A stretch of 64,000 bases of DNA, taken from an uncultured Gemmatimonadaceae bacterium. Lineage in GTDB: Bacteria; Gemmatimonadota; Gemmatimonadetes; Gemmatimonadales; Gemmatimonadaceae. The DNA lies in NCBI GenBank assembly GCA_963843965.1, contig CAWJMR010000021.1, positions 37,176 through 101,175 of the forward strand, given 5' to 3'. Shown here piece after piece: positions 1 through 64,000 of the stretch. Positions within the stretch are counted from its first letter, which is position 1; every line of letters starts with the position of its first letter. The position numbers and the translations under genes were made by a program. The notes under the pieces are model-generated. The model had not been told where the DNA came from, made no database searches, and was given only the letters and a program-made list of their open reading frames with translations.

Positions 1-483
1 TGGAACTGGAGCAACACCGTCACGCTGTTCCGGTACTTCCGTGTGTACGCGTTGCTCGACGCCAAGGCGGGCGGCTTCAACTTCAACCTGCAGGAGCGCA
101 ATCGCTGCCAGTCGCAGGACAACTGCTCGCGCACCAACAACCCGCGCGCGCGGTTCCCGCAGACGGCGGCTGACACGATTCTCTTCAAGGAGCTGGCGGT
201 GTACCGCAGTGCGTCCGTTTCGCCGGAGTGGATCGAGTCGACCGACTTCATCAAGCTGCGCGAGGTATCGGTCTCGGTGGATGTGCCGCGCAACTGGGCC
301 ACGGCGCTTCGCGCGCAGGGTGCCTCGTTCACGCTTTCCGGACGAAACCTGGCGATCTGGTCGGATTACTCCGGCGCGGATCCCGAAGTCAACTCGTATG
401 GCGGACGCAACTTCGTGCGAGTGGACGCTTATGCCTTGCCGATGATGCGCCGCTTCACGGCCTCTGTAAACATCACGTACTGA
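1..483 (+). CDS. TonB-dependent receptor (SusC/RagA type), C-terminal fragment; 5' end outside window
   Basis: Frame 1 is open from base 1 (ORF track starts it at 43). Translation ...FIKLREVSVSVDVPRNWATALRAQGASFTLSGRNLAIWSDYSGADPEVN...ASVNITY looks like the C-terminal barrel of SusC-type receptors and ends in an aromatic residue. A SusD-like gene starts 15 nt downstream. Confidence 0.8.
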   Translation, partial: WNWSNTVTLFRYFRVYALLDAKAGGFNFNLQERNRCQSQDNCSRTNNPRARFPQTAADTILFKELAVYRSASVSPEWIESTDFIKLREVSVSVDVPRNWATALRAQGASFTLSGRNLAIWSDYSGADPEVNSYGGRNFVRVDAYALPMMRRFTASVNITY

Positions 484-498
484 CCGAGCGACGACACC

Positions 499-1821
499 AT
501 GACGAAATCAACTCCGTCCCGTCGCCGTCGCCTCGTATCGATTGCGACGTGCGCCCTGACGCTGGCCGCCGCGACGGCGTGCAATGACTTTCTCGTTGCC
601 GAGAACCCCGGCGCGGTGGAAGAGCCGGATGTCACCGATCCGGCCTATAGCACGCTGATCGCGAACGGACCGATCTACGCCTTCCAGCTGGCCTATACCG
701 ACGCGACCTACTGGAACGCGCAGTTCACCGACGAGCTGTACAATCGTGCCGTCTTCGTTGAAGAAGGACAGATCGACCGGCGTGATCTGTACAGCGACAT
801 GACGTACATCAACGCGTTCCTGTACGCGCCGCTGCAGCGGGCGCGTTACTCGGGCGAAGACGCCACGCGTCGTCTGAAGACGATTCTTGGCGACAGTGCC
901 ACTCGCGATCTGCGCGTGGCCCGCACCCTCGCGTATGCTGGCTACAGCTACGTGTATCTGGGCGAGACGATGTGCACCACGCCGATAGACCTTGGTGTGC
1001 CCAAGAGCACGTCCGAGATGATGGCGGACGCCATTGATCGCTTCAACGAAGCGATCACGATCGGCAACGCGGCAAAGACGTTCCTGCAGGCCCAGTCGCC
1101 CGTGAATGCCAACGCGGTGCTGGCCACCGACTCGGTCATCAACTTCGCGCGCGTTGGCGCGGCCCGTGCGGCACTGAACCGCAACGACAAGACGGCGGCC
1201 GTCGCTTTCGCGAGTGTCGTGCCCGCGGCCTTCGATTTCCGTGCGTACTACACGGACAACACGACAGGTCAGCGGAACCGGACGTACGAGCGGCTGTTGC
1301 TGGGCAGCAATGCCTACATGCTCAATACGCCGTTCAACGACATGGCGGCCGACCCACGCGTTCCGCGTATCACGACGCCGGCGTCGCGGGCCACCACGCC
1401 ACTGGCGCCGTCGTCGTACAGCACGTTCACCAACACGGTGGCCGGCGGGGCCTTCGCGCCGGTGATGTCGGTGCGGTTGGCATCGGGATTGGAAGCGCAG
1501 TACATCGTGGCAGAAGCGCAGGGGCCGACGGCGGCGACGCTCACGTTCGTGAACCTGCGTCGCGCGGCCGGTCTGCAGGCGCCGGTATCGCTCACGGGTG
1601 ATGCGTTGATGGCGGAATTGCGCGATCAGCGCAGCCGCGACTTCTATCTCGACGGGCACCGGTTGGGTGACCTGCGTCGGTACAAGCAGTACTACAACGT
1701 CGATCTCTTCCCGAAGGGTGCCTATCCTGGCAGTACCTCGGGTCAGGTCTACAACGAGACCATCTCCTGCTGGCCGTTGCCGACCAACGAAATCAACGCG
1801 AATCCGAACATTCCGAAGTAA
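499..1821 (+). CDS. SusD/RagB-family outer-membrane lipoprotein
   Basis: 440 aa. Lipoprotein-type signal (...LTLAAATAC) followed by NDFLVAENPGAVEEP, typical of SusD/RagB N-termini. Sits directly downstream of the SusC-like gene. Confidence 0.8.
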   Translation: MTKSTPSRRRRLVSIATCALTLAAATACNDFLVAENPGAVEEPDVTDPAYSTLIANGPIYAFQLAYTDATYWNAQFTDELYNRAVFVEEGQIDRRDLYSDMTYINAFLYAPLQRARYSGEDATRRLKTILGDSATRDLRVARTLAYAGYSYVYLGETMCTTPIDLGVPKSTSEMMADAIDRFNEAITIGNAAKTFLQAQSPVNANAVLATDSVINFARVGAARAALNRNDKTAAVAFASVVPAAFDFRAYYTDNTTGQRNRTYERLLLGSNAYMLNTPFNDMAADPRVPRITTPASRATTPLAPSSYSTFTNTVAGGAFAPVMSVRLASGLEAQYIVAEAQGPTAATLTFVNLRRAAGLQAPVSLTGDALMAELRDQRSRDFYLDGHRLGDLRRYKQYYNVDLFPKGAYPGSTSGQVYNETISCWPLPTNEINANPNIPK

Positions 1822-1918
1822 GCGGCAGTCGCCGCTGTGCCCCATGCACCGCATTGGCCGTATCGGTCGATGCGGTGCATGTTTTTTGTCCCCGCCTTCT
1901 TCCCACGCACACGCTGCC

Positions 1919-4900
1919 ATGCCTCCGCGACTCCGATTCTCCGGCGCTGCACCATTCGGTCGTGCTACACGCCATGCGGCGGGCGCGATCATCGTCGCTG
2001 CGGCGGCCTCGCTCAACGCCGAAGCGTTGGCGGCGCAACCCGCTACGAGTGAAGCGCCCGCCCGCGCTCCGTGGGATGTCACAGCAGCGCGTGGCACCAC
2101 ACGCGATGTCGATTTCACCACGAGCGAAGGCACGTGGATGTCGGCCGATCTCTCGCCCGATGGGAGCTGGATCGTGTTCGACTTGCTGGGCCATGTGTAC
2201 CGCATGCCGAGCAGTGGCGGTGCGGCCACGGTGCTCACCCAGAACACCGGCGTGGCACTCAACTTCCAGCCGCGGATCTCGCCAGACGGCAAAACGATCG
2301 CCTTCATCACCGATCGGCGCGGCCAGTACAATCTCTGGGTCATGAATGCCGACGGCAGCAATCCGCGCGCCGTGTTCACCGATCTCAACGCCACGGCCTT
2401 CGAGCCCGCGTGGACCCCCGACGGCCGGTTTATCGTGGTCCGCAAAGGCGGACGGGGCGGTGGGGAAGGCGCTGCACCTGCTGGCGGCCTGTGGATGTAC
2501 CACAAGGACGGCGGCACCGGCGTCCCGCTCGTGGCCGCCGGAACGGCCGGTGTGAACGGAGCACCCGCCTGGCCCTCGGTGTCGGCCGACGGAAAGTACC
2601 TGTTCTATCAGGTGTCGATGCCGGTCGTGCCGCGTGAGCCGCTGGGGGGCTCGATGCAGTTGCGGCGCTTCACCTTCGCTGACGGTGAAATACTCGACAT
2701 CACCAACGGCGAAAGCGGCGATGCGGCCGCGTCCCGCTTCTCGAGCGGCGGTGGGGCCGCGCCGGAGATCTCGCCCGACGGGCGCTACCTCGCCTTCGCA
2801 CGACAGATCCCCGACGGCACGCTCGAGTTCAAGGGACATCTGTTCGGGCCGCGCACCGCGCTCTGGCTGCGCGATCTCAAGACCGGCGCCGAACGGTTGC
2901 TGATGGATCCGATCGATCCGATGGTGGCGAGCGGCTCGAAGACGTTGGGCGTGTTGCCGCGCTACAAGTGGGCGGCCGATGGCAAGTCGATCGTGCTGGC
3001 GCAGGGCGGCCAGCTGCGTCGGGTGGATGTGGCGACCCGTGCCGTGGCGACGATTCCGTTCACGGCGACGGTGCACCGCACGCTCTCGCAGATGGCCCGC
3101 AAGGAATTCCGCATCACCGACGATGCGGTGCAGGCGAAGTTCTTCCGCTGGCCGTCGTCGAGCCCCGATGGTCGCGTGATTGCCTTTCAGGCGCTTGGCC
3201 GCATTCACCTCCAGGATGGTGCCACCGGCGCGCCACGTCGTGTCACCCCGGCGAGCTTTGGTCCATTGGAGTTCGCGCCGGCCTGGAGTCCCGATGGCCG
3301 CAGTATCGCGTTCGTGACGTGGGATGATTCCTCACGTGGTCACGTGTGGACCGTGCCCGCGGCGGGCGGCGCCCCGAAGCGTTTGTCGCGCGAGCCCGGT
3401 GACTACACCGATCCCACGTGGACCGCCGACGGTCGTAGCGTGATTGTGGCGCGCGGCGAAGGCGCGACGGCCCGCGGACGCACGATGACGCACAACGTGT
3501 GGTACGACATCACGCGCTTCGATGCGAATGCGCCGGCGGTTGGCGACACCGGTCGCGCCATCGCCCTCATCAACCGCCCGTCTGGTGTGTCGGTGGGCGG
3601 CGAAGCACGTCGGCAGTTGCCCCGTCCGTCGGTGGGGCCCGATGGACGCGTGTTCTGGCCGGAGCAGCGCGCCGGCGGGAATGGGCGCGCGAGTGGCACC
3701 ACGCTCCGCTCGGTGAAGCTCGACGGCTCCGATCTGCAGGATCATCTCACGTTCCCGAATGCCGACGAAATCCTGCCGTCACCGAACGGCAGTTACGTGG
3801 CGTTTCAGGAAGGCGACAACGTGTATCTCACGCCGATGGTGTGGGGCGGCATCGGCAGTGCGGTGCCGCGCGTGGAGAAGCGCCGCGGACAGTTGCCGGT
3901 TACGCAGCTCACGCGCGACGGCGGCTTGTTTCCGCGCTGGCGTGACAGCCTCACGCTGGAGTATTCCAACGGCGCCGCGTACTACGTACACCACGTCGCG
4001 AGTGGAAAGACCGACACGCTCACGCTCAAGCTGTCGGCGCCGCGCGCCGTGCCCACCGGCACGATCGCGATCACGAATGCCCGCATCATCACGCTCAACA
4101 AGCGCGCGGTGATCGAGTCCGGCACGATCCTCGTGAAGGGAAGCCGCATCGCCTGCGTCGGCACGTGCAGCACGGCCGGCGTCGATCGCGTGATCGACGC
4201 CGCGGGGAAGACGATCATCCCCGGACTCGTCGACATGCATTCGCACCACTATCGCGAGTGGCGCGGCATGCGTCCGCGTCACGACTTCGAACAGGCGATC
4301 TATCTCGCCTACGGCGTCACGACGACGATGGACGTGTCGATGTACAGCCAGAACATGTTCCCCACGGCCGAATTGATCGAGGTCGGCGAGATCGTCGGAC
4401 CGCGCGGTTTCAGCACCGGCGACAACATCACTGCCGGTGACGCCGCGCGTGCGAACGAGATCAACAGCCCGCGTGACGCGCTCGCGATGGTGACCAAGAT
4501 GGCGGGCTGGGGCGCGACGTCGATCAAGCAGTACGCGCAGCCGCGCCGCGATCAGCGGCAGTGGACCGCCGAGGCCGCACGGACGGTGGGCACCAATCTC
4601 ACGTCCGAAGGCGGATTCTTCTTCGAAGACCTCGGCTTCATCATGGACGGGCAGACGGGGTGGGAGCACTCGTTCAGCGAAGTCCCGATGTACGGTGATG
4701 GCGCCAAGTTCCTCGGCAAGGCGGGCGCGACCTACTCACCGACGCTCGTCGTGGCGGGCCCGAGTGCCTGGAGTATCGAATACTGGTTTCAGGAATCGGA
4801 CGTCTGGAAGGATCCGAAGCAGCGCAAATGGTTCCCCTGGCGCGCGTTAGTGCCTGATACGCGCGTGCGCACGCTCCGCCCGAAGACCGACTATTCCTAT

Positions 4901-5335
4901 CCGCTGGTCGCGCAGTCGATGGCAGATATCATCGCCGAAGGCGGCTGGGGCGCGCTCGGCAGCCATGGTGAGCACCATGGCCTTGCACCGCACTGGGAGC
5001 TCTGGATGGGCGCGTCGGCGCTCGGCAATCACGGCGCGCTCGAGGTGGCGTCGCTGCACGGGGCGCGATTCCTCGGCGCCGACAAGGACATCGGGAGTAT
5101 TGAGGTCGGGAAACTGGCTGATCTCGTGATTCTCAACGCCAATCCCCTCGAGAACATCCGCGCCACCGCCGACGCGAAATTCGTCATGAAGGGCGGCACG
5201 TTGTACGACGCAATGTCACTCGATCAGCTCTGGCCTAGGACCGTACCGTTCGGACCGACCTATTGGGTGAACGACGACATGCTGCAGAACAACACCAAGC
5301 GGACCGACGTTTTTGACCGTGACAAACGACCGTAA
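1919..5335 (+). CDS. Secreted amidohydrolase with N-terminal TolB-like beta-propeller repeats
   Basis: ORF 1667..5335 overlaps the SusD-like gene; the first in-frame ATG after its stop is 1919 (MPPRLRF..., signal-like AAAASLNAEALAAQ). The N-terminal half has repeated SPDG-x-x-(I/V)(A/V)F blades as in TolB/WD40-like propellers. The C-terminal part has the amidohydrolase metal motif PGLVDMHSHH. Confidence 0.8.
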   Translation: MPPRLRFSGAAPFGRATRHAAGAIIVAAAASLNAEALAAQPATSEAPARAPWDVTAARGTTRDVDFTTSEGTWMSADLSPDGSWIVFDLLGHVYRMPSSGGAATVLTQNTGVALNFQPRISPDGKTIAFITDRRGQYNLWVMNADGSNPRAVFTDLNATAFEPAWTPDGRFIVVRKGGRGGGEGAAPAGGLWMYHKDGGTGVPLVAAGTAGVNGAPAWPSVSADGKYLFYQVSMPVVPREPLGGSMQLRRFTFADGEILDITNGESGDAAASRFSSGGGAAPEISPDGRYLAFARQIPDGTLEFKGHLFGPRTALWLRDLKTGAERLLMDPIDPMVASGSKTLGVLPRYKWAADGKSIVLAQGGQLRRVDVATRAVATIPFTATVHRTLSQMARKEFRITDDAVQAKFFRWPSSSPDGRVIAFQALGRIHLQDGATGAPRRVTPASFGPLEFAPAWSPDGRSIAFVTWDDSSRGHVWTVPAAGGAPKRLSREPGDYTDPTWTADGRSVIVARGEGATARGRTMTHNVWYDITRFDANAPAVGDTGRAIALINRPSGVSVGGEARRQLPRPSVGPDGRVFWPEQRAGGNGRASGTTLRSVKLDGSDLQDHLTFPNADEILPSPNGSYVAFQEGDNVYLTPMVWGGIGSAVPRVEKRRGQLPVTQLTRDGGLFPRWRDSLTLEYSNGAAYYVHHVASGKTDTLTLKLSAPRAVPTGTIAITNARIITLNKRAVIESGTILVKGSRIACVGTCSTAGVDRVIDAAGKTIIPGLVDMHSHHYREWRGMRPRHDFEQAIYLAYGVTTTMDVSMYSQNMFPTAELIEVGEIVGPRGFSTGDNITAGDAARANEINSPRDALAMVTKMAGWGATSIKQYAQPRRDQRQWTAEAARTVGTNLTSEGGFFFEDLGFIMDGQTGWEHSFSEVPMYGDGAKFLGKAGATYSPTLVVAGPSAWSIEYWFQESDVWKDPKQRKWFPWRALVPDTRVRTLRPKTDYSYPLVAQSMADIIAEGGWGALGSHGEHHGLAPHWELWMGASALGNHGALEVASLHGARFLGADKDIGSIEVGKLADLVILNANPLENIRATADAKFVMKGGTLYDAMSLDQLWPRTVPFGPTYWVNDDMLQNNTKRTDVFDRDKRP

Positions 5336-5493
5336 CTATCGGGATTACCGGTGTACCACGTCAGCGGGAAGCGCGGCCGGCGCGTATTCCTTGCACTGGG
5401 GCTATCGCCGAGTTCGGTGTTCCTGCGATAGTTCATATGTATCGGCGCGCCGTTGCTGCGCTTTCCCGCCCTCGTTTTCAGGTCATTTCCTGC

Positions 5494-6513
5494 ATGGCTG
5501 AGTTGCTCCAGTCCCGCACGTTGGAGGTCCCTCGTTCGGAGTGGACCGCGATCGTTGCCAAGTATGCCGGTGCGGATGTCCGTCGCGCCTTGTGGCAAGT
5601 GGTGAACACGCTCGTGCCGTTGTTCGCGTTGTTGTGGGCGATGTACTACTTCCTCGATGTCGCTCCGTGGGTGACGGCGCTGCTCGTGCTTCCGGGTGCG
5701 GGCTTGCTGGTGCGCACGTTCATCATCATGCACGACTGCGCGCATTCGTCGTTCCTGCCGTGGCCCAAGGTGAACGACGCGCTGGGCTTCGTGACGGGCG
5801 TGATGACGCTGACGCCGTTCGCGCAGTGGCGCCGCGACCATGCGTTGCATCATGCCTCGTCGGGCGATCTCGATCGTCGCGGGCATGGTGACGTGCCCAC
5901 GATCACGGTGAAGGAATATCTCGAGCGCGATGCGCGTGGCCGACTGATCTACCGCCTCATTCGTCATCCGCTGTCGCTCATGCTCGTCGGTCCGTTGCAT
6001 CTCATGCTGAATCAGCGCTTCCGTGGTCGCAGCAAGGCCACGAAAACGAAGCAGCTGTACAGCGTGTGGTACACGAATCTGGCGATCGCCGCCGCGATCA
6101 CCGTGTCGATTCTGCTCTGGGGTCCGCGCGCGTTCCTGCTGGTGTATCTGCCGTGCATGTACGTGGCCGCCGCCGCCGGTATCTGGCTGTTCTACGTGCA
6201 GCACCAGTTCGAGGACGCGTACTGGGAAACGCATGAAGAATGGGATTACGCGACCGCCGCGATCACGGGCAGCTCGCACCTGCGTCTTCATCCGATCCTG
6301 CAGTGGTTCACCGGCAGCATCGGGTTGCACCATGTGCACCACATCGGTCCGAAGATTCCGAACTTCCGGCTGCAGGAAGCGCACGACGACAATCCGATCT
6401 TCGAGGCCGCGCCCATGATGACGATCGGGATGGGCGTGAAGGCGCTGCGCCTGGCGCTGTACGACGAAGACACGAAGCGCCTGGTGCGCTTCAGCGACGT
6501 TCAGGCGGCGTAA
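5494..6513 (+). CDS. Membrane fatty-acid desaturase
   Basis: Three histidine boxes (HDCAHSSF, HALHHASSG, HHVHH) and hydrophobic segments. ORF track starts at 5437; the ATG at 5494 (MAELLQ...) seems the more likely start. Confidence 0.85.
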   Translation: MAELLQSRTLEVPRSEWTAIVAKYAGADVRRALWQVVNTLVPLFALLWAMYYFLDVAPWVTALLVLPGAGLLVRTFIIMHDCAHSSFLPWPKVNDALGFVTGVMTLTPFAQWRRDHALHHASSGDLDRRGHGDVPTITVKEYLERDARGRLIYRLIRHPLSLMLVGPLHLMLNQRFRGRSKATKTKQLYSVWYTNLAIAAAITVSILLWGPRAFLLVYLPCMYVAAAAGIWLFYVQHQFEDAYWETHEEWDYATAAITGSSHLRLHPILQWFTGSIGLHHVHHIGPKIPNFRLQEAHDDNPIFEAAPMMTIGMGVKALRLALYDEDTKRLVRFSDVQAA

Positions 6514-6546
6514 CACCGTGATGCAAGCCAACGCGGGAGCCTCGAC

Positions 6547-7260
6547 GTGAAATTGCTCCGCGCGTTGGCTGTTGTGCTCGCGGTGGCCGGCATCGTGATG
6601 CTGGCCGCATCGGGTCTTGGCGTGCGCTTCGGTGTGTGGCATTACCGCACCGGGCTCTCGATGCTGCGCTACTCCGCCTACGTGGGCGTGGCGGCCGGCA
6701 TTGCGTGCGTGCTCGCGCTGCTGGTGACACGGCGCAGCGGCGGCAGTCGTGTGGCATTGGTGTTCGGCCTGCTGCTGGCAGGCGTCACCTTCGGCGTGCC
6801 GTACCGCTTCTCGCAGACCGCGAAGCAGGTGCCGCCGATTCATGACATCACGACGGACATGACGGACCCGCCGGCATTCGTGGCGGTCCTGCCGCTGCGA
6901 GCGTCGGCTACGAACTCCGCCGTGTATGCCGGCGACAGCATCGCGGTGCTGCAGAGGGCGGCGTACCCCGACGTGCAGCCGCTCATGCTCCCGGTGCCGC
7001 CGCTGGCTGCCTTCGAGCGTGCCGTCGCTGCCGCCAACGCCATGGGATGGGAGATCGTCGCCGGCGACTCGCCCAGCGGCCGCCTGGAAGCCACCGCCAC
7101 CACGACGTGGTTCGGCTTCAAGGATGACGTCGTCGTGCGTATCCGCGCCGAAAACGGCGGATCTCGCATCGATGTCCGATCGGTGTCGCGCGTGGGGCGC
7201 AGCGACGTGGGCGCGAACGCCGCACGGATTACGCGCTACCTGCGCGAGCTGCAGCGGTAA
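6547..7260 (+). CDS. DUF1499-like membrane protein
   Basis: 237 aa. N-terminal TM helices, then ...PPIHDITTDMTDPPAF...YPDVQPL...GWEIV...LEATATTTWFGFKDDVVVRI...SRIDVRSVSRVGRSDVGANAARI, which I recognise as the DUF1499 pattern (family call from memory). Confidence 0.55.
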   Translation: MKLLRALAVVLAVAGIVMLAASGLGVRFGVWHYRTGLSMLRYSAYVGVAAGIACVLALLVTRRSGGSRVALVFGLLLAGVTFGVPYRFSQTAKQVPPIHDITTDMTDPPAFVAVLPLRASATNSAVYAGDSIAVLQRAAYPDVQPLMLPVPPLAAFERAVAAANAMGWEIVAGDSPSGRLEATATTTWFGFKDDVVVRIRAENGGSRIDVRSVSRVGRSDVGANAARITRYLRELQR

Positions 7261-7293
7261 CTCCCTCCCCGCGAGCGCTCAGCCGGAGCGCGA

Positions 7294-8202
7294 TTAGCGC
7301 GAACGCGCGAGTGTGCTGAGTCCGGCTGGATCGACCGTGATGGTGCCGTAGCGCGCAATGAAGTGCAGATGCGGCCCCGTCACCCGACCCGTCGCACCAA
7401 CGCGTCCGATAGTGTCCCCGCGCGCGACGGTGTCGCCGACGGCCACCAGCTGTTTGCTGAGATGCAGATACGCGGTGACGAGTCCGTCGCCGTGATCCAG
7501 ATAGACGACGTTGCCGCCGAGCGTGAACGCATCCACGATGCGGACCACACCACGGTTGGCCGCACGCACTGGTGCCCCCACCGCGCCGGCGAAGTCGGTG
7601 CCCATATGACGACTGGTCACCGCACCGTTGAAGGTGCGACCACCGCCGAACGGACTGGTGATGCGCGACGGCCTCGGCGCGAGAAATGGCGACGACCACA
7701 GTCGCGGCGTGTTGTGCGCGTCGCGTGAGACCTTGGCGGCGCGCTCGGCCTCAACGCGCATGCGCTCGGCCGTGGCCGAATCGGGTGGAGCGCCGAAGCG
7801 CGGGGCGACGCGCAGGCGCTCGAGCTTGTAGCTCCCGGCCGCGGTGGGAATGCGCACGTTCCCGAATGCCTCGCCGCTGCAGGGCCACGCCATCGTGATG
7901 CCGCTGGTGGAATCGATCGGCACCGCCGCGATGGCGACGGCCGAGTCACCGACGACGCGGAAGTGCAGCGGTTCACCGGCAACGGTGGCGGTGAGTGCCG
8001 TCGTCAGCGCCGCGCGTGTGGCGGCCACGGTGCGCGCGGACGTCGTGACGCGAAAGAGCGAGCCGGCCTTCGGTGACGCCGGTTGCCAAGCGAAGTCGGA
8101 CGGTACCGGACAGTCTGTTGGGCGCGCACGTGACGCCGGGTCGATCGGGTGCCACAGCGCGACCAACAGCGCGGCGGTGTGCAGCGGGGCAGACACGTTC
8201 AC
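7294..8202 (-). CDS. M23/LytM-family metallopeptidase
   Basis: C-terminal ...HMGTDFAGAVGAPVRAANRGVV...VVYLDHGDGLVTAYLHLSK...GDTIGRVGATGRVTGPHLHF (HxxxD and HxH motifs). I place the start at GTG 8200-8202, which overlaps the upstream gene's TGA (GTGA) and gives a signal-like VNVSAPLHTAALLVALW. ORF track extends to 8325. Confidence 0.8.
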   Translation of the reverse strand: MNVSAPLHTAALLVALWHPIDPASRARPTDCPVPSDFAWQPASPKAGSLFRVTTSARTVAATRAALTTALTATVAGEPLHFRVVGDSAVAIAAVPIDSTSGITMAWPCSGEAFGNVRIPTAAGSYKLERLRVAPRFGAPPDSATAERMRVEAERAAKVSRDAHNTPRLWSSPFLAPRPSRITSPFGGGRTFNGAVTSRHMGTDFAGAVGAPVRAANRGVVRIVDAFTLGGNVVYLDHGDGLVTAYLHLSKQLVAVGDTVARGDTIGRVGATGRVTGPHLHFIARYGTITVDPAGLSTLARSR

Positions 8203-9329
8203 GACGACTCGTCGAAGGAGAGGACCGCGTGGGCGGCGCGCCAACCCGACGCCACAGCTCCATCCAGATACCCGCCACTCATCTCGGAGGTTTCCGCGCC
8301 GGCCCAGATCACGCGACCATTCCACGTCCCGGCGTTGAAGTGCGCGTGTCCGTAGTCGGGATGCGCTGACGGCGGCATCTCATCAAGTGGTCCGCAACTC
8401 AGCGGATCTCGCGTCCAGTCATACTCGGCGTAGCCGGTCGCCTCGAGGGCCTCGGGACCGAAGAGCCGCGCCAGTTGTGCCAGCACCGCCGCGCGTCGTT
8501 CCTCGAGACTCGCGTCGCGGAATGTCCGAGCGGCCGCCGTGGTGCGCGGTGCCACGAAGCCCATGAGCGCAGAGCCAGCCGGCGCTCCATTCTGCGGCGG
8601 CACGCAGGCGTCGTGAATTTCCTGCAACGGCCCGCCCCAGCTCACCGCGTACCCCGAGCGTCCCGCGCTGCGCCAGAACGGCGACTCGAACGTCACGACG
8701 CACTTCATCGCGTGCCCCATCCACGTAACCGTGTCCGCGAGCATTGCCTGCATCGCGTCGGCGAGCGGAGGCGCGAATGCGATGTCGCGCGCCACGACCC
8801 TCGGCGGCGCGGCGATCACGACGCGACGAACTGTCTCGCTGACGTTCTTTCCGTCGATGGTCACGCCGCCCGGTTGCAACGTGAGCGTGTGCACCGCCGA
8901 GTCGAGATGCACGGTGACGGGTGTGGGCGCAGCCTGACACGCCTCGTGCAGTGCGTGCGTAAGCGCCGACATGCCTCCGACCAGGCGGTACGCGGGGTCG
9001 GTCTGGCCCGATGCATCGAACGACTCCGGCGCGTGGCCGACGCCGGCCTCGTACCTCGCCATCCCGTCGCGATGCTGCGTGTACACCGGAATCGCGAGTC
9101 GGGCGACCAGCGCTCGCATGTGCTGCTGGTGCGGCCAGAACCACGCCGGGCCGAGATCAAGCCACGCGCGGTCGGCCAAGGGGGCGGCCTGTGTGCTCAC
9201 CACGCGGCCGCCAAGGCGCGATCTCGCCTCGAAGAGGGCTACGTGCTGTCCGGCGGCTGCGAGGCGCCACGCGGCCGTCAGGCCGGCGACGCCGCCACCG
9301 ATGACTGCGACGTCGATCGGGCGGGTCAG
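8199..9329 (-). CDS. FAD-dependent amine-oxidase-like oxidoreductase
   Basis: ORF track starts at GTG 9203, but the same frame stays open upstream and encodes the dinucleotide fold ...TRPIDVAVIGGGVAGLTAAWRLAAAGQHVALFEARSRLGGR. There is no ATG/GTG upstream in frame. A CTG at 9327-9329 overlaps the upstream TGA (CTGA). Confidence 0.7.
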   Translation of the reverse strand: MTRPIDVAVIGGGVAGLTAAWRLAAAGQHVALFEARSRLGGRVVSTQAAPLADRAWLDLGPAWFWPHQQHMRALVARLAIPVYTQHRDGMARYEAGVGHAPESFDASGQTDPAYRLVGGMSALTHALHEACQAAPTPVTVHLDSAVHTLTLQPGGVTIDGKNVSETVRRVVIAAPPRVVARDIAFAPPLADAMQAMLADTVTWMGHAMKCVVTFESPFWRSAGRSGYAVSWGGPLQEIHDACVPPQNGAPAGSALMGFVAPRTTAAARTFRDASLEERRAAVLAQLARLFGPEALEATGYAEYDWTRDPLSCGPLDEMPPSAHPDYGHAHFNAGTWNGRVIWAGAETSEMSGGYLDGAVASGWRAAHAVLSFDESS

Positions 9330-10204
9330 CGACCGCCCTTCGCGATCCGCGTTGCCTGCTCGATGTCCGCCGCGTGCATCTCATACTCCGGCAGTTTCTT
9401 ACTCAGCTCGGCGTCGCGCGAGGCGAGGAACGTCGCCCACGTCTTCTTCGCACTGGCACTATTGCCCTGCAGCGTGGCGGTCCGCGCCGACAACGACAGG
9501 CCCAACAGATGCGTCGGTGACTGCCGGAGAATGCTGTCGGCCTGCGCGGCCGCGATGTCGAAGTTCTTGGTCTCGGAGGCGACGCGTCCGTAGTCGTATC
9601 GTGCGTCGGTGTCCATCTCGGAGCCGAGCGCTTCGAAACTCGCCAGCGCCATCGGCGCGAAGAAGTCGGCGCTGTCGGCTTTACCTTCCTCGACGTATCG
9701 CATGATGCGGTCGTACAGTCGACCGGCGCGCTCGCGCGGCGACATCGTGGAGAGGTCGGGCGGACGGCCGCCCGAGGTCGCCCCGCCACCGCCGGCGGCG
9801 AAGGGCGCCATTTCGGCCGGCAGGCTCGCCGTGGCCGACGCGGTCAGTTCAGGCGAGCCGGCCGGCGGCGCATCACTCAGCGCGAAATAGCCGACGACCG
9901 CTGCCAGCAGCGTCGCCGCCGCGATCCACGGCGCGTACGTCGCGGCGCGTGTGCCACCGGATGCCGTTCCTGGAGCGGCCGATCGCGCGGTCGAAGTCGA
10001 AGGCGCTGACGACCGCGCCGACGGCGCCGCCGATGCCACGCTCGCTCCGCACTCGTTACAGAATCGCGCACCGGGCACGAGCTGCTTCCCGCAGGAGCGG
10101 CAGCTCGGCGCGACGAGCGATGCGCCGCATTCACTGCAGAACTTTCCGGCGGCGCTCGCACCGCACGAAGGACACGACGTTGGGGCGTTGCTCGATGCGC
10201 TCAT
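9326..10204 (-). CDS. Double zinc-ribbon, single-pass membrane protein with TPR-like C-terminal domain
   Basis: MSASSNAPTSCPSCGASAAGKFCSECGASLVAPSCRSCGKQLVPGARFCNECG (two CxxC...CxxC ribbons), TM helix (YAPWIAAATLLAAVVGYFAL), helical C-terminal domain. An alternative GTG start lies at 10240. Confidence 0.6.
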   Translation of the reverse strand: MSASSNAPTSCPSCGASAAGKFCSECGASLVAPSCRSCGKQLVPGARFCNECGASVASAAPSARSSAPSTSTARSAAPGTASGGTRAATYAPWIAAATLLAAVVGYFALSDAPPAGSPELTASATASLPAEMAPFAAGGGGATSGGRPPDLSTMSPRERAGRLYDRIMRYVEEGKADSADFFAPMALASFEALGSEMDTDARYDYGRVASETKNFDIAAAQADSILRQSPTHLLGLSLSARTATLQGNSASAKKTWATFLASRDAELSKKLPEYEMHAADIEQATRIAKGGR

Positions 10205-10303
10205 GAATGTAAGGTGTGCTGATCGGGCGGCATTGTACACCCACCGCTGGGTATGCTTCGTTGGTGATGCAGCGCACCGCGCCAGCGCAGCGGCCGCGCA
10301 TTC

Positions 10304-11110
10304 ATGCTGGGTTCATGGCGGGGTGCCACCGTGCACCTCTGTAGACAGGCTGAGCCAGAGGCTCTAGACTCAGCCGAGCGCGGCGCCCCGAGTGCTCCCA
10401 CCTTCGTCCAGGACCCGTTGCCCGACACATCTGCGGTCTCGTTGCGCGACGTCGCACACCGGTATGGACGCCGCTGGGCGGTCCGTGGTGTGTCGCTCGC
10501 GGTCGCCCGCGGTGAAGTGTTGGCGATCATCGGGCACAACGGCAGCGGGAAGAGTACGCTCCTGCGGATCGTGGCCACGGCGCTACGGGCGACGCGCGGG
10601 TCGGGCACGGTCTGGGGCGCCGATCTCACGCGCGATGCGGTGGCAATCCGACAGATGGTCTCGTTGCTGTCGACCGAGCCGGGGGTGTACGGCGACTTGA
10701 CCGCCCTCGAGAATCTGCGCTTCTCGGCGGAGATGCTTGGCGCCGACAGCGATCGCCGGATCTTGCAGGGCGCGCTCGAGCGGGTCGGACTCGGCCTGGA
10801 GGGCAACGAGCGCGCGCGCAACATGTCGTCCGGAATGCAGCGTCGCCTGTCGATCGCGCGGTTGCTGCTGCGCGAGCCGCGCGTGCTCCTGCTCGATGAA
10901 CCGTTCAATTCGCTCGATCACGACGGCGCGGCGCTGGTGAACACCTTGATCCGCGAGACCCGGGAGCGCGGCGGGAGCGTGTTGCTGGTGGCCCACGATA
11001 TTTCACGCGCCACCTCGCGTCCCGATCGCACCGTCGAGATGAACGACGGAATGCTGGAGGATTCGATACAGGATTCCGAGCCAGCCACGCTCGCCGGGAT
11101 GGGGCGGTGA
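10304..11110 (+). CDS. ccmA: Haem exporter ATP-binding protein CcmA
   Basis: Walker A GHNGSGKSTLL, signature MSSGMQRRLS, Walker B LLLDEP. First gene of the ccm cluster; its stop overlaps the ccmB start (GTGA). Confidence 0.85.
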   Translation: MLGSWRGATVHLCRQAEPEALDSAERGAPSAPTFVQDPLPDTSAVSLRDVAHRYGRRWAVRGVSLAVARGEVLAIIGHNGSGKSTLLRIVATALRATRGSGTVWGADLTRDAVAIRQMVSLLSTEPGVYGDLTALENLRFSAEMLGADSDRRILQGALERVGLGLEGNERARNMSSGMQRRLSIARLLLREPRVLLLDEPFNSLDHDGAALVNTLIRETRERGGSVLLVAHDISRATSRPDRTVEMNDGMLEDSIQDSEPATLAGMGR

Positions 11111-11787
11111 GCGTGGCATGGCGGCGGGTCCGCGCGGTAGCGTGGAAAGACCTGACGGCGGAGCGGCGCACCAAGGCCAACTTCAATGCAGTCGTCGCGA
11201 TGGCAGCGATGATCCTGCTGCTCTTCGGTTTTGCGCTCGGGCCCGACGCCGAGGCGCTGCGGAACGCCGCGGCCGGCGTATTGTGGCTCACGATTCTGTT
11301 CAGCGGCGTGCTGGCGTTCAACCGGTCGTATCAGCTCGAGTTGGAAGCGGGTGCGCTCGAACAGTTGTTGCTGTACCCTGGCGAGCGATGGACGATCTAC
11401 GTGGGGAAGTTGCTGGCCAACCTCACCTTCGTATTTCTGATGGAGCTCATCGCGCTTCCGCTCACGGGGGTGCTGTACCACGTGGCCTTCCCCGAGCAGT
11501 GGCTCGCGGTGCTTGGTGTGCTGGTGCTGGGCACGGTCGGCTTCGTGTCGCTCGGGACGTTGTATGCGGCCATGGCGAGTCGGAGCCGCTCGCGCGAAGT
11601 GCTGTTGCCGTTACTGCTCTTTCCCATGCTCGTGCCGGTGCTGATCGCGGCCAGCGGCGCCACCGCCGCCCTGCTGGTCGGCGATATCATGGGGGACAGC
11701 GCCGCCTGGATTCGCCTGCTTGCGGTGTTCGATGTGATCTTTCTGATCGGATCGACCTGGGCGTTTCCTTTCGTCATCGAAGGCTGA
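11107..11787 (+). CDS. ccmB: Haem exporter permease CcmB
   Basis: 226-aa polytopic membrane protein lying between ccmA and ccmC. Confidence 0.8.
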   Translation: MSVAWRRVRAVAWKDLTAERRTKANFNAVVAMAAMILLLFGFALGPDAEALRNAAAGVLWLTILFSGVLAFNRSYQLELEAGALEQLLLYPGERWTIYVGKLLANLTFVFLMELIALPLTGVLYHVAFPEQWLAVLGVLVLGTVGFVSLGTLYAAMASRSRSREVLLPLLLFPMLVPVLIAASGATAALLVGDIMGDSAAWIRLLAVFDVIFLIGSTWAFPFVIEG

Positions 11788-11798
11788 ATCACCTGTCC

Positions 11799-12512
11799 AT
11801 GACTTCACGGACCATCGAACTCACTCCACGCGCGACGTGGCTGACGGCACTGACCTGGTTGGCGCCGATTTTCCTCGTCATGTCGCAGGCCTATTTCATC
11901 ATGGCATCGGCCCCGGACCGCGACATGGGGCACTTACAGAAGATCATGTACGTGCATGTCCCTGCGGCCTGGAATGCGTTTCTGGCGTTCCTGTTCGTCT
12001 TCATACAGAGCGTGCGGTATCTCGCGACGCGCGACGAGCGTGCTGACCTCTTGGCGGCGGCTGGCGCCGAGGTCGGCGCCGTGCTCACCGGACTCACGCT
12101 GGTTCTGGGCTCCATCTGGGGACGCCCCACGTGGGGGGTGTGGTGGACGTGGGACGCGCGGCTCACCTCGACCGCGGTGCTGTTTCTGGTGTACGTGGGG
12201 TATCTCGCGCTGCGCGGCCTCACCGATGATCCCGAGCGTCGGGCACGCTGGAGCGCTGCCGTGGGCATTCTCGGCGCGCTGAACGTGCCCATCGTGTACA
12301 TGTCGGTGAAATGGTGGCGGACGTTGCATCAGATGCAGTCCACGCCGAGTACGGTCGATCCGACCTACGCGTGGGGGCTGCGTCTGAACGCCATCGCGTT
12401 TCTGCTGGTGCTCATCGTGTTCATCGCGTATCGGCATCGCGGACTCGTTGCGGAGTTCGTGCTCGAACGGCGGCTGGACGAAGCCGCGCTCACCCGGAGG
12501 ACGCAACGATGA
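11799..12512 (+). CDS. ccmC: Haem exporter / haem lyase subunit CcmC
   Basis: In-frame ATG at 11799 inside the long ORF 11118..12512 (MTSRTIELTP...). Trp-rich haem-handling motif WGRPTWGVWWTWDARL. Confidence 0.85.
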   Translation: MTSRTIELTPRATWLTALTWLAPIFLVMSQAYFIMASAPDRDMGHLQKIMYVHVPAAWNAFLAFLFVFIQSVRYLATRDERADLLAAAGAEVGAVLTGLTLVLGSIWGRPTWGVWWTWDARLTSTAVLFLVYVGYLALRGLTDDPERRARWSAAVGILGALNVPIVYMSVKWWRTLHQMQSTPSTVDPTYAWGLRLNAIAFLLVLIVFIAYRHRGLVAEFVLERRLDEAALTRRTQR

Positions 12513-12661
12513 ACGGGATGGTCGTCAACTCCTGGCCCTACGTGATCGGTGCGTTCGCCGTGACGTGGGTTGTGCTTATCGGCTACAGCATTCGCCTCGC
12601 GCAACTCGCGCGACTCACCCGTGCGCTGTCGGCGCCTTCTGATACCGGTACGAAGCAATGA
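12509..12661 (+). CDS. ccmD: Small membrane protein CcmD
   Basis: 50 aa, single TM (MNGMVVNSWPYVIGAFAVTWVVLIGYSI...). ATGA overlaps on both sides (ccmC stop, ccmE start). Confidence 0.7.
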   Translation: MNGMVVNSWPYVIGAFAVTWVVLIGYSIRLAQLARLTRALSAPSDTGTKQ

Positions 12662-13170
12662 GTGATGCTCCGAACGATCCGATGATCGATGTTGCGTCGA
12701 ACGCGCCGCGCTATACACCGTCGCCCTCGCGCAAACCCGTCGCCATCGCCGCGATCGTGGTGCTGGTCAGCGCCTTCGCCTATCTCGCCTACGGCGGCGT
12801 CGAGGAGAATCTGGTGTACTTCCTCACACCGAATGAGTTGGTGGCCAAGGGGGCAAAGGCCGTCGACCGACCGGTTCGTCTTGGCGGACAGGTCGTGCCC
12901 GGCTCGGTGCAGTGGAACGCCGATGCGTTGGACCTCCGCTTCCGCGTCACCGACGGCACGCGCGAAGTCGTGGTGCATTCGTCCGGGGCGCCGCCGCAGA
13001 TGTTCCGCGCCGGCATCGGTGTGGTTGTCGAGGGCAAGTACACGCGGAACGGCGTCTTCGAATCGCATAGCCTCATGGTGAAGCATTCCAACGAGTATCG
13101 CGCGCCCGTGGCCGGTGAGAAGCATCCGGATCGGCTCGACAAGACGCTGATCCGGAGTTCCGGCGCGTGA
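12658..13170 (+). CDS. ccmE: Haem chaperone CcmE
   Basis: 170 aa, N-terminal anchor, OB-fold-like body, C-terminal haem-binding context ...LMVKHSNEYRAP. Confidence 0.85.
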   Translation: MSDAPNDPMIDVASNAPRYTPSPSRKPVAIAAIVVLVSAFAYLAYGGVEENLVYFLTPNELVAKGAKAVDRPVRLGGQVVPGSVQWNADALDLRFRVTDGTREVVVHSSGAPPQMFRAGIGVVVEGKYTRNGVFESHSLMVKHSNEYRAPVAGEKHPDRLDKTLIRSSGA

Positions 13171-15125
13171 TTCGTATTCTTGGGCTCGCGGCCGTCTGGG
13201 TCGCGCTTGGGATGTCGGTCGCCGGCATTTTCGCGGCGATCTGGGGGCTGACCCGACAGCGCGCTGAACTGGTCACGAGTGCCTTTCAGACCGTCTACGT
13301 CAACTTCGCGCTCTTGACCGTAGCCGTGGCAGCGATGATCTACGCGCTCGTCACGCACGATTTCAGTATCGGTTACGTGGCGCAGGTCGGCAGTCGCAAC
13401 ACGCCGGTGTTCTACACGGTCATCTCGCTCTGGGGCGCGCTCGAAGGCTCGATCCTCTTCTGGGGATGGGTCCTCGCGATGTACAGCGCGGTGGTGGTGT
13501 GGAGCAATCGACAGCGGGAAGGCGGGCTCGTGCCGTGGGCCGCGGTCGCGCTGCTCACCATCTGCCTGTTCTTCTACATTCTGCTGGTCGGACCGGCCAA
13601 TCCGTGGCACCTCGTGTCGCCCACGCCGGCCGATGGCCCGGGGCCGAATCCGCTGCTGCAGAATCACATTCTGATGGCGGTTCATCCGCCGCTGCTCTAT
13701 CTCGGCTACGTGGGCATGGCGGTACCGTTCGCCTTTGCGATCGGCGCGCTGCTCGCCGGCGAGATTCACAGCGCCGACTGGATCAAGCTGACCCGTCGCT
13801 GGACGCTCAGCGCGTGGGCGTTTCTTTCGCTGGCCATCATCGCCGGCATGTGGTGGTCGTACGAGGTTCTTGGCTGGGGCGGCTACTGGGCGTGGGATCC
13901 CGTCGAGAACGCGTCGTTCATGCCGTGGCTCACGGCCACGGCTTTCCTGCACTCGGTCATGGTGCAGGAGCGGCGCGGCATGCTGAAGCTGTGGAATGTG
14001 AACCTGATCGTGACCACGTTCCTGCTCACGATTCTCGGCACCTTCCTCACGCGGTCCGGCATCATCTCCTCGGTGCACGCGTTCACGACCGGTACGATCG
14101 GCTACTACTTCCTGGCGTTCATTGCGTTCGCGCTGATCGTGTCGCTCGTGTTGGTGGCCGGCAACAGCGAAGGACTCCGGAGTGAAGGCCATCTCGACGC
14201 GGCGGCATCACGTGAGACCGTGTTCCTGTTCAACAATCTGTTTCTCACCGGCTTCACCTTCGTGGTGGTGCTCGGCACGCTGTTCCCGCTCGTCGCGGAA
14301 GCGTTCAAAGGCGTGAAGGTCACGGTCGGCGCGCCGTTCTTCAACAAGATGACGATCCCGATCTGCGTCGCGCTGCTGTTCTTGATGGGCGTCGGCCCGT
14401 CGCTGCCGTGGAAGGCAACGAGCCGCGAGCACTTGCGGAAGATGTTCATCCTGCCCGCTGGCGTGGCGCTCGGTATCGTGGTGCTCGCGCTCGCGCTCGG
14501 AATGCGCGACGTGTACGGTATGCTGGCGTTCGCGTTCGCGGGCTTCGCGATCGTGTGCAACGTGCGGGAGTATGCAATCGGCGTACAGGCGCGCCGCCGT
14601 GCGCACGGTGAGGCCGTACCCGTTGCCTTCGTGCGTTTGGTGGCCGCGAATCGCCGACGCTACGGTGGCTATGTCGCGCACATGGGAATCATCACGGTGG
14701 CCGCCGCCATCACGGCGTCGTCGAGCTTCCGCTTCGAGCGTGAGGCAACGCTCAAGCCGGGGCAGGTGATGCCGGTGAAGGGCGACCTGTCGGTGCGCCT
14801 GAAATCGATGTGGGGCAAGGACGAGCCGCAGCGTGAGGTGGTCGGCGCCGATGTGGAGATCCTTCGCAACGGCAAAGTGGTCGGCATGCTCGATCCACGC
14901 ATGAACTTCTACCGGTCGCAGGATCAGCCGGTGCCGACGCCGGCGGTGCGTAGCCGTCCGGCGGGCGACGTGTACATCAACCTCATGGCGTATACCCCCG
15001 ATGGACAGTCGGCGACGTTGCGGGTGATCGTCGAACCGTTCGTGCCGTGGATCTGGTTCGGCGGATTGGTCGTCGCACTTGGGGCTGTGGTCTCAGCATG
15101 GCCGGCGAGGAGGCGGGCGGTATGA
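13167..15125 (+). CDS. ccmF: Cytochrome c haem lyase subunit CcmF
   Basis: 652-aa polytopic protein with the Trp-rich motif WWSYEVLGWGGYWAWDPVEN. GTGA overlap with ccmE. Confidence 0.9.
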   Translation: MIRILGLAAVWVALGMSVAGIFAAIWGLTRQRAELVTSAFQTVYVNFALLTVAVAAMIYALVTHDFSIGYVAQVGSRNTPVFYTVISLWGALEGSILFWGWVLAMYSAVVVWSNRQREGGLVPWAAVALLTICLFFYILLVGPANPWHLVSPTPADGPGPNPLLQNHILMAVHPPLLYLGYVGMAVPFAFAIGALLAGEIHSADWIKLTRRWTLSAWAFLSLAIIAGMWWSYEVLGWGGYWAWDPVENASFMPWLTATAFLHSVMVQERRGMLKLWNVNLIVTTFLLTILGTFLTRSGIISSVHAFTTGTIGYYFLAFIAFALIVSLVLVAGNSEGLRSEGHLDAAASRETVFLFNNLFLTGFTFVVVLGTLFPLVAEAFKGVKVTVGAPFFNKMTIPICVALLFLMGVGPSLPWKATSREHLRKMFILPAGVALGIVVLALALGMRDVYGMLAFAFAGFAIVCNVREYAIGVQARRRAHGEAVPVAFVRLVAANRRRYGGYVAHMGIITVAAAITASSSFRFEREATLKPGQVMPVKGDLSVRLKSMWGKDEPQREVVGADVEILRNGKVVGMLDPRMNFYRSQDQPVPTPAVRSRPAGDVYINLMAYTPDGQSATLRVIVEPFVPWIWFGGLVVALGAVVSAWPARRRAV

Positions 15126-15754
15126 ACTGGAAACGATCGCTCATGACGGTGGCTGCTGTCGGCGTGCCCATTATCGCGTTGCTGTCGTACGGCATGACGC
15201 GCGACCCGCGCAGCATTCCGTCGCCGTTGCCAGGGCGCGCAGCACCCGTGTTCACGCGCGCCGTGTTCGCGCCGGGCGAAGATGCGACGCTCCGTCGCGC
15301 GGTCGGCGATTCGATCCGGCTGGCCGAGCACAAAGGCCAGATCGTGGTGGTCAACTTCTGGGCGTCGTGGTGTCTGGCCTGTCGCGACGAGCACGAGACG
15401 CTCTCGATGATTGCGCGTCGCTATGCGGGGCAGGGCGTGCGATTCTACGGGTTGCTGTACAACGATGAACCGAGCAACGGTATCAAGTGGATCGCGCAGA
15501 TGGGCGGGCAGGCGTATCCGGCGCTCGAAGATCCCAGTGCGCGCACGGCCATCGACTACGGGCTGTACGGCGTACCGGAAACATTCGTGGTGGATCAACG
15601 GGGAATCGTGGCCCACAAGTATCTCGGCCCCGTGCGCCCGGGCGAGCTGAGTCAGCTGCTCGACTCGCTGCTGACCGCCGGTGCGCGCTCCGGTGCACCG
15701 GCCACTGATGCGCCCGTCGTGCGCTCGCTTCCCTCGCCGGATTCTGCCCGATGA
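15122..15754 (+). CDS. ccmG: Thiol:disulfide oxidoreductase CcmG/DsbE
   Basis: In-frame ATG at 15122 (MNWKRSLMTVAAVGVPII...) overlaps the ccmF stop (ATGA). Thioredoxin motif WASWCLACRDE. Confidence 0.85.
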   Translation: MNWKRSLMTVAAVGVPIIALLSYGMTRDPRSIPSPLPGRAAPVFTRAVFAPGEDATLRRAVGDSIRLAEHKGQIVVVNFWASWCLACRDEHETLSMIARRYAGQGVRFYGLLYNDEPSNGIKWIAQMGGQAYPALEDPSARTAIDYGLYGVPETFVVDQRGIVAHKYLGPVRPGELSQLLDSLLTAGARSGAPATDAPVVRSLPSPDSAR

Positions 15755-16254
15755 AGACCACGCTGCGTCGTGGGCGGGTTGTCGCTGCGCTGTGGTGTGT
15801 CGCTGCGGCCGCGACGGTGCCACACGGCCTGCCGGCGCAAGACTCCGCATTGGCATCGAGCGCGCAAACGGTGGCCGGGAAGGCACCCGAGCCCGGCGTT
15901 GATCCGGCCTTCGACGAACGGGCGAAAGCGGTCACGTCGCGCTTGCGCTGCCCCGTCTGTCAGGGCGAATCGATTCAGGATTCGCCCGCCGAGCTGGCCA
16001 CCCAGATGAAATCGTTGGTGCGTGAGCAGCTGGCCAGCGGCAAGAGCGAGAAGGAGGTCTTCGACTACTTCATCGGCAAGTACGGACAGTGGATCCTGCT
16101 GGAACCGCGCGCCGAGGGCATCAATCTGCTCGTGTACGGACTGCCGATTCTGTTCATCGTGGGCGGCGGCGCGCTGCTGTGGGGGGCCGTGTCGCGATGG
16201 ACGCGCCCCGTAGCGCCGATGGGAGAAGATCCCGGAACGCTGCCCGACGATTAG
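15751..16254 (+). CDS. ccmH: Cytochrome c maturation protein CcmH
   Basis: Signal peptide, LRCPVCQGESIQDSPA motif, C-terminal TM. ATGA overlap with ccmG. Confidence 0.85.
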   Translation: MKTTLRRGRVVAALWCVAAAATVPHGLPAQDSALASSAQTVAGKAPEPGVDPAFDERAKAVTSRLRCPVCQGESIQDSPAELATQMKSLVREQLASGKSEKEVFDYFIGKYGQWILLEPRAEGINLLVYGLPILFIVGGGALLWGAVSRWTRPVAPMGEDPGTLPDD

Positions 16255-16709
16255 GCCGGCGGCTTCACCGCAGGATGGTCGAGCGGCAGGGCACCAGCCG
16301 CTTCGCCCCCCTTGTGATTCTTCACCGACGCCGTGTCGAGGAGTTCGCCGCCACCGTTGCGGATCGCCACCGCCTTCAGGGCGCTGTCGGCGAGGGCCGT
16401 GTTCTTCGTGGCCTGAGCGACCATGTAGATGCCGTACCACGGCGCCGCGTGATTCGGCACGGCGTCCGCGGCACCGCGATAGTAGCCGAGGGCGACGTCG
16501 TATTGCTTCACACGAAACGCCACGTTCCCGCTATCGAGCCGAGCGGCCGCGACGGCATTCAGTCCCGGCGGCAGCTCGCGCATCGGGCCCCCTCCGCCTT
16601 GGCTCGCGCTGAACTCGCCGAGCGGCTTCTTCGCCGCGTCCGACGCGTCGGACCCGCACGCGGTGATCGAGACCAGCAGGATGGGGAACGCGAGTATGGA
16701 GCGGCGCAT
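16251..16709 (-). CDS. Small lipoprotein with a TPR-like helix pair (last gene of the cytochrome operon)
   Basis: MRRSILAFPILLVSITACGS lipobox. An alternative start is M at 16730. Its stop codon overlaps the ccmH stop on the opposite strand (TTAG at 16251-16254). Confidence 0.5.
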   Translation of the reverse strand: MRRSILAFPILLVSITACGSDASDAAKKPLGEFSASQGGGGPMRELPPGLNAVAAARLDSGNVAFRVKQYDVALGYYRGAADAVPNHAAPWYGIYMVAQATKNTALADSALKAVAIRNGGGELLDTASVKNHKGGEAAGALPLDHPAVKPPA

Positions 16710-16764
16710 GGTGTGCAGGGGCAAGGTCATGAGTGAAGTGAACGGCGGCGCGCGCAGCGAGTCA

Positions 16765-18366
16765 TCAAAAGCGCCAGCTGAGTCCCGCGTAGTTCTGCAA
16801 CAGGCGGTCGGAGGGTCCAATTTCGCGGTACGACGAGAACATCACGTACCACGAGCGGCCAATGCCCGCGTCGGCGTCGAGCCCCACCCACGTGGTCTTC
16901 GTCGGGGTCATGCCATCGAACGCGCGCTGGTCGTCACGTCGGCCCACGGTCGCTTCGATACGCAGTCGATTCCACGGGTCGATCTCGAGCGATGCAGAGG
17001 TCAGCGTGCCGCGCACGGTGGGTCCGTCGTAGCGCGTGGCGCGGGCCCGGGCGCCGATCTGCAGCGGCGAGAGGCGTGAGATAGAGAGTGTCGCCGTCTG
17101 CGACTGGTTGCGCCCCGCGGTCACGCCATCGCTCGTGCGCGAGTCGACGCTCAGATACATGTGCGGAATCGAGAGGGACGCACCGCCCCAGTAGCCTCGG
17201 CGGAAGGCGTCATCGAAGGCGATGTCCGGCGTCAGGAAGTCGCGGTACAAGCGGACGCTGCGTCGACTGTCGTAGCCGCCCTGCAGCGAGAGCGCGCGCG
17301 TGACGGCGACGCGCAACGTGGCGAAGGTGGAGGTGGGCGAGATGGCCTGACCGCCTTCGGCATCCTTGCGCCAGCCGCGATTGACGTCGAGCTCCTGCGT
17401 GGCATACAGCGAGAAGACCGGCGTGACCACCATCGTCGAGGCCAGCGCGAATTCACGGTTGATGCCGGCGGTGGCGTACGATCCGATGGCCCCCAGCGTT
17501 GTCTGTACGATTGTGCCGCTGCCCGTCGAGTTGTGCCACTGCACCCACGTGCCGCCCTCACGGATATCAGCCGAGGGCTGGAAGTTCGCGTAGTCGGGCT
17601 GCGTGCCACCGAGCACGCCGAATCGCCAATGCTTGCGGTCGACGTCGACCGTGACGCCGTCGAAGAAGCCGAGTGGTGACAGGACCGTGGACAGCTGCCG
17701 GCCGACACTCACGCGCACCGGGAATTGTCCGACACCCTGATACTCCAGCATGGACTGGTACACGCGCGTGCTGCCGTCGGAGCGTCCGCTCCCCGAGGTC
17801 TGTCGGTGCGCGCGGGCGTCGATCACGAGTCCGATCGGCGAGTCGCTCAGGCGATGGCCCTCGATCCGGAGATCGACCGCCGGCTGGGTGAGCCGGCCAC
17901 TGGCTCCGGTGCCGGTTTGTAGATCCATGTAGCGCAGGCCGACGCGGCCCGTCATCGCGCGCGCTTTGCGCGGCGTTCGCGGTGTCGCGCCACCGGCGCC
18001 GGCCGCCGTACCAGTGGCTGCCGCCCCGCTCGCACTCGCGATGATCTCCGGCGCGGCCAGAAAACGCACGCTGTCACCGAGCACGATCGGACCGCCGCGG
18101 ATCGCGCGTCCCGAGGCGCGCGATGACGATACGAACTGAATCTCGAGCACCGCGACGACCGAGTCTTTTCGCATCACGTCGGCCTTCGCCCCTTCGCGAA
18201 GGCCGGAGCTGGTGCCCGCGTCGATGTACACGGATTCGCCGCTGAGATACGACACGCGCGTCCACTGCCAGCGCGGCGCGCTGGGGGCAGCCTGTGCCCC
18301 GAGCGCGTTGCCGACGACGCACGCGACCGCGAGGGCCGCGCTCAGGCCGAGCCGCGCGGGTGACAT
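16765..18366 (-). CDS. Predicted outer-membrane beta-barrel protein with a ~90-aa N-terminal soluble domain
   Basis: Signal peptide MSPARLGLSAALAVACVVGNALGAQA (ATG 18364-18366; ORF track extends to 18573). Alternating amphipathic strand pattern with many Y/R/G/T/S. C-terminus ...NYAGLSWRF ends in Phe, as in OM barrel signals. Confidence 0.65.
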   Translation of the reverse strand: MSPARLGLSAALAVACVVGNALGAQAAPSAPRWQWTRVSYLSGESVYIDAGTSSGLREGAKADVMRKDSVVAVLEIQFVSSSRASGRAIRGGPIVLGDSVRFLAAPEIIASASGAAATGTAAGAGGATPRTPRKARAMTGRVGLRYMDLQTGTGASGRLTQPAVDLRIEGHRLSDSPIGLVIDARAHRQTSGSGRSDGSTRVYQSMLEYQGVGQFPVRVSVGRQLSTVLSPLGFFDGVTVDVDRKHWRFGVLGGTQPDYANFQPSADIREGGTWVQWHNSTGSGTIVQTTLGAIGSYATAGINREFALASTMVVTPVFSLYATQELDVNRGWRKDAEGGQAISPTSTFATLRVAVTRALSLQGGYDSRRSVRLYRDFLTPDIAFDDAFRRGYWGGASLSIPHMYLSVDSRTSDGVTAGRNQSQTATLSISRLSPLQIGARARATRYDGPTVRGTLTSASLEIDPWNRLRIEATVGRRDDQRAFDGMTPTKTTWVGLDADAGIGRSWYVMFSSYREIGPSDRLLQNYAGLSWRF

Positions 18367-21300
18367 GAGAGGCAGGCGATGCTTTCGTAGCGGTAACCGC
18401 TTCGGCCCTGGTGCTGGCCGTCGGTCTTCGACTTCAGGTGGCACGACAGACAGGTGAACTCCCGATAGTTCGTGCTGTTCGTGTGACACTGTGTACACGA
18501 CGTCCACGTCTGGCGATGCTTGCCGCTGTAGATCGGGAACCACGGATCGTGATTGAAGGTGGCACCCAGCCAACGCGTGGTGGTATGGCAGCTCTCACAG
18601 GTAGTGGGGAACATCGCCGTGCGGTGATTCGGATTCGTCGTCGCGTTGTACGCTGGCGTGTGGCACGCGCTGCACACCGTGGGCTTTCCGCGATACACAC
18701 CATCGTTGTGACAGGCCAGACAGGTCTGTGCAATGTGCGCGCCCGTGAGCGGGAACCTGGTCGCGCTGTGATTGTACGCGGCCGGCGTCCACGCGGTGAC
18801 CGAGTGGCAGCTCTCACAGGTCGTGGGGAATGCCACGCTGCGATGATTCGGCTGCGACGTGGCATCGAACTTGGCCTGATGGCAGCTGACACACGTGGTC
18901 GGCTTGCCGCGATACACGCCATCACCATGGCAGCCCAGGCAACTCACCGCCCGATGTCCGCCCGCAAGCGGGAAGCGCGTGGCGTTGTGGTCGAAGGTCG
19001 CGGGCGTCCACGCGTTCACCGAATGACAGCTCTCGCAGGTATTCGGGAATCCTGACGCGCGATGATCGGGACGCGTTGTCGTGTTGAACTTCGTCTGATG
19101 ACAGCTGGCGCAATCGGTCGGCTTGCCACGATACACGTTGTCGGCGTGACAGCCCGCGCAACTCACCGCCCGATGTCCGCCAGCCAGAGGGAATCGCGTC
19201 GCGTTGTGGTCGAAGGTCGCGGGCGTCCACGCGTTCACCGAATGACAGCTCTCGCAGGTATTCGGGAAGCCCGACGCGCGATGATCGGGACGCGTCGTCG
19301 TGTTGAACTTCGTCTGATGACAGCTCGCGCAATCGGTCGGCTTGCCACGATACACGTTGTCGGCGTGACAGCCCGCGCAACTCACGGCACGATGTCCGCC
19401 AGCCAGAGGGAATCGCGTCGCGTTGTGGTCGAACGTGGCCGGCGCCCACGCATTCACGTTGTGGCAGCTCTCGCACGTGTTGGGGAAGCCGGATGTGCGA
19501 TGGTTCGGGTTCGTGGTCGCGTTGAACTTGGTTTGGTGGCAGCTGGCGCAATCGGTCGGCTTGCCACGATACACGTTGTCGGCGTGACAGCCCTGACAGC
19601 TTACGGCGCGGTGTCCGCCGGCGAGAGGGAAGCGGGTGGCGTTGTGGTCGAAGGTGGCGGGCTTCCAGGCGTTCACCGAGTGGCAGCTCTCGCACGTGCT
19701 CGGGAATGCAGAGGCGCGGTGATCCGGTGATTTCGCGCCATCATACTCGCGCTGATGGCACGACGCGCAGATACTCGGCTTGCCGGCGTACACCCGATCG
19801 TTGTGACAGGCGAGACAGGTGGCACTGATGTGGCGGCCGAGCAGCGGGAAGCGTGTCTTGTTGTGATCGTAGGTCGCGCCCTGCCACTGCGTGGTGCTGT
19901 GGCAGCTCTCACAGGCCGCGCCGAACTGGGCCGGGCCATGATGCGGGTTGGTGGTCGCGTCGAACTTGGCCTGATGGCAGCTGATGCATGTGGTCGGCTT
20001 GCCGCGGTACACCCCGTCGCTATGACAGGCGAGACAGCTGGCCGCGCGGTGTCCCCCGGTCAGCGGGAACCGGGTGTTCGCATGATCGAACGTGCCGGGC
20101 AGCCACGCGTTCACGGAGTGGCAGCCCTCGCAGGTCGTCGGAATACCCGCTGTCCGATGATTCGGTGTGGTCGTGGCGTTGAACTTGGCCTGGTGACACG
20201 ACACGCATGTCGTCGGCTTGCCGCGATAGACGCCGTCGCCATGGCAGCCCTGACAGGACACCGCGCCGTGGCCGCCGGTGAGCGGGAATCGGGTGGTGGC
20301 GTGATCGAAGCGCGCACCGGGCCATGCCGACGTGGTGTGGCAGCTTTCGCAGTTGGCGGAGAAACCCGCCGCCGCATGCGGTGGCGTGCGCGTACCGTCG
20401 AATTCCTTCTGATGACACGCGACGCAGGCCGTCGGCTTGCCGGCGTACACGCGATCGCTGTGACACGCGAGACAGGCTGCCGGCGTGTGCTTGCCGGTGA
20501 GCGGGAAGCGCGTCGTCTTGTGGTCGAACGGCGTGCCACGCCACTGCGTGGTGGTGTGACAGCTGGCGCAGGCGGTGCCGAACTTCGCCGGTCCGTGATG
20601 CGGCGTCGTGGTGGCGTCGAACTTGGCTTGATGACAGCTCACGCACGCCATCGGCTTCCCGCGATACACGCCGTCGCTATGGCACCCCTGACACGTCACG
20701 GCCTTGTGGCCACCGGTCAGCGGGAACTTCGTCGTGGCGTGATCGAACGTGGCGCTCGTCCACGTGGTGATCGTGTGGCAGGAGGTGCACTCCTTGGGAA
20801 AGCCGGCGGCCTCGTGATTGGGCGACTTGGTCGCCTGGTACGTGGCCAAATGACACGAGGCGCAGGCGGTGCCGCGCGCCTGAAATTGCGGCTGGCCGGG
20901 TCTGGTGGCGCCGTGACATGACTCGCAGGTCGCGATCGCGTGCGCACCACGCAACGGGAATCTCGTGCCTTGATGCGTGCGCACGGCGGTGCCGCGATCG
21001 ACGAAACTGCGCGTGTTATGACAGCGCACACAGGTGGCGCCGAACTCGCCCTTGTGCGGATCGGTATGGCAGCTGGCGCACGTCGTGGGCGTCTTCTTGA
21101 AATCGAGCTGCTTGTGGCACGACAGGCAGGTCGCCCGCTCGTGCGCTCCGGAGAGCGGGAACGTCTGCTCGGCGTGACGGAACGTCGGCGCGATGCGCGC
21201 CGGCGTCCAACTGTTCGACTTATGGCAACTGGCACACGGCTCGCGCAGGGCGGTTCCATGCGGCGAAACGACGGTCGACGCCGACGACGAGGCCGTCGGC

Positions 21301-21422
21301 GCGGTCGTCGGTGAAGCCACCGGCGGTTTCGTGACGGGGCGGAGCTGCGCGTGCGCGGTGTGCGCCACAACGCACATCGCGAGCGCGGACGCCGTCGTCA
21401 GAAGCCGCCGCCAGAACGTCAT
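18342..21422 (-). CDS. Giant multihaem c-type cytochrome, 40 CxxCH motifs
   Basis: Start ATG 21420-21422 overlaps the upstream stop (ATGA) and gives the signal peptide MTFWRRLLTTASALAMCVVAHTAHAQ. Manual count gives 40 CxxCH. Ten regular 73-aa modules each carry 3 CxxCH plus 3 conserved extra His (FDH, GGH, P[ND]H). Confidence 0.9.
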   Translation of the reverse strand: MTFWRRLLTTASALAMCVVAHTAHAQLRPVTKPPVASPTTAPTASSSASTVVSPHGTALREPCASCHKSNSWTPARIAPTFRHAEQTFPLSGAHERATCLSCHKQLDFKKTPTTCASCHTDPHKGEFGATCVRCHNTRSFVDRGTAVRTHQGTRFPLRGAHAIATCESCHGATRPGQPQFQARGTACASCHLATYQATKSPNHEAAGFPKECTSCHTITTWTSATFDHATTKFPLTGGHKAVTCQGCHSDGVYRGKPMACVSCHQAKFDATTTPHHGPAKFGTACASCHTTTQWRGTPFDHKTTRFPLTGKHTPAACLACHSDRVYAGKPTACVACHQKEFDGTRTPPHAAAGFSANCESCHTTSAWPGARFDHATTRFPLTGGHGAVSCQGCHGDGVYRGKPTTCVSCHQAKFNATTTPNHRTAGIPTTCEGCHSVNAWLPGTFDHANTRFPLTGGHRAASCLACHSDGVYRGKPTTCISCHQAKFDATTNPHHGPAQFGAACESCHSTTQWQGATYDHNKTRFPLLGRHISATCLACHNDRVYAGKPSICASCHQREYDGAKSPDHRASAFPSTCESCHSVNAWKPATFDHNATRFPLAGGHRAVSCQGCHADNVYRGKPTDCASCHQTKFNATTNPNHRTSGFPNTCESCHNVNAWAPATFDHNATRFPLAGGHRAVSCAGCHADNVYRGKPTDCASCHQTKFNTTTRPDHRASGFPNTCESCHSVNAWTPATFDHNATRFPLAGGHRAVSCAGCHADNVYRGKPTDCASCHQTKFNTTTRPDHRASGFPNTCESCHSVNAWTPATFDHNATRFPLAGGHRAVSCLGCHGDGVYRGKPTTCVSCHQAKFDATSQPNHRSVAFPTTCESCHSVTAWTPAAYNHSATRFPLTGAHIAQTCLACHNDGVYRGKPTVCSACHTPAYNATTNPNHRTAMFPTTCESCHTTTRWLGATFNHDPWFPIYSGKHRQTWTSCTQCHTNSTNYREFTCLSCHLKSKTDGQHQGRSGYRYESIACLSCHPRGSA
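18600..20789. repeat. In-frame tandem array of ten 219-bp (73-aa) tri-haem modules; copies at 19038-19256 and 19257-19475 are nearly identical
   Basis: Period measured directly: gaatgacagctctcgcaggtattcggga recurs at 19021 and 19240. The two youngest copies differ at roughly a dozen positions by eye and encode an identical 73-aa peptide except for one residue in the SVNAWTP/NVNAWAP stretch region. Confidence 0.85.
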
Positions 21423-23551
21423 AGCGCGCGCCCAGATCTGGCCGTGTGACAGCTTTCGCAGGCGCGTGACACGCCGGCGTACTGGCGACGCGCCGACTCG
21501 GGCGCGGTGGCGGCCGCACTGCCCGCCGGCGCGTTGATGGGGGCGTGACACTTGGCGCAGGGCACGGTGCTGTGCGCACCAGCCAGCGGGAACCGCGTGC
21601 CCTTCTCATGATCGAACTTGTCCGCACCAGCGAATCGTGCCACGGAATGACACGACTCGCAGGCACCGCGATCCCGACGGGTCGCGAACTGCGTGCCGTG
21701 TGATTCCGCGTGGCACCCGGTGCAGCTGGCGCCGCGTGACTGCGCGAAGGGCAAGGCGGGCTGCGCCACGGCCGACAAGCGAAGGGAGCCACGGCCGGCG
21801 GTCGCGGCGAGTTCCCGGTGGCAGTCAGCGCAGGGCACTGCGCGATGGGCGCCCTCGAGCGCGTAGCCGAGGGTGGTGTGGGTGGCCGTGGTGACTGTGG
21901 AGGGGCGGAACCGTGCGGTCTGATGACAGCTGGTGCATGCCGTCGTGGCGCGCGCGCCACCGGCCACGTAGCGCCCGGCGTGCGGGTCGGCGTGACACGA
22001 CGCACAGGTCGTCTCTCCGATCGCGAACGCGAACTTCGCCCGCCCCGTGGGCAGGGTGATCGCGGGTAATCCGCGCCGATCGCTGGCATGACAGGCCGCG
22101 CAGACCGCCGTCGCATGGGCACCGTCGAGCGGCAGTTTGAACGTGGCGTGCGACGCAACCGTAATCGTGCTCGGCTTGAATCCGTTCACCGTGTGACACG
22201 ACGTGCAGCCGCCGGCGGCATTGCGCACGGCTGGCTGGTTGGCGTGGTCATCGGCGTGGCACGAGGTGCACGACTCGGTCGCCATCGTGAGCCGCACGTA
22301 CGACGCCGCTGGCACCATCAGACCAGCCGTCGTCGCGGCCGCCGTCGTCGCGGCGACGCGGGTCATGGTGTGGCAGGCCGCGCACTTCGTGCTCACATGC
22401 TTGCCTTCGAGGGGGTAGCGCGTCCGCGCGTGTTCGGCGACGGAGAAGCTCGCTGGGCTGAAGCCTGCGACTTTGTGGCAGCTCGCGCAGTCACGCGTGC
22501 GGCCTGCTTCGCCACGATGCACGTCCGCGTGGCAGCTGGCACAGCTGGTGAACGCGGGCGTCGGGCGGTCGTTGTTCTTGCCGTGGCACGCGGCACAGCC
22601 GACCCGCGCATGACGCCCGGCCAGCGGGTATCGCGTGGCGTCGTGATTGAAGCCCTTCTTGTCGATCGCCTCCCAGCGCGTGGTCTCGTGGCACGAGCTG
22701 CAGGATTCCTTGATGCGTCCTTTGTGCGGATCGCTGTGGCAGTCGTTGCACTTCGCGAACGTGATGGGACGGAACAGCGGAATCGTCTTCCCCTCAGCGT
22801 CTCGCTTGAGCGGAAGGCGATTCGAACGGTGACACCCGTCGCATTTCACGTCGGTGTGCTTGCCGGTGAGCGGATAGCGGGCGTCGTCGTGATTGAACGC
22901 CGGCGCCGGTGCCCAGGCTTTCGCGTTGTGGCACTGCTGACAGCCGCCCTTGAGCGCCCCCTCGTGAATATCCTCACGTTGATGGCAGCTGGCGCACGCC
23001 GTCTCCAACCCGACCCACGGCGTGCCCGTCTTGCGTTTGGAGATGGCCGCCATCGCCGGCGCGCGAAACGCCGTCTTGTGGCACGACTCGCATTTGGCCT
23101 CGACGTGCTTTCCTTCGAGCGCCCATCCGGCTTGTCGGTGGTCGAACCGGTTCTTCCCGCCCGCCGGCCACGACACCATCGCGAAGTCTTCGCCGGCGTG
23201 ATCCGGATGACAGCTGGCGCAGTTCGTGCGCTCGGCCGCCGGCAGCTTGGCGTGATAGCCCCGCTTCGCGTCGATCAGCGCCTTGACGTCCTTGTGGCAG
23301 CTGAGACAGGACGGCGCCATCGCGGCACCGCGCGTGAGCGAATGACATTGCACGCACTGCGCTGCGCCTTCGAGACTCTTGTGCGCGCGCGCCAGCGGGC
23401 CCGGCGAGATCTGGGCCGACAGCAGTGTGGGACGCGACAGCACGAGCATCCCTAGCATGGCGAAAACCAGCGCGACCACACGCCGCAGCCGCGTGCGCCA
23501 ACGGTGCGCCGGAAGGCACACAGCGGAGAGCGGACGCGGCATGTCATTCAT
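21419..23551 (-). CDS. Multihaem c-type cytochrome, 23 CxxCH motifs
   Basis: 710 aa. Signal/anchor ...RRVVALVFAMLGMLVLSRPTLLSAQ. Manual count gives 23 CxxCH, many in CxxCH-x-D/E-x-H-x-G contexts. The start ATG overlaps the upstream TGA (ATGA at 23548-23551). Confidence 0.9.
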   Translation of the reverse strand: MNDMPRPLSAVCLPAHRWRTRLRRVVALVFAMLGMLVLSRPTLLSAQISPGPLARAHKSLEGAAQCVQCHSLTRGAAMAPSCLSCHKDVKALIDAKRGYHAKLPAAERTNCASCHPDHAGEDFAMVSWPAGGKNRFDHRQAGWALEGKHVEAKCESCHKTAFRAPAMAAISKRKTGTPWVGLETACASCHQREDIHEGALKGGCQQCHNAKAWAPAPAFNHDDARYPLTGKHTDVKCDGCHRSNRLPLKRDAEGKTIPLFRPITFAKCNDCHSDPHKGRIKESCSSCHETTRWEAIDKKGFNHDATRYPLAGRHARVGCAACHGKNNDRPTPAFTSCASCHADVHRGEAGRTRDCASCHKVAGFSPASFSVAEHARTRYPLEGKHVSTKCAACHTMTRVAATTAAATTAGLMVPAASYVRLTMATESCTSCHADDHANQPAVRNAAGGCTSCHTVNGFKPSTITVASHATFKLPLDGAHATAVCAACHASDRRGLPAITLPTGRAKFAFAIGETTCASCHADPHAGRYVAGGARATTACTSCHQTARFRPSTVTTATHTTLGYALEGAHRAVPCADCHRELAATAGRGSLRLSAVAQPALPFAQSRGASCTGCHAESHGTQFATRRDRGACESCHSVARFAGADKFDHEKGTRFPLAGAHSTVPCAKCHAPINAPAGSAAATAPESARRQYAGVSRACESCHTARSGRAL

Positions 23552-24990
23552 CCCGCCTTGGCAACGTCACGCGGAATGGGCACGTTTTTCTCGACGATGC
23601 GCACACCGATCTTCTCCAGAAACGCCGACGGTGCTTCACCGCCGATGCGCACGATCACCGTATCGTTCGGCAAAATCGCCGTCGCGCCATGATCGTCGAT
23701 GACGACGACGTCACGCCGGATTTCCCGCACCTGGCTCTGCAGCATCGGAATGATGCGTCCCGCCGCGATCGCGCGATCGAGCTTCTCCTGATTGCGTGGC
23801 TTGATGCGCGAGAACGTCTCGCCGCGATAGCTCAGGCGGACTTCGGTATTCGGTTGATTCGCGAGTCCGAGCGCCGATTCCACCGCGCTGTCGCCGCCAC
23901 CCACCACCATCACCTTCTGACCGGCAAACGCTTCCATCTCCACGATGTCGAAATACACCTTGTCGCTGTCTTCACCGGGGATGCCGAGGCGTCGTGGCGT
24001 GCCGCGACGGCCCATGGCGAGCACCACGCGGCGCGCCCGGTAGCGCGCGCCGTCGGACATCACATCGAAGAAGGCGCCATCGCGCACCACGCGATCCACT
24101 TTGACGCCGGTGCGCACCTCGAGGCCGGTGTTGGCCACGATCGTCTCCCACACTTCAAGCAGCGTTTCCTTCGATGCATCGGCAATCCAGAGATCACCGT
24201 ACAGCGGGATGGAGACCGGCTCGGCGAGCAGCAGCTTCTTGCGCGGATACTTGCGGACCGTGTCCGACAGCGTGCCCTGCTCGAGCACGACATAACGGAG
24301 GTGCGAGCGAAGCGCTTCCAAGCCCGCGCTCAACCCGGCCGGTCCGGATCCGATGATGCACACGTCGAAGGCCTCCAGATCGCCATCGGTGCGCGGCTCG
24401 CAGCTGGGCAACTGCGTCGCGATGTGTTCGATGGCCATCTTGCCCTCGTTGATCGCGTTCTTGATCAGTCCGCGACCACCGAGTTCGCCCACGATGTAGA
24501 TGCCCGGCACGTTCGACTGGAAATGCGCGTCGATCAGCGGCACCTCCACGCGATTGACGGCGGCACCCGTGGTCACGAAGATGCCGCCCACCGGGCAGGC
24601 GGCGACGCACTCGCCATGCCCGACACACAAGGCATCATCCACCACGGCCAGCTTGCCGCGCATCGTGATGGCCCCGACTTCTGGGCAGGACGCGACGCAG
24701 GTGCCACAGCCCACGCAGAGGTCCGCCCGCACCATGGCCTTCGGGAGCGCGTCGCCGACCGATGCGGCGCGACCGGCGGCAACGGGCGCCGACACGACCT
24801 CGAAGAGTTGCTGCGCGATACCACACCCGGAGCAGTACGTGCCGGTCACCGGAACCGCCGTCCCGCACCGCGCGCACGGCCGCGTCGCCACTGGCCGCGC
24901 GGGCGCATCGGCGGGCGGCGCGCTCCCGCGCAGATGCCACCACATGAACGCGGCCGTCAGCGCGAAGAAACCGAGGGTGGTCAGCAGCAT
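23548..24990 (-). CDS. Membrane-anchored zinc-ribbon / 2x Fe-S ferredoxin / FAD-NAD(P)H oxidoreductase
   Basis: N-terminal TM (LLTTLGFFALTAAFMWW), zinc ribbon CARCGTAVPVTGTYCSGCG, one canonical CVGCGTCVASCP motif and one His-substituted CVGHGECVAACP motif. Then two dinucleotide folds (DVCIIGSGPAGLSAG; KVMVVGGGDSAVESA), thioredoxin-reductase/YpdA-like. Confidence 0.8.
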   Translation of the reverse strand: MLLTTLGFFALTAAFMWWHLRGSAPPADAPARPVATRPCARCGTAVPVTGTYCSGCGIAQQLFEVVSAPVAAGRAASVGDALPKAMVRADLCVGCGTCVASCPEVGAITMRGKLAVVDDALCVGHGECVAACPVGGIFVTTGAAVNRVEVPLIDAHFQSNVPGIYIVGELGGRGLIKNAINEGKMAIEHIATQLPSCEPRTDGDLEAFDVCIIGSGPAGLSAGLEALRSHLRYVVLEQGTLSDTVRKYPRKKLLLAEPVSIPLYGDLWIADASKETLLEVWETIVANTGLEVRTGVKVDRVVRDGAFFDVMSDGARYRARRVVLAMGRRGTPRRLGIPGEDSDKVYFDIVEMEAFAGQKVMVVGGGDSAVESALGLANQPNTEVRLSYRGETFSRIKPRNQEKLDRAIAAGRIIPMLQSQVREIRRDVVVIDDHGATAILPNDTVIVRIGGEAPSAFLEKIGVRIVEKNVPIPRDVAKAG

Positions 24991-24999
24991 GTCAGGCGC

Positions 25000-25929
25000 T
25001 CACCAGAACCACGTGGCACCCATCACGATGACCACGACCACGTGGATCGTGACCGCGATCAGGGCAGTGAGCGCGAACGGCATGTGGGCTACATGCCAGA
25101 AGCGAAACACGCGCTGCGTGGCTTCGAGCATGCGCGACTGATCGGTCAGCGCCATTTCACGCGACGCGAGCTTCACCGCACGAGAAATGGCGCGCCGGTC
25201 GACACCCGGGCGCGCAGCCCACGTCGAGGCGAGCCGACGCACGTGGACAAACCGCCGCAGGTCATTCAACACCAGGCGCTCGAGCACCTGGACCACACTC
25301 GTGGCCGGCGCCTGCTCGACCGGCGTGATCGCGAGTCGCACGGTATTCACCGAATCCCCGAGGGCCGCGGCAATCTCGGCCAGCAGCGCGTCGCGCTCGC
25401 CGGCCACTTCGTCGCGCGAGAGCTCCACGCCGCTGCGCGCGCGCGGGATCCGGACATAGAGGTACCGGCCGACCACGCCGCTCGCGCACACCACCAGCAT
25501 CGCGCCGAACCCCAGACCGATCACGCCATCGGCCCGCCAGGCGGCGTGAATCGTGAGCAGCAAGGGTAGCCCGATCGCGGTGGTCACGTGCACATCGAGC
25601 CATCGCCCGATCGCGCCGGTAAAGGCGAGCGCCCGCCAGCGCTTCCGGAGGGGATAGAGCCAGAGGAACACGAAGATGACGAACGCGAGGATACCGGCGG
25701 TTTGGCCGATCGTGCCGGACGGCCGGAGCAGCGCGTGCAGCGCGTGCCGCGGCCGCGCGTTCAACGGCGCCAAATAGTACGACGCGCCCGCCAGGTTGAT
25801 CATCGTCAACGCGCTCAAGAGCAGCGTGACGGGCACGCCATCCCATCGGCTCCGTGCCTTCGCCGCGCGCGCCGCCGTAGGGACAGGACGCGTGGCGGTA
25901 CGCGGAATTGAAGGAGCGGGCGCGGTCAT
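25000..25929 (-). CDS. Polytopic membrane protein with two H-x13-H pairs (putative di-haem b-type electron carrier)
   Basis: About five predicted TM helices. One helix reads DVHVTTAIGLPLLLTIH and another reads WHVAHMPFALTALIAVTIH, each with His residues 14 positions apart. A ~130-aa soluble loop lies between them. 9-nt gap to the flavoprotein gene. An alternative start lies at 25974. Confidence 0.6.
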   Translation of the reverse strand: MTAPAPSIPRTATRPVPTAARAAKARSRWDGVPVTLLLSALTMINLAGASYYLAPLNARPRHALHALLRPSGTIGQTAGILAFVIFVFLWLYPLRKRWRALAFTGAIGRWLDVHVTTAIGLPLLLTIHAAWRADGVIGLGFGAMLVVCASGVVGRYLYVRIPRARSGVELSRDEVAGERDALLAEIAAALGDSVNTVRLAITPVEQAPATSVVQVLERLVLNDLRRFVHVRRLASTWAARPGVDRRAISRAVKLASREMALTDQSRMLEATQRVFRFWHVAHMPFALTALIAVTIHVVVVIVMGATWFW

Positions 25930-26294
25930 GGCGGAGAGATCAACGGAGGAGAGTCTATGCGGCTGGTGACGCAAAAAGCACCAGTCGGAACTAAAGGGGA
26001 GTCGTAAATACGCCTTTTGTCCCAGTTTCTATCCGAACTTATACGGATGGGCGCGGTAGGTATGTAACGTCCATCACGGTTTTCCTTCGGGTTTTTCAAT
26101 CTCGACAATAAGACGTCTTGTCCCTCACCGACGTCACGCTCGCCGCGGGGTCGCGAGACAGTCTGCGCGCCCGGCGTGACGGTGGACCGTCCCATACATC
26201 GTCATACCACGTCGCACCAAACGACTCGCCTAGCACGGCCCGTGCAGTAGACTTGTACCTCTGCCCGGACCTTCCAATCAGCCAGGATCTGCCT

Positions 26295-26912
26295 ATGCGC
26301 TCCGCCTCGTCCCTCCTCGCCCGTCGCGCCACTGCCGCGCTCGGAGCCGCCTTCCTGCTGGCCGCGTGCAGCAAGTCCGACGATGCCGCCATGAAGGACT
26401 CGGCGATGGCGGCCGATTCCGCCGCTGCGCTCACGCTCGACTCCACCGCGACGGCTGGCACCAGCGCTGGCGTGACCGCGAAGGTGGTCGATGCGGGCGG
26501 CCGCGAACTCGGCGTGCTGACGTTTGCCGACGCCGGCGCCGCGATCTCGGTGGACGGCACGCTGCGCGGCCTGCCGCCGGGTGTGCACGGCATGCATATC
26601 CATGCGGTTGGTCGTTGCGACGCGCCGGATTTCGCCAGCGCCGGACCGCACTGGAGCCCCACGCCCAAGCAGCACGGCAGCACCAACGAAGCCGGCCCGC
26701 ATCACGGCGATCTTATGAACCTTACGGTCGGCGCCGACAGCAGCGTCGTCGTGAAGATGTCGACGCCGGCCGGTTCGCTGCGTGGTGAGAATCCGCTGCT
26801 CGACGCCGATGGCGCGTCCATCGTGATTCATGCCACCGCCGACGACTACAAGACCGACCCGTCGGGCAACTCGGGTGCGCGTATCGCGTGCGGCGTGGTG
26901 TCGGGCTCCTGA
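26295..26912 (+). CDS. sodC: Cu/Zn superoxide dismutase, lipoprotein form
   Basis: MRSASSLLARRATAALGAAFLLAACS lipobox; ...GVHGMHIHAVGRCD...GPHW...HHGDL...IVIHATADDYKTDPSGNSGARIACGVV. The in-frame ATG at 26295 lies within ORF 26118..26912. Confidence 0.85.
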   Translation: MRSASSLLARRATAALGAAFLLAACSKSDDAAMKDSAMAADSAAALTLDSTATAGTSAGVTAKVVDAGGRELGVLTFADAGAAISVDGTLRGLPPGVHGMHIHAVGRCDAPDFASAGPHWSPTPKQHGSTNEAGPHHGDLMNLTVGADSSVVVKMSTPAGSLRGENPLLDADGASIVIHATADDYKTDPSGNSGARIACGVVSGS

Positions 26913-27631
26913 ACACGCAGGCGCACACGCTGGTAGACCTCAGCCACGCCATCGAGGATGGCGTGGTGTACTACAAGGGTCTGCCAGCGCCGGTGATCTG
27001 CGACTACCTCAGTCGCGAAGACTCACGTGCGCGGTATGAACCGGGCACCGAGTTTCAGATCGGTCGTGTCGAGCTGATCACCAACACCGGCACGTATATC
27101 GACTGCCCGTTTCATCGCTATGCCGATGGACGCGACACGGCGTCGATGCCACTCGAGCGGTTCGTCGATCAACCCGCGCTCGTGGTGCGCGCGGCCGCGC
27201 GTGAAGGTCGCGCGATCGATGTCGCGCAGCTGTCGGCTCAGCTCTCGCTGTCCGACGTGCGCGGCAAGGCGGTGCTGGTGCACACCGGGTGGGACGCGCA
27301 CTGGGGCACCGATGCCTACTTCGAGGGGCATCCGTATCTCACCGAGCAGGCGGCGATCTGGTTGCGTGACGCCGGCGCGGTATTGGTGGGAATCGACTCG
27401 TTCAACATCGATAACACCGACGGTGGCACGCGTCCGGTGCACACGGTGTTGCTGCGCGAAGAGATCCTGATCGCCGAGCATCTGTGCAACCTGCAGTTGC
27501 TGCCCGATTCGGGCTTGAGCTTCACCGCAGTGCCGCCGAAGCTGGTGGGGGTGGGGACGTTCCCGGTGCGCGCGTTCGCGACGGTGCCCTACGCGTCGCG
27601 CACACTCGCGTACGCATCGCGCAGCACCTGA
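26888..27631 (+). CDS. Cyclase-family protein (kynurenine-formamidase-like)
   Basis: ...LVDLSHAIEDG...NTGTYIDCPFHRYADG...VLVHTGWDAHWGT...VGIDSFNIDN...PVHTVLL. The GTG start at 26888 overlaps the sodC 3' end; the start is uncertain. Confidence 0.7.
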   Translation: MRRGVGLLNTQAHTLVDLSHAIEDGVVYYKGLPAPVICDYLSREDSRARYEPGTEFQIGRVELITNTGTYIDCPFHRYADGRDTASMPLERFVDQPALVVRAAAREGRAIDVAQLSAQLSLSDVRGKAVLVHTGWDAHWGTDAYFEGHPYLTEQAAIWLRDAGAVLVGIDSFNIDNTDGGTRPVHTVLLREEILIAEHLCNLQLLPDSGLSFTAVPPKLVGVGTFPVRAFATVPYASRTLAYASRST

Positions 27632-28509
27632 GCCGAACCCTCGAGGCGTTCGCGTTCGGACGGTAGCATGTCCGGTTCGAGCACGATCTCCGCGCCGCCG
27701 CTGCCGACGATGGTCGGCATGGACAACGCCACATCGCGCACGCCCGACGCGCCCTCCTGCCAACGCGACACCGTGAGCACGCGTCGCTCACCGCGCAGGA
27801 TCGTGCGCAACAACGTCGCGGTGACCAAGCCGATGGCGTGATTGGTGGCGCCTTTGCGCTTGATGATCTCGTAGGCAGCGGTGCGCACTTCGTTTGCCAT
27901 TGGCGCTTCGCGATCGGTACTCCATCCCGGCCACTGCGCCAGCGGCACGCCGCCGATCTGCACGCTCGACCAGAGCACCACTTCGGAATCGCCATGTTCG
28001 CCGACCACCTGCGCATGCACCGAGCGTGGGTCGAGGTCGAGCGCGCGTCCGAGCGCTTCGCGCAGGCGTGCCGTGTCGAGCATGGTGCCGGTGCCGAGCA
28101 CGCGCGCCGGCGGCAGCCCTGAGGCTTCGAGCACCACGCGCGTGAGCACGTCCACCGGATTGGTGACCACGACGATCACGCCGCGCGCCGCCGATAGTCG
28201 CGCACCGAGTTCACGGGCCAGTGCGGCGTTGTCGCGCAGCAACGCGAGCCGCGATTCGCCCGGTTTGCCGTTGCGTCCAGCCGCAATGACGATGGCGTCG
28301 GCGTCGATCATCTCCTCGATCGAGGCCGTGCGCACCGTCGCGCCGGGGTAGAACGAACTTCCCTGCGCCAGATCCATCGCCTCGCCTTCGGCGACCTCGG
28401 TGCGTGCGTCGTACAACAGCAGTTCGTCGGCCACGCCCAGTTGCAGCGTCGAAATGGCCACGCTCGATCCTACCCAGCCGGTGCCGATGATGGCGACCCG
28501 TCGAGCCAT
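27589..28509 (-). CDS. L-lactate/malate dehydrogenase family 2-hydroxyacid dehydrogenase
   Basis: MARRVAIIGTGWVGSSVA Rossmann fold; ...VTNPVDVLT...GTGTMLDTARLR...VVGEHGDSEV. The substrate-loop residue is unusual (see findings), so no symbol is given. Confidence 0.8.
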   Translation of the reverse strand: MARRVAIIGTGWVGSSVAISTLQLGVADELLLYDARTEVAEGEAMDLAQGSSFYPGATVRTASIEEMIDADAIVIAAGRNGKPGESRLALLRDNAALARELGARLSAARGVIVVVTNPVDVLTRVVLEASGLPPARVLGTGTMLDTARLREALGRALDLDPRSVHAQVVGEHGDSEVVLWSSVQIGGVPLAQWPGWSTDREAPMANEVRTAAYEIIKRKGATNHAIGLVTATLLRTILRGERRVLTVSRWQEGASGVRDVALSMPTIVGSGGAEIVLEPDMLPSERERLEGSAQVLRDAYASVRDA

Positions 28510-28517
28510 GAGATGTC

Positions 28518-29450
28518 TCAGTGAGAGAGGCGCTGCGAGAGGAAGCGACGCAACGGTATGAGCGCCGCCGCCGGCGTCTCCTCGAACGGGAGATGCCCGA
28601 CGTTGGGCAGCGGCACCAGCGTGGCTTTCGGCAATGCCTTCATGTAGTCAGCGGCATTGCTGAAGGGGATCATCCGATCCTGCTGTCCCCACAACAGCAA
28701 CGTTGGTGCCTGAATCTGCCGGAGCAGTGCGATGGGATTGACCAGAATCGTCTGACGAAGGCGCTGCAGCATCGCATCGCGCGCGCCCGGCGCCAGCATG
28801 AGATCGTAGTAGCGGGCCACCAGGCTGTCGGTGAGTACACGCTGATCGGCATACGCAGGCTCGAGGCTCATGCGAAACACCGACTTCGGCATGGCGTAGC
28901 GCATGAGTGGCAGGACGAGCGGCACGTCGGCTGGTTTGCCGTACTCGAAGCCCGGACTGGCGAAGCCGTCGGGCGAGATCAGCACCAGCGTTTCCACGCG
29001 CTCGGGGTAACGGGCCGCGAACGACCAGGCAATGCGGCCGCCCATCGAGTTGCCGATGAGCGTGGCGCGCTTCACCCCGAGCGTGTCCATGAGCGTGGCC
29101 AGCAGCTGCATGCTTCGCATGTCGGCGTAGTCACCGGTGGCGTCGGGTGCACTCAGGCCGCTGCCGGGAAAGTCGAAGCGAATCACGCGATATGTGCTGT
29201 CGAGCGCGCGGGCCCACGGCTCCCAGGTGTGCAGGCTCGAACCGAAGCCGTGCAGCAGGATCAACGCCGGTGCATCGCGTGGACCGGTATCGCGGACGTG
29301 CAGCGACGTGCCTTCGATCGTGCGTAAGTCGCTCGTGCTGGCGAGGTAGCGGGCGCGCAGCGTGCCCCCGTCGGCATCGGGGGTGTACAGCGCAACGCCG
29401 GCCGCGATAAGGGCCACGGCAGCGGCGATCGCCAGAATACGTCGTGTCAT
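28518..29450 (-). CDS. Alpha/beta-fold hydrolase with N-terminal anchor
   Basis: MTRRILAIAAAVALIAAGVAL..., LILLHGFGSSLHTW, nucleophile elbow GNSMGG. ORF track extends to 29507. Confidence 0.8.
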   Translation of the reverse strand: MTRRILAIAAAVALIAAGVALYTPDADGGTLRARYLASTSDLRTIEGTSLHVRDTGPRDAPALILLHGFGSSLHTWEPWARALDSTYRVIRFDFPGSGLSAPDATGDYADMRSMQLLATLMDTLGVKRATLIGNSMGGRIAWSFAARYPERVETLVLISPDGFASPGFEYGKPADVPLVLPLMRYAMPKSVFRMSLEPAYADQRVLTDSLVARYYDLMLAPGARDAMLQRLRQTILVNPIALLRQIQAPTLLLWGQQDRMIPFSNAADYMKALPKATLVPLPNVGHLPFEETPAAALIPLRRFLSQRLSH

Positions 29451-29463
29451 AGTGCGGCGGAAC

Positions 29464-29985
29464 TTACTCCACGCGCCACACGCGATTCCACCCGTCGGCG
29501 AAGGCATAGCAGCCGCAGCGTGCCACCCAACGGGCGGCTACGCGCTGGGTTCTTGCTCGGCATGTGCCTGTGTAGTTGCACACCACGTCGGTCACGAGGA
29601 GATCCCGCTGCGACTGCACCGGCGTGAGCGTGGTGTCGATCACCCACGTCGGCTTCTCGGCCGTGGGTGTCCAGGTAAGGCGGCGTGGCGCGCGGGCCGG
29701 GGCGGCTGGCGTGCTCACGGCGACGCCGCCAAGGGAGCGCGGGGCGTCGGCTACGCGATAGGGCAGGGAGGTGCCTCGATACCGATCGAGCGGCAGCGTG
29801 CCGATTCGGGCTTCCGCGCGCGGTATGGGACGCGTGGCAAGGCCTCCGATCGGCTTGGGCGCCGGGGCGGGCGGCCCGAAGGCCTGTGGGCCCACGGTGC
29901 CCACGAGCGGCCGGCTTTGGCCGCCCAGCGAGGCGGCGGTCATGAGCGAAAGCGCGAAAACGGCAGCCAGTGAAGGGCAACGCAT
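29464..29985 (-). CDS. Hypothetical secreted protein, Cys-rich C-terminus
   Basis: Signal peptide MRCPSLAAVFALSLMTAASLGGQ, Pro/Ala-rich middle, four Cys near the C-terminus (CNYTGTC...CGC). I recognise no family. Confidence 0.45.
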   Translation of the reverse strand: MRCPSLAAVFALSLMTAASLGGQSRPLVGTVGPQAFGPPAPAPKPIGGLATRPIPRAEARIGTLPLDRYRGTSLPYRVADAPRSLGGVAVSTPAAPARAPRRLTWTPTAEKPTWVIDTTLTPVQSQRDLLVTDVVCNYTGTCRARTQRVAARWVARCGCYAFADGWNRVWRVE

Positions 29986-29998
29986 AGATGAATCATAT

Positions 29999-32398
29999 AT
30001 GGCGGTCTACTTTTCCCCGATGCCTTCCGCCAATTCCACCGTATCGACCCAGCCCGCCGCCGGGCCGACGCGCTCCTTTGCGCTCGACCATACGCTCGCC
30101 TTCGCGCTGTGCCTGGGCGCCGCGATGCTCTTGCTCTGGCCGCTGCTCACCGGACAGATGCTGTTCGGTGGCGGCCGCTCCGACATGTTCATCGCCGGCT
30201 ACTCGTTCCGCCTGTTCGGCGCCGAGTCGTTCCTGAAAGACGGCGCGATCCCGCAGTGGAATCCGTATCTGTTCGGCGGACTGCCGTACATCGCGGCCAT
30301 GCACGGCGACATTTTCTATCCGACGGCGTGGCTGAGATGGATCATGCCGGTGGATGTGGCGATCACGCTCGGCATGGCGATCCACTTCGTGCTGACGGGA
30401 TGGTTCACGTATCGCTTCTGTCGCTCGCTCGGGCTCTCGTGGAATGCGAGCGTGATTGCGGGTGTGGCGTACGAACTCACGGGTATCGTGGCGTCGCAGA
30501 TGAGTCCGGGGCATGACGGCAAGTTGTTCGTGTCGGCACTCACGCCGCTGGCCTTCTGGACGTTGCTGCACGCCATTCGCCATGCGAAGACGTGGTGCTA
30601 CGGCGCCTTCGCCTTCGTGGTCGCACTCATCGTGCTCGGCCACTATCACATGGCGTACTTCCTGTTGCTGGCGCTCGGACTGTGGGCGATCTATCTCGCG
30701 TTCTTCGACGCCGAGCGTCCGGCCGATCTGAACCCGTGGAAGGCGCTGGGCTTCTCGGCGATCGCCGTGGCCGTTGGTGGCGGCATTACGGCGTTGCAGG
30801 TGATGCCGTTCCTGGAGTACATCCCCTTCTCGCCGCGCGCCGAAGGCGGTCCGGATACCGGATGGGAGTTTGCGACCAGCTACGCCCTGCCGCCGTCGGA
30901 GATCTTCACGCTGCTGCTGCCGCAGTTCAATGGCGTGCTCGATCAGTACTGGGGGCGCAACCCGATCAAGTTCCACACCGAGTACATGGGCTTCCTGCCG
31001 CTGGCGCTAGCGGCGTTGGCGCTGGGTGACAAGGCGCGTCGTCGCTTCGTGATCGCCTTCGGCATTGGTGCGCTGTTCTTCCTCATGCTGTCGTTCGGCG
31101 GCTACACGCCGTTCTACCGGCCGTTCTACGAGCTGCTGCCCCTGGTGAAGAAGATCCGCGCGATGGGCATGGTGTTCTACCTGCCGGCGTTCATGCTGTG
31201 TGTGCTGGCGGGCGTCGGCTTCGATCGATTGCTCGCGCGGGCGGTACCGATGCGCACGGTGCTGATCGTGGTCGGCGGCGCGGTGGCGTTCGCGTTGCTG
31301 GGTACCGTGGGCGGCTTGCAGGGGCTGGCCGAATCACTGGCGATTCCCGAGCGCTTGGAAGGCGTCGCGGCGAACGCGCCGTATCTGCAGAGCGGAGCAC
31401 TGCGATTGCTGGTGTTCGTGGTGCTCGGCGGCGCGGTGCTGTGGGCGGTTGCGGCCGGTCGCATTGGCGCGCGCATGGCCACGGCGGCCCTGGTGGCGAT
31501 TGTGGGTCTCGACCTGTGGAGCGTGGACAAGCAGTTCTACACCTTTTCACCGCGTGCCAGCACGTTGTTCGCGGACGACGCGGTCACCACGCATCTCAGG
31601 AAAGTGTCGGCACCGTATCGCGTGATCGACGGAGGGAACAGCTACGGGCAGTCGATCCTGATGGCGTATCGCATTCCGAATGCGATGGGCTACCACGGCT
31701 TCCAGTTGCGTCGCTACAACGAGCTGGCGGGCGCGAAGGAAGGGTTCCGCAACCTGCTCACGCCGAACATGTTCGATCTGCTGTCGGTGCGGTATCTGAT
31801 CCTGCCTGACACGCAGCCGGTGCCGGGCTTCCACTTGGTCGTGCCGCCGTCACCCACGGCGTTCGGCACCACCGCCACGCTGTACGAAAGCGACACCACG
31901 CCGGCGTACGCGCGCGTGCTGCCGGTGTCGGCCAAGCTTACCGAAGAGCAGGGGCTGGCCACGGTGATCGATCCGCGCTTCCCCATCAGCAACGTGGCGT
32001 TGTTGCCCGATACGTCCACGGCCACGTCGCCGAACGCCACGCCGCCGTTCCCCACGCCGCAGGTGAAGGCCACGGTGACCGAGTGGAGCGCGGGCAAGAT
32101 GCGCATTGCGCTTACCGGCGCGGAAGCGGCGACCAGTCAGTTGCTGGTGTCGGAGAACTGGTATCCCGATTGGCACGCCGAGGTCGATGGCAAGCCGGGC
32201 ATCGTGCGTCGCGCCGATCACACGTTGATCAGCGTGGATCTGCCGCCCGGTGCGAAGGACGTGCGCTTGTGGTTCGACTCGCCGACCTACGCGCGCGGCA
32301 AGATGATCAGCGTGATCTCGTTGCTGCTGGCGGCGGCGATGATGTTCGTGCCGATGTTCATGGCTGGCGGCACGAAGAAGACGGCGAAGGCCGCGTAA
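29999..32398 (+). CDS. YfhO-like polytopic membrane protein (putative glycosyltransferase)
   Basis: First in-frame ATG past the divergent gene is 29999 (alternative 30020). ...FGAESFLKDGAIPQWNPYLFGGLPYIAAMHGDIFYP... and more than 12 TM segments resemble the YfhO family. The large C-terminal soluble domain ends with a TM. Confidence 0.7.
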   Translation: MAVYFSPMPSANSTVSTQPAAGPTRSFALDHTLAFALCLGAAMLLLWPLLTGQMLFGGGRSDMFIAGYSFRLFGAESFLKDGAIPQWNPYLFGGLPYIAAMHGDIFYPTAWLRWIMPVDVAITLGMAIHFVLTGWFTYRFCRSLGLSWNASVIAGVAYELTGIVASQMSPGHDGKLFVSALTPLAFWTLLHAIRHAKTWCYGAFAFVVALIVLGHYHMAYFLLLALGLWAIYLAFFDAERPADLNPWKALGFSAIAVAVGGGITALQVMPFLEYIPFSPRAEGGPDTGWEFATSYALPPSEIFTLLLPQFNGVLDQYWGRNPIKFHTEYMGFLPLALAALALGDKARRRFVIAFGIGALFFLMLSFGGYTPFYRPFYELLPLVKKIRAMGMVFYLPAFMLCVLAGVGFDRLLARAVPMRTVLIVVGGAVAFALLGTVGGLQGLAESLAIPERLEGVAANAPYLQSGALRLLVFVVLGGAVLWAVAAGRIGARMATAALVAIVGLDLWSVDKQFYTFSPRASTLFADDAVTTHLRKVSAPYRVIDGGNSYGQSILMAYRIPNAMGYHGFQLRRYNELAGAKEGFRNLLTPNMFDLLSVRYLILPDTQPVPGFHLVVPPSPTAFGTTATLYESDTTPAYARVLPVSAKLTEEQGLATVIDPRFPISNVALLPDTSTATSPNATPPFPTPQVKATVTEWSAGKMRIALTGAEAATSQLLVSENWYPDWHAEVDGKPGIVRRADHTLISVDLPPGAKDVRLWFDSPTYARGKMISVISLLLAAAMMFVPMFMAGGTKKTAKAA

Positions 32399-33121
32399 CT
32401 ACGGTCGCGTTCCCATCGGTTCACCCATGCGCACGGGCCGTTCGGCGGCCCACTGCGCAGTGAACGCGACGGTCTTCGGCGGGAAGAGCATCACCACCGT
32501 GGAACCCAGCAGAAACCGTCCCATCTCGTCGCCCTGGGCGAGATGGATGCTCTGGTCGGTGTAGTGCCATTCTCGCACGGTGCCCGGACGCGGCGGGTTC
32601 ACGATGCCGTGCCACACGGTGGCCATGCTGCCCACGATCGTGGCGCCTACCAGCACCATCACGAATGGCCCGTGCGCGCCCTCGAACACGCACACCACCC
32701 GTTCGTTGCGCGCGAAGAGTCCCGGCACGCCGCGCGCGGTAGTGGGATTCACCGAGAACAGATCGCCTGGCACGTGGATCATGCGCACCAAGCGGCCATC
32801 GCAGGGCATGTGAATGCGATGGTAGTCCTTGGGGCTCAGATAGATCGTGGCGAAGTCGCCGTTGGCGTAGGGCGCGGCCAATGCCGCATCGCCACCCACC
32901 AATGCCGTGGTGGAGTAGCTGTGCCCCTTCGCCTGAAAGACCTGATCGCCGGTGACAGGCCCGAGCTGACTGATCGCGCCGTCCACCGGACACACGTACT
33001 CGGCCTCGGCGATGGGCCGCGCGCCCGGCTTCAGCGCGCGGGTGAAGAAGTCGTTGAACGTGGCATACGTGGTGATGTCCGGCTCGGCCGCTTCGTTCAT
33101 GTTCACGCCGTACTTGCCCAC
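32399..33121 (-). CDS. psd: Phosphatidylserine decarboxylase, 5'-truncated at the assembly/rearrangement junction
   Basis: ...YGVNMNEAAEPDITTYATFNDFFTRALKPGARPI...DYHRIHMPCDG...GDEMGRFLLGSTVV (LGST self-cleavage motif). Compared with E. coli Psd (from memory), about 40-45 N-terminal residues are missing. Homology stops at ~33,130. Confidence 0.8.
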   Translation of the reverse strand: MGKYGVNMNEAAEPDITTYATFNDFFTRALKPGARPIAEAEYVCPVDGAISQLGPVTGDQVFQAKGHSYSTTALVGGDAALAAPYANGDFATIYLSPKDYHRIHMPCDGRLVRMIHVPGDLFSVNPTTARGVPGLFARNERVVCVFEGAHGPFVMVLVGATIVGSMATVWHGIVNPPRPGTVREWHYTDQSIHLAQGDEMGRFLLGSTVVMLFPPKTVAFTAQWAAERPVRMGEPMGTRP

Positions 33122-33130
33122 GAACCAGCG

Positions 33131-33497
33131 CCGACATGGCCAGCAATTCGCCCGCCGCCCCGGTGGCCATACGCAGCACCTCCAACGGCGACATGAACCG
33201 CGTCAGCTTGGCCAACTGTCGGCCTTGCGTGGCCGCACCGGTCGGGTTGAACAGAACATCCGTCCCGAAGGCCATCTTCACACCCTCGGCCCGGCCTTCC
33301 TCAAAGGCGCGCACCGTGCCAATGGCCACCTGCTGCTGCTTGGCCTGGCTGCGCGGATTCGGAGGATACCGGGGTTGGCATCCTCATCGGCCAGAGACGG
33401 CTGGATGCTCCACCACACTCCGGCCTCGGCCGTTGCCCGGATCGTCGCGTCTGCCGCCAACTGCCAATGTTCGATCGACCGCACCCCGGCCTTGGCG
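33131..33497 (-). pseudogene. Internal fragment (~120 aa) of a metal-dependent amidohydrolase, truncated at both ends, one frameshift near 33,370
   Basis: ...AKAGVRSIEHWQLAADATIRATAEAGVWWSIQPSLADEDANPG / (shift) YPPNPRSQAKQQQVAIGTVRAFEEGRAEGVKMAFGTDVLFNPTGAATQGRQLAKLTRFMSPLEVLRMATGAAGELLAMS, then an abrupt switch into psd sequence. Confidence 0.65.
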
Positions 33498-33790
33498 TAT
33501 ATGTCGCCGGAACGACTAGAAGGTCACCCGCTGGACGAAAGGTGCTGATATCTATTCACTAGGCGCAACGCTGTATCGCTTACTTACCGGCAAGAACAGT
33601 TTTACCGCCGATAACGAGTTTGAGGCACGTGTCGCGGTGCTCAATTTTCCAGCTCAACCGATACGCAGCCATCGTAGCGAGTTGCCCGACAGATTGGTTG
33701 CGGTGGTGCACCGCGCTCTGGAGAAAGACGAGAACCGCCGCTTTCAGAATTGGGCTGAATTCATCCACGAATTCGGCGAAGCCGCGCATG
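33497..33790 (+). pseudogene. Fragment of a Ser/Thr protein kinase catalytic domain (C-lobe only), frameshift near 33,540
   Basis: YMSPERLEGHPLDE(R) / (shift) ADIYSLGATLYRLLTGKNSFTADNEFEARVAVLNFPAQPIRSHRSELPDRLVAVVHRALEKDENRRFQNWAEFIHEF covers kinase subdomains VIII-XI. No N-lobe is present. Visibly more AT-rich than the flanks. Confidence 0.65.
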
Positions 33791-34593
33791 CGGGTGGATC
33801 CAGAACTCGTCGGCGAGGATGCCGGCGACGACGCGCTCGGCCACGTCTTCGACCGGGGTGTAGGCGATGTCGACGCCGGCGGCCTTCATCTGCGCCTCCA
33901 ACGCTTCCACGGTGGTGTACGGCGTGACGCGCGGTCGCTCCTTGGCGAACTCCTCGGTGCGGCTGCGCCACGACTCGAACAGCCCGGTGCGCAGGATGTG
34001 CGGTCCGGGGAACAGCACCGACGCGCTCACCCGTTCACCCGGGCGCTCGCCTGGGCGTCCTGCAGCTGGCCGTACAGGCACTCGGTGATCGTGACGACGG
34101 CGGCCTTGGTGGCGGCGTACTGCGGGGTGCTGGGCAGCGGCGAGACACCGCCGTTGCCGGACGACGTGTTGACGACGTGGCCGCCCGCACCCTGGGCGAG
34201 CATCACCGGCACGAAGGCGTTGATGCCGTGGACGACACCCATCACGTTCACGCCGATGGCCCAGCGCCAGTCGTTCAACTCGTGCTCCCACATCTTGCCC
34301 TCGGCGCCGGCACCGATGCCGGCGTTGTTGCACACCACGTGCACGGCGCCGTAGGCCGCCAACGTGGCGTCGCGCAGGGCCTCGACCGAGGCGTAGTTCG
34401 TGACATCCGTCTGATGGCCGGCGATCGCCAGCCCTGCGGCACGGCACTCGGCGACGGCGCGCTCGAGCGGTTCGGCCTGCACGTCGGCGAGCATCACCCG
34501 CATGCCCGCACGGGCGAACCGCTCGCCCATCGCCCGGCCCAGTCCGCCGGCCCCTCCGGTGACGACCGCGACGCGGTCCTGCAACGTCTGCAT
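33791..34593 (-). pseudogene. Short-chain dehydrogenase/reductase, one frameshift near 34,030, probably 3'-truncated
   Basis: MQTLQDRVAVVTGGAGGLGRA..., CNNAGIG, YAATK catalytic pair (ORF 34027..34593). The C-terminal part continues in another frame: ...VSASVLFPGPHILRTGLFESWRS...ILADEFWIHP. Confidence 0.7.
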
Positions 34594-34710
34594 CAGGCGC
34601 TCATTCGGTTGCGCAGTTGGTCGGGCGACGTCGCCCCGTGTCGGACCGTTGCCATCGTGATACCCCCAGTATCGATTGCGGAGTGAGCGTGCAGGTGGTG
34701 CGGGATCTCG

Positions 34711-35942
34711 TCAGCGGGCGCCGAAGCCGGCGAGCGCCGGGCACTTCTCGGCCACCATCGGCACGTCGCCAGGCAGCAGCGGGCGATCGATCTCGCTGAC
34801 CAGCGGGCCGATGCGCTGGGCGAGCGGCGCGAGCGCGTCGAGGTCGAAGCCGTAGATGCCGCGCGGCGTTCCCACCGAGCATCATCGCCGTCTCGTCGTG
34901 CGGCACACCGGCGAACGCCGCACGCAGCGCCTCCGACGTGTACGGCGTGCTGGCTTCCTTGTGCGGGTAGTCGGTGCCCCACATGATCTTGTCGAGCCCG
35001 ACGGCGTGACGCAGCGGCACCTCGGCCGGGCGGATGAAGCTGGCCCCGACGTTGCACTGCCGGGCGAAGTACTCGCTCGGGCTGAGTGACAGCCGATCGG
35101 TGACGGGCTTGCCCCAGACGTGCTCCTGCGAGCCGACGGCGGTGCGCATCCGGTGGAAGAAGTAGTCGAGCCTGGCCAGCTCGTCGGGGATCCACGCCGT
35201 GCCCTGCTCGGTGAAGACGAGCTGCAGATCCGGATGGCGCTCGAGCGCGCCGGACACGATGAGGTGGGCGAGGGCGCGGTGCGAGAACCAGGTGACCTCG
35301 AGCAAGAAGATGACCGGTGACTCGATCGCCTGCGTCATCGGCGGGCTGGCGCTGCCACCGTGGTGGTTCACCGGCATGCCCAGTTCGGCGCACACGGCCC
35401 ACAGCGGCTCGTAGTACGCGCCGTCGTACAGCTCGGGCAGACCGCTGTTCGGCGGCACACCCGGCAGCAGGATGCCGCCGGTGAGCCCGGCTTCCTTCGC
35501 CCAGCGCACCTCGGCGACGGCGGCGGGGATGTCGTTCAGCAGGATCTGGGCGATGCCGGCGCGACGGCCCGGCACCTCGCTGCAGAAGTCGGCGAGCCAG
35601 CGGTTGTGGGCCTGCAGCCCGGCCCACCGCTTGGCCGCGTCGCCGGCGTTCTGCGCCGGGAGGCTGGAACGTGAGCGACGACTTCGGGTAGAAGGGCGGG
35701 ATCGTGTTCGGGTAGATCACCTCGGCCACCACGCCCTCGGCCTCGAGGTCGGCCTGGCGCCGCTTCGAGTCCCAGTTGCGCTCGCCGAGCTCGCCCTTGA
35801 GGTCGTCGAACTCGATCACGTAGGAGCCGGCCCAAGCATCGAACTCCTCGTGGAACGCCTTCGGCAGGTACTCGCGGTAGTCGCCGATGGCGCCGCCGCC
35901 ATGGCAGTCGGCAGAGATCAGGGTGTAACGATCATCGTCCAT
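34711..35942 (-). pseudogene. Amidohydrolase-2 (ACMSD-like) family protein, at least two frameshifts (~35,620 and ~34,858)
   Basis: MDDDRYTLISADCHGG... (frame of 34593..36053), core ...LPGVPPNSGLPELYDGAYYEPLW...IMWGTDYPHKE... (frame of 34601..35575), tail ...IYGFDLDALAPLAQRIGPLVSEIDRPLLPGD... in the third frame. Confidence 0.7.
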
Positions 35943-36020
35943 GAATTCCGGGCCCCCGCCCGCCTGTATCACTGGGTGATACACATGTTCGTACTGTGAT
36001 ACAGTGTGACCTGCATCACC

Positions 36021-36729
36021 ATGGCTGTCAAGACGATCCAATCCGTGCAGCAACGCGCTCGTCGTCCTCGAGGCGCTCGCTGCCCATCAACCCATCGGCG
36101 TCTCCGCGCTCGCACGGGTGGCCGACATCGACAAGACCGCCGTGCAGCGGATCCTGCTCACACTGGGCGCTGCGGGCTGGATCCGCCAGCTCGAGTCCGG
36201 GGAGTGGACGGTCACGTCGAAGGCGCTCCAGGTCGGCACGCACTACACGTCAGGCCTGCGCGAGCTGGCCCACCCCCACCTCGTCCAGCTCCAGCGCGAG
36301 ACCGACGAGACCGTGCTGCTCTTCGCCCGCGAGGCCAACACCATGGTGGTGCTCGACTCGGTCGACAGCAGCCAGGTGCTGCGCATGACCGTGCCGGTCG
36401 GGATGGTGGTACCCATCCGCCAGGGTGGCGCGTTCGACGCCTGGCTGTCCGACGACGAGCGCGACACGTTGCCGCACCTCGCCCGCGTCCCGTCGCCGGC
36501 GGCGCTCGCCACGGTGCGCGCCAACGGCTACTTCGTGATCGACGAGATGTACCCCAACGCCATCGCGTCCGGCGCTCCGGTGTTCGACCGCCACGGCCGA
36601 CCGATCGCCACGATCACGATCGTCGCGCCCAAGGCGCGGGTGAACAAGGCCGCCGCCCGCCGGCTCGGCGAACGTGCCGCGGCGACGGCATCACGGGTCA
36701 CCGACGCCGCCACCGGCCTGCGCACCTGA
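36021..36729 (+). pseudogene. IclR-family transcriptional regulator, frameshift near 36,050
   Basis: MAVKTIQSVQ / (shift) NALVVLEALAAHQPIGVSALARVADIDKTAVQRILLTLGAAGWIRQ... (wHTH), followed by an IclR effector domain (ORF 36118..36729). Confidence 0.7.
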
Positions 36730-36757
36730 GGTCGTGGCGCCAGGCGCCAGGCCGTGT

Positions 36758-37276
36758 TCAGAACAGCGGGTCGAGGATCTCGCGCGTCTTGGCGTTGAGC
36801 GTGCGCCCCGGGTAGATCTCGGCGATGAGCACCTCGACGTCGATCAGCGCGGTCATGCCGAGGTTCGCCGCCAGCAGGCGGATGTCATCGAGGTCTTCCG
36901 GCCGATTCGGGGCGAGTGCGCGGATGGCCAGCATCTGATCGGCGCTCAACGACGCCACGGCGAGGTTCGGTGCCGTCCACAACGGATCGACATCATCCGC
37001 GTACCCCTTCGCCAGCACCGAGGTCGACTGGTCGTTGATCCAGTGCGCCGGCAGCCCCAGTGGCTTGGCCGCATCCCGAGCCGCGCCGAGCACGAGGCCG
37101 CGCGGCGTCGGCGCGGCGTCGACGTGATCGATCTCCGTACGGGCATCGAAGCCGAACATCATCGCCGCGTCACCGAACAGCACCACCGTGGCATCGACAC
37201 CCCGCTCCACCAATCGGTCGGACAGCGCGGCGAACGCCGTCTCGAGTTGGGCACGGCTGTAGAGCGGATTCGGCAC
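36758..37276 (-). CDS. Hypothetical protein (apparently intact, 172 aa)
   Basis: GTG 37274-37276: VPNPLYSRAQLETAFAALSDRLVERGVDATVVLFGDAAMMFGF...LLAANLGMTALIDVEVLIAEIYPGRTLNAKTREILDPLF. No family recognised with confidence. The long ORF 36758..37915 upstream of this start looks non-coding. Confidence 0.4.
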   Translation of the reverse strand: MPNPLYSRAQLETAFAALSDRLVERGVDATVVLFGDAAMMFGFDARTEIDHVDAAPTPRGLVLGAARDAAKPLGLPAHWINDQSTSVLAKGYADDVDPLWTAPNLAVASLSADQMLAIRALAPNRPEDLDDIRLLAANLGMTALIDVEVLIAEIYPGRTLNAKTREILDPLF

Positions 37277-37427
37277 GGGCGAGAGTGTACGAGTCGATCG
37301 GCGGCGACGCTCAGGGTGCGAGGCCGCCGGCAAGCGCTCGCAGGGTTGCCTCGGCGCAGGCGAGCATCGGGAACCGACAGCCGCAAACATTCGTACTGTT
37401 CGTGGATCGGCGGTCGACGCCACGCTG

Positions 37428-39166
37428 ATGAAGGAGCACGACATGTTCAACCGGACCCGCTGGAGCGCGATCGGCGCAGCCATCGCCGTCACCCTCGGAG
37501 GTGGCCTCGCCATCCCCCGAGCCGGGGCCAGCGTCACCTCGGGCGAACGCAACATCTTCGTCCCGGTCGTGCCCTGCCGGCTCTTCGACTTCCGCACCGG
37601 TGACTCCAACATCGGCAGCCGCAGCACACCGCTCGACGCCCAGGAGGTGTTCACCCAGCCGGTCACCGGCACGAACGGCAACTGCACCATCCCCGCCGAT
37701 GCCACCGCCGTCGCGATGAACGTCACTGCCGTCGACCCCACCGCCAACTCGTTCCTCACGATCTGGCCCGCAGACGCCCAGCAGCCACGAGCATCCAACC
37801 TCAACTGGACACCCAACTCCCCGCCGACACCGAACAAGGTCGACGTCAAACTCTCCGCCGACGGCCGCATCAACCTGTTCAGCAACGCCGGCACCATCAA
37901 CCTCCTCGCCGACATCGTCGGCTACTACGCCGATCACACCTTCGACGACCGCTACTACACAAAGACCCAGATGGACGCGCCCTTGCCACCATCGTCGGCA
38001 GCAGCGGGCCACAGGGCCCCGGTGGACCACAGGGAGTCCAGGGCGTGCAGGGGCAGCAGGGGCCGATCGGCATCGGCGCTGCCAACACGGGCTACTCGTC
38101 CGTGACTGTCGACGATCAAGCGTTCCCCGTTGGCGCGTCGCCGGCGCTGGCCTTCGGCGCCGACGGGCTCCCGATCATCGCCGGCAGTGCGGGCGGAGCT
38201 CTCCCGCGTGACGCACTGCAACGATCCGCAGTGTGTGTCGTCGACGTCGACGACGGTCGACGACATCGCCGACAACGTCGCCGGCTTTGCTTCGATCGTG
38301 ATCGGACGGGACGGTCTGGCGATCGTCAGCCATCAGAACCTCGGCACCCTGGCGCTGCGTGTCACGCACTGCAACGACACCGCATGCACATCTGCGACCA
38401 GCCGTGATGTCGACGACCTCGCGGGCACTGCCCAAGCGGGGAGCTACTCCGACATCGAGATCGGCGCTGACGGCCTGCCGGCCATCGCCTCGGGAACGTT
38501 CGGCAACACAGTCCGCTTCACCCACTGCCTCGACGTGTCGTGTGCGACCTCGGGTTCCCTGGTCCTCGATGATGCCGGTCACAACATCGCATCGACCCTG
38601 AACATGGAGATCGGAGTCGATGGCCTCCCGATCATCGCCTACCCGGACACGAATGGCTCGAGCCTGCGGGTGACCCACTGCACTGATGTGGCATGTGCAG
38701 CGCGCGGGGCACCGCCGTCATCGACGACCCTGCCGCGATCGTGGGCGACTCTCCATCGATCGCGATTCCGTCCGATGGAGTACCGATCATCGCGTCCGAG
38801 ACCACGAACGGCTTCCGGATCACACGTTGCACCACCCTGACTTGCGCGGCAGGTACGGGCACGACCGTGGTCCTCGCTGTCTCCACCGGGTTCACGAACG
38901 TCGTGATCGGTAGCGATCAGCTTCCCGTGGTCGTCAGCCGCGACGGAGGGTCCATCCGCGCCACGCACTGCGCCACCGTCACCTGCACCACGTTCGCCAC
39001 CATCAATGCGGGCGGGACGTCCGCCAACCCGGGAATCCGCCCCCAGGTGAGCATCGGTCCGGACGGCATGCCGCTCCTCGTCGTCCAGGCCGGCGGCGCT
39101 GTGTCAGCGCTACTCGTCATCCACTGCAGCAACACGTTCTGCACGCCGTTCTCACGCCGCAACTGA
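37428..39166 (+). pseudogene. Secreted protein: conserved N-terminal domain + short collagen-like G-X-Y stretch + 6-7 bladed HCxDxxC repeat propeller; about three frameshifts
   Basis: Signal MFNRTRWSAIGAAIAVTLGGGLAIPRAGA. Domain ...VPCRLFDFR...NGNCTIPADATAVAMNVTAVDPTANSFLTIWP...ASNLNW...LLADIVGYY. Then GPQGPGGPQGVQGVQGQQGPIGIG. Then repeats LRVTHCNDTACTS...IGADGLPAI. Shifts near 37,975, 38,205 and 38,700. Confidence 0.6.
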
Positions 39167-39198
39167 CCCGGCCGGCCCGCCCGCCCGGAAAACGACTC

Positions 39199-40855
<1,657 letters not shown>

Positions 40856-40859
<4 letters not shown>

Positions 40860-42609
40860 CGCAGGAACTCCTTGCGGGCCATCTGAGCCGGGGGCAGCAG
40901 CAGATCGTCGTTGGTCGGCGCCGGCGGGCACCATCGGGAACACCTTCTCCGAGGCGGCGACGCGGAAGTCGACCACGACCGGGCGGTCGTCGATGCCGTT
41001 GGCCTTGTCGATCGCCGGCTGCACCTCTTCGGGTGAATCGACGCGGATGCCGACGCAGCCCATGGCCTCGGCCCACTTGACGAAGTCGGGCACCTCGGGC
41101 GAGAGGTAGACCTCGCTGTAGCGCTCCTCGTAGAACATCTCCTGCCACTGGCGGACCATGCCGAGGTAGCTGTTGTTCAAGATCGCGACCTTGACGGGGA
41201 TCCGCTCGACGCTCGCGGTGACGAGCTCCTGCGCCGTCATCTGGAAGCAGCCGTCGCCGTCGACCGCCCACACGGTGGCGTCGGGACGGCCGACCTTGGC
41301 GCCGATGGCAGCGGGCACGCTGAAGCCCATCGTGCCGAGGCCGCCGGAGTTGACCCAGCTGTACGGGTGCTCGAACTTCCAGTACTGCGACGACCACATC
41401 TGGTGCTGGCCGACGCCGCTGACGAGGATGGTGTCCTCCGGAGCGCTGTCGCGCAAGCGCCTCGAGGCAGAACTGCGGCTTGAGCGCCTCGCCCGGCTCG
41501 CTCATGCTCGTAGCTGAGCGGGAACTGCTCGCGCCAGCCGCTGATCCGGCTCTTCCACACGCCGGTGTCGGCCTGGGTGGCACCGCCGTTGAGGAGGTCC
41601 TTGACCGCCTTGACGATCTCCTCGATGACGAGGCGGCAGTCGCCGACGATCGGCACGTCGGGGCGGCGGACCTTGCCCTGCTCGGCCGGGTCGATGTCGA
41701 CGTGGATGATCTTGGCCTCAGGGGCGAACGCCGCAGACCTTGCCGGTGATGCGGTCGTCGAAGCGGGCGCCGAGGGCGATCAGCAGGTCGGCTCTTCTGC
41801 ATCGCCGTGATGGCGGTGGCGTTGCCGTGCATGCCGGGCATGCCGAGGCACAGCGGGTGGCTGTCGGGGAACGCACCGCGAGCCATCAGCGTCGTGACGA
41901 CGTGGATCTGGGTCAGCTCGGCGAGCTCCTTCAGCGCCTCGGCGGCGCGGGCCTTGAGGACGCCACCGCCGACGTAGAGGATGGGCCGCTCGGACTCGAG
42001 GATCAGCTTCGCTGCCTCCTTGATCATCCGCGGGTGGCCCTTGGTGGTGGGGCGGTAGCCGGGCAGGCTGTCGGCCACTTCGGCGTCGGTCGGCCAGTAC
42101 CAGTCCATCGTGTTGGTGAGGCAGTCCTTGGGGACGTCGATGAGCGTCGGTCCGGGGCGGCCGGTGGTGGCGATGTGGAACGCCTGGCGCACGGCCATCG
42201 GCAGGTCCTGCGCGCTCATCACGAGCTCGTTGTGCTTGGTGACGCTGCGCGTGATGCCGACGGTGTCGCACTCCTGGAACGCATCGGTGCCGATCGCCGT
42301 GGTGGCGACCTGGCCGGTGATGCAGACCATCGGGATGGAGTCCATGTAGGCGTCACAGAGCGGCGTGACCATGTTCGTGGCCGCCGGACCGCTGGTGACG
42401 AGCGCGACGCCGGGGCGGCCGGTGACGTGGGCGTAGCCCTCGGCCATGTGCCCGGCACCCTGCTCGTGACGCACGAGGATGTGGCGGATGCTGCTGTCGA
42501 GCAGCGGATCGTAGGCGGGCAGGATGCACCCGCCCGGGAGCCCGAAGATGACCTCGGTGCTCTCCATCTCCAGTGCTTTGATGAGGGCTTGCGCCCCGGT
42601 CATCTTCAC
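40856..42609 (-). pseudogene. ilvB: Acetolactate synthase large subunit, multiple frameshifts
   Basis: GTG 42609 is preceded by [33 protein letters not shown]... is intact to ~41,790. Later parts (...[17 protein letters not shown]..., ...[35 protein letters not shown]...[12 protein letters not shown]...) are in other frames. Confidence 0.8.
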
Positions 42610-42676
42610 GGTTGCTCCTTGTTCCTTGCGATTGGTGTTGCTTGAGAGATCGAGGGGGCGGGCAGGCGAAACCGGC

Positions 42677-42712
42677 CCGAAAAACGAAACAACCTCCCGA
42701 TTGGGAGGTTGG
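42677..42712 (-). terminator. Intrinsic terminator/attenuator hairpin in the ilvB leader
   Basis: The minus strand reads CCCAACCTCCC-AATC-GGGAGGTTGTTTCGTTTTTCGGG: an 8-bp GC-rich stem, a 4-nt loop and a U-rich tail, about 70 nt upstream of the ilvB start. Confidence 0.6.
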
Positions 42713-42744
42713 GCGACGCAGGCGGCACGAGGCCGGGTGCGCGC

Positions 42745-42792
42745 CTACGTGAGTACTACGAGAATGCGGGAGGCGGTGCAGACGCGGATCAC
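42745..42792 (-). promoter_or_regulatory. Candidate ilvB leader peptide (15 codons, Ile/Leu/Val-rich)
   Basis: GTG-ATC-CGC-GTC-TGC-ACC-GCC-TCC-CGC-ATT-CTC-GTA-GTA-CTC-ACG-TAG encodes (M)IRVCTASRILVVLT*. Seven of 15 codons are branched-chain, including the run ILVVL. It ends ~35 nt before the hairpin. No obvious SD. Confidence 0.45.
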
Positions 42793-42884
42793 GCTGGCGA
42801 TTGTGCCACGCCGCTGGGTCGAAAGCAAGCGACCGGCGATCAGAACCGTGGCACGGAGTGCTAGAAACCGGACCGTCCCGCCCG

Positions 42885-44404
42885 ATGAACACGCAGGTGA
42901 CGCCGCTCGAGAACACCAGACTGCCGGCGGCGCGCCGGTTCCGCTTCGTCCACGTCGGCGTGGCCGCGATGCTCGCCGCCGCGGCGGCGACGTCGGTGCT
43001 CCCTCGTGCAGGCGTCGGGCACGGGCACCGCCAGCCGTGTACGTGCCCATCGCGCCGTGCCGGCTCGCCGACACCCGTGCCTTCCCGGACACCGTGGGCG
43101 GCCGGAGCCTGCCGATGACGAGCGGGCGAGATCGCCACGTTCCAGGTGCTGGGGCACGAACGGCAACTGCACGATCCCGACCTCGGCCACGGGCATCGCC
43201 ACCAACGTCACTGCGGTCGATCCGAGTGCGTCGTCGTACCTCACCGTCTACCCCGCTGACGCGCGCCGCGCCCACTGGCCAGCAACCTCAACTGGATCGC
43301 CACCAGCCCGCCGACACCGAACCAGGTGACCGTCGGCCTCTCGGCGACGGGTGCGATCAGCGACGTTCAACAACAACGGCATCGTCGACATCATCATCGA
43401 CATCGTCGGCTACTACCAGGCCGCTCCGGCCAGGTGGCGGCGCCACCGGGCCGCAAGGTCCGCAGGGCGTGCAAGGTCCGACCGGACCGACCGGCGGTCG
43501 GGCCACCCGGGCCGACGACCCGGATCACGACCGCCGCAGACTGGCGACGCTGCGTTGGGACCAGGACCGCGGCCGGCCGGGCACGATCCTGGTGGGTTCC
43601 GCTCCGACGGCGGCTGCGTTCGACGGCCGAACGTGTGGGTCGTCAACAACGGCGGGCCATCCGTCAGCAAGATCGACCCGAGGACGAACACGGTCATCGC
43701 GACCGTGACCGTGCCGACGAACCCGTACGGCATCGCCTTCGACGGCGGCGACATGTGGGTGACCATCGCCAGCAGTGCGGTGGTCGTGAAGATCAACGTC
43801 ACCTCGAACACCGTGGTCGACACCGTTGCGGTCGGCTCGTCACCGCGGGGCATCGCGTTCGATGGTCGCTTCATCTGGGTCGCCAACACCGGCGCGCCCG
43901 GCAGCGTGTCCAAGATCGACACGACGAACGACACCCTCGTGCAAACCATCACGTCCGGGGTCAGCCAACCGTTCGACGCTGCGTTCGACGGAACCAACGT
44001 CTGGATCGTGAACGCCGGCAGCAACAACGTCGTCCGCTTCAACGCCGTCACGAGTGCCGCTGTGGGCGGCGCGATCCGGTGGGACGTCGCCAGGCAACAT
44101 CGCCTTCGACGGCACGACGATGTGGATCGCCAACTACGGCTCCAGCAGCGTCTCGCGGATCACCGCTGCGACCGGCACGTCGCAGGGGGCGATCAGCGTC
44201 GCAGCCAACCCGGACGACGTCGCCTACGACGGTGCGAACATCTGGGTGACCAGCGCGACCGGCACGCAGATCATCAGCCCGACGACGGGCTCCGTGACCA
44301 GTCAGTTCCTTCCACTGGGCACGCAAGGCCTGCTCTTCGACGGCACGAACATGTGGGTCACCCGCAACTCGGCCAACACGGTCGCCAAGCTGCTGCCGAC
44401 GTGA
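42885..44404 (+). pseudogene. Secreted protein: same N-terminal domain as 37428..39166 + collagen-like G-X-Y stretch + NHL/YncE-like beta-propeller; many frameshifts
   Basis: Signal ...RFRFVHVGVAAMLAAAAATSVLP. ...VPIAPCRLADTR...NGNCTIPTSATGIATNVTAVDPSASSYLTVYP...ASNLNW...IIDIVGYY. GATGPQGPQGVQGPTGPTG. Then repeats ...P-x-GIAFDG-x-x-(I/M)WV-x-N...V-x-KI.... Confidence 0.6.
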
Positions 44405-44423
44405 CGCTGCGAGTCGCCATGCG

Positions 44424-44863
44424 TCACTTCGTGAACGCCGGCGGCTCCCAGTAGATGCGGTCGCGGTAGTCCTGCTCGGTGGTCGGCGGGAAGACCTCGA
44501 CGAATCCAACGGTGTCGTCGTCGGCAGAGAACGCTACCCCCCGGCGGCATCGAGCTCGATGTTCGCCGTCTTGCCCTGGCGCGAGCGGAGCTCGACCACG
44601 TGTCACCGAGCAGTGATCGAGCCGACGATGGCGAGATGCCCGGGTCGGTGACCGAGATCATCACCAGTGCATCACCGTCGAAGTAGAACTTCGCACCGTG
44701 CAGCTTCTTGCTGCGCACGATCGAGAGACCGGTCATCGACTGGTACTTGTAGCCGCGTCTCGACATCGGACGGTGACGCGCCCGATGACGTCGAGCACAT
44801 CCTCGCTGTCCGAGATCGCGGATCGCAGATCAGTTTGTTGATGTCGGCCGGCTTCATTCCCAT
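44424..44863 (-). pseudogene. Small hypothetical protein downstream of the DUF4157 gene (possible cognate partner), frameshifted
   Basis: Stitched from three frames: MKPADINKLICDPR / ISDSEDVLDVIGRVTV / MSRRGYKYQSMTGLSIVRSKKLHGAKFYFDGDALVMISVTDPG... / ...AFSADDDTVGFVEVFPPTTEQDYRDRIYWEPPAFTK*. Confidence 0.35.
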
Positions 44864-44885
44864 GGAGACGTTCTACTCGCGTGCT

Positions 44886-46357
44886 CTACTTCTTCTTCGG
44901 CTTCTTCGCCTTGGCTTCCTTCTTCCACGCCGTGATCGTCTTGGCGAGGAAGGCGTGGCGGAGCGGCGCGTCGGCCTTCAGCTTGGACTCCTCGACGAAG
45001 TAGAACATCACGGATTCGCACATGTCCTCCGGCGGCGTTGGTCGCGCCGTAGTCAGACGGTGGTTCCTCGGCGTTGGCCTTGCCGGACTCGTTGTACTGG
45101 TCCTCCCAGTACGCGAACTCCTTGACCCAATCCTTCACCAGGTAGCCGAACAGACCGTGGGCCATCTCGTGCACCGCGGTGCCTTCGAGCTGCTTCAGGT
45201 TGTCCGTGAAGTCCTGGGTGGAGTCCGTACCCTCGTCGAACAGGCCGAGCGTCTTCTGCTTCTTGAAGTACTCGCCCATGGTCGTGCTGTCGAGCACACC
45301 CTGGTCGTTGTTCTCGTTGATCGCCTTCTCGACCTTGCCGATGAACTTGACCTCTTGGCTCGCCTTGCCGCGCGTCGAGTCCTTGCGATCGACGCCGAGG
45401 ATCGGTGCGAAGTGAGCGAGCGCACGCTCGACCGCGTGCAGCTCCTTCATCTGCCAGACGCCGGCCTCGACCGCCTTGCGGACGTCCTTGGGGGCCTTGG
45501 TGTAGTTGATCGGGATCGCCTTGGCCAGCTTGTCGGATCGGATGGAGATGCCGTAGCTCACCTCGATGTTCGTCATGATGACCGTGGCCTCGAACTTGTC
45601 GCTCTCCTGCTCGAAGAGGACGGCCTCACCCTTGACTTCGCCGACCTTCGGGAAGTCGGGACTCTTCGGTCCCTGGTAGCAGGCGGGTTTCTCGACCTTG
45701 GTCTCCTGCTTGGCGTGCAGGGGGTTCTCCTTCACGGTCGTGTTCGCGCTGCACGAGCGTCATCGACCGGTGCGCTGCTCCACTCTGCTGCAGGGTGTGG
45801 GTCAGCTCGTGAGCGAGGAGCTGGTCGCCGGCGGCGCTACCGGCCCTCGGGGCCGAGCGGCCCATGAAGACGTCGGAGCCGGTGGTGAAGGCGCGGCTGC
45901 TCAGGTGGTCGTTGAGCTGTGCGGACTCACTGCCCTCGTGGGGACGCGCGACGCCGGAGAAGTCGGCGCCGAAGGCACCCGACATCCGCTGCATGGTTCC
46001 CGGGTCGAGCGGTCGTCCACTCGAACCGAGCTCGATCGATGCGACCGGCGAGATCCGGCTCGACGCTGCCGCCCTCGGGCCCGATCGCCGCCGTGTTCGG
46101 CCTCTGGCAGCAACGGGCGCGGTTGCGCGCCGGATGCGCGACTCCGGCGCCACGCGCAGCCGGCGGCGGTCGCATCGCCCTCGTCGTCCGGCAGTCGGCG
46201 ACGACGGCATCGGCCGTGCGATCGGCCTCACGCTCGAGCGGGTCGCTGGACGCGCGACCACCAGCTTGCGCTGGACGAACGCACGCTTGAACGTCGGCAT
46301 CGTCGGCGGAGCGGCCATGGACTGCGGTCGAGACCGCTGTGCGGCGAAATCACGCAT
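44886..46357 (-). pseudogene. DUF4157-domain protein with a second HExxH metallopeptidase-like domain; frameshifted
   Basis: N-terminal part ...QRKLVV...SDPLEREADRTAD...MQRMSGAFGADFSGV(R)...AFTTGSDVFMG...GDQLLAHELTHTLQQ (DUF4157 pattern). ORF 44854..45735 carries ...QLEGTAVHEMAHGLFGY.... The tail ...EDMCESVMFYFVEESKLKADAPLRHAFLAKTITAWKKEAKAKKPKKK* is in another frame. Confidence 0.65.
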
Positions 46358-46410
46358 CCCGCATGATCCCCCGATCACCGTGACGTGTCAACCACGCCAT
46401 CGCGGTGCGG

Positions 46411-48305
46411 TCACCAGGTGTCGATGTTCGGTCGCTTCTTCGGGCGTGACGCCCAGCGCGGCGTCGGCGGCACGGATCGCAGCATCGTCGAGAGCCAGCG
46501 ACGCGTGTCGGCCGGGTCGATCACGTCGTCGATCTCGAAGTGCGACGCGGTGTTCGACGGCCTTGCCGTGCTCGTACATCCGGTCGACCATCTGCTGGAA
46601 CAGCGCGTCGCGCTCGGCGGGATCCTCGACCGCGGCGAGCTCCTTGCTGTAGCCGAGGCGCACCGCGCCTTCGAGACCCATCCCGCCGAACTCGCCCGTC
46701 GGCCACGCCACGGTGGCCAGCGGCGCCTTGGTGCTGCCGCCCATCATCGCCTGCGCGCCGAGGCCGTAGCGACTTGCGGGTGACGACCGCGACGAACGGC
46801 ACCGTGAGGTTCGCGCCGGTGACGAACAGCCGGCTGCAGTGGCGCACCAGCGCCGTCGCCTCGACGTCCGGGCCGACCATCATCCCCGGCGTGTCGCACA
46901 GCGAGACGATCGGCAGGTCGAACGCATCGCACAGCTGCATGAACCGGGCCGCCTTGTCGGCGCCGTCGCTGTCGATCGCACCGGCGAGGTGGCTCGGGTT
47001 GTTGCCGATGACACCGACCGGCACGCCCTCGATGCGGGCGAGCGCCGTGATCATGCCCAGCCCGAACTCGCGGCGCAGCTCGAGCACCGAGCCGGTGTCG
47101 AACAGCGCATCGACCACGGCGCGCACGTCGTAGCTGCGCCGGCGGTCCTCCGGGATCACGTGGCGCAGCAGTGCGCTGGTCGGCGCACTCCCAGTCGTCG
47201 ATCGGACCCTGGAAGTACGACAGGTACTGCTTGGCGACGCGGACCGCCTCGGCTTCGTCGGCCACCACGATGTCGACCACGCCGTTCGAGCGCTGCACGC
47301 TCGATCGGACCGATCTCGGTGGGTGCGAACACGCCGAGGCCGCCGCCTTCGATCATCGCCGGGCCGCCCATGCCGATGTTCGAGTCCTCGGTGGCGATCA
47401 CCACGTCGCAGCAGCCGAGGATGGCGGCGTTGCCGGCGAAGCAGTAGCCCGCGTTGATGCCGACGAGCGGCACCGACGCCGCTCAGCTCGGCGAACCACA
47501 AGAAGGCGAGGCAGTCGAGCCCGCTGACGCCCATGCCGTCGGTGTCGCCGGGCCGGCCGCCGCCACCTTCGGTGAAGAACACCACCGGGAGCGCGCAGCT
47601 GCTCGGCCACCTCGAACAGGCGGTCCTTCTTGCGGTGGTTCTGCAGGCCCTGCGTGCCGGCGAGCACGGTGTAGTCGTACGAGACGGCGACGACCTGCCC
47701 GGCGTGGCCGGCGAAGCGGTCACCGTTGACCGTGCCGATGCCGCCGATCATCCCGTCGGCCGGCGTGTTGGCGATCAGGTCGTCGAGCTGCGCGGTCGAC
47801 GACGCTGGGCGGCGATCGCCAGCGGGCCGTACTCGACGAACGTGCCGGCGTCGACGAGGTCGGCGACGTTCTCCCGTGCCGTCCGCCGCCCGACCTTCCG
47901 GCGCCGTTCGCCACGGCATCCGGGCGGGCCGCGTCCGAGCCCGAGCTCGTGGCGGCGCAGCACCTCGGCGAGGTCCGGTGCGGATCGCGTCGAGGTCGAC
48001 CGTGTGCGTCGACGACGGCAACCGTCGAGCCATCGACTCGACGAGCTCGATCGCGACACAGCGGATGGTCCGGCGTGACCGTGTCGCCGACGCCGGACGT
48101 ACACCACGTGCACGATGCCATCGGTGGCGGCCTTCACGTCGTGGAGCATCTTCATGCTCTCGAGCACGCACCAGCGGTCTGGCCCCGACGCACGACGGTC
48201 TCCCGTCGGCGATCGACACCGATGGACCACCGTGCCCTGCATCGGCGACCCGACCTGCTCGGTCGTCCCTGGGGCGCCGTCGGCCATGCTCGTCAGTGTT
48301 GCCAC
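46411..48305 (-). pseudogene. Biotinyl (BCCP-like) domain plus acyl-CoA carboxyltransferase; one fused gene or two adjacent genes, heavily frameshifted
   Basis: ...VGSPMQGTVV...VLESMKMLHDVKAATDGIVHVVYV... (biotinyl-lysine MKM). Then ...RTARENVADLVDAGTFVEYGPL...VVAVSYDYTVLAGTQG...GVIGNNPSHLAGAIDSDGADKAARFMQLCDAFDLPIVSLCDTPG...MMGGSTKAPLATVAWPTGEFGGMGLEGAV.... Confidence 0.7.
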
Positions 48306-48322
48306 GGGCTATTCTCGCGCGC

Positions 48323-49680
48323 ATGACGACGAAGTTCACGCTCGACGAATCGGAGATCCCTCGCGCCTGGCTGAACATCGTGCCGGCACTGCCGAGCCCG
48401 CCGCCGCCGGCATTGCACCCCGGCACGCTCCAGCCCGCCGGCCCCGACGACTTCGCCCCGCTGTTCCCGATGGACCTGATCCTGCAGGAGGTCTCCCAGG
48501 AGAGCTACATCGAGATCCCCGAGCCGGTGCTCGACGTCTACCGGCTGTGGCGGCCGACGCCGCTGTTCCGCGCCCACCGCCTGGAGAAGGCGCTCGGCAC
48601 GCCGGCGCACATCTACTACAAGTACGAGGGCACCTCACCCGCCGGCTCGCACAAGCCGAACACCGCGGTGCCGCAGGCGTACTACAACGCCAAGGCCGGC
48701 GTGAAGAAGCTGACCACCGAGACCGGGCGCCGGGCAGTGGGGCACGGCGCTCGCCTTCGCCTGCGCGCAGTTCGACCTCGAGTGCGAGGTCTGGCAGGTG
48801 CGTGCGTCCTACGACGCGAAGCCGTACCGCCGGCTGATGATGGAGACGTTCGGCGCCACCGTGCACCCGCTCGCCGTCCGATCTCACCAACTCGGGCCGG
48901 GCGATCCTCGCCGAGCACCCCGACTCCCCCGGCTCGCTCGGCATCGCGATCAGCGAGGCCGTCGAGGTCGCGGCACCGCGATCCGAACATCCGGTACGCC
49001 CTCGGCTCGGTGCTCAACCACGTGCTGATGCACCAGACCGTCATCGGCCTCGAGGCGCTCAAGCAGTTCGAGCTGGCCGGCGAGTACCCCGACGTCATCT
49101 ACGGCTGCGTCGGCGGCGGCAGCAACTTCGGTGGCCTGACGTTCCCGTTCCTCAACGAGAACCTGGCCGGGCGGCGCAACACCGCGCATCGTCGCCGTCG
49201 AGCCGGCCGCCTGCCCGAGCATGACCAAGGGCGTGTACGCCTACGACTTCGGCGACACCGCCGGGATGACGCCGCTGATGAAGATGCACACGCTCGGCAA
49301 GGACTTCATCCCCGACACCATCCACGCCGGCGGCCTGCGCTACCACGGGATGAGCCCGCTGGTGTCGCACATCTACGAGCTCGGCCTGATCGAGGCCGAA
49401 TCGAAGAACCAGCTCGACTGCTTCGCTGCCGGCGTGCAGTTCGCCCGCACCGAGGGCATCGTGCCGGCGCCGGAGCCCACCCACGCGCTCGCCGCGTGCG
49501 TCGAGGAGGCGCTGCGCTGCAAGGAGAGCGGCGAGCCGAAGGTGATCCTCACCGCGCTGTGCGGCCACGGCATGCTCGATCTGCCGGCGTACGAGAACTA
49601 CCTCGTCCGGCAAGCTCGTCGACTACGACTACCCCGCCGAGGCCATCGCGGCCGCCCTCGCCGGCCTGCCCAAGGTCTGA
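48323..49680 (+). pseudogene. trpB: TrpB2-type tryptophan synthase beta-like PLP enzyme, frameshifted
   Basis: MTTKFTLDESEIPRAWLNIVPALPSPPPPALHPGT...HIYYKYEGTSPAGSHKPNTAVPQAYYNAKAG... One frameshift is an extra G in a G-run at ~48,725. Later ...[43 protein letters not shown].... End: ...AIAAALAGLPKV*. Confidence 0.75.
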
Positions 49681-49717
49681 GCCTGCGAAGCGAGCGCATC
49701 CAAGGTCTGAGCCTGCG
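49670..49717. repeat. 18-nt direct repeat with 30-nt period spanning the trpB stop codon
   Basis: CCAAGGTCTGAGCCTGCG occurs at 49670-49687 and again at 49700-49717. Confidence 0.6.
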
Positions 49718-49721
49718 CCGC

Positions 49722-50594
49722 TCAGGCGCGGAGGCGGCGGGCCAGCTCGTCGGCGGCCGGGTCGCTGATCGACTCGGCCCGCCGGGCGAGCACGAGCACC
49801 CGCTCGACGACCTCGGGGCCGACCACCACCGCCGGCCCGCCGAGCGTGGACGAGCCGACAGGAAGCACCGTCCAGCCGAGCCCCAGCCGCACCATCTGCA
49901 GCGAGCACGTCGGGCTGATGGCTCTCGGCGGCGATGGTGGTGGGCGCGCCGAGCGCGGCCAGCGCAGCGAGGATCAGCTCGCGCGTGTGCGAATCGGCGG
50001 GGAACGTCAACCACGGCCCCCACGTGGCGGGCGCGCCGATCGTCGTGCCGGGCGGCGCCATCACGGCGAGCGACTCGCGCCGCAGCTCCTCGATCTCCAG
50101 CCCGTCGCGAGGCTCGGGCGGTTTGACGCACACGACGAGATCGAGCTCACCGTCGCGCAGACCGCCGAGCAGCTGCGCCGACGGCGCGACCGACAACGTC
50201 AGGTCGACGTCGGGTCGTTGCGCGCGGAACCCGGCGATCATGTCGGGCAGTGCACGACGGCGGCGACGTCGATCATGCCGACGCGCACCCGACCCTGGCG
50301 CGCACCGCGCACCCGGTCGGACCAGTCGACCAGATCGCGGGTCAGGCCGATCACCCGACGTGCGTGGTCGAGCACGGGCAGCGCCGAACGGCGCAGCACG
50401 CGCCGCCGGCCCTGCGATTCGAACAGCGGCGACGCCGACCCGCCGCTCCAGCTCGGCCAGCCCCTGCGAGAGCGCCGACGGGCTGACGCCCGACGCGGTG
50501 CGCAGCCAGCGACCACGTGGCCTCGTCGGCGACGGCGACCAGGTACTCGATCTGGCGGATCGTGAGGTCGGGGAGCGGGCTGCACCCGCCGCAC
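49722..50594 (-). pseudogene. LysR-family transcriptional regulator, frameshifted
   Basis: ...LPDLTIRQIEYLVAVADEATWSLAAHRVG(V)SPSALSQGLAELERRVGV..LFESQGRRRVL... (HTH) and ...MIAGFRAQRPDVDLTLSVAPSAQLLGGLRDGELDLVV... (substrate-binding domain) lie in different frames. Divergent from ino1. Confidence 0.65.
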
Positions 50595-50646
50595 GATAGT
50601 TCAGTCTTGCTTCACTGACGTGACAGCTCGCCAAGGCTTGCTTACG

Positions 50647-52005
<1,359 letters not shown>

Positions 52006-52021
52006 CGCAGCACCTGTCGGG

Positions 52022-53027
52022 TCACACCGTCGGGGTGTGGCCCGCCATGATCTCGGCCAGCATCGGTACGTCGATGTTCCCGCCGCTGAGCGCCACGCCG
52101 ACGCGCCGGCCCTGCTGCTGATCGCGCTCGGCGAGCAGACCGGCCAACGCGATCGCGCCCGACGGCTCGGCCATGTTGTGGGTGGTGGCGAACAGCAGCC
52201 GCACGGCCTCGGCGCAGAGGTCGTCGCTGACCTGCACGATGCGTGACGCCCCGGCGACGATCGCGGCGGATGGCAGCGGCGTCCGGCGCACGGCAGGCGA
52301 CGCCGTCGATCATCGTGTCGGCGGTGTCGGTGTTCACCACCTCGCCGGCGGCGAAGGAGAGCGCCGTCGCCGGAGCGCGCTCGGCCACCACGCCGACGAT
52401 CTCGGTCTGCAGGCCGAACAGGTCGCGGACGGCGATGTGCGCGCAGATGCCCGAGCCCATGCCGACCGGCACGTACACCGTGTGCGAGACCGGCGGCGCC
52501 GAGCAGGAACTCGCGAGCGTAGGTGGCGACGCCGAGCACGAGGTCGGGGTGGAACGACGGCACCATGTGCAGGTCGCGCTCGTCGGCCAGCGCATGCGGC
52601 GTGCTCGCGCGCCGCCTGGAAGTCGCGGCCGTGCTCGATGAGCGTCGGCCCCGAACGCCGCGCATCGCCGCGTTCTTGTCCGGGCTGTTGCCGTGCGGCA
52701 CCACGATCGGTGACATCCACACCGAACGCGCGACCGGCGAAGGCCAGGCTCTGCCCGTGGTTGCCGCGGGTGGCGCTGATCAGGCCGCGCGCATCGACGG
52801 CGCTCGCGTCGTCGCGCACGTGCCGGTCGACGTACACCAGCCCGCCGCGCACCTTGAACGCACCGGTCGGCGTGTGGTTCTCGTGCTTCACCCACACCTC
52901 GGCACCGACGGCGCTCGCCGAGCAGCGGCCACGCGTACTGGGGTGTCGGCGGCACGAACCGGCCGACGAGCTCGGCGGCGGCGTCGAGCTCGGCGAGGGT
53001 GAACGGATCGGCTGTCGTGGTGGACAT
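52022..53027 (-). pseudogene. Threonine/serine dehydratase-like PLP enzyme, multiple frameshifts
   Basis: MSTTTADPFTLAELDAAAELVGRFVPPTPQYAWPLLGER..., ...EVWVKHENHTPTGAFKVRGGLVYV... (PLP-Lys), ...ISATRGNHGQSLAFAG..., ...YVPVGMGSGICA..., tail ...GVALSGGNIDVPMLAEIMAGHTPTV*. Confidence 0.65.
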
Positions 53028-53055
53028 GGACGCACTGTATTGCGCCCTCGCCCGG

Positions 53056-53651
53056 TCAGTCGGACGGGTTTGCGTCGGTGATCACCATCGTCAGCACGCG
53101 GTCGTGGGACTCGCTCGGCAGGTCGTCGACGATCTGCACGGCGAAGCCCACCCCACACGTGACGCAGTCGTCGCGTAGGAGCGGCAGGAAGCGGTCGTAG
53201 TACCCACCGCCTTGCCCGAGCCGGCGGCCGTCGCGGGTGAACGCCAGGCCGGGGACGACGACGACGTCGATCGTGGTCGGGTCCACCGCCGGTCCGATCG
53301 GTGCCGGGATGCCGTGCGCGCCGGGCCGCATCACATCACCGGCGCGATGGACGACAGCGACGATGCGCTCGTCCTCCACCCGGGGCAACAGGATGGTGTG
53401 ACCGCTGCGACGCGAGCAGCCCGACGAGCACCGGCGTGTCGGGTTCGCTGCCGACCCCGTGGAACGCCATCACCGTCGCAGCGTGTCGCCGCCGTGGGAC
53501 GGATCCGGCCGCATGCGGCGCACAGCTCGCAGCGACCTGCGCCCAGAGCAGCGCGAACCGGCGGCGCGATCCGGCAGCACCGCCGCGCGTCGCCGCATCT
53601 CGGTGCGCGGCAACGTCTGTTTGGCATCGGTCGATCGTCGATCACGTCCAC
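53056..53651 (-). pseudogene. 5-formyltetrahydrofolate cyclo-ligase, frameshifted
   Basis: C-terminal ORF 53056..53388: ...IDVVVVPGLAFTRDGRRLGQGGGYYDRFLP.... The N-terminal part (...DAKQTL...EMRRRR...) is in other frames. The start is uncertain. Confidence 0.55.
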
Positions 53652-53699
53652 GAGCGCACGACTGACACAGCAGCGGTGCGAACGGCTAAGGTCAGATCG

Positions 53700-54265
53700 A
53701 TGTCAGATCACCTGCGAATGCCTTCGACTCCGCCCACTTCCGCCAGGTGCTCGGGCCACTTCCCCACCGGCGTCACGATCATCACCGGCATGGCCGGCGA
53801 CGAGCCCGCCGGGTTCACGATCGGCTCGTTCACCTCGGTCTCGCTCGATCCACCGCTCGTCGGGTTCCTGCCCCAGGTCACCAGCGACACGTGGGCCGCG
53901 ATGGCGCCGTCGGCGAAGTTCTGCGTGAACGTGCTCGGCGCAGCACCAGGGCGCAGCGTGCTGGCGCTTCGCGAAGAAGGGCGTCGACGACCGCTTCAGC
54001 GATGTGCCGTGGCACCCCGGCGTCACCGGCTCACCGATCCTCGACGAAGCCATCGCCTGGATCGACTGCGAGGTCGAGGTGGTGCACGACGGTCGGCGAC
54101 CACTACTTCGTCGTCGGCCGGGTGATCGACGATGAGCCACTGCCGCGGACGATCCCGCAACCGCTGCTGTTCTACCGGGGCAAGCTCGGCGGCTACTCGA
54201 CTCCACGAATGACTGCGCACGAATGCCCGTCGCCCGGTCGCCCGAGACGGTCGTGCTCTGCCTGA
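53700..54265 (+). pseudogene. Flavin reductase (NAD(P)H-FMN oxidoreductase) domain protein, frameshifted
   Basis: ...FRQVLG / HFPTGVTIITGMAGDEPAGFTIGSFTSVSLDPPLVGFLPQVTSDTWAAM...KFCVNVLG / ...FSDVPWHPGVTGSPILDEAIAWIDCEVEVVHDG / GDHYFVVGRVID.... Ends are uncertain. Confidence 0.6.
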
Positions 54266-54606
54266 TCGACGTCGTCGCCGTGCTGTTGTTCGTGGTCATC
54301 GGTCGCGCGCAACCACCACGAAGGTGGCAACGTCGTCGTCTGCCACGACTGGCCGTCGCCGGCCCGTTCCTGATCGGCTCGTCGTCGGCTGGATGGTCAC
54401 CCGTGCGGCGACGGCCCCGATCACGATCCGCACGGGTGCGGTGTCTGGGCGTGCACCGTGGTGCGTCGGCTTGCTCCTGCGGCGCTTCGTGTTCGACCGG
54501 GGCATCGGCGATCGCGTTCATGATCGTCGCCACGCTCACGCTCGGGGTGTTCCTGATCGGCTGGCGGGCCATCGCCCGCCAGGTCAGCGGCCCGGCGAGC
54601 GGCTGA
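54223..54606 (+). pseudogene. DUF3054-like small membrane protein, frameshifted
   Basis: ...LCLIDVVAVLLFVVIGRA(N)HHEGG... and ...[24 protein letters not shown].... Family call is from memory of the DUF3054 pattern. Confidence 0.4.
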
Positions 54607-54680
54607 CCTCGAGCCCAGCCGACTCAGTCGCGACGTGCGCTCACCCCGTTGCTGCCCACCCGGGTCGTACAGTGATCGGC

Positions 54681-56809
<2,129 letters not shown>

Positions 56810-56828
56810 CCCGGACTAGAACAGCGCC

Positions 56829-57740
56829 ATGACGACGTGGCCGCTCGCGCCGATGAAAGCGACGAGCGGCCGGTTGCCGACGCGGTGACGACTGGCGCTA
56901 CGAACCGAAGTGGGACGGGCACCGGGTCATCGTGCGCCGCCGCGGCGACACCGTCGAGGCCGTCAGCTCCAGCGGCCAGGATCGCATCGCCCGCTGGCCA
57001 TGGCTGGCCGATGTCGCCCGTGCTGCGTGTGACCGCGACGCGATCCTCGACGGTGAGGTGATCGCCGCAGACGACGACGGACGCCATTCGTTCGGTCTCG
57101 TCGGCCGACCCGACCGTGCCCACTCGTTCGTGGTGTTCGACCTGTTGTCGCTCGACGGAGCGGACCTGCAGAACACGCCATGGATGCAGCGCGGCGCGAG
57201 TTGCTGGAGGCCCATGTCCGGCCGGTGCCGCAGCTGTCGGTCACACCCGTCACCGACGACGCCGACGCGATGATGACCGCCACGCAGCGGAACGGGTTCG
57301 AGGGCGTGATCGCCAAGCGCACCGGCTCCACCTACCTCGCCGGACGGCGGACCTCGTCGTGGATCAAGGTCAAGCACCGCTTCGAGCAGGAGTTCGTGAT
57401 CGGCGGCTACTCGACCGGCGACGGCAACCGCTCCACCTCGTTCGGCTCGATCCTCGTCGGCGTCTACGAGGGAGCCCTCTGCGCTTCGCCGGCGCCGTCG
57501 GCACCGGGCTTCAACGACGTCACCCTGCGGCCATGCAGCGCCACGTTCGCCGAGCTCGTCACGCCGGACTTGCCCGTTCGACCCGGTGCCCAAGCTCGTC
57601 GCGGGAAGCCGCGCATGGGTTCGGCCCGAGCTGGTGGCCCAGGTGAGCTTCGCCGAGTGGACCGAGGCCGACCACCTCCGCCACCCCGTGTTCGTCGGCC
57701 TCCGCGACGAGCCCCCGCGAAGGTCGTCCGCGAGCGCTGA
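56829..57740 (+). pseudogene. ATP-dependent DNA ligase (stand-alone LigD-type ligase domain), frameshifted
   Basis: ...DDWRYEPKWDGHRVIV... (motif I KxDG), ...ILDGEVIA...FVVFDLL..., ...GFEGVIAKR..., ...WIKVKH..., ...RPELVAQVSFAEWTEADHLRHPVFVGLRD.... Confidence 0.75.
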
Positions 57741-57792
57741 GTTCCGGCCGAACCGGCGCACTAGGGTTGCTGCGCACGAGGGGTCGACAAGG

Positions 57793-58797
57793 ATGGTCGG
57801 ATCGTCGGAGATCGTTTCGGCGCCACTGGCGTCGAGCTGTGCGTGCTCGCCGGCAACAACATCACGGTGGCTGGTGGCGGCCCCACGGTTCCCTCGGCGG
57901 CACGCCCGGAGGTGCTCGGCGCTGCATTCGAACGCGGATTGCGACTCCATCCAGCCGCTTGCGCTGGAGCGGTCGTTGCCGTCGGATCCGCCACCACCGG
58001 GTTGGAGTACGCCGGCCGCCGCGACCGCCCAAGGCACGAGCGGGACGCTGACCGCGCCCATCAGCCTTCCAGCGGGAACGACCATCACCGGTGTCGACGT
58101 CGGCATCCACTCGAACTTCCAGAACTCGGTCACCGACGTCTACGTGCAGAGCTTCGCATGGGGGTCGGAGACCATGCTCTCCGAACACCACGTCACGGTG
58201 AACGGCCCCGGGCCGACCGGGACCGTGTTCGATTTCATGACCACGATCCCGGTGAACGAAGTCGTGACGGCCACCTCGGTGTATGCGATCTTCATCGGGC
58301 CGACGTCGTACACACCGATCCCGAACCCTGCCGACGTCAGCGTGACAGTCACGTCCGCTACATCCCCAAGGCGATCGCGCCACCTGGGTCGACGTCGTCG
58401 GGTTACGTCGGGATCGACCCGAAGCGCGTGTACGACAGCCGGCTCGACATGACACCCGATGCGAACGGGCCCGTCGCCGGCGGCGCCACCGCACCCTCAG
58501 CGTGGCGTCAGGCCGCCATTGCCACAGGAGCAGTCGACGTCACCGACATCGTCCCCACGAACGCCGTGGCGGTGACGGCCACGCTGACGGTGACCGGAAC
58601 CGTCGGAACCGGCTACCTCGCTGAACCCGGGCGGTGTCTCCACCGTCTTCGCCTCGACGATCAACTGGACGTTGCCGGGTTCCGACCTCGCCAACACCAC
58701 GTCGGTGAACCTCGGCCCGAACCGCACCCTGACCGTCGTCGCCGGGGGCGTGTCGACCCACTTCGTGATCGACGTGGTCGGCTACTTCGTGCCCTGA
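57793..58797 (+). pseudogene. Secreted hypothetical protein ending in the same conserved domain as 37428.. and 42885.. (third paralogue); frameshifted, start uncertain
   Basis: ...TLTAPISLPAGTTITGVDVGIHSNFQNSVTDVYVQSF...YVGIDPKRVYDSRLD...VDVTDIVPTNAVAVTATLTVTGTVGTGYL...STINWTLPGSDLANTTSVNLGPNRTLTVVAGGVSTHFVIDVVGYFVP*. Confidence 0.45.
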
Positions 58798-58803
58798 CCG
58801 GGA

Positions 58804-59713
58804 TCAGGCGGACTCCGCGCCTTGGCCGGCGCCTCGCAGGTGCCGCCTTCTTCGCGGCGGAAGCCTTCTTCGGCGTGGCCTTCTTCGCCTTCGCGCGGTC
58901 AGGCTGGTGGCGGACGGATGGTTGGCCCGGGCCTCCTTGGCGTCGCGCAGGCTGGCCTCGAGCGCCGACGGCGAGGTCGATGACCGTGGCCTTCGCCGCC
59001 GGCGCTTCCTCGAACACCGGCGTCTTGCCCGGCTGCCTTCTGCTCGATGATCCGCCTCGACCGCGAGTGCGGTACTCGTCGCGGTACTCGCCCGGCTGGA
59101 AGTCCTCGCTGAGTGCCTCGACCAGCGACTTCGCCATCATCAGCTCCTTGTCGGAGATGTCGACGTCGTCGAGCGCCTCGAAGCCGTCGACCGCTGGCGA
59201 CATCGACGAGCTCGTCGGGGAACACGAGCGTGGACAGCGTGAGGTACGTGCCGTCGGAGCGGATCGCGGCCAGGTACTCCTTCTGGCGCATCACGAAGCG
59301 GCCGATGCCGACCCGACCCGAACCCGCCATCGCCGTGGCGAGCAGCGCGTACGGCTTGGGCGTCTTGTCCGGGACGACGAGGTACGAGGCGTCGAACATC
59401 AGCGGGTTGACATCGTCGGCGGGCACGAACGTCTCCAGCCCGATCTCCTTGGACTTCGCGGGCGCCAGCGGGGCGAGATCGTCGTCGGTGATGATGACGT
59501 AGTTCTCCGCGCCCATGTCGTAGCCCTTGACGATGTGCTCGGCGGGCACTTCCTCGCCCGTGGCCTCGCTGACCTTGCGGTAGCGGATGCGCGACATGGT
59601 CTGGTCGTCGAGCTGGTTGAACGAGATGCTCTTCTTCTTGACCGCCGGCAGAGCCGGATCGGGATGGAGACCATCCCGAACGAGATCGAACCGGTCCACA
59701 CGGGGCGCGCCAT
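58804..59713 (-). pseudogene. ku: NHEJ protein Ku, frameshifted
   Basis: MARPVWTGSISFGMVSIPIRL / VKKKSISFNQLDDQTMSRIRYRKVSEATGEEVPAEHIVKGYDMGAENYVIITDDDL...GIGRFVMRQKEYLAAIRSDGTYLTLSTLVFPDELV / ...DISDKELMMAKSLVEALSEDFQPGEYRDEY.... Lys/Ala-rich tail. Confidence 0.75.
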
Positions 59714-59730
59714 GCGGCGAGAATACCCGT

Positions 59731-61309
59731 TCAGAGCGCCGGCAAGTCCTGTTCCACCCCCACGAGCACCCGAAACGGGTCGCCGACGGCTGCGAGCCGG
59801 GGCAGCACGTCGCGGATCGTCCACCGGTCCGCGCGCCAGCTCCGGGTCGTCCAGCTCGTCCCACTCCGATCGGCACCGACACGGGCGCCCCGGCGGCCGG
59901 GCGCAGGCTGTACGGCGCGACGAGGGTCTTGTTGATCGGCGTTCTGGGTGTAGTCGAGACGAGCCAGACCGCGCGCGTTCGCTCTTGTGCCACTTCCAGC
60001 TGACCAGCTCGCGGCACCGACCCGTCCGACGGTGCGCGACAGCGCCTCCACGAACGCCGACGTCTCGCGGAACGTGTAGCCCGGAGCGCGACCGGGATCC
60101 AGATCTGGATGCCGCGCTGGCCGGTCACCTTCGGGCGGGCGACGAGGTCGAGCTGCTGCATCGCGACGCGGAACAGGCGGGCGATGGTGAGCGTCTCGTC
60201 CCACGTGGTGCTCGGTCCCGGGATCGATGTCGACGAGCGCGTACGACGGCTGGTCCGGCGACGGCTGCGGTGGAGGTCCACGGATGGATCTCGATCCCGG
60301 CGAAGTTGGCCGCCCACACCAGCGCCGGCGCGCCGTCGACGAGCAGGTACTCGCGCGTCTCGTCGGTGCTCGGCACGCGGATTCGGCCAGCGCCGCACCC
60401 ACGTCGGGCGCGTGCGCGGGCACGGCCTTGTGCCAGAACCCCTTCTTGGCGCCGACGATGCCGTCGGGGAAGCGGTTGCAGGTTCACCGGACGACCGGCG
60501 AGGTACGGCGTCATCCACGGCGCGATCTGCGCGTAGTAGCGCGACGATGTCGCGCTTGGTGATCGCGCGTGGTCGTCGCCACGGCCGGGCATGAACACCT
60601 TGTCGAGGTTGGTCAGCTGCGTGTCATCGCCGCCGATGCGTCCACTGGCCCTTCGTCCCCGAGCGCGTCGAGCGCTCGCAGCTCGGCCGACGGTCGGCGC
60701 CGCGCCAGCGGCCCGGGCTGCCGGCGACGACCTCGGGGTTGGTGCGGGCGCTGAGCACCGAGTGCGGATGGTCCTCGGGGTCCCAACCGGCGACGGCGTC
60801 GTCGTCGTTCTTGTGGATCAGCAGCCACTGGTCGGCGTCCTCGCCTGTCTCCTGCGGTGTGCACGATCACGTACCGGCCGCGGAGCTTGCGACCGTGCAG
60901 CACGAACTTCAGCTCGCCGGCGGCGATCGCGGCGGCCGGATCGGCGCTCGCCGGGTACTCGGGATCCGGCTCCCACCAACCGTCGTCCCACAGCGATCGA
61001 CGTCGCCCTTGCCGTAGCCGCTGCCGATGTTGCCCTCGAACCAGCCGTACGCGTACGGGTGGTCCTCGACCTTGACCGCCAGGTTGCGCCGCTTCGGGTC
61101 GAGGCTCGGCCCCTTCGGCACTGCCCAGCTGACGAGCACGCCGTCGACCTCGAGGCGCAGGTCGTAGTGCAGCCGCGTGGCTCGGTGCCGCTGCACGACG
61201 AAGCGCCTGCGCCCGTGCGGCGAGTGCTGACCATCGGCGGCGGCTCCGGCGTGGCCGAGAAGTCGCGCTTGGCGTCGTACTCGGCGAGCTTGCTCCCGTG
61301 GTCAGCCAT
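59731..61309 (-). pseudogene. ligD: LigD phosphoesterase + polymerase/primase domains (no ligase domain), frameshifted
   Basis: PE: [23 protein letters not shown]...[36 protein letters not shown]...KFVLHGRKLRGRY. Pol: ...LTNLDKVF...YYAQIAPWMTPYLAGRPVNL...LVDIDPG...KVTGQRGIQIWIPV...YTQNA.NKTLVAPYSLRP.... Confidence 0.7.
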
Positions 61310-64000
61310 CTGTCGCCGGCTCTGGCTCGGACTCTGTCTCTGGCTCCGGCTCTGGCTCTGGCTCTGGCCGACGACGATGACCAGCAGCGCCGTGTCGTCG
61401 GCCGTCTGGCGGCCGCCGAGGCATCGGGCCAGGAGCGTGTCGGCGATCTCGTCGGCGCTGCTGTCGATGCACTCCGCGAGCGCGACACGCAACCGGTCGA
61501 GTCCGACGTCGATCGATTCCTCGCGCCGCTCGACGAGCCCGTCGGTGTAGGCGACCACCACGTCACCGGGACCGACGAGGACGGTCTGCACCTCGATGTC
61601 GTCCTCGGTGACGCCGATCGGACCGCCGCCACCGCTCTCGAGCACCTCGATCTCGCCGCCGACGACGTCGCACGAACATCGGTGGATGACCGGCCCGGAT
61701 GTAGGCCAGCGATCCGGCGACCACGTCGACGATCATCAGCCCCGCCGGTCGCGAAGCGGAGCTCGTCGACGTGCTCGACACGGAGCAGGGCGGTCGACAT
61801 GGCCGGCACCGAACCGAGCGCGCTGATCGGTCCGCAACAGCGTGGAGATGGTGGTCCGGAACTCGGTCATGTCGGCGATCGCATCGATGCCATGACCGGA
61901 GACGTCGCCGACGACCGCACCGATCCGCTCGCCGTCGAGCACGTAGACGTCGTACCAGTCGCCGCCGAGCCCCAGCGTCGCCGACGACGGCAGGTACCGC
62001 GCGGCCATGTCCAGCCCGGCAACGACCGGCAGATCGGCGAGCGTCTGGCGCTGCAGGTTGACCACGAGCTCGTGCTCTTGCAGGTAGAGCATGGCTCGTT
62101 CCACCGTCTGGGCGGTGACGTCGGCGATCGTGGCCAGACGGCCGGACTCCGGCGGTTCGCGCCGGCTCGGCCCGGCGACGAACACGAAGGCGAGCACGCC
62201 GCGCAGCTGACCGTTCGAAGTCGATGAGCGGGATGCACACCAGGCGTTCCATCTCGAAGCGGATCAGCTCGGTGAGCACGGGGAACCGCTCGATCTGGCT
62301 GCGGTCCGTCGAACTCGATCGGCTGGCCGCGACGGAGCACGCGACATCAGCGTGCCGTTGATGTTCACGGGCAGCGTTGTGCTGCCGTGCCCGAGCTCGC
62401 GCTCGGAGTCGAGCACGGGATGGAACAGCTCGAATGCGGTGCCGGTCTCGTTCATGAACCCGACGCCGACATGGTCAGCCGCCGCCGCTGCCGGGCCGCG
62501 CAGTCGATCACCGCGGCGGCGATCTGTCTGATCGTGCGTGCCACCGACAGACGCTGGCTGAGGGCGAGCAGCGCCGACGCCGACGCCCAACGCTGCTCTC
62601 GCTGGTCGGCCGCTCCACGCTCTGTTGCACGAGATCGGCCGTGGCCTGCATGGTCGATCGTTCGCGGTCCCGAAGCGCTGCGTCGTCGGCCCACTCCCAC
62701 GCCAGCACACCGATCAGCTCGCCATCGGGTCGGCGCAGCGGCATCGCCGCCGCCGAGCCGATCGCGCGTCGCACGCTGGCTGCAGACCATCGGCGTACAG
62801 GCCACGGAACGCCGCTTCGTCGGCCACGAAGACGGGAGTGCGCGTGTTCCACGCGTCGGTGATCGGCGATCGGCACGGCTGACGTGATCGTCGCCCACCG
62901 GGCGGCATCGATCGCCGGTGCGGTGCCGCGTGACCAGCTCGGTGACCATCACTGGAGGGGATCGGCCACGCCGTCACCGACGTGGAACGCGCGCGACCGG
63001 CTGGCTCGGGCCGCACACCGGCGGCCGCAGCACCACGCCGGTCACATCGTCGAGCGTGTCGGCGACGGCGAGGCGCTCGCTCAGCTCGCCGAGTCTGGCG
63101 CACGCTGAGCGCCGCGGCGCGCAGCTCGTCGGTCTGGCGCATGTTCCGTCGCAGCGACAGGCCCACCGCCAGCGGCGAGCAGCGACGCGGCGAACAGCGA
63201 CAGCAGCGCCGAGAGCATGATCGGCGACGTGGTACTCGACGGCGATGCTCCATGTGCGGTTCGCCTGGGTGATCGTGACCTCGTGTCCGCCGTTCGGCGC
63301 CGATCGGCGTCGACGCCAGGACCACACCCTGGCATCGACGATGCTCACCCGCGCCCCGTCGGCAGTTGCGCTCGGACGGCGTCCGAGCATCGCTGTGGCG
63401 GGGACCAGCGACGACACGAACCCGACCGGGCCGCGCCGCGTGCCGGCTCGGCGAGCCGAGATCGCCACCGGGCGGGTAGAGCGGACCGATCGCGACGAAG
63501 CCGACCTGGCCACGTCGGCCTGCGAGACCACCGGCGCCGAGAACAGCGACGCTCCCAGCGCTGGCGGTCGCGGCCATGGCGGCAGCGGCGCGCATCGGGT
63601 CGGAAGTCGATGTCGAAGCCCGACGACCTCACCGAGGTCGTCGACCGACGGGTACACGAACCGCACCACGAGGTACCGGTCCTTGCGCTCGCTGCTGACC
63701 AGCTGCCGTCGGGTGACGACCTGGTGATCGGGCACACCGAGGTGCTGCTCGATCGCAGCGCGCTCGATCGTCGGGGACCACTTGCACGTTGGCGAGCACC
63801 GGCAGCAACGTGGTGTTGACGACGCCGGAGGCAAAGGAGTTGAAGCGGACCTCGCCGACCTCGCCGGTGCTCTCGTCGACCATCGCCGAGGCGCCACCGA
63901 GCGACGCTGACGACGTGCCGTGTTGATGCTCTGCACCGTACCGCGTCGCCCGGTTGGCCAAGGCGGCCTCCTGACGGTCGGCGATCCGCTCGGACTGCAC
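61302..64000 (-). pseudogene. Membrane sensor PP2C/SpoIIE-type phosphatase with extracytoplasmic sensor, GAF-like domains; frameshifted, 5' end outside window
   Basis: Phosphatase: ...ARYLPSSATLGLGGDWYDVYVLDGERIGAVVGDVSGHGIDAIADM..., ...LVGPGDVVVAYTDGLVERRE..., ...DDTALLVIV. Upstream are GAF-like pieces and a TM-flanked sensor region in mixed frames. The stop is assumed at 61302-61304 in the (PE)n frame. Confidence 0.55.
61315..61372. repeat. Imperfect hexanucleotide microsatellite (GGCTCT/GGCTCC units)
   Basis: cgccggctctggctcggactctgtctctggctccggctctggctctggctctggcc. On the minus strand this translates as (PE)n, (SQ)n or (AR)n depending on frame. Confidence 0.6.

Follow-up and report, generated by a model that had tools for sequence, protein, structure and literature searches.

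The question raised by the 64-kb window (the whole stretch of DNA that was analysed) is whether its six-gene minus-strand operon encodes a conduit carrying electrons across the cell envelope and, if so, where those electrons would enter at the inner membrane. The operon, in order of transcription, and its convergent neighbour comprise the following features:

25000..25929, minus strand: g1, inner-membrane protein (IMP), 309 aa from ATG; predicted five-TM di-haem-b carrier
23548..24990, minus strand: g2, Zn-ribbon, ferredoxin domain with two Fe-S clusters and FAD-NAD(P)H two-Rossmann flavoprotein, 480 aa
21419..23551, minus strand: g3, 23-CxxCH multihaem cytochrome c, 710 aa; predicted periplasm-spanning wire
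18342..21422, minus strand: g4, 40-CxxCH multihaem cytochrome c, 1026 aa; predicted extracellular wire
18784..20749, minus strand: tandem 219-bp modules (73 aa, three-haem) inside g4, found with TRF
16765..18366, minus strand: g5, 22-strand outer-membrane β-barrel (533 aa) preceded by a periplasmic β-domain at its N-terminus
16251..16730, minus strand: g6, small lipoprotein with lipobox ITAC
10304..16254, plus strand: System I cytochrome c maturation operon, convergent (ccmA, B, C, E, F, G-like, H)

All six co-directional ORFs of a preliminary description of this DNA were present, with GC3 typical of coding sequence (0.80–0.84), and its account of the gene junctions proved accurate: start and stop codons overlap as ATGA twice (23548-23551 and 21419-21422), a 9-nt gap separates g1 from g2 (24991-24999), and a 25-nt overlap joins g5 (ATG at 18366) to g4 (stop at 18342-18344), g2 thereby having the gap on its 5' side and an ATGA overlap on its 3' side. 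At the far end, g6 (TAA 16251-16253) overlaps the stop of ccmH (TAG 16252-16254), as had been described. The start of g1 is ambiguous between ATG at 25929 and TTG at 25974, to which the ORF reaches. The reported CxxCH counts were exact (23 in g3 and 40 in g4, giving 63 c-haems in total), and the motif was found in no other plausible ORF of the 64-kb window. In a synteny check of co-conservation, g3, g4 and g5 occurred together in 45 of the 46 loci with enough flanking sequence. The operon is real and conserved widely, and its 63 c-haems would form a 'wire' in the cell envelope.

The two cytochromes differ in how tightly their size is held. Pfam matches of g3 are to Cytochrome_C7, c3 and MtrC-domain models, its signal-peptide junction A-Q-[IL]-SPGxL is conserved, and its haem count is kept at 23 (range 20–23) across Gemmatimonadota, Emticicia, Aquirufa, Saprospiraceae and locus L082. 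In g4, a signal-like N-terminus is followed by a Pro/Thr/Ser linker (export signals and the lipobox were judged by eye from the sequence), and the repeats with period 219 form two runs, 4.3 copies matching at 84% (18784-19727) and then 4.5 copies matching at 67% (19775-20749). Homologues of g4 carry from 13 to 70 CxxCH motifs, among them a 40-haem Emticicia protein to which it is 41% identical. A constant haem number in g3 alongside a variable one in g4 fits a fixed-distance periplasmic span and a free extracellular extension, respectively.

Modelling bore out the suggestion that g5 is barrel-like: the AF2 model (pLDDT 87.4, pTM 0.70) has a β-domain at residues 33-103 and 22 strands at 139-532, and its Foldseek matches in the PDB were solely outer-membrane barrels, among them ushers, Occ porins and, in 47th place, MtrB (6r2q_B). 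A Pfam search of g5 gave no match. The protein does end in ...GLSWRF, and the terminal LSWRF is conserved in the family consensus. By comparison with these components g6 is a peripheral, poorly conserved member and not a conserved feature of the system; it shows weak, sub-threshold similarity to TPR proteins, its homologues occur solely in the closest relatives (L002, L004 and L005), and Emticicia and Aquirufa have a non-homologous GW-domain lipoprotein at its position. The ccm neighbourhood is likewise context rather than a conserved component; L002, the closest relative, is the only one to retain it beside the conduit operon. Pfam matches (ABC_tran, CcmB, Cytochrom_C_asm, CcmE, CcmF_C, Redoxin and CcmH) support A, B, C, E, F, a G-like gene and H of what had been called a full ccmA-H operon; ccmD was not identified. 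In its parts list, the operon matches a trans-envelope electron conduit.

The preliminary description went further, stating that no system of this composition was known. This claim is not supported: in content and order, four of the genes match the published PCC3, a porin-cytochrome cluster which He et al. (2017, Front Microbiol 8:1584, PMC5566968) defined by sequence analysis in Proteobacteria, with examples in Sideroxydans lithotrophicus ES-1 (Slit_1446-1449, also in PMC11429942 and PMC8788666, and Slit_0867-0870) and Leptothrix cholodnii SP-6. Proteobacterial PCC3 is described as four genes, and those of Sideroxydans ES-1 are down-regulated on Fe(II). Judged by described parts, order and motifs, the likeness extends from the arrangement of Slit_1446-1449 (IMP, periplasmic cytochrome, extracellular cytochrome, porin) to the individual components: PCC3 periplasmic cytochromes have 21-27 haems (23 in g3), the extracellular ones 10-63 (40 in g4), both systems have repeat-rich cytochromes with few residues per haem, and the L. 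cholodnii porin has 22 predicted transmembrane regions, against 22 strands in g5. Two differences stand out. The hosts here are Gemmatimonadota, Bacteroidota and other non-proteobacterial lineages, whereas those of PCC3 are Proteobacteria, and nearly all loci here add a membrane-anchored Fe-S flavoprotein. The PCC3 literature examined (He et al. 2017 and the Slit_1446-1449 papers) makes no mention of such a partner; within that literature the flavoprotein alone is unreported, the PCC3 core having already been described by sequence analysis.

The IMP itself bears every published PCC3-IMP motif (~300 aa, five TM helices, SGxxG on TM4 and WX3HX13H on TM3 and TM5), which in g1 appear as S150GxxG154, W110x3H114x13H128 and W278x3H282x13H296. 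It was overstated to call the protein His-rich (10 His in 324 aa); six of these residues are nonetheless strongly conserved, H65, H128, H279, H282 and H296 being invariant and H114 at least 90% conserved among 114 sequences. The AF2 model is all-helical (pLDDT 78.6), with a predicted cytoplasmic helical domain of ~110 aa, and charges follow a positive-inside distribution; the resulting topology places one His of each 13-apart pair on each membrane face. The family comprises 2367 clusters at 50% identity (E<=1e-3), and g1 matched no Pfam or NCBIfam family, no PDB sequence and, by Foldseek, no known fold (best E 0.63). From these motifs, g1 is predicted to bind two b-haems, as He et al. 2017 (PMC5566968) predict for the PCC3 IMP, likening its His pattern to the ferric-reductase domain and proposing electron exchange with quinones.

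The partner of g1 has a composite architecture. A hydrophobic N-terminal helix anchors g2 in the membrane and is joined to a Zn-ribbon (CxxC-x10-CxxC), two conserved ferredoxin-type motifs (CxxCxxCxxxCP and CxxHxxCxxxCP; Pfam Fer4_10, 1.5e-9) and a flavin domain (Pfam Pyr_redox_3, 1.2e-41, 143 bits) in which GGGDSA is conserved and the FAD 'GD-type' segment stands before the first Rossmann fold. Its nearest solved relatives are TrxR-like proteins, YpdA and TrxR-type ferredoxin-NADP reductases. The YpdA and TrxR models score only 163 bits against a cut-off of 340 and 73 bits against 343, respectively, and inspection of the sequence found no redox-active CxxC in the flavin domain.

Of 77 informative Gemmatimonadota loci, 75 contain this flavoprotein together with the IMP, with g2 adjacent (46 loci), divergent within 4.5 kb (27) or otherwise present (2). 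The two exceptions, L005 and L013, have no flavoprotein gene in the surrounding 8-10 kb although the IMP, the cytochromes and the barrel are all retained; the flavoprotein is thus not strictly required in cis. Outside Gemmatimonadota, all 10 informative sampled contexts have the flavoprotein with the IMP in shuffled gene orders, and carriers include the cultured Emticicia oligotrophica, in which the genes are plasmid-borne, and an Aquirufa isolate; in L089, ferredoxin and flavoprotein are split into two genes. The recurrence of the pairing across phyla sustains the earlier proposal that the flavoprotein and a (putatively b-type) membrane protein form a module.

Parts of this design recur in other systems. 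In NOX/FRE enzymes and E. coli Fre-MsrQ, electrons from NAD(P)H pass via flavin to two b-haems across the membrane; the proposed logic here is alike, with two b-haems, His pairs 13 apart on two helices and a far-side acceptor, but g1 has five helices instead of six and neither a PF01794 nor a fold match, the flavoprotein is TrxR-like and two-Rossmann with a ferredoxin domain as opposed to FNR-type, and the acceptor would be a 63-haem wire through a second membrane. Listeria Ndh2-EetAB-PplA, reportedly described by Light et al. in 2018, is said to carry out flavin-based extracellular electron transfer. It shares a dedicated NADH-oxidising flavoenzyme feeding an extracellular route apart from aerobic respiration, but runs through a quinone (DMK) and, in a monoderm cell, a flavinylated lipoprotein, without multihaem cytochromes, porin or di-haem-b carrier. 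MtrCAB/MtoAB (Shewanella, Sideroxydans) and Geobacter Omb-Oma-Omc/Ext likewise combine a periplasm-side cytochrome in an outer-membrane barrel with a surface cytochrome, and the MtrC-domain and c7 matches of g3 and g4 and the presence of MtrB among the g5 fold matches echo this. However, they have 10 + 10 (or 8 + 12) haems rather than 23 + 40, all decahaem NCBIfam models fall far below their cut-offs on the operon's cytochromes, and MtrB has 26 strands compared with 22 in g5, which has no sequence-family match. Their feeders are the quinol-oxidising c-type cytochromes CymA, ImcH and CbcL; the preliminary description rightly reported none, and in the window we found no NapC/CymA/ImcH/CbcL-like gene and no c-type quinol dehydrogenase. 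He et al. 2017 (PMC5566968) also describe PCC4 and, in Supplementary Table 6, clusters of the type 'multihaem cytochrome + HX13H IMP + other redox protein', where an IMP with the same motif adjoins an Fe-S protein or 'another redox protein' of 412-805 aa, so that pairing of IMP and redox partner had already been noticed for sister groups; the cytochromes of these clusters are small (4-10 haems), an extracellular cytochrome or porin is missing, and the IMPs are reported as non-homologous to those of PCC3.

We propose, at what we judge to be about an even chance, that the operon is a PCC3-type conduit with a dedicated cytoplasmic electron-input module. In the order suggested by topology and cofactor motifs, g2, tethered by one helix at the inner membrane face, would oxidise NAD(P)H at its FAD and pass electrons through its two Fe-S clusters to g1. 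There, a pair of stacked b-haems, the cytoplasmic one ligated by H114/H282 and the periplasmic one by H128/H296, would take them across the membrane. The 23-haem g3 would then carry them across the periplasm into the 22-strand barrel g5, and the modular 40-haem g4, reaching out from the cell surface, would hand them to an acceptor that is either insoluble or macromolecular (such as Fe(III)/Mn(IV) oxides, humics or possibly O2), the net direction being outward. In the canonical PCC3 model (He et al. 2017), the IMP would instead be a quinone-active cytochrome b connecting the quinone pool with extracellular Fe/Mn, possibly inward for metal oxidation, and the flavoprotein an accessory (poising, repair, regulation or a second, conditional donor) rather than the main entry. 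We consider this somewhat unlikely, despite its standing as the published model, the occurrence of PCC3 in Fe(II)/Mn(II) oxidisers, the four-gene make-up of proteobacterial PCC3 and the intact conduits of L005 and L013: evidence for a quinone site was not found, and a dispensable accessory is hard to square with near-universal linkage over at least two named phyla and several further lineages, despite shuffling and domain splitting. The named hosts also speak against it, as Emticicia, Aquirufa, Saprospiraceae and Gemmatimonas-like bacteria are aerobic heterotrophs, none of which is known to oxidise metals.

Being organoheterotrophs, these hosts also argue against electron uptake, whereby low-potential donors (cathodes, Fe(0), reduced minerals, humics) would feed cytochromes, b-haems, Fe-S clusters and, via g2, NAD(P)+, yielding cytoplasmic reductant directly. 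Such a cofactor chain is reversible in principle, and PCC3 is mostly discussed as an electron-uptake system; inward electrons would, however, oppose the membrane potential, and reduction of NAD(P)+ (~-320 mV) by Fe(II)-type donors would be strongly uphill with no energy-coupling subunit encoded, making this direction improbable. More doubtful still, and disfavoured as highly improbable, is that g1 and g2 merely neighbour a porin-cytochrome cluster, g2 having an unrelated cytoplasmic redox role such as that of a thiol/bacillithiol-type reductase. The affinity of its flavin domain to YpdA/TrxR-type enzymes points that way, but the sub-cut-off scores, the missing CxxC, the membrane anchor and fused ferredoxin domain, the persistence of g2-IMP synteny over phyla and arrangements, and the translational coupling of g2 on both sides all argue against it.

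If wiring of the conduit to NAD(P)H by the flavoprotein module is correct, the path would avoid the quinone pool. Being electrogenic in the depolarising direction, it would not act as a coupling site; its role in these bacteria would be that of an electron sink or of an extracellular reductase.

The six co-directional minus-strand genes reported for this window in the preliminary description (g1 to g6 in transcription order) are borne out by translation, junction positions and base composition. At a window G+C of ~67%, third-position GC is 0.80–0.84 in all six ORFs, matching real genes here, and the junctions are exactly as described, with two ATGA overlaps, a 9-nt gap and a 25-nt overlap. Beyond g3 and g4, no CxxCH was found in any further plausible ORF of the 64-kb window. 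The features are as follows:

25000–25929 (or to 25974), minus strand: g1, a polytopic membrane protein by translation
23548–24990, minus strand: g2, hydrophobic N-terminus, CxxC-x10-CxxC, two ferredoxin-type Cys motifs and a two-Rossmann flavoprotein
21419–23551, minus strand: g3, cytochrome with 23 CxxCH
18342–21422, minus strand: g4, cytochrome with 40 CxxCH
18784–20749, minus strand: tandem array inside g4, 219-bp units (73 aa) with three CxxCH each
16765–18366, minus strand: g5, signal peptide and C-terminus GLSWRF
16251–16730, minus strand: g6, lipobox ITAC
26118–26912, plus strand: SodC, a Cu/Zn superoxide dismutase

The SodC gene lies divergent upstream of g1, which is therefore the first gene of the operon; a scan for promoters and terminators returned signals no better than in shuffled sequence. 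SodC was rejected as a linked partner, its adjacency to g1 being conserved only in the two closest relatives (loci L001 and L002) and probably coincidental; it would be a neighbour worth noting if the conduit discussed below reduces O2. At its other end the operon converges on a System I haem-attachment operon (ccmA, B, C, E, F, a G-like gene and H), and the stop codons of g6 and ccmH do overlap. Adjacency to ccm is retained solely in the closest relative, L002, and was likewise rejected as a feature of the system. Divergent from ccmA is a gene for a 304-aa double zinc-ribbon protein (9326–10240, minus strand).

The closest published counterpart is PCC3, a type of porin–cytochrome c gene cluster that He et al. 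2017 (PMC5566968) defined from the genomes of Proteobacteria, iron oxidisers among them. Two of its four products are multihaem cytochromes, one extracellular with a median of 34 haems (up to 63) and one periplasmic with a median of 21 (21–27 in Gallionellaceae). The others are a porin and an inner-membrane protein (IMP) of ~300 aa with five transmembrane helices (TM), in which SGxxG lies on TM4 and WX3HX13H on each of TM3 and TM5; a pair of b-haems was proposed for this IMP (PMC5566968). The genes of Sideroxydans ES-1 run from the IMP (Slit_1446) through a periplasmic 24-haem and an extracellular 28-haem cytochrome to the porin, and the cluster was down-regulated there on Fe(II). Later PCC3 papers describe four genes, and the type is still termed functionally unverified in papers of 2025–2026.

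The product of g1 fits the PCC3 description of the IMP in length, helix number and motif placement (~300 aa, five TM, SGxxG on TM4, WX3HX13H on TM3 and TM5), the motifs being W110x3H114x13H128, S150GxxG154 and W278x3H282x13H296. It matched no family in Pfam (E ≤ 0.1) or NCBIfam; its AF2 model, made of helices (pLDDT 78.6), had no Foldseek match in the PDB (best E 0.63), and a profile of the IMP family returned chance matches only against all PDB sequences. Membership of the ferric-reductase-domain/NOX type (PF01794) or of cytochrome b561/Ni_hydr_CYTB (PF01292) was rejected for want of a profile or fold match, two relatives of g1 scoring below threshold (19 bits against a cut-off of 28 for PF01794, 19.4 against 30.1 for PF01292). 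The distribution of charge places the N-terminus, the TM2–3 loop and a ~110-aa helical domain in the cytoplasm. Judged from sequence, this would put H114 and H282 close to the inner face of the membrane and H128 and H296 close to the outer one, as expected of a wire that crosses the membrane on two haems.

Both cytochromes match c7, c3 and MtrC-domain families in Pfam. Neither is of the decahaem MtrA/DmsE or MtrC/OmcA types, given haem counts of 23 and 40 rather than 10 and scores for g3 and g4 beneath the NCBIfam cut-offs (TIGR03508, 44 and 64.6 bits against 192.2; TIGR03507, 47 and 41 bits against 209.3). The 23 CxxCH of g3, presumably periplasmic, fall inside the PCC3 periplasmic range of ~21–27, and the 40 of g4, presumably at the cell surface, fall within the range of 10–63 for the second cytochrome. 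Across Gemmatimonadota the first cytochrome carries 23 CxxCH in nearly all loci (range 20–23; best 80 of 452), and homologues of g4 carry from 13 to 70. The 3′ copies of the g4 array match at 84%, which suggests recent duplication of the module. An invariant 23 haems paired with a freely varying second cytochrome fits a fixed periplasmic span and an extensible surface wire; that 21–27 haems could span the periplasm is already held possible in the PCC3 literature.

That g5 encodes an outer-membrane barrel, as the preliminary description proposed, is upheld by its AF2 model (pLDDT 87.4), a small N-terminal β-domain and a 22-strand barrel whose Foldseek matches were outer-membrane barrels only, with MtrB at rank 47. 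Like g1, g5 matched no family in Pfam or NCBIfam; the PCC3 porin of L. cholodnii is likewise predicted to have 22 membrane strands. Homologues of the g6 lipoprotein are confined to the closest relatives. In L082 (6202–9183), a locus from a lineage outside Gemmatimonadota, the barrel protein has an N-terminal AMIN domain and a ~350-aa low-complexity linker, and a conserved 273-aa protein of no known family is encoded between barrel and IMP; a similar 268-aa gene lies upstream of the IMP in locus L086.

In motifs, haem numbers, barrel and gene order the operon thus agrees with all published descriptive criteria of PCC3, a likeness of described traits. It departs from the four-gene composition, which has no further redox subunit, by the addition of g2, a gene that sits between those for the IMP and the first cytochrome and is translationally coupled. 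We therefore retain with considerable confidence the earlier interpretation of a trans-envelope conduit, now as one of PCC3 type, and withdraw the claim that the system lacks a described precedent, since a conduit with a putative di-haem-b entry protein has been published as PCC3. He et al. 2017 (PMC5566968) record ‘another redox protein’ next to IMPs that share the motifs, in PCC4 and in further clusters that, unlike PCC3, lack a porin; FAD, flavoprotein and pyridine nucleotide are terms that the paper does not use. Literature searches on 23/40-haem pairs, or on this cluster in Emticicia or Gemmatimonadota, turned up no relevant paper. What appears to be new is the Fe–S flavoprotein partner, the spread across phyla, the constant count of 23 haems and the occurrence in cultured aerobes.

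Named homologues of g1 and g5 all belong to Gemmatimonadaceae or Gemmatimonadota. A scan of a genome collection yielded 452 confirmed g1 relatives, and the best 80 of these 452 loci were analysed. Within these 80, downstream sequence of 9 kb or more was available for 46 loci, in 45 of which g3, g4 and g5 follow in order, and a flavoprotein is kept in 75 of 77 informative loci (three were uninformative): g2 is directly downstream of g1 in 46, a paralogous flavoprotein with the TM anchor but lacking the Zn ribbon is divergent upstream in 27, and two further loci have another arrangement. The two exceptions, L005 and L013 from Gemmatimonadales MAGs, have no flavoprotein gene within 8–10 kb; consisting of an IMP, a 23-haem cytochrome, a 58–70-haem cytochrome and a barrel, they look like the four-gene proteobacterial PCC3.

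Outside Gemmatimonadota, plasmids searched by tblastn with g1 and g3 returned one match, the 100-kb plasmid pEMTOL02 of Emticicia oligotrophica DSM 17448. The genes after ccsA on this plasmid encode, in turn, an IMP with 31% identity, an ‘NAD(P)-binding’ protein with 36%, cytochromes with 23 and then 40 CxxCH (41% for the latter), a hypothetical protein of 538 aa with 24% identity to g5, and a lipoprotein with a GW domain. The gene directly 5′ of the IMP in Emticicia and Aquirufa is a fused ResB/CcsA gene; behind a ResB/CcsA gene the same block recurs in an Aquirufa isolate, with 23 and 37 haems, and in a Saprospiraceae MAG, with 23, 68 and 12, and Emticicia aquatica, checked for the IMP only, has it. 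In type-B Gemmatimonadota loci, a paralogue of the CcmE-domain haem chaperone follows the divergent flavoprotein gene (L045, 7889–8311, minus strand; also L042, L056, L059, L060, L062–L064 and L069), with 32–35% identity to the CcmE of the window. With CcmE paralogues in type B and ResB/CcsA in Emticicia and Aquirufa, differing cytochrome-maturation genes are therefore found repeatedly in association with the cluster.

A profile search of 1.84 billion representatives recovered 2367 IMP clusters (50% identity) at E ≤ 1e-3, and the Bacteroidota branch of the family numbers over 7000 relatives. Of 99 full-length representatives, 87 carry SGxxG together with both His motifs. An Fe–S flavoprotein was encoded next to or near the IMP in every informative context sampled (L082, L085, L086, L087, L089, L092 and L093), as were multihaem cytochromes wherever the contig was long enough, in differing gene orders; in L089 ferredoxin and flavoprotein are separate genes. 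Among the 150 representatives listed by the IMP family search, all those sampled were flavoprotein-linked. Apparent fusions of IMP with flavoprotein (P0261, P0252, P0249) and of porin with IMP (P0353) were rejected as Rosetta-stone evidence because Arg/Gly/Pro-rich wrong-frame stretches separate their parts, marking them as frameshifted metagenomic gene calls.

The flavoprotein itself matches Pyr_redox_3 (1.2e-41) and 4Fe–4S dicluster domains in Pfam, and its nearest solved structures are TrxR-like enzymes, YpdA and TrxR-type ferredoxin–NADP reductases. We rejected a YpdA/Bdr bacillithiol-disulfide reductase (TIGR04018, 162.9 bits against a cut-off of 339.9) and a thioredoxin reductase (TIGR01292, 72.7 against 343.45), the flavin domain having no redox-active CxxC; beyond the YpdA/TrxR layout, g2 has an extra TM anchor, Zn ribbon and ferredoxin domain. 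Constant across phyla are the TM anchor followed by basic residues, CxxCxxCxxxCP, CxxHxxCxxxCP, GGGDSA and a C-terminal-type FAD segment ahead of the first Rossmann fold. The protein appears to be circularly permuted: its FAD segment NVPGIYIVGELGG (residues ~160–172) precedes the first Rossmann motif (residues 209 onward) and aligns to positions ~290–334 of lipoamide dehydrogenase-type models, and a segment of this kind normally closes TrxR/GR-type enzymes. CxxHxxCxxxCP, with His for the second Cys (residues ~122–133, window 24585–24620), recurs at the same position in L081, L082, L085, L087, L047 and L021. As a motif it suggests a His-ligated 4Fe–4S or 3Fe–4S cluster, possibly the exit cluster toward a membrane haem; the Emticicia flavoprotein has Ser at the equivalent place in the first ferredoxin motif. 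The basic residues after the anchor, and cofactor domains without an export signal, indicate that these domains face the cytoplasm, with the Fe–S domain at most ~65 residues from the membrane.

Electrons would pass from NAD(P)H to FAD and Fe–S within g2, then by way of two b-haems of g1 to the 23-haem g3, and through the barrel g5 to the 40-haem g4 and an external acceptor, a path that we infer from the parts. On standard bioenergetics, flow outward from NAD(P)H would be downhill and flow inward to NAD(P)+ would not, so an extracellular reductase or electron sink is favoured. Its chief competitor is the model of He et al., which is linked to quinones and in which the flavoprotein would be an accessory; the two flavoprotein-less loci, L005 and L013, support it. 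We regard the chances of the full flavoprotein-fed model as evenly balanced. The boldest reading, put forward tentatively as one that may well prove wrong, takes IMP and Fe–S flavoprotein to be two parts of a split NAD(P)H dehydrogenase, NOX-like and independent of quinones, that feeds 63 c-haems across periplasm and outer membrane. If true, it would mean unrecognised direct extracellular reduction from cytoplasmic NAD(P)H by common aerobic heterotrophs (soil and sludge Gemmatimonadota, freshwater Cytophagales and Saprospiraceae), with particulate Fe(III)/Mn(IV), humics, or O2 (to superoxide) as candidate substrates, and the four-gene proteobacterial PCC3 would be its flavoprotein-less relative.

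PCC3-type clusters encode some of the largest multihaem cytochromes known, none with an assigned function. The type is abundant outside Proteobacteria, there with a dedicated NAD(P)H-type Fe–S flavoprotein, and occurs in aerobic strains available in culture (Emticicia oligotrophica DSM 17448, an Aquirufa isolate and, judged by its IMP only, Emticicia aquatica), which makes the feeding of giant cytochrome wires, and the direction in which electrons travel along them, experimentally approachable. If the flavoprotein is the entry point, these clusters would let electrons from cytoplasmic NAD(P)H reach the surface of diderm cells while bypassing quinones, which in oxic soils, fresh waters and activated sludge would matter for iron acquisition, for redox balancing and for the reduction of minerals or humics.

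Follow-up and report, generated by a model that had tools for sequence, protein, structure and literature searches.

A PCC3-type multihaem cytochrome cluster with a putative di-haem membrane protein and a membrane-anchored Fe-S flavoprotein in an uncultured Gemmatimonadaceae bacterium

Gene content of the locus

Analysis of a 64,000-nucleotide stretch of contig CAWJMR010000021.1 (the window), from assembly GCA_963843965.1 of an uncultured Gemmatimonadaceae bacterium, revealed a five-gene operon on the minus strand at positions 16765-25929. From its 5′ end, the operon encodes an inner-membrane protein (IMP), an Fe-S flavoprotein, a 23-haem cytochrome c, a 40-haem cytochrome c, and a putative barrel protein (Table 1). 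The IMP and flavoprotein genes are separated by exactly 9 nt, and their strand, positions and spacing agree with the original prediction. The flavoprotein stop codon and the start codon of the 23-haem cytochrome are joined in an ATGA overlap. The hydrophobic N-terminus of the 23-haem cytochrome was read as a signal peptide. The 40-haem cytochrome is internally repetitive and likely starts at M44 of its ORF, in which case its start and the stop of the preceding cytochrome gene would overlap. The putative barrel protein ends in SWRF and likewise begins with a hydrophobic stretch taken for a signal peptide; a family search with this protein returned no match, and a protein of approximately 520-545 aa holds its position in the clusters of other phyla. 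Cytochrome c maturation genes were found nearby in the window, and such genes adjoin the cluster in locus L086 and in Emticicia.

Table 1. Positions of the cluster genes and their principal features in the window.
Feature	Position	Strand	Basis
IMP, 309 aa, five TM helices, putative di-haem b, PCC3 type	25000..25929	-	homologues, hydropathy, AlphaFold2
TM3 motif W110-x3-H114-x13-H128	25546..25602	-	motif and conservation
TM4 motif S150-G-V-V-G154 (SGxxG)	25468..25482	-	motif and conservation
TM4-TM5 helical segment, ~115 aa, predicted cytoplasmic	25105..25452	-	hydropathy, AlphaFold2
TM5 motif W278-H279-x2-H282-x13-H296	25042..25098	-	motif and conservation
Membrane-anchored Fe-S flavoprotein, 480 aa	23548..24990	-	profiles, structure matches, conservation
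N-terminal transmembrane anchor, aa 2-22	24925..24987	-	predicted helix 2-22
Zinc-ribbon-like CxxC...CxxC insert, C39, C42, C53, C56	24823..24876	-	conservation
Ferredoxin-type dicluster domain, aa 86-135, CxxCxxCxxxCP + CxxHxxCxxxCP	24586..24735	-	Fer4_10
NVPGIYIVGELGG...NAINEGK segment, aa 151-195, FAD 'GD' motif equivalent	24406..24540	-	sequence comparison
FAD and NAD(P)H dinucleotide-binding domains, aa 208-470	23581..24369	-	profile and structure matches
23-haem cytochrome c, 23 CxxCH motifs, presumed periplasmic	21419..23551	-	sequence
40-haem cytochrome c, 40 CxxCH motifs, presumed extracellular	18342..21422	-	sequence
Putative outer-membrane beta-barrel, ~533 aa	16765..18366	-	inferred from sequence and position

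This content matches that of the PCC3 clusters, whose median haem counts are 21 and 34 (He et al., 2017, Front Microbiol 8:1584) against 23 and 40 here. In PCC3, as in the window, the IMP sits beside a periplasmic cytochrome of approximately 21-27 haems, a porin and a larger extracellular cytochrome with internal repeats. PCC3 has been described in Alpha-, Beta- and Gammaproteobacteria, where its predicted IMP was proposed to exchange electrons with quinones (He et al., 2017; Hoover et al., 2023, Gallionellaceae pangenome).

The inner-membrane protein

The IMP ORF extends over positions 25000-25974, and a start at M16 (25929) was supported by homologues. The database gene call starts later and gives 267 aa, which would remove TM1. 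In the 309-aa numbering, H114-x13-H128 reads HVTTAIGLPLLLTIH and H282-x13-H296 reads HMPFALTALIAVTIH. The signature is identical to that published for the IMP of PCC3 and PCC4, a protein of approximately 300 aa annotated as hypothetical, with SGxxG on TM4 of its five TM helices and W-x3-H-x13-H on both TM3 and TM5; the 2017 paper also reported the two H-x13-H motifs and likened the protein to FRD/NOX and cytochrome b (He et al., 2017). The IMP half of the finding was therefore already known, the likeness resting on signature, size and gene context.

Both His motifs fall in predicted helices according to hydropathy and the AlphaFold2 model (helices 113-129 and 245-308; mean pLDDT, 79), as had been predicted for histidines 14 residues apart on two transmembrane helices. 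On an ideal helix, the members of each pair would lie approximately 21 Å apart, facing roughly the same side of the helix, one in each leaflet. Predicted cytoplasmic segments contain 32 Lys and Arg residues and periplasmic segments contain four, which places the first residue of each pair (H114 and H282) close to the cytoplasmic face and the second (H128 and H296) close to the periplasmic one. The segment between TM4 and TM5 was modeled as helices 172-190, 194-201, 212-238 and the start of 245-308, and could serve as a docking surface.

Shuffling the IMP sequence 200,000 times gave a probability of 0.011 for two or more H-x13-H motifs. Conservation provides stronger evidence for the motifs. 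Exactly two were present in 117 of 120 close homologues, and the four histidines were kept in 97, 98, 93 and 94 of 98 cluster representatives. They also formed invariant columns in an alignment of 80 sequences with approximately 30-40% identity, and their conservation reached down to approximately 28% identity.

The window IMP had no Pfam or NCBIfam match. When 80 diverse members were searched, remote matches to DUF4405 (59 members), Ferric_reduct (35), Ni_hydr_CYTB (24) and PepSY_TM (4) were obtained, while unrelated Pfam families were each matched by three members at most. These matches were sub-threshold, with one member passing the DUF4405 cutoff, and those to Ferric_reduct always aligned the same part of the protein with profile positions 1 to approximately 60. 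Remote similarity thus recurs with di-haem cytochrome b families and with no others. Foldseek with the IMP model found no solved relative, including NOX and STEAP (best E value, 0.59), nor did a PDB sequence search, and hhalign against single sequences of E. coli MsrQ and YodB was not significant (probability < 1%). The ferric-reductase domain has six helices. With five helices, no Pfam match and non-significant Foldseek and hhalign results, membership of the IMP in the ferric-reductase family was not demonstrable.

The missing family assignment and cytochrome b structural match would suit a protein whose histidines bind another metal or are structural, that is, a non-redox factor for cytochrome assembly or export. 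Such a role appears very unlikely, since the only recurrent remote families are di-haem cytochromes and two H-x13-H pairs at matching depth on parallel helices are the textbook layout of di-haem b proteins, as in cytochrome b and ferric-reductase domains (He et al., 2017). The IMP would thus bind two b haems, and its sequence contains no CxxCH motif. In Proteobacteria, other IMPs with H-x13-H motifs are found alongside multihaem cytochromes and 'other redox proteins', which also argues against a non-redox factor.

The flavoprotein and its linkage to the IMP

The features predicted for the flavoprotein, namely a TM helix, a CxxC ribbon, Fe-S motifs and dinucleotide-binding folds, were all present. 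The motif set comprising helix 2-22, the Cys/His motifs, GSGPAG (214-219) and GGGDSA (364-369) was invariant in 118 homologues. A hydrophobic N-terminal segment is also kept in type B paralogues and in homologues from other phyla; the zinc-ribbon-like insert is restricted to Gemmatimonadota type A flavoproteins. Some homologues carry precomputed matches to PF12773 and PF13240. The ferredoxin-type domain matched Fer4_10 with 38.1 bits (cutoff, 25.5) through the motifs C92xxC95xxC98xxxC102P and C122xxH125xxC128xxxC132P, and the His of the second motif was kept in every phylum sampled. The 'GD' segment lies before the first Rossmann motif, whereas in TrxR and lipoamide dehydrogenase it follows the NAD(P)H-binding domain, an apparent circular permutation.

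Residues 208-470 belong to the YpdA/low-Mr TrxR/TrxR-type FNR fold class, two-dinucleotide-binding-domain flavoproteins, and their best sequence and structure matches were 7a76, 7a7b, 3f8p, 3ab1 and 6gar. Some homologues are named 'thioredoxin reductase' or 'putative YpdA family bacillithiol system oxidoreductase'. With its best matches among YpdA/Bdr and TrxR, and cytochrome c maturation genes in the neighborhood, the flavoprotein might be a thiol reductase with some other task, such as providing reductant for the attachment of haem or the protection of the envelope. We consider this explanation the least probable of those weighed. The protein scored 162.9 against TIGR04018 (cutoff, 339.9) and 72.7 against TIGR01292 (cutoff, 343). 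The glycine motif of YpdA is GGGPCG, in place of which GSGPAG was found; the CxxC of TrxR is also missing, and no conserved Cys was found in the flavin and NAD(P)H domains of the 118 homologues and the sampled lineages. A YpdA-type identity was accordingly rejected. Unlike YpdA/Bdr and TrxR, the flavoprotein has no redox-active Cys and carries an added TM anchor and a Cys3-His dicluster ferredoxin; the fused Fe-S domain points to one-electron transfer. Judged from these features, its function may be nearest to that of an FNR fused with its own ferredoxin, with NAD(P)H as the presumed donor and Fe-S clusters of presumed identity.

The linkage of the two genes was retained across phyla. Among 80 Gemmatimonadota-type loci, a flavoprotein was linked to the IMP in 73 of the 77 that were informative. 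Its gene lay directly downstream in 45 of the 80, a TM-anchored paralogue was located divergently upstream within 1.5 kb in 26, and two more had a paralogue 3-5 kb upstream. Only three to four informative loci lacked it. In L006, L014 and probably L015, the IMP and cytochromes occur with no flavoprotein within 8 kb, and the IMP may therefore have another partner. The full cassette of IMP, flavoprotein, two multihaem cytochromes and a protein of approximately 530 aa was found in all seven loci examined from distant relatives, including Marinimicrobia, Zixibacteria and Krumholzibacteriia, in differing gene order; in four of them, the end of the flavoprotein gene overlaps the IMP gene by 4 nt. 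The same cassette is carried by plasmid pEMTOL02 of the cultured Emticicia oligotrophica DSM 17448. Gene adjacency is compatible with, but no proof of, a physical complex of the two proteins.

No flavoprotein is among the listed components of the described proteobacterial PCC3 clusters (He et al., 2017; Hoover et al., 2023), whereas in Gemmatimonadota and FCB-group loci the TM-anchored Fe-S flavoprotein is an almost constant extra. This near-constant pairing with the IMP looks new. Because the paired histidines are intramembrane, near opposite faces and conserved, and the flavoprotein stands apart from the thiol reductases while staying linked to the IMP, the best-supported assignment is a transmembrane di-haem protein that receives electrons from a cytoplasmic NAD(P)H flavoprotein and passes them to periplasmic multihaem cytochromes.

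Proposed electron path and comparison with other systems

We propose that the IMP and flavoprotein constitute the portion of a PCC3-type porin-cytochrome conduit that lies at the cytoplasmic membrane. A single N-terminal helix would tether the flavoprotein to the membrane while the rest of the protein faces the cytoplasm. NAD(P)H would be oxidised at its FAD site, which resembles those of TrxR and FNR, and electrons would move one at a time across two Fe-S clusters, one of them Cys3-His, to the IMP. The latter would act as a five-helix two-haem-b transmembrane wire, holding one haem between H114 and H282 on the cytoplasmic side and a second between H128 and H296 on the periplasmic side. The second haem would hand electrons to the 23-haem cytochrome, from which they may travel across the outer-membrane barrel to reach the 40-haem cytochrome and, finally, an extracellular acceptor, e.g., metal oxides or humics. 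This order, from NAD(P)H through FAD, Fe-S, two b haems and 63 c haems to the outside, is our best reading, with a probability of approximately 0.5. The pairing with the flavoprotein points to a path by which electrons of cytoplasmic NAD(P)H could reach extracellular haems, perhaps without passing through quinones. If so, the cluster would provide a redox-balancing sink, possibly without the quinone pool.

In a quinone-coupled scheme, the IMP would instead be a quinol oxidase or quinone reductase, and the flavoprotein a separate membrane-bound NAD(P)H:quinone reductase or an accessory enzyme, co-regulated and not wired to the IMP haems. Quinone coupling is the published hypothesis for the IMP (He et al., 2017), and this scheme is consistent with the lack of a listed flavoprotein in proteobacterial PCC3, with the Gemmatimonadota loci that have none nearby and with the weak similarity of the IMP to quinone-reactive b561/HydC-type cytochromes (Ni_hydr_CYTB). 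We regard it as possible, though rather doubtful given the close IMP-flavoprotein linkage, in which stop and start codons often overlap and which outlasts changes of gene order across phyla. NDH-2-type quinone reductases are not known to carry Fe-S clusters, unlike the flavoprotein, in which a ferredoxin domain with the His-containing motif is universal.

The direction of flow in our proposed path, presumably outward, may also be questioned. TrxR-type FNRs are reversible, and electrons could enter from Fe(II), Mn(II), a cathode or a partner cell, with the flavoprotein reducing NAD(P)+ or another cytoplasmic acceptor. The initial descriptions of PCC3 came from Fe(II) oxidisers and depicted it as a pathway for electron uptake (He et al., 2017; Hoover et al., 2023). 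Inward flow nevertheless seems unlikely on energetic grounds, as electrons from donors at approximately 0 to +0.4 V would have to be raised to the -0.32 V of NAD(P)+ and moved against an inside-negative membrane potential, and no bifurcation module or ion-translocating subunit was found in Pfam/NCBIfam profile matches. In a 2026 metagenome survey, moreover, most PCC-bearing MAGs were judged to be heterotrophs and likely electron exporters.

The same position in the pathway, the cytoplasmic-membrane entry to a porin-cytochrome conduit, is occupied by CymA, ImcH and CbcL/MtoC/MtrH. These are c-type or fused b- and c-type proteins described as quinol oxidases or quinone reductases, whereas the window IMP has no c-type motif and a dedicated nicotinamide-type flavoprotein partner. 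The architecture of the trans-membrane path resembles that of Hmc/Tmc in sulfate reducers, in which a multihaem cytochrome c of the periplasm is combined with a membrane cytochrome b and an Fe-S protein on the cytoplasmic side, but the subunit families differ: the membrane subunits of Hmc/Tmc are NarI/HdrE-like and the Fe-S subunits HdrD-like. Hmc/Tmc is not known to include an NAD(P)H flavoprotein, a porin in the outer membrane or an extracellular cytochrome.

The original prediction of a 'split NOX' electron pump holds in its logic and not in homology. In NOX and MsrQ-Fre, as proposed here, a cytoplasmic nicotinamide flavoprotein feeds two stacked b haems on TM3/TM5 His pairs, and MsrQ-Fre is a precedent for dehydrogenase and haem domains as separate proteins. 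Ferric_reduct matches of the IMP, however, reached no threshold, and the term is an analogy because the dehydrogenase has a TrxR/YpdA-type fold with Fe-S rather than the FNR-type FAD_binding_8/NAD_binding_6 domain of NOX. The word 'pump' was unwarranted, as the proteins show no sign of proton pumping. The acceptor in NOX/MsrQ-Fre is O2 or MsrP, whereas that proposed for the window cluster is a chain of multihaem cytochromes.

Operon organization and the conserved inner-membrane protein

A minus-strand operon of five genes begins with those for the inner-membrane protein (IMP) and the TM-anchored Fe-S flavoprotein, and two multihaem cytochromes c and a putative outer-membrane barrel follow. The gap between the IMP and flavoprotein genes is 9 nt, the flavoprotein stop overlaps the start of the following cytochrome as ATGA, and the coordinates point to an overlap of this kind between the stop of the first cytochrome and the likely start of the second. 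The short gap and the stop/start overlaps suggest that the operon genes are translationally coupled. No multihaem ORFs other than those of the 23-haem and 40-haem cytochromes occur in the window, and both cytochromes show internal repeats. The 40-haem cytochrome is built of near-identical tandem units with paired CxxCH in each, and it matches itself at an offset with 52% identity over 946 aligned positions; because of this repeat structure, its gene may be prone to expansion, contraction, or mis-assembly. The G + C content of the window DNA is 63–72%, and the closest relatives are Gemmatimonadales MAGs.

Features of the operon, of the flavoprotein and of the flanking region (window positions unless residues are given)
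Feature	Position	Strand	Remarks
Membrane protein (IMP)	ORF 25000-25974	-	first operon gene
Fe-S flavoprotein	23548-24990	-	second operon gene
710-aa cytochrome c	21419-23551	-	23 CxxCH motifs
Cytochrome c, ~1026 aa	18342-21422	-	40 CxxCH motifs
~530-aa putative outer-membrane barrel	16765-18366	-	hydrophobic N-terminus, C-terminal ...SWRF
TM helix	flavoprotein aa 2-22		upstream of flavin part
CxxC...CxxC ribbon	flavoprotein		upstream of flavin part; only in Gemmatimonadota type A
Dicluster ferredoxin domain	flavoprotein		upstream of flavin part; second motif CxxHxxCxxxCP in every lineage sampled
FAD 'GD'-type segment	flavoprotein aa 151-195; 24406-24540	-	NVPGIYIVGELGG...NAINEGK
Cu/Zn superoxide dismutase gene	26118-26912	+	Sod_Cu E 1.4e-39; divergent from operon
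Cytochrome c maturation genes	11118-15125	+
CcmF-type protein	13167-15125	+
Cytochrom_C_asm protein	11118-12512	+

Comparison with homologues placed the IMP start at M16 of the ORF, which is most likely the true start and yields a protein of 309 aa, the form numbered here. In the database, the gene call for exactly this protein sequence (P0003) begins at an internal Met and is 267 aa long; this would remove TM1 and so invert the predicted topology.

The IMP carries W110-x3-H114-x13-H128 on TM3 and W278-x3-H282-x13-H296 on TM5, and TM4 contains an SGxxG motif (S150-G-V-V-G154). A profile search of 1.84 billion cluster representatives returned 2336 relatives at E ≤ 0.001. Both W-x3-H-x13-H motifs were found in 117 of 119 close homologues, 95 of 112 cluster representatives, and 113 of 117 FCB homologues, and exactly two H-x13-H motifs in 117 of 120 close homologues. 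The four His residues were kept in 97, 98, 93, and 94 of 98 full-length representatives and were among only ten invariant columns of an 80-sequence alignment at approximately 30–40% identity; S150, G151, and G154 were kept in 96–98 of 98 representatives. By chance, at least two H-x13-H motifs occurred in 1.1% of shuffles of the IMP sequence. Conservation is taken as the decisive evidence for the putative haem-binding motifs, and the two H-x13-H helices noted in the original prediction are both present and conserved in homologues. Exceptions include the cluster representative P0001, which is 91% identical to the window IMP and comes from a 2.9-kb ENA contig; it has Tyr in place of H114, which could reflect natural variation, a pseudogene, or an error in sequencing. 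P0120 is without the second H-x13-H motif.

Five helices were indicated concordantly by hydropathy (four peaks plus the His-bearing TM3), the positive-inside rule (32 K + R in predicted cytoplasmic vs. 4 in periplasmic segments), and an AlphaFold2 (AF2) model (pLDDT 79; helices 32–47, 73–95, 113–129, 135–159, and 245–308). The predicted topology has the N-terminus inside, the C-terminus outside, and a helical segment of approximately 115 residues between TM4 and TM5 on the cytoplasmic side. With this topology, H114 and H282 would lie towards the cytoplasm and H128 and H296 towards the periplasm, so that the paired His fall within predicted TM helices at opposite membrane faces, in line with the transmembrane haem pair originally envisaged. 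The 14-residue spacing corresponds to approximately 21 Å on an ideal helix, on nearly the same helix face, which is the geometry of a di-haem b bundle.

Every source that names the IMP calls it hypothetical, and the window IMP gave no Pfam match at E ≤ 0.1 and no NCBIfam match. Ferric_reduct (PF01794) scores of its relatives were 14–19 bits, below the gathering threshold of 28, and one relative (P0427) exceeded the gathering cutoff of DUF4405 (28.6 vs. 26.7). When 80 diverse members were scanned singly (E < 1), DUF4405 was matched by 59 (best E value, 5.7e-6), Ferric_reduct by 35, Ni_hydr_CYTB by 24, and PepSY_TM by 4, families which we take to form one Pfam clan of two-haem cytochromes, and each unrelated family was matched by at most 3. 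The Ferric_reduct matches always joined the same N-terminal part of the IMP to profile positions 1 to approximately 60. In hhalign comparisons with single-sequence templates, the IMP family profile gave a probability of 0.5% with Escherichia coli MsrQ and of less than 1% with E. coli YodB, the MsrQ comparison being a weak test with such a template; the local overlay placed W-x3-H-x12-H of MsrQ on the TM5 motif, without statistical weight. The IMP has the arrangement typical of ferric reductase domains (FRD), namely paired His on TM3 and TM5 with 12–13 residues between them, spanning the bilayer, but the ferric reductase domain is a six-helix fold, whereas the IMP has five helices. Because the family matches were weak and recurrent and the hhalign results were non-significant, we treat the IMP as a distant, unassigned relative of the di-haem b superfamily and not as an FRD member. 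No relative of solved structure was found: phmmer and profile searches of PDB sequences returned only coiled-coil noise, and Foldseek with the AF2 model against the PDB gave a best E value of 0.59 and no cytochrome among the listed matches.

A protein with this signature has been described in porin-cytochrome gene clusters. All IMPs of cluster types PCC3 and PCC4, which are approximately 300 aa long and annotated as hypothetical, share a five-helix TM architecture in which TM4 bears SGxxG and both TM3 and TM5 bear W-x3-H-x13-H. The PCC3 and PCC4 proteins have no significant overall similarity to each other; they were likened to the ferric-reductase domain and cytochrome b, and two b haems and a quinone link were proposed (He et al., 2017). 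The window IMP matches this description in length, helix number, both W-x3-H-x13-H motifs, and SGxxG. A PCC3 cluster consists of a porin, a periplasmic cytochrome (approximately 21–27 haems), and a larger, repetitive extracellular multihaem cytochrome, and the window has the counterparts in its repetitive 23- and 40-haem cytochromes and the downstream putative barrel. By signature and context, the window IMP therefore appears to be of PCC3 type. The core observation of the original prediction is thus real, but it and the FRD/NOX analogy repeat a purely bioinformatic description that already covered the IMP and its motifs, the likeness to FRD, and the PCC3 type of cluster (He et al., 2017).

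The Fe-S flavoprotein and its linkage to the IMP

The Cys motifs and dinucleotide-binding folds first listed for the flavoprotein were all present and invariant in 118 homologues. Residues 208–470 matched Pyr_redox_3 and Pyr_redox_2 (Pfam) and, in sequence and predicted structure, resembled YpdA/Bdr, low-Mr thioredoxin reductases (TrxR), and TrxR-type ferredoxin-NADP+ reductases. The scores were 162.9 bits against TIGR04018 (YpdA/Bdr; cutoff, 339.9) and 72.7 bits against TIGR01292 (low-Mr TrxR; cutoff, 343). Among the 118 homologues, no conserved Cys followed residue 132 and the CxxC of TrxR was absent. The glycine motif was GSGPAG or GAGPAG in all lineages sampled; that of YpdA/Bdr is presumably GGGPCG, with a Cys. 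A thiol-reductase role is therefore unlikely as judged from these residues, and with a TIGR04018 score far below cutoff and the glycine-motif Cys absent, the protein does not appear to be the YpdA-type thiol reductase that had been named as an alternative.

The ferredoxin domain scored 38.1 bits against Fer4_10 (cutoff, 25.5) and 35.4 bits against Fer4_7 (cutoff, 27). In its second Fe-S motif, His replaces the second Cys in all lineages sampled. His-ligated [4Fe-4S] clusters are typical of surface-exposed intermolecular electron transfer, as in the distal cluster of [NiFe] hydrogenases, and we infer that the His-containing cluster of the flavoprotein faces the membrane haem. The first Fe-S motif is without its second Cys in most sampled loci of other phyla (L081–L085, L087, and L088; e.g., CIGTAACVPACP), and lineages may differ in the type of cluster formed ([3Fe-4S] or [4Fe-4S]).

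Residues 151–195 aligned with the FAD 'GD' segment of TrxR, lipoamide dehydrogenase, and trypanothione reductase. In these enzymes the segment follows the NAD(P)H-binding domain, whereas in the flavoprotein, where it reads VGE, it precedes the first Rossmann motif in all lineages sampled, an apparent circular permutation. The flavoprotein also differs from the NOX dehydrogenase, which is of FNR type (FAD_binding_8 and NAD_binding_6), in combining Pyr_redox_3/Pyr_redox_2 and Fer4 with a TrxR/YpdA fold.

Linkage was counted in 80 species-representative genome loci, almost all from Gemmatimonadota. The order IMP, flavoprotein, cytochrome, cytochrome, barrel was found in 45 of them, in which the flavoprotein carries the ribbon (type A). 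In 26 others (type B), the IMP was followed directly by the cytochromes and barrel, and a TM-anchored flavoprotein paralogue, approximately 44% identical and without the Zn ribbon, was encoded divergently within 1.5 kb upstream. In these loci (L018, L030, L055, L064, and 22 others), the paralogue and the IMP are encoded on opposite strands, with the paralogue approximately 0.4–1.5 kb upstream. The paralogue was 3–5 kb upstream in two further loci, three loci were cut by contig ends, and 3–4 of the 80 had no flavoprotein within 8 kb of the IMP. No other partner was obvious in two flavoprotein-less loci (L006 and L014), where an upstream peptidase, a P450 fragment, a sulfatase, and a QueG-like protein were considered.

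The pairing extends to a distant IMP clade (approximately 28–31% identical to the window IMP) from Marinimicrobia/Fidelibacterota, Zixibacteria, Krumholzibacteriia, and the 'FCB group', in which the same five gene types were present in all seven loci looked up. The flavoprotein gene preceded the IMP gene and ended 4 nt into it in four of these loci, the IMP came first in two, and a TPR gene stood between them in one. A cultured species of Bacteroidota, Emticicia oligotrophica DSM 17448, carries the same cassette, with ccsA before it, on its plasmid pEMTOL02, where RefSeq lists a hypothetical protein, an NAD(P)-binding domain protein, two cytochrome c3 family proteins, and a hypothetical protein. 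The IMP and flavoprotein of this cassette have the accessions WP_015031196 and WP_015031197. The plasmid location hints at horizontal mobility. This cassette (L088; NC_018749.1 81299–89995) lies on a 100-kb non-mobilizable plasmid, next to genes for a sigma-70 family sigma factor, a Rieske protein, a YceI protein, and a DUF5777 barrel. The proposed linkage of the two genes thus holds across phyla despite divergence and rearrangement, and this persistence is our main argument that the IMP and the flavoprotein probably work together.

Natural IMP-flavoprotein fusions were considered and rejected: the candidates P0265, P0256, P0253, and P0251 contain out-of-frame Arg/Pro/Gly-rich stretches and no TM5 motif and were read as frameshifted gene calls. 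They come from high-GC contigs and could mislead domain-architecture surveys.

A possible NAD(P)H entry point to the multihaem cytochromes

In the route we propose, NAD(P)H would reduce the FAD of the flavoprotein, and electrons would pass through its two Fe-S clusters to the cytoplasmic-side haem of the IMP (H114/H282), across to the periplasmic-side haem (H128/H296), and on to the 23-haem cytochrome, from which the barrel and the 40-haem cytochrome would deliver them to an extracellular acceptor. Such a trans-envelope wire of two b haems and approximately 63 c haems would connect the reducing equivalents of the cytoplasm directly with acceptors outside the cell. Thermodynamics favours outward flow, which would run downhill from −0.32 V with the membrane potential as a further aid. 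Flow in the other direction, to NAD(P)+, is disfavoured, since it would run against both, and there is no visible coupling device. The path would be electrogenic and not proton-pumping, a redox vent rather than an energy-conserving step, and the label 'electron pump' given to the pair at first is therefore withdrawn.

The description as a split NOX is retained as an analogy. The module would work like NOX and the two-component MsrQ-Fre system without being a member of either family, as a NOX-type dehydrogenase is absent and the Ferric_reduct threshold is not reached; the Hmc and Tmc complexes are likewise similar in overall layout and not in family. The IMP and flavoprotein may constitute a dedicated quinone-independent NAD(P)H:multihaem-cytochrome oxidoreductase, a NOX analogue made of unrelated parts and widespread in Gemmatimonadota, Bacteroidota, Marinimicrobia, Zixibacteria, and Krumholzibacteria, a reading to which we give a probability of roughly one in three (0.35). 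The main rival, which is plausible, is the published quinone-coupled model (He et al., 2017); under it, quinone would be the substrate of the flavoprotein. Proteobacterial PCC3 clusters have been described without a flavoprotein, and a few loci of the present set likewise have none nearby. Should the module prove to be quinone-coupled, what is left is an accessory gene, specific to certain lineages, in a type of cluster already known.

Direct NAD(P)H oxidation would set the module apart from the reviewed inner-membrane entry points of Gram-negative EET (CymA, ImcH, and CbcL/MtoC/MtrH), which draw on the quinone pool: CymA, ImcH, and CbcL are quinol-linked, whereas the proposed module would be a different, nicotinamide-linked entry point. 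In the literature searched, no paper on the IMP-flavoprotein pair was found, the closest being one sentence in a 2026 metagenome survey, according to which 7 of the 11 clusters of one porin-cytochrome group have ferredoxin-NADP+ reductase genes nearby. The same searches found neither the specific association, across phyla, between the IMP and a TM-anchored Fe-S flavoprotein, nor the flavoprotein anatomy (Cys3-His motif, permuted FAD segment, and no redox Cys), nor the hypothesis of quinone-independent NAD(P)H entry, nor a biochemical study of the PCC3 IMP since 2017.

If the proposed route is correct, it would be a direct and electrogenic outlet for cytoplasmic NAD(P)H, probably one that conserves no energy, with a bearing on the redox balance of abundant soil and sediment heterotrophs (Gemmatimonadota and FCB phyla) on metal oxides, humics, and electrodes. 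The pairing, found by comparative genomics, would thereby provide the widespread orphan PCC3 IMP with its first concrete partner and hence a testable function. Since the cassette is carried on a plasmid of a cultured organism, experiments are feasible, and E. oligotrophica DSM 17448 is a possible experimental system.

Genes flanking the operon

A Cu/Zn superoxide dismutase gene lies beside the operon. A hint of superoxide chemistry was considered and rejected, as the adjacency recurs only in the two closest relatives (L001 and L002), and the gene is probably unrelated to the cluster. Cytochrome c maturation genes are located a few kb from the 63-haem cluster. In other lineages, CcmE/CcmF genes stand directly before the cluster in a Marinimicrobia locus (L086), as ccsA does in Emticicia (L088).
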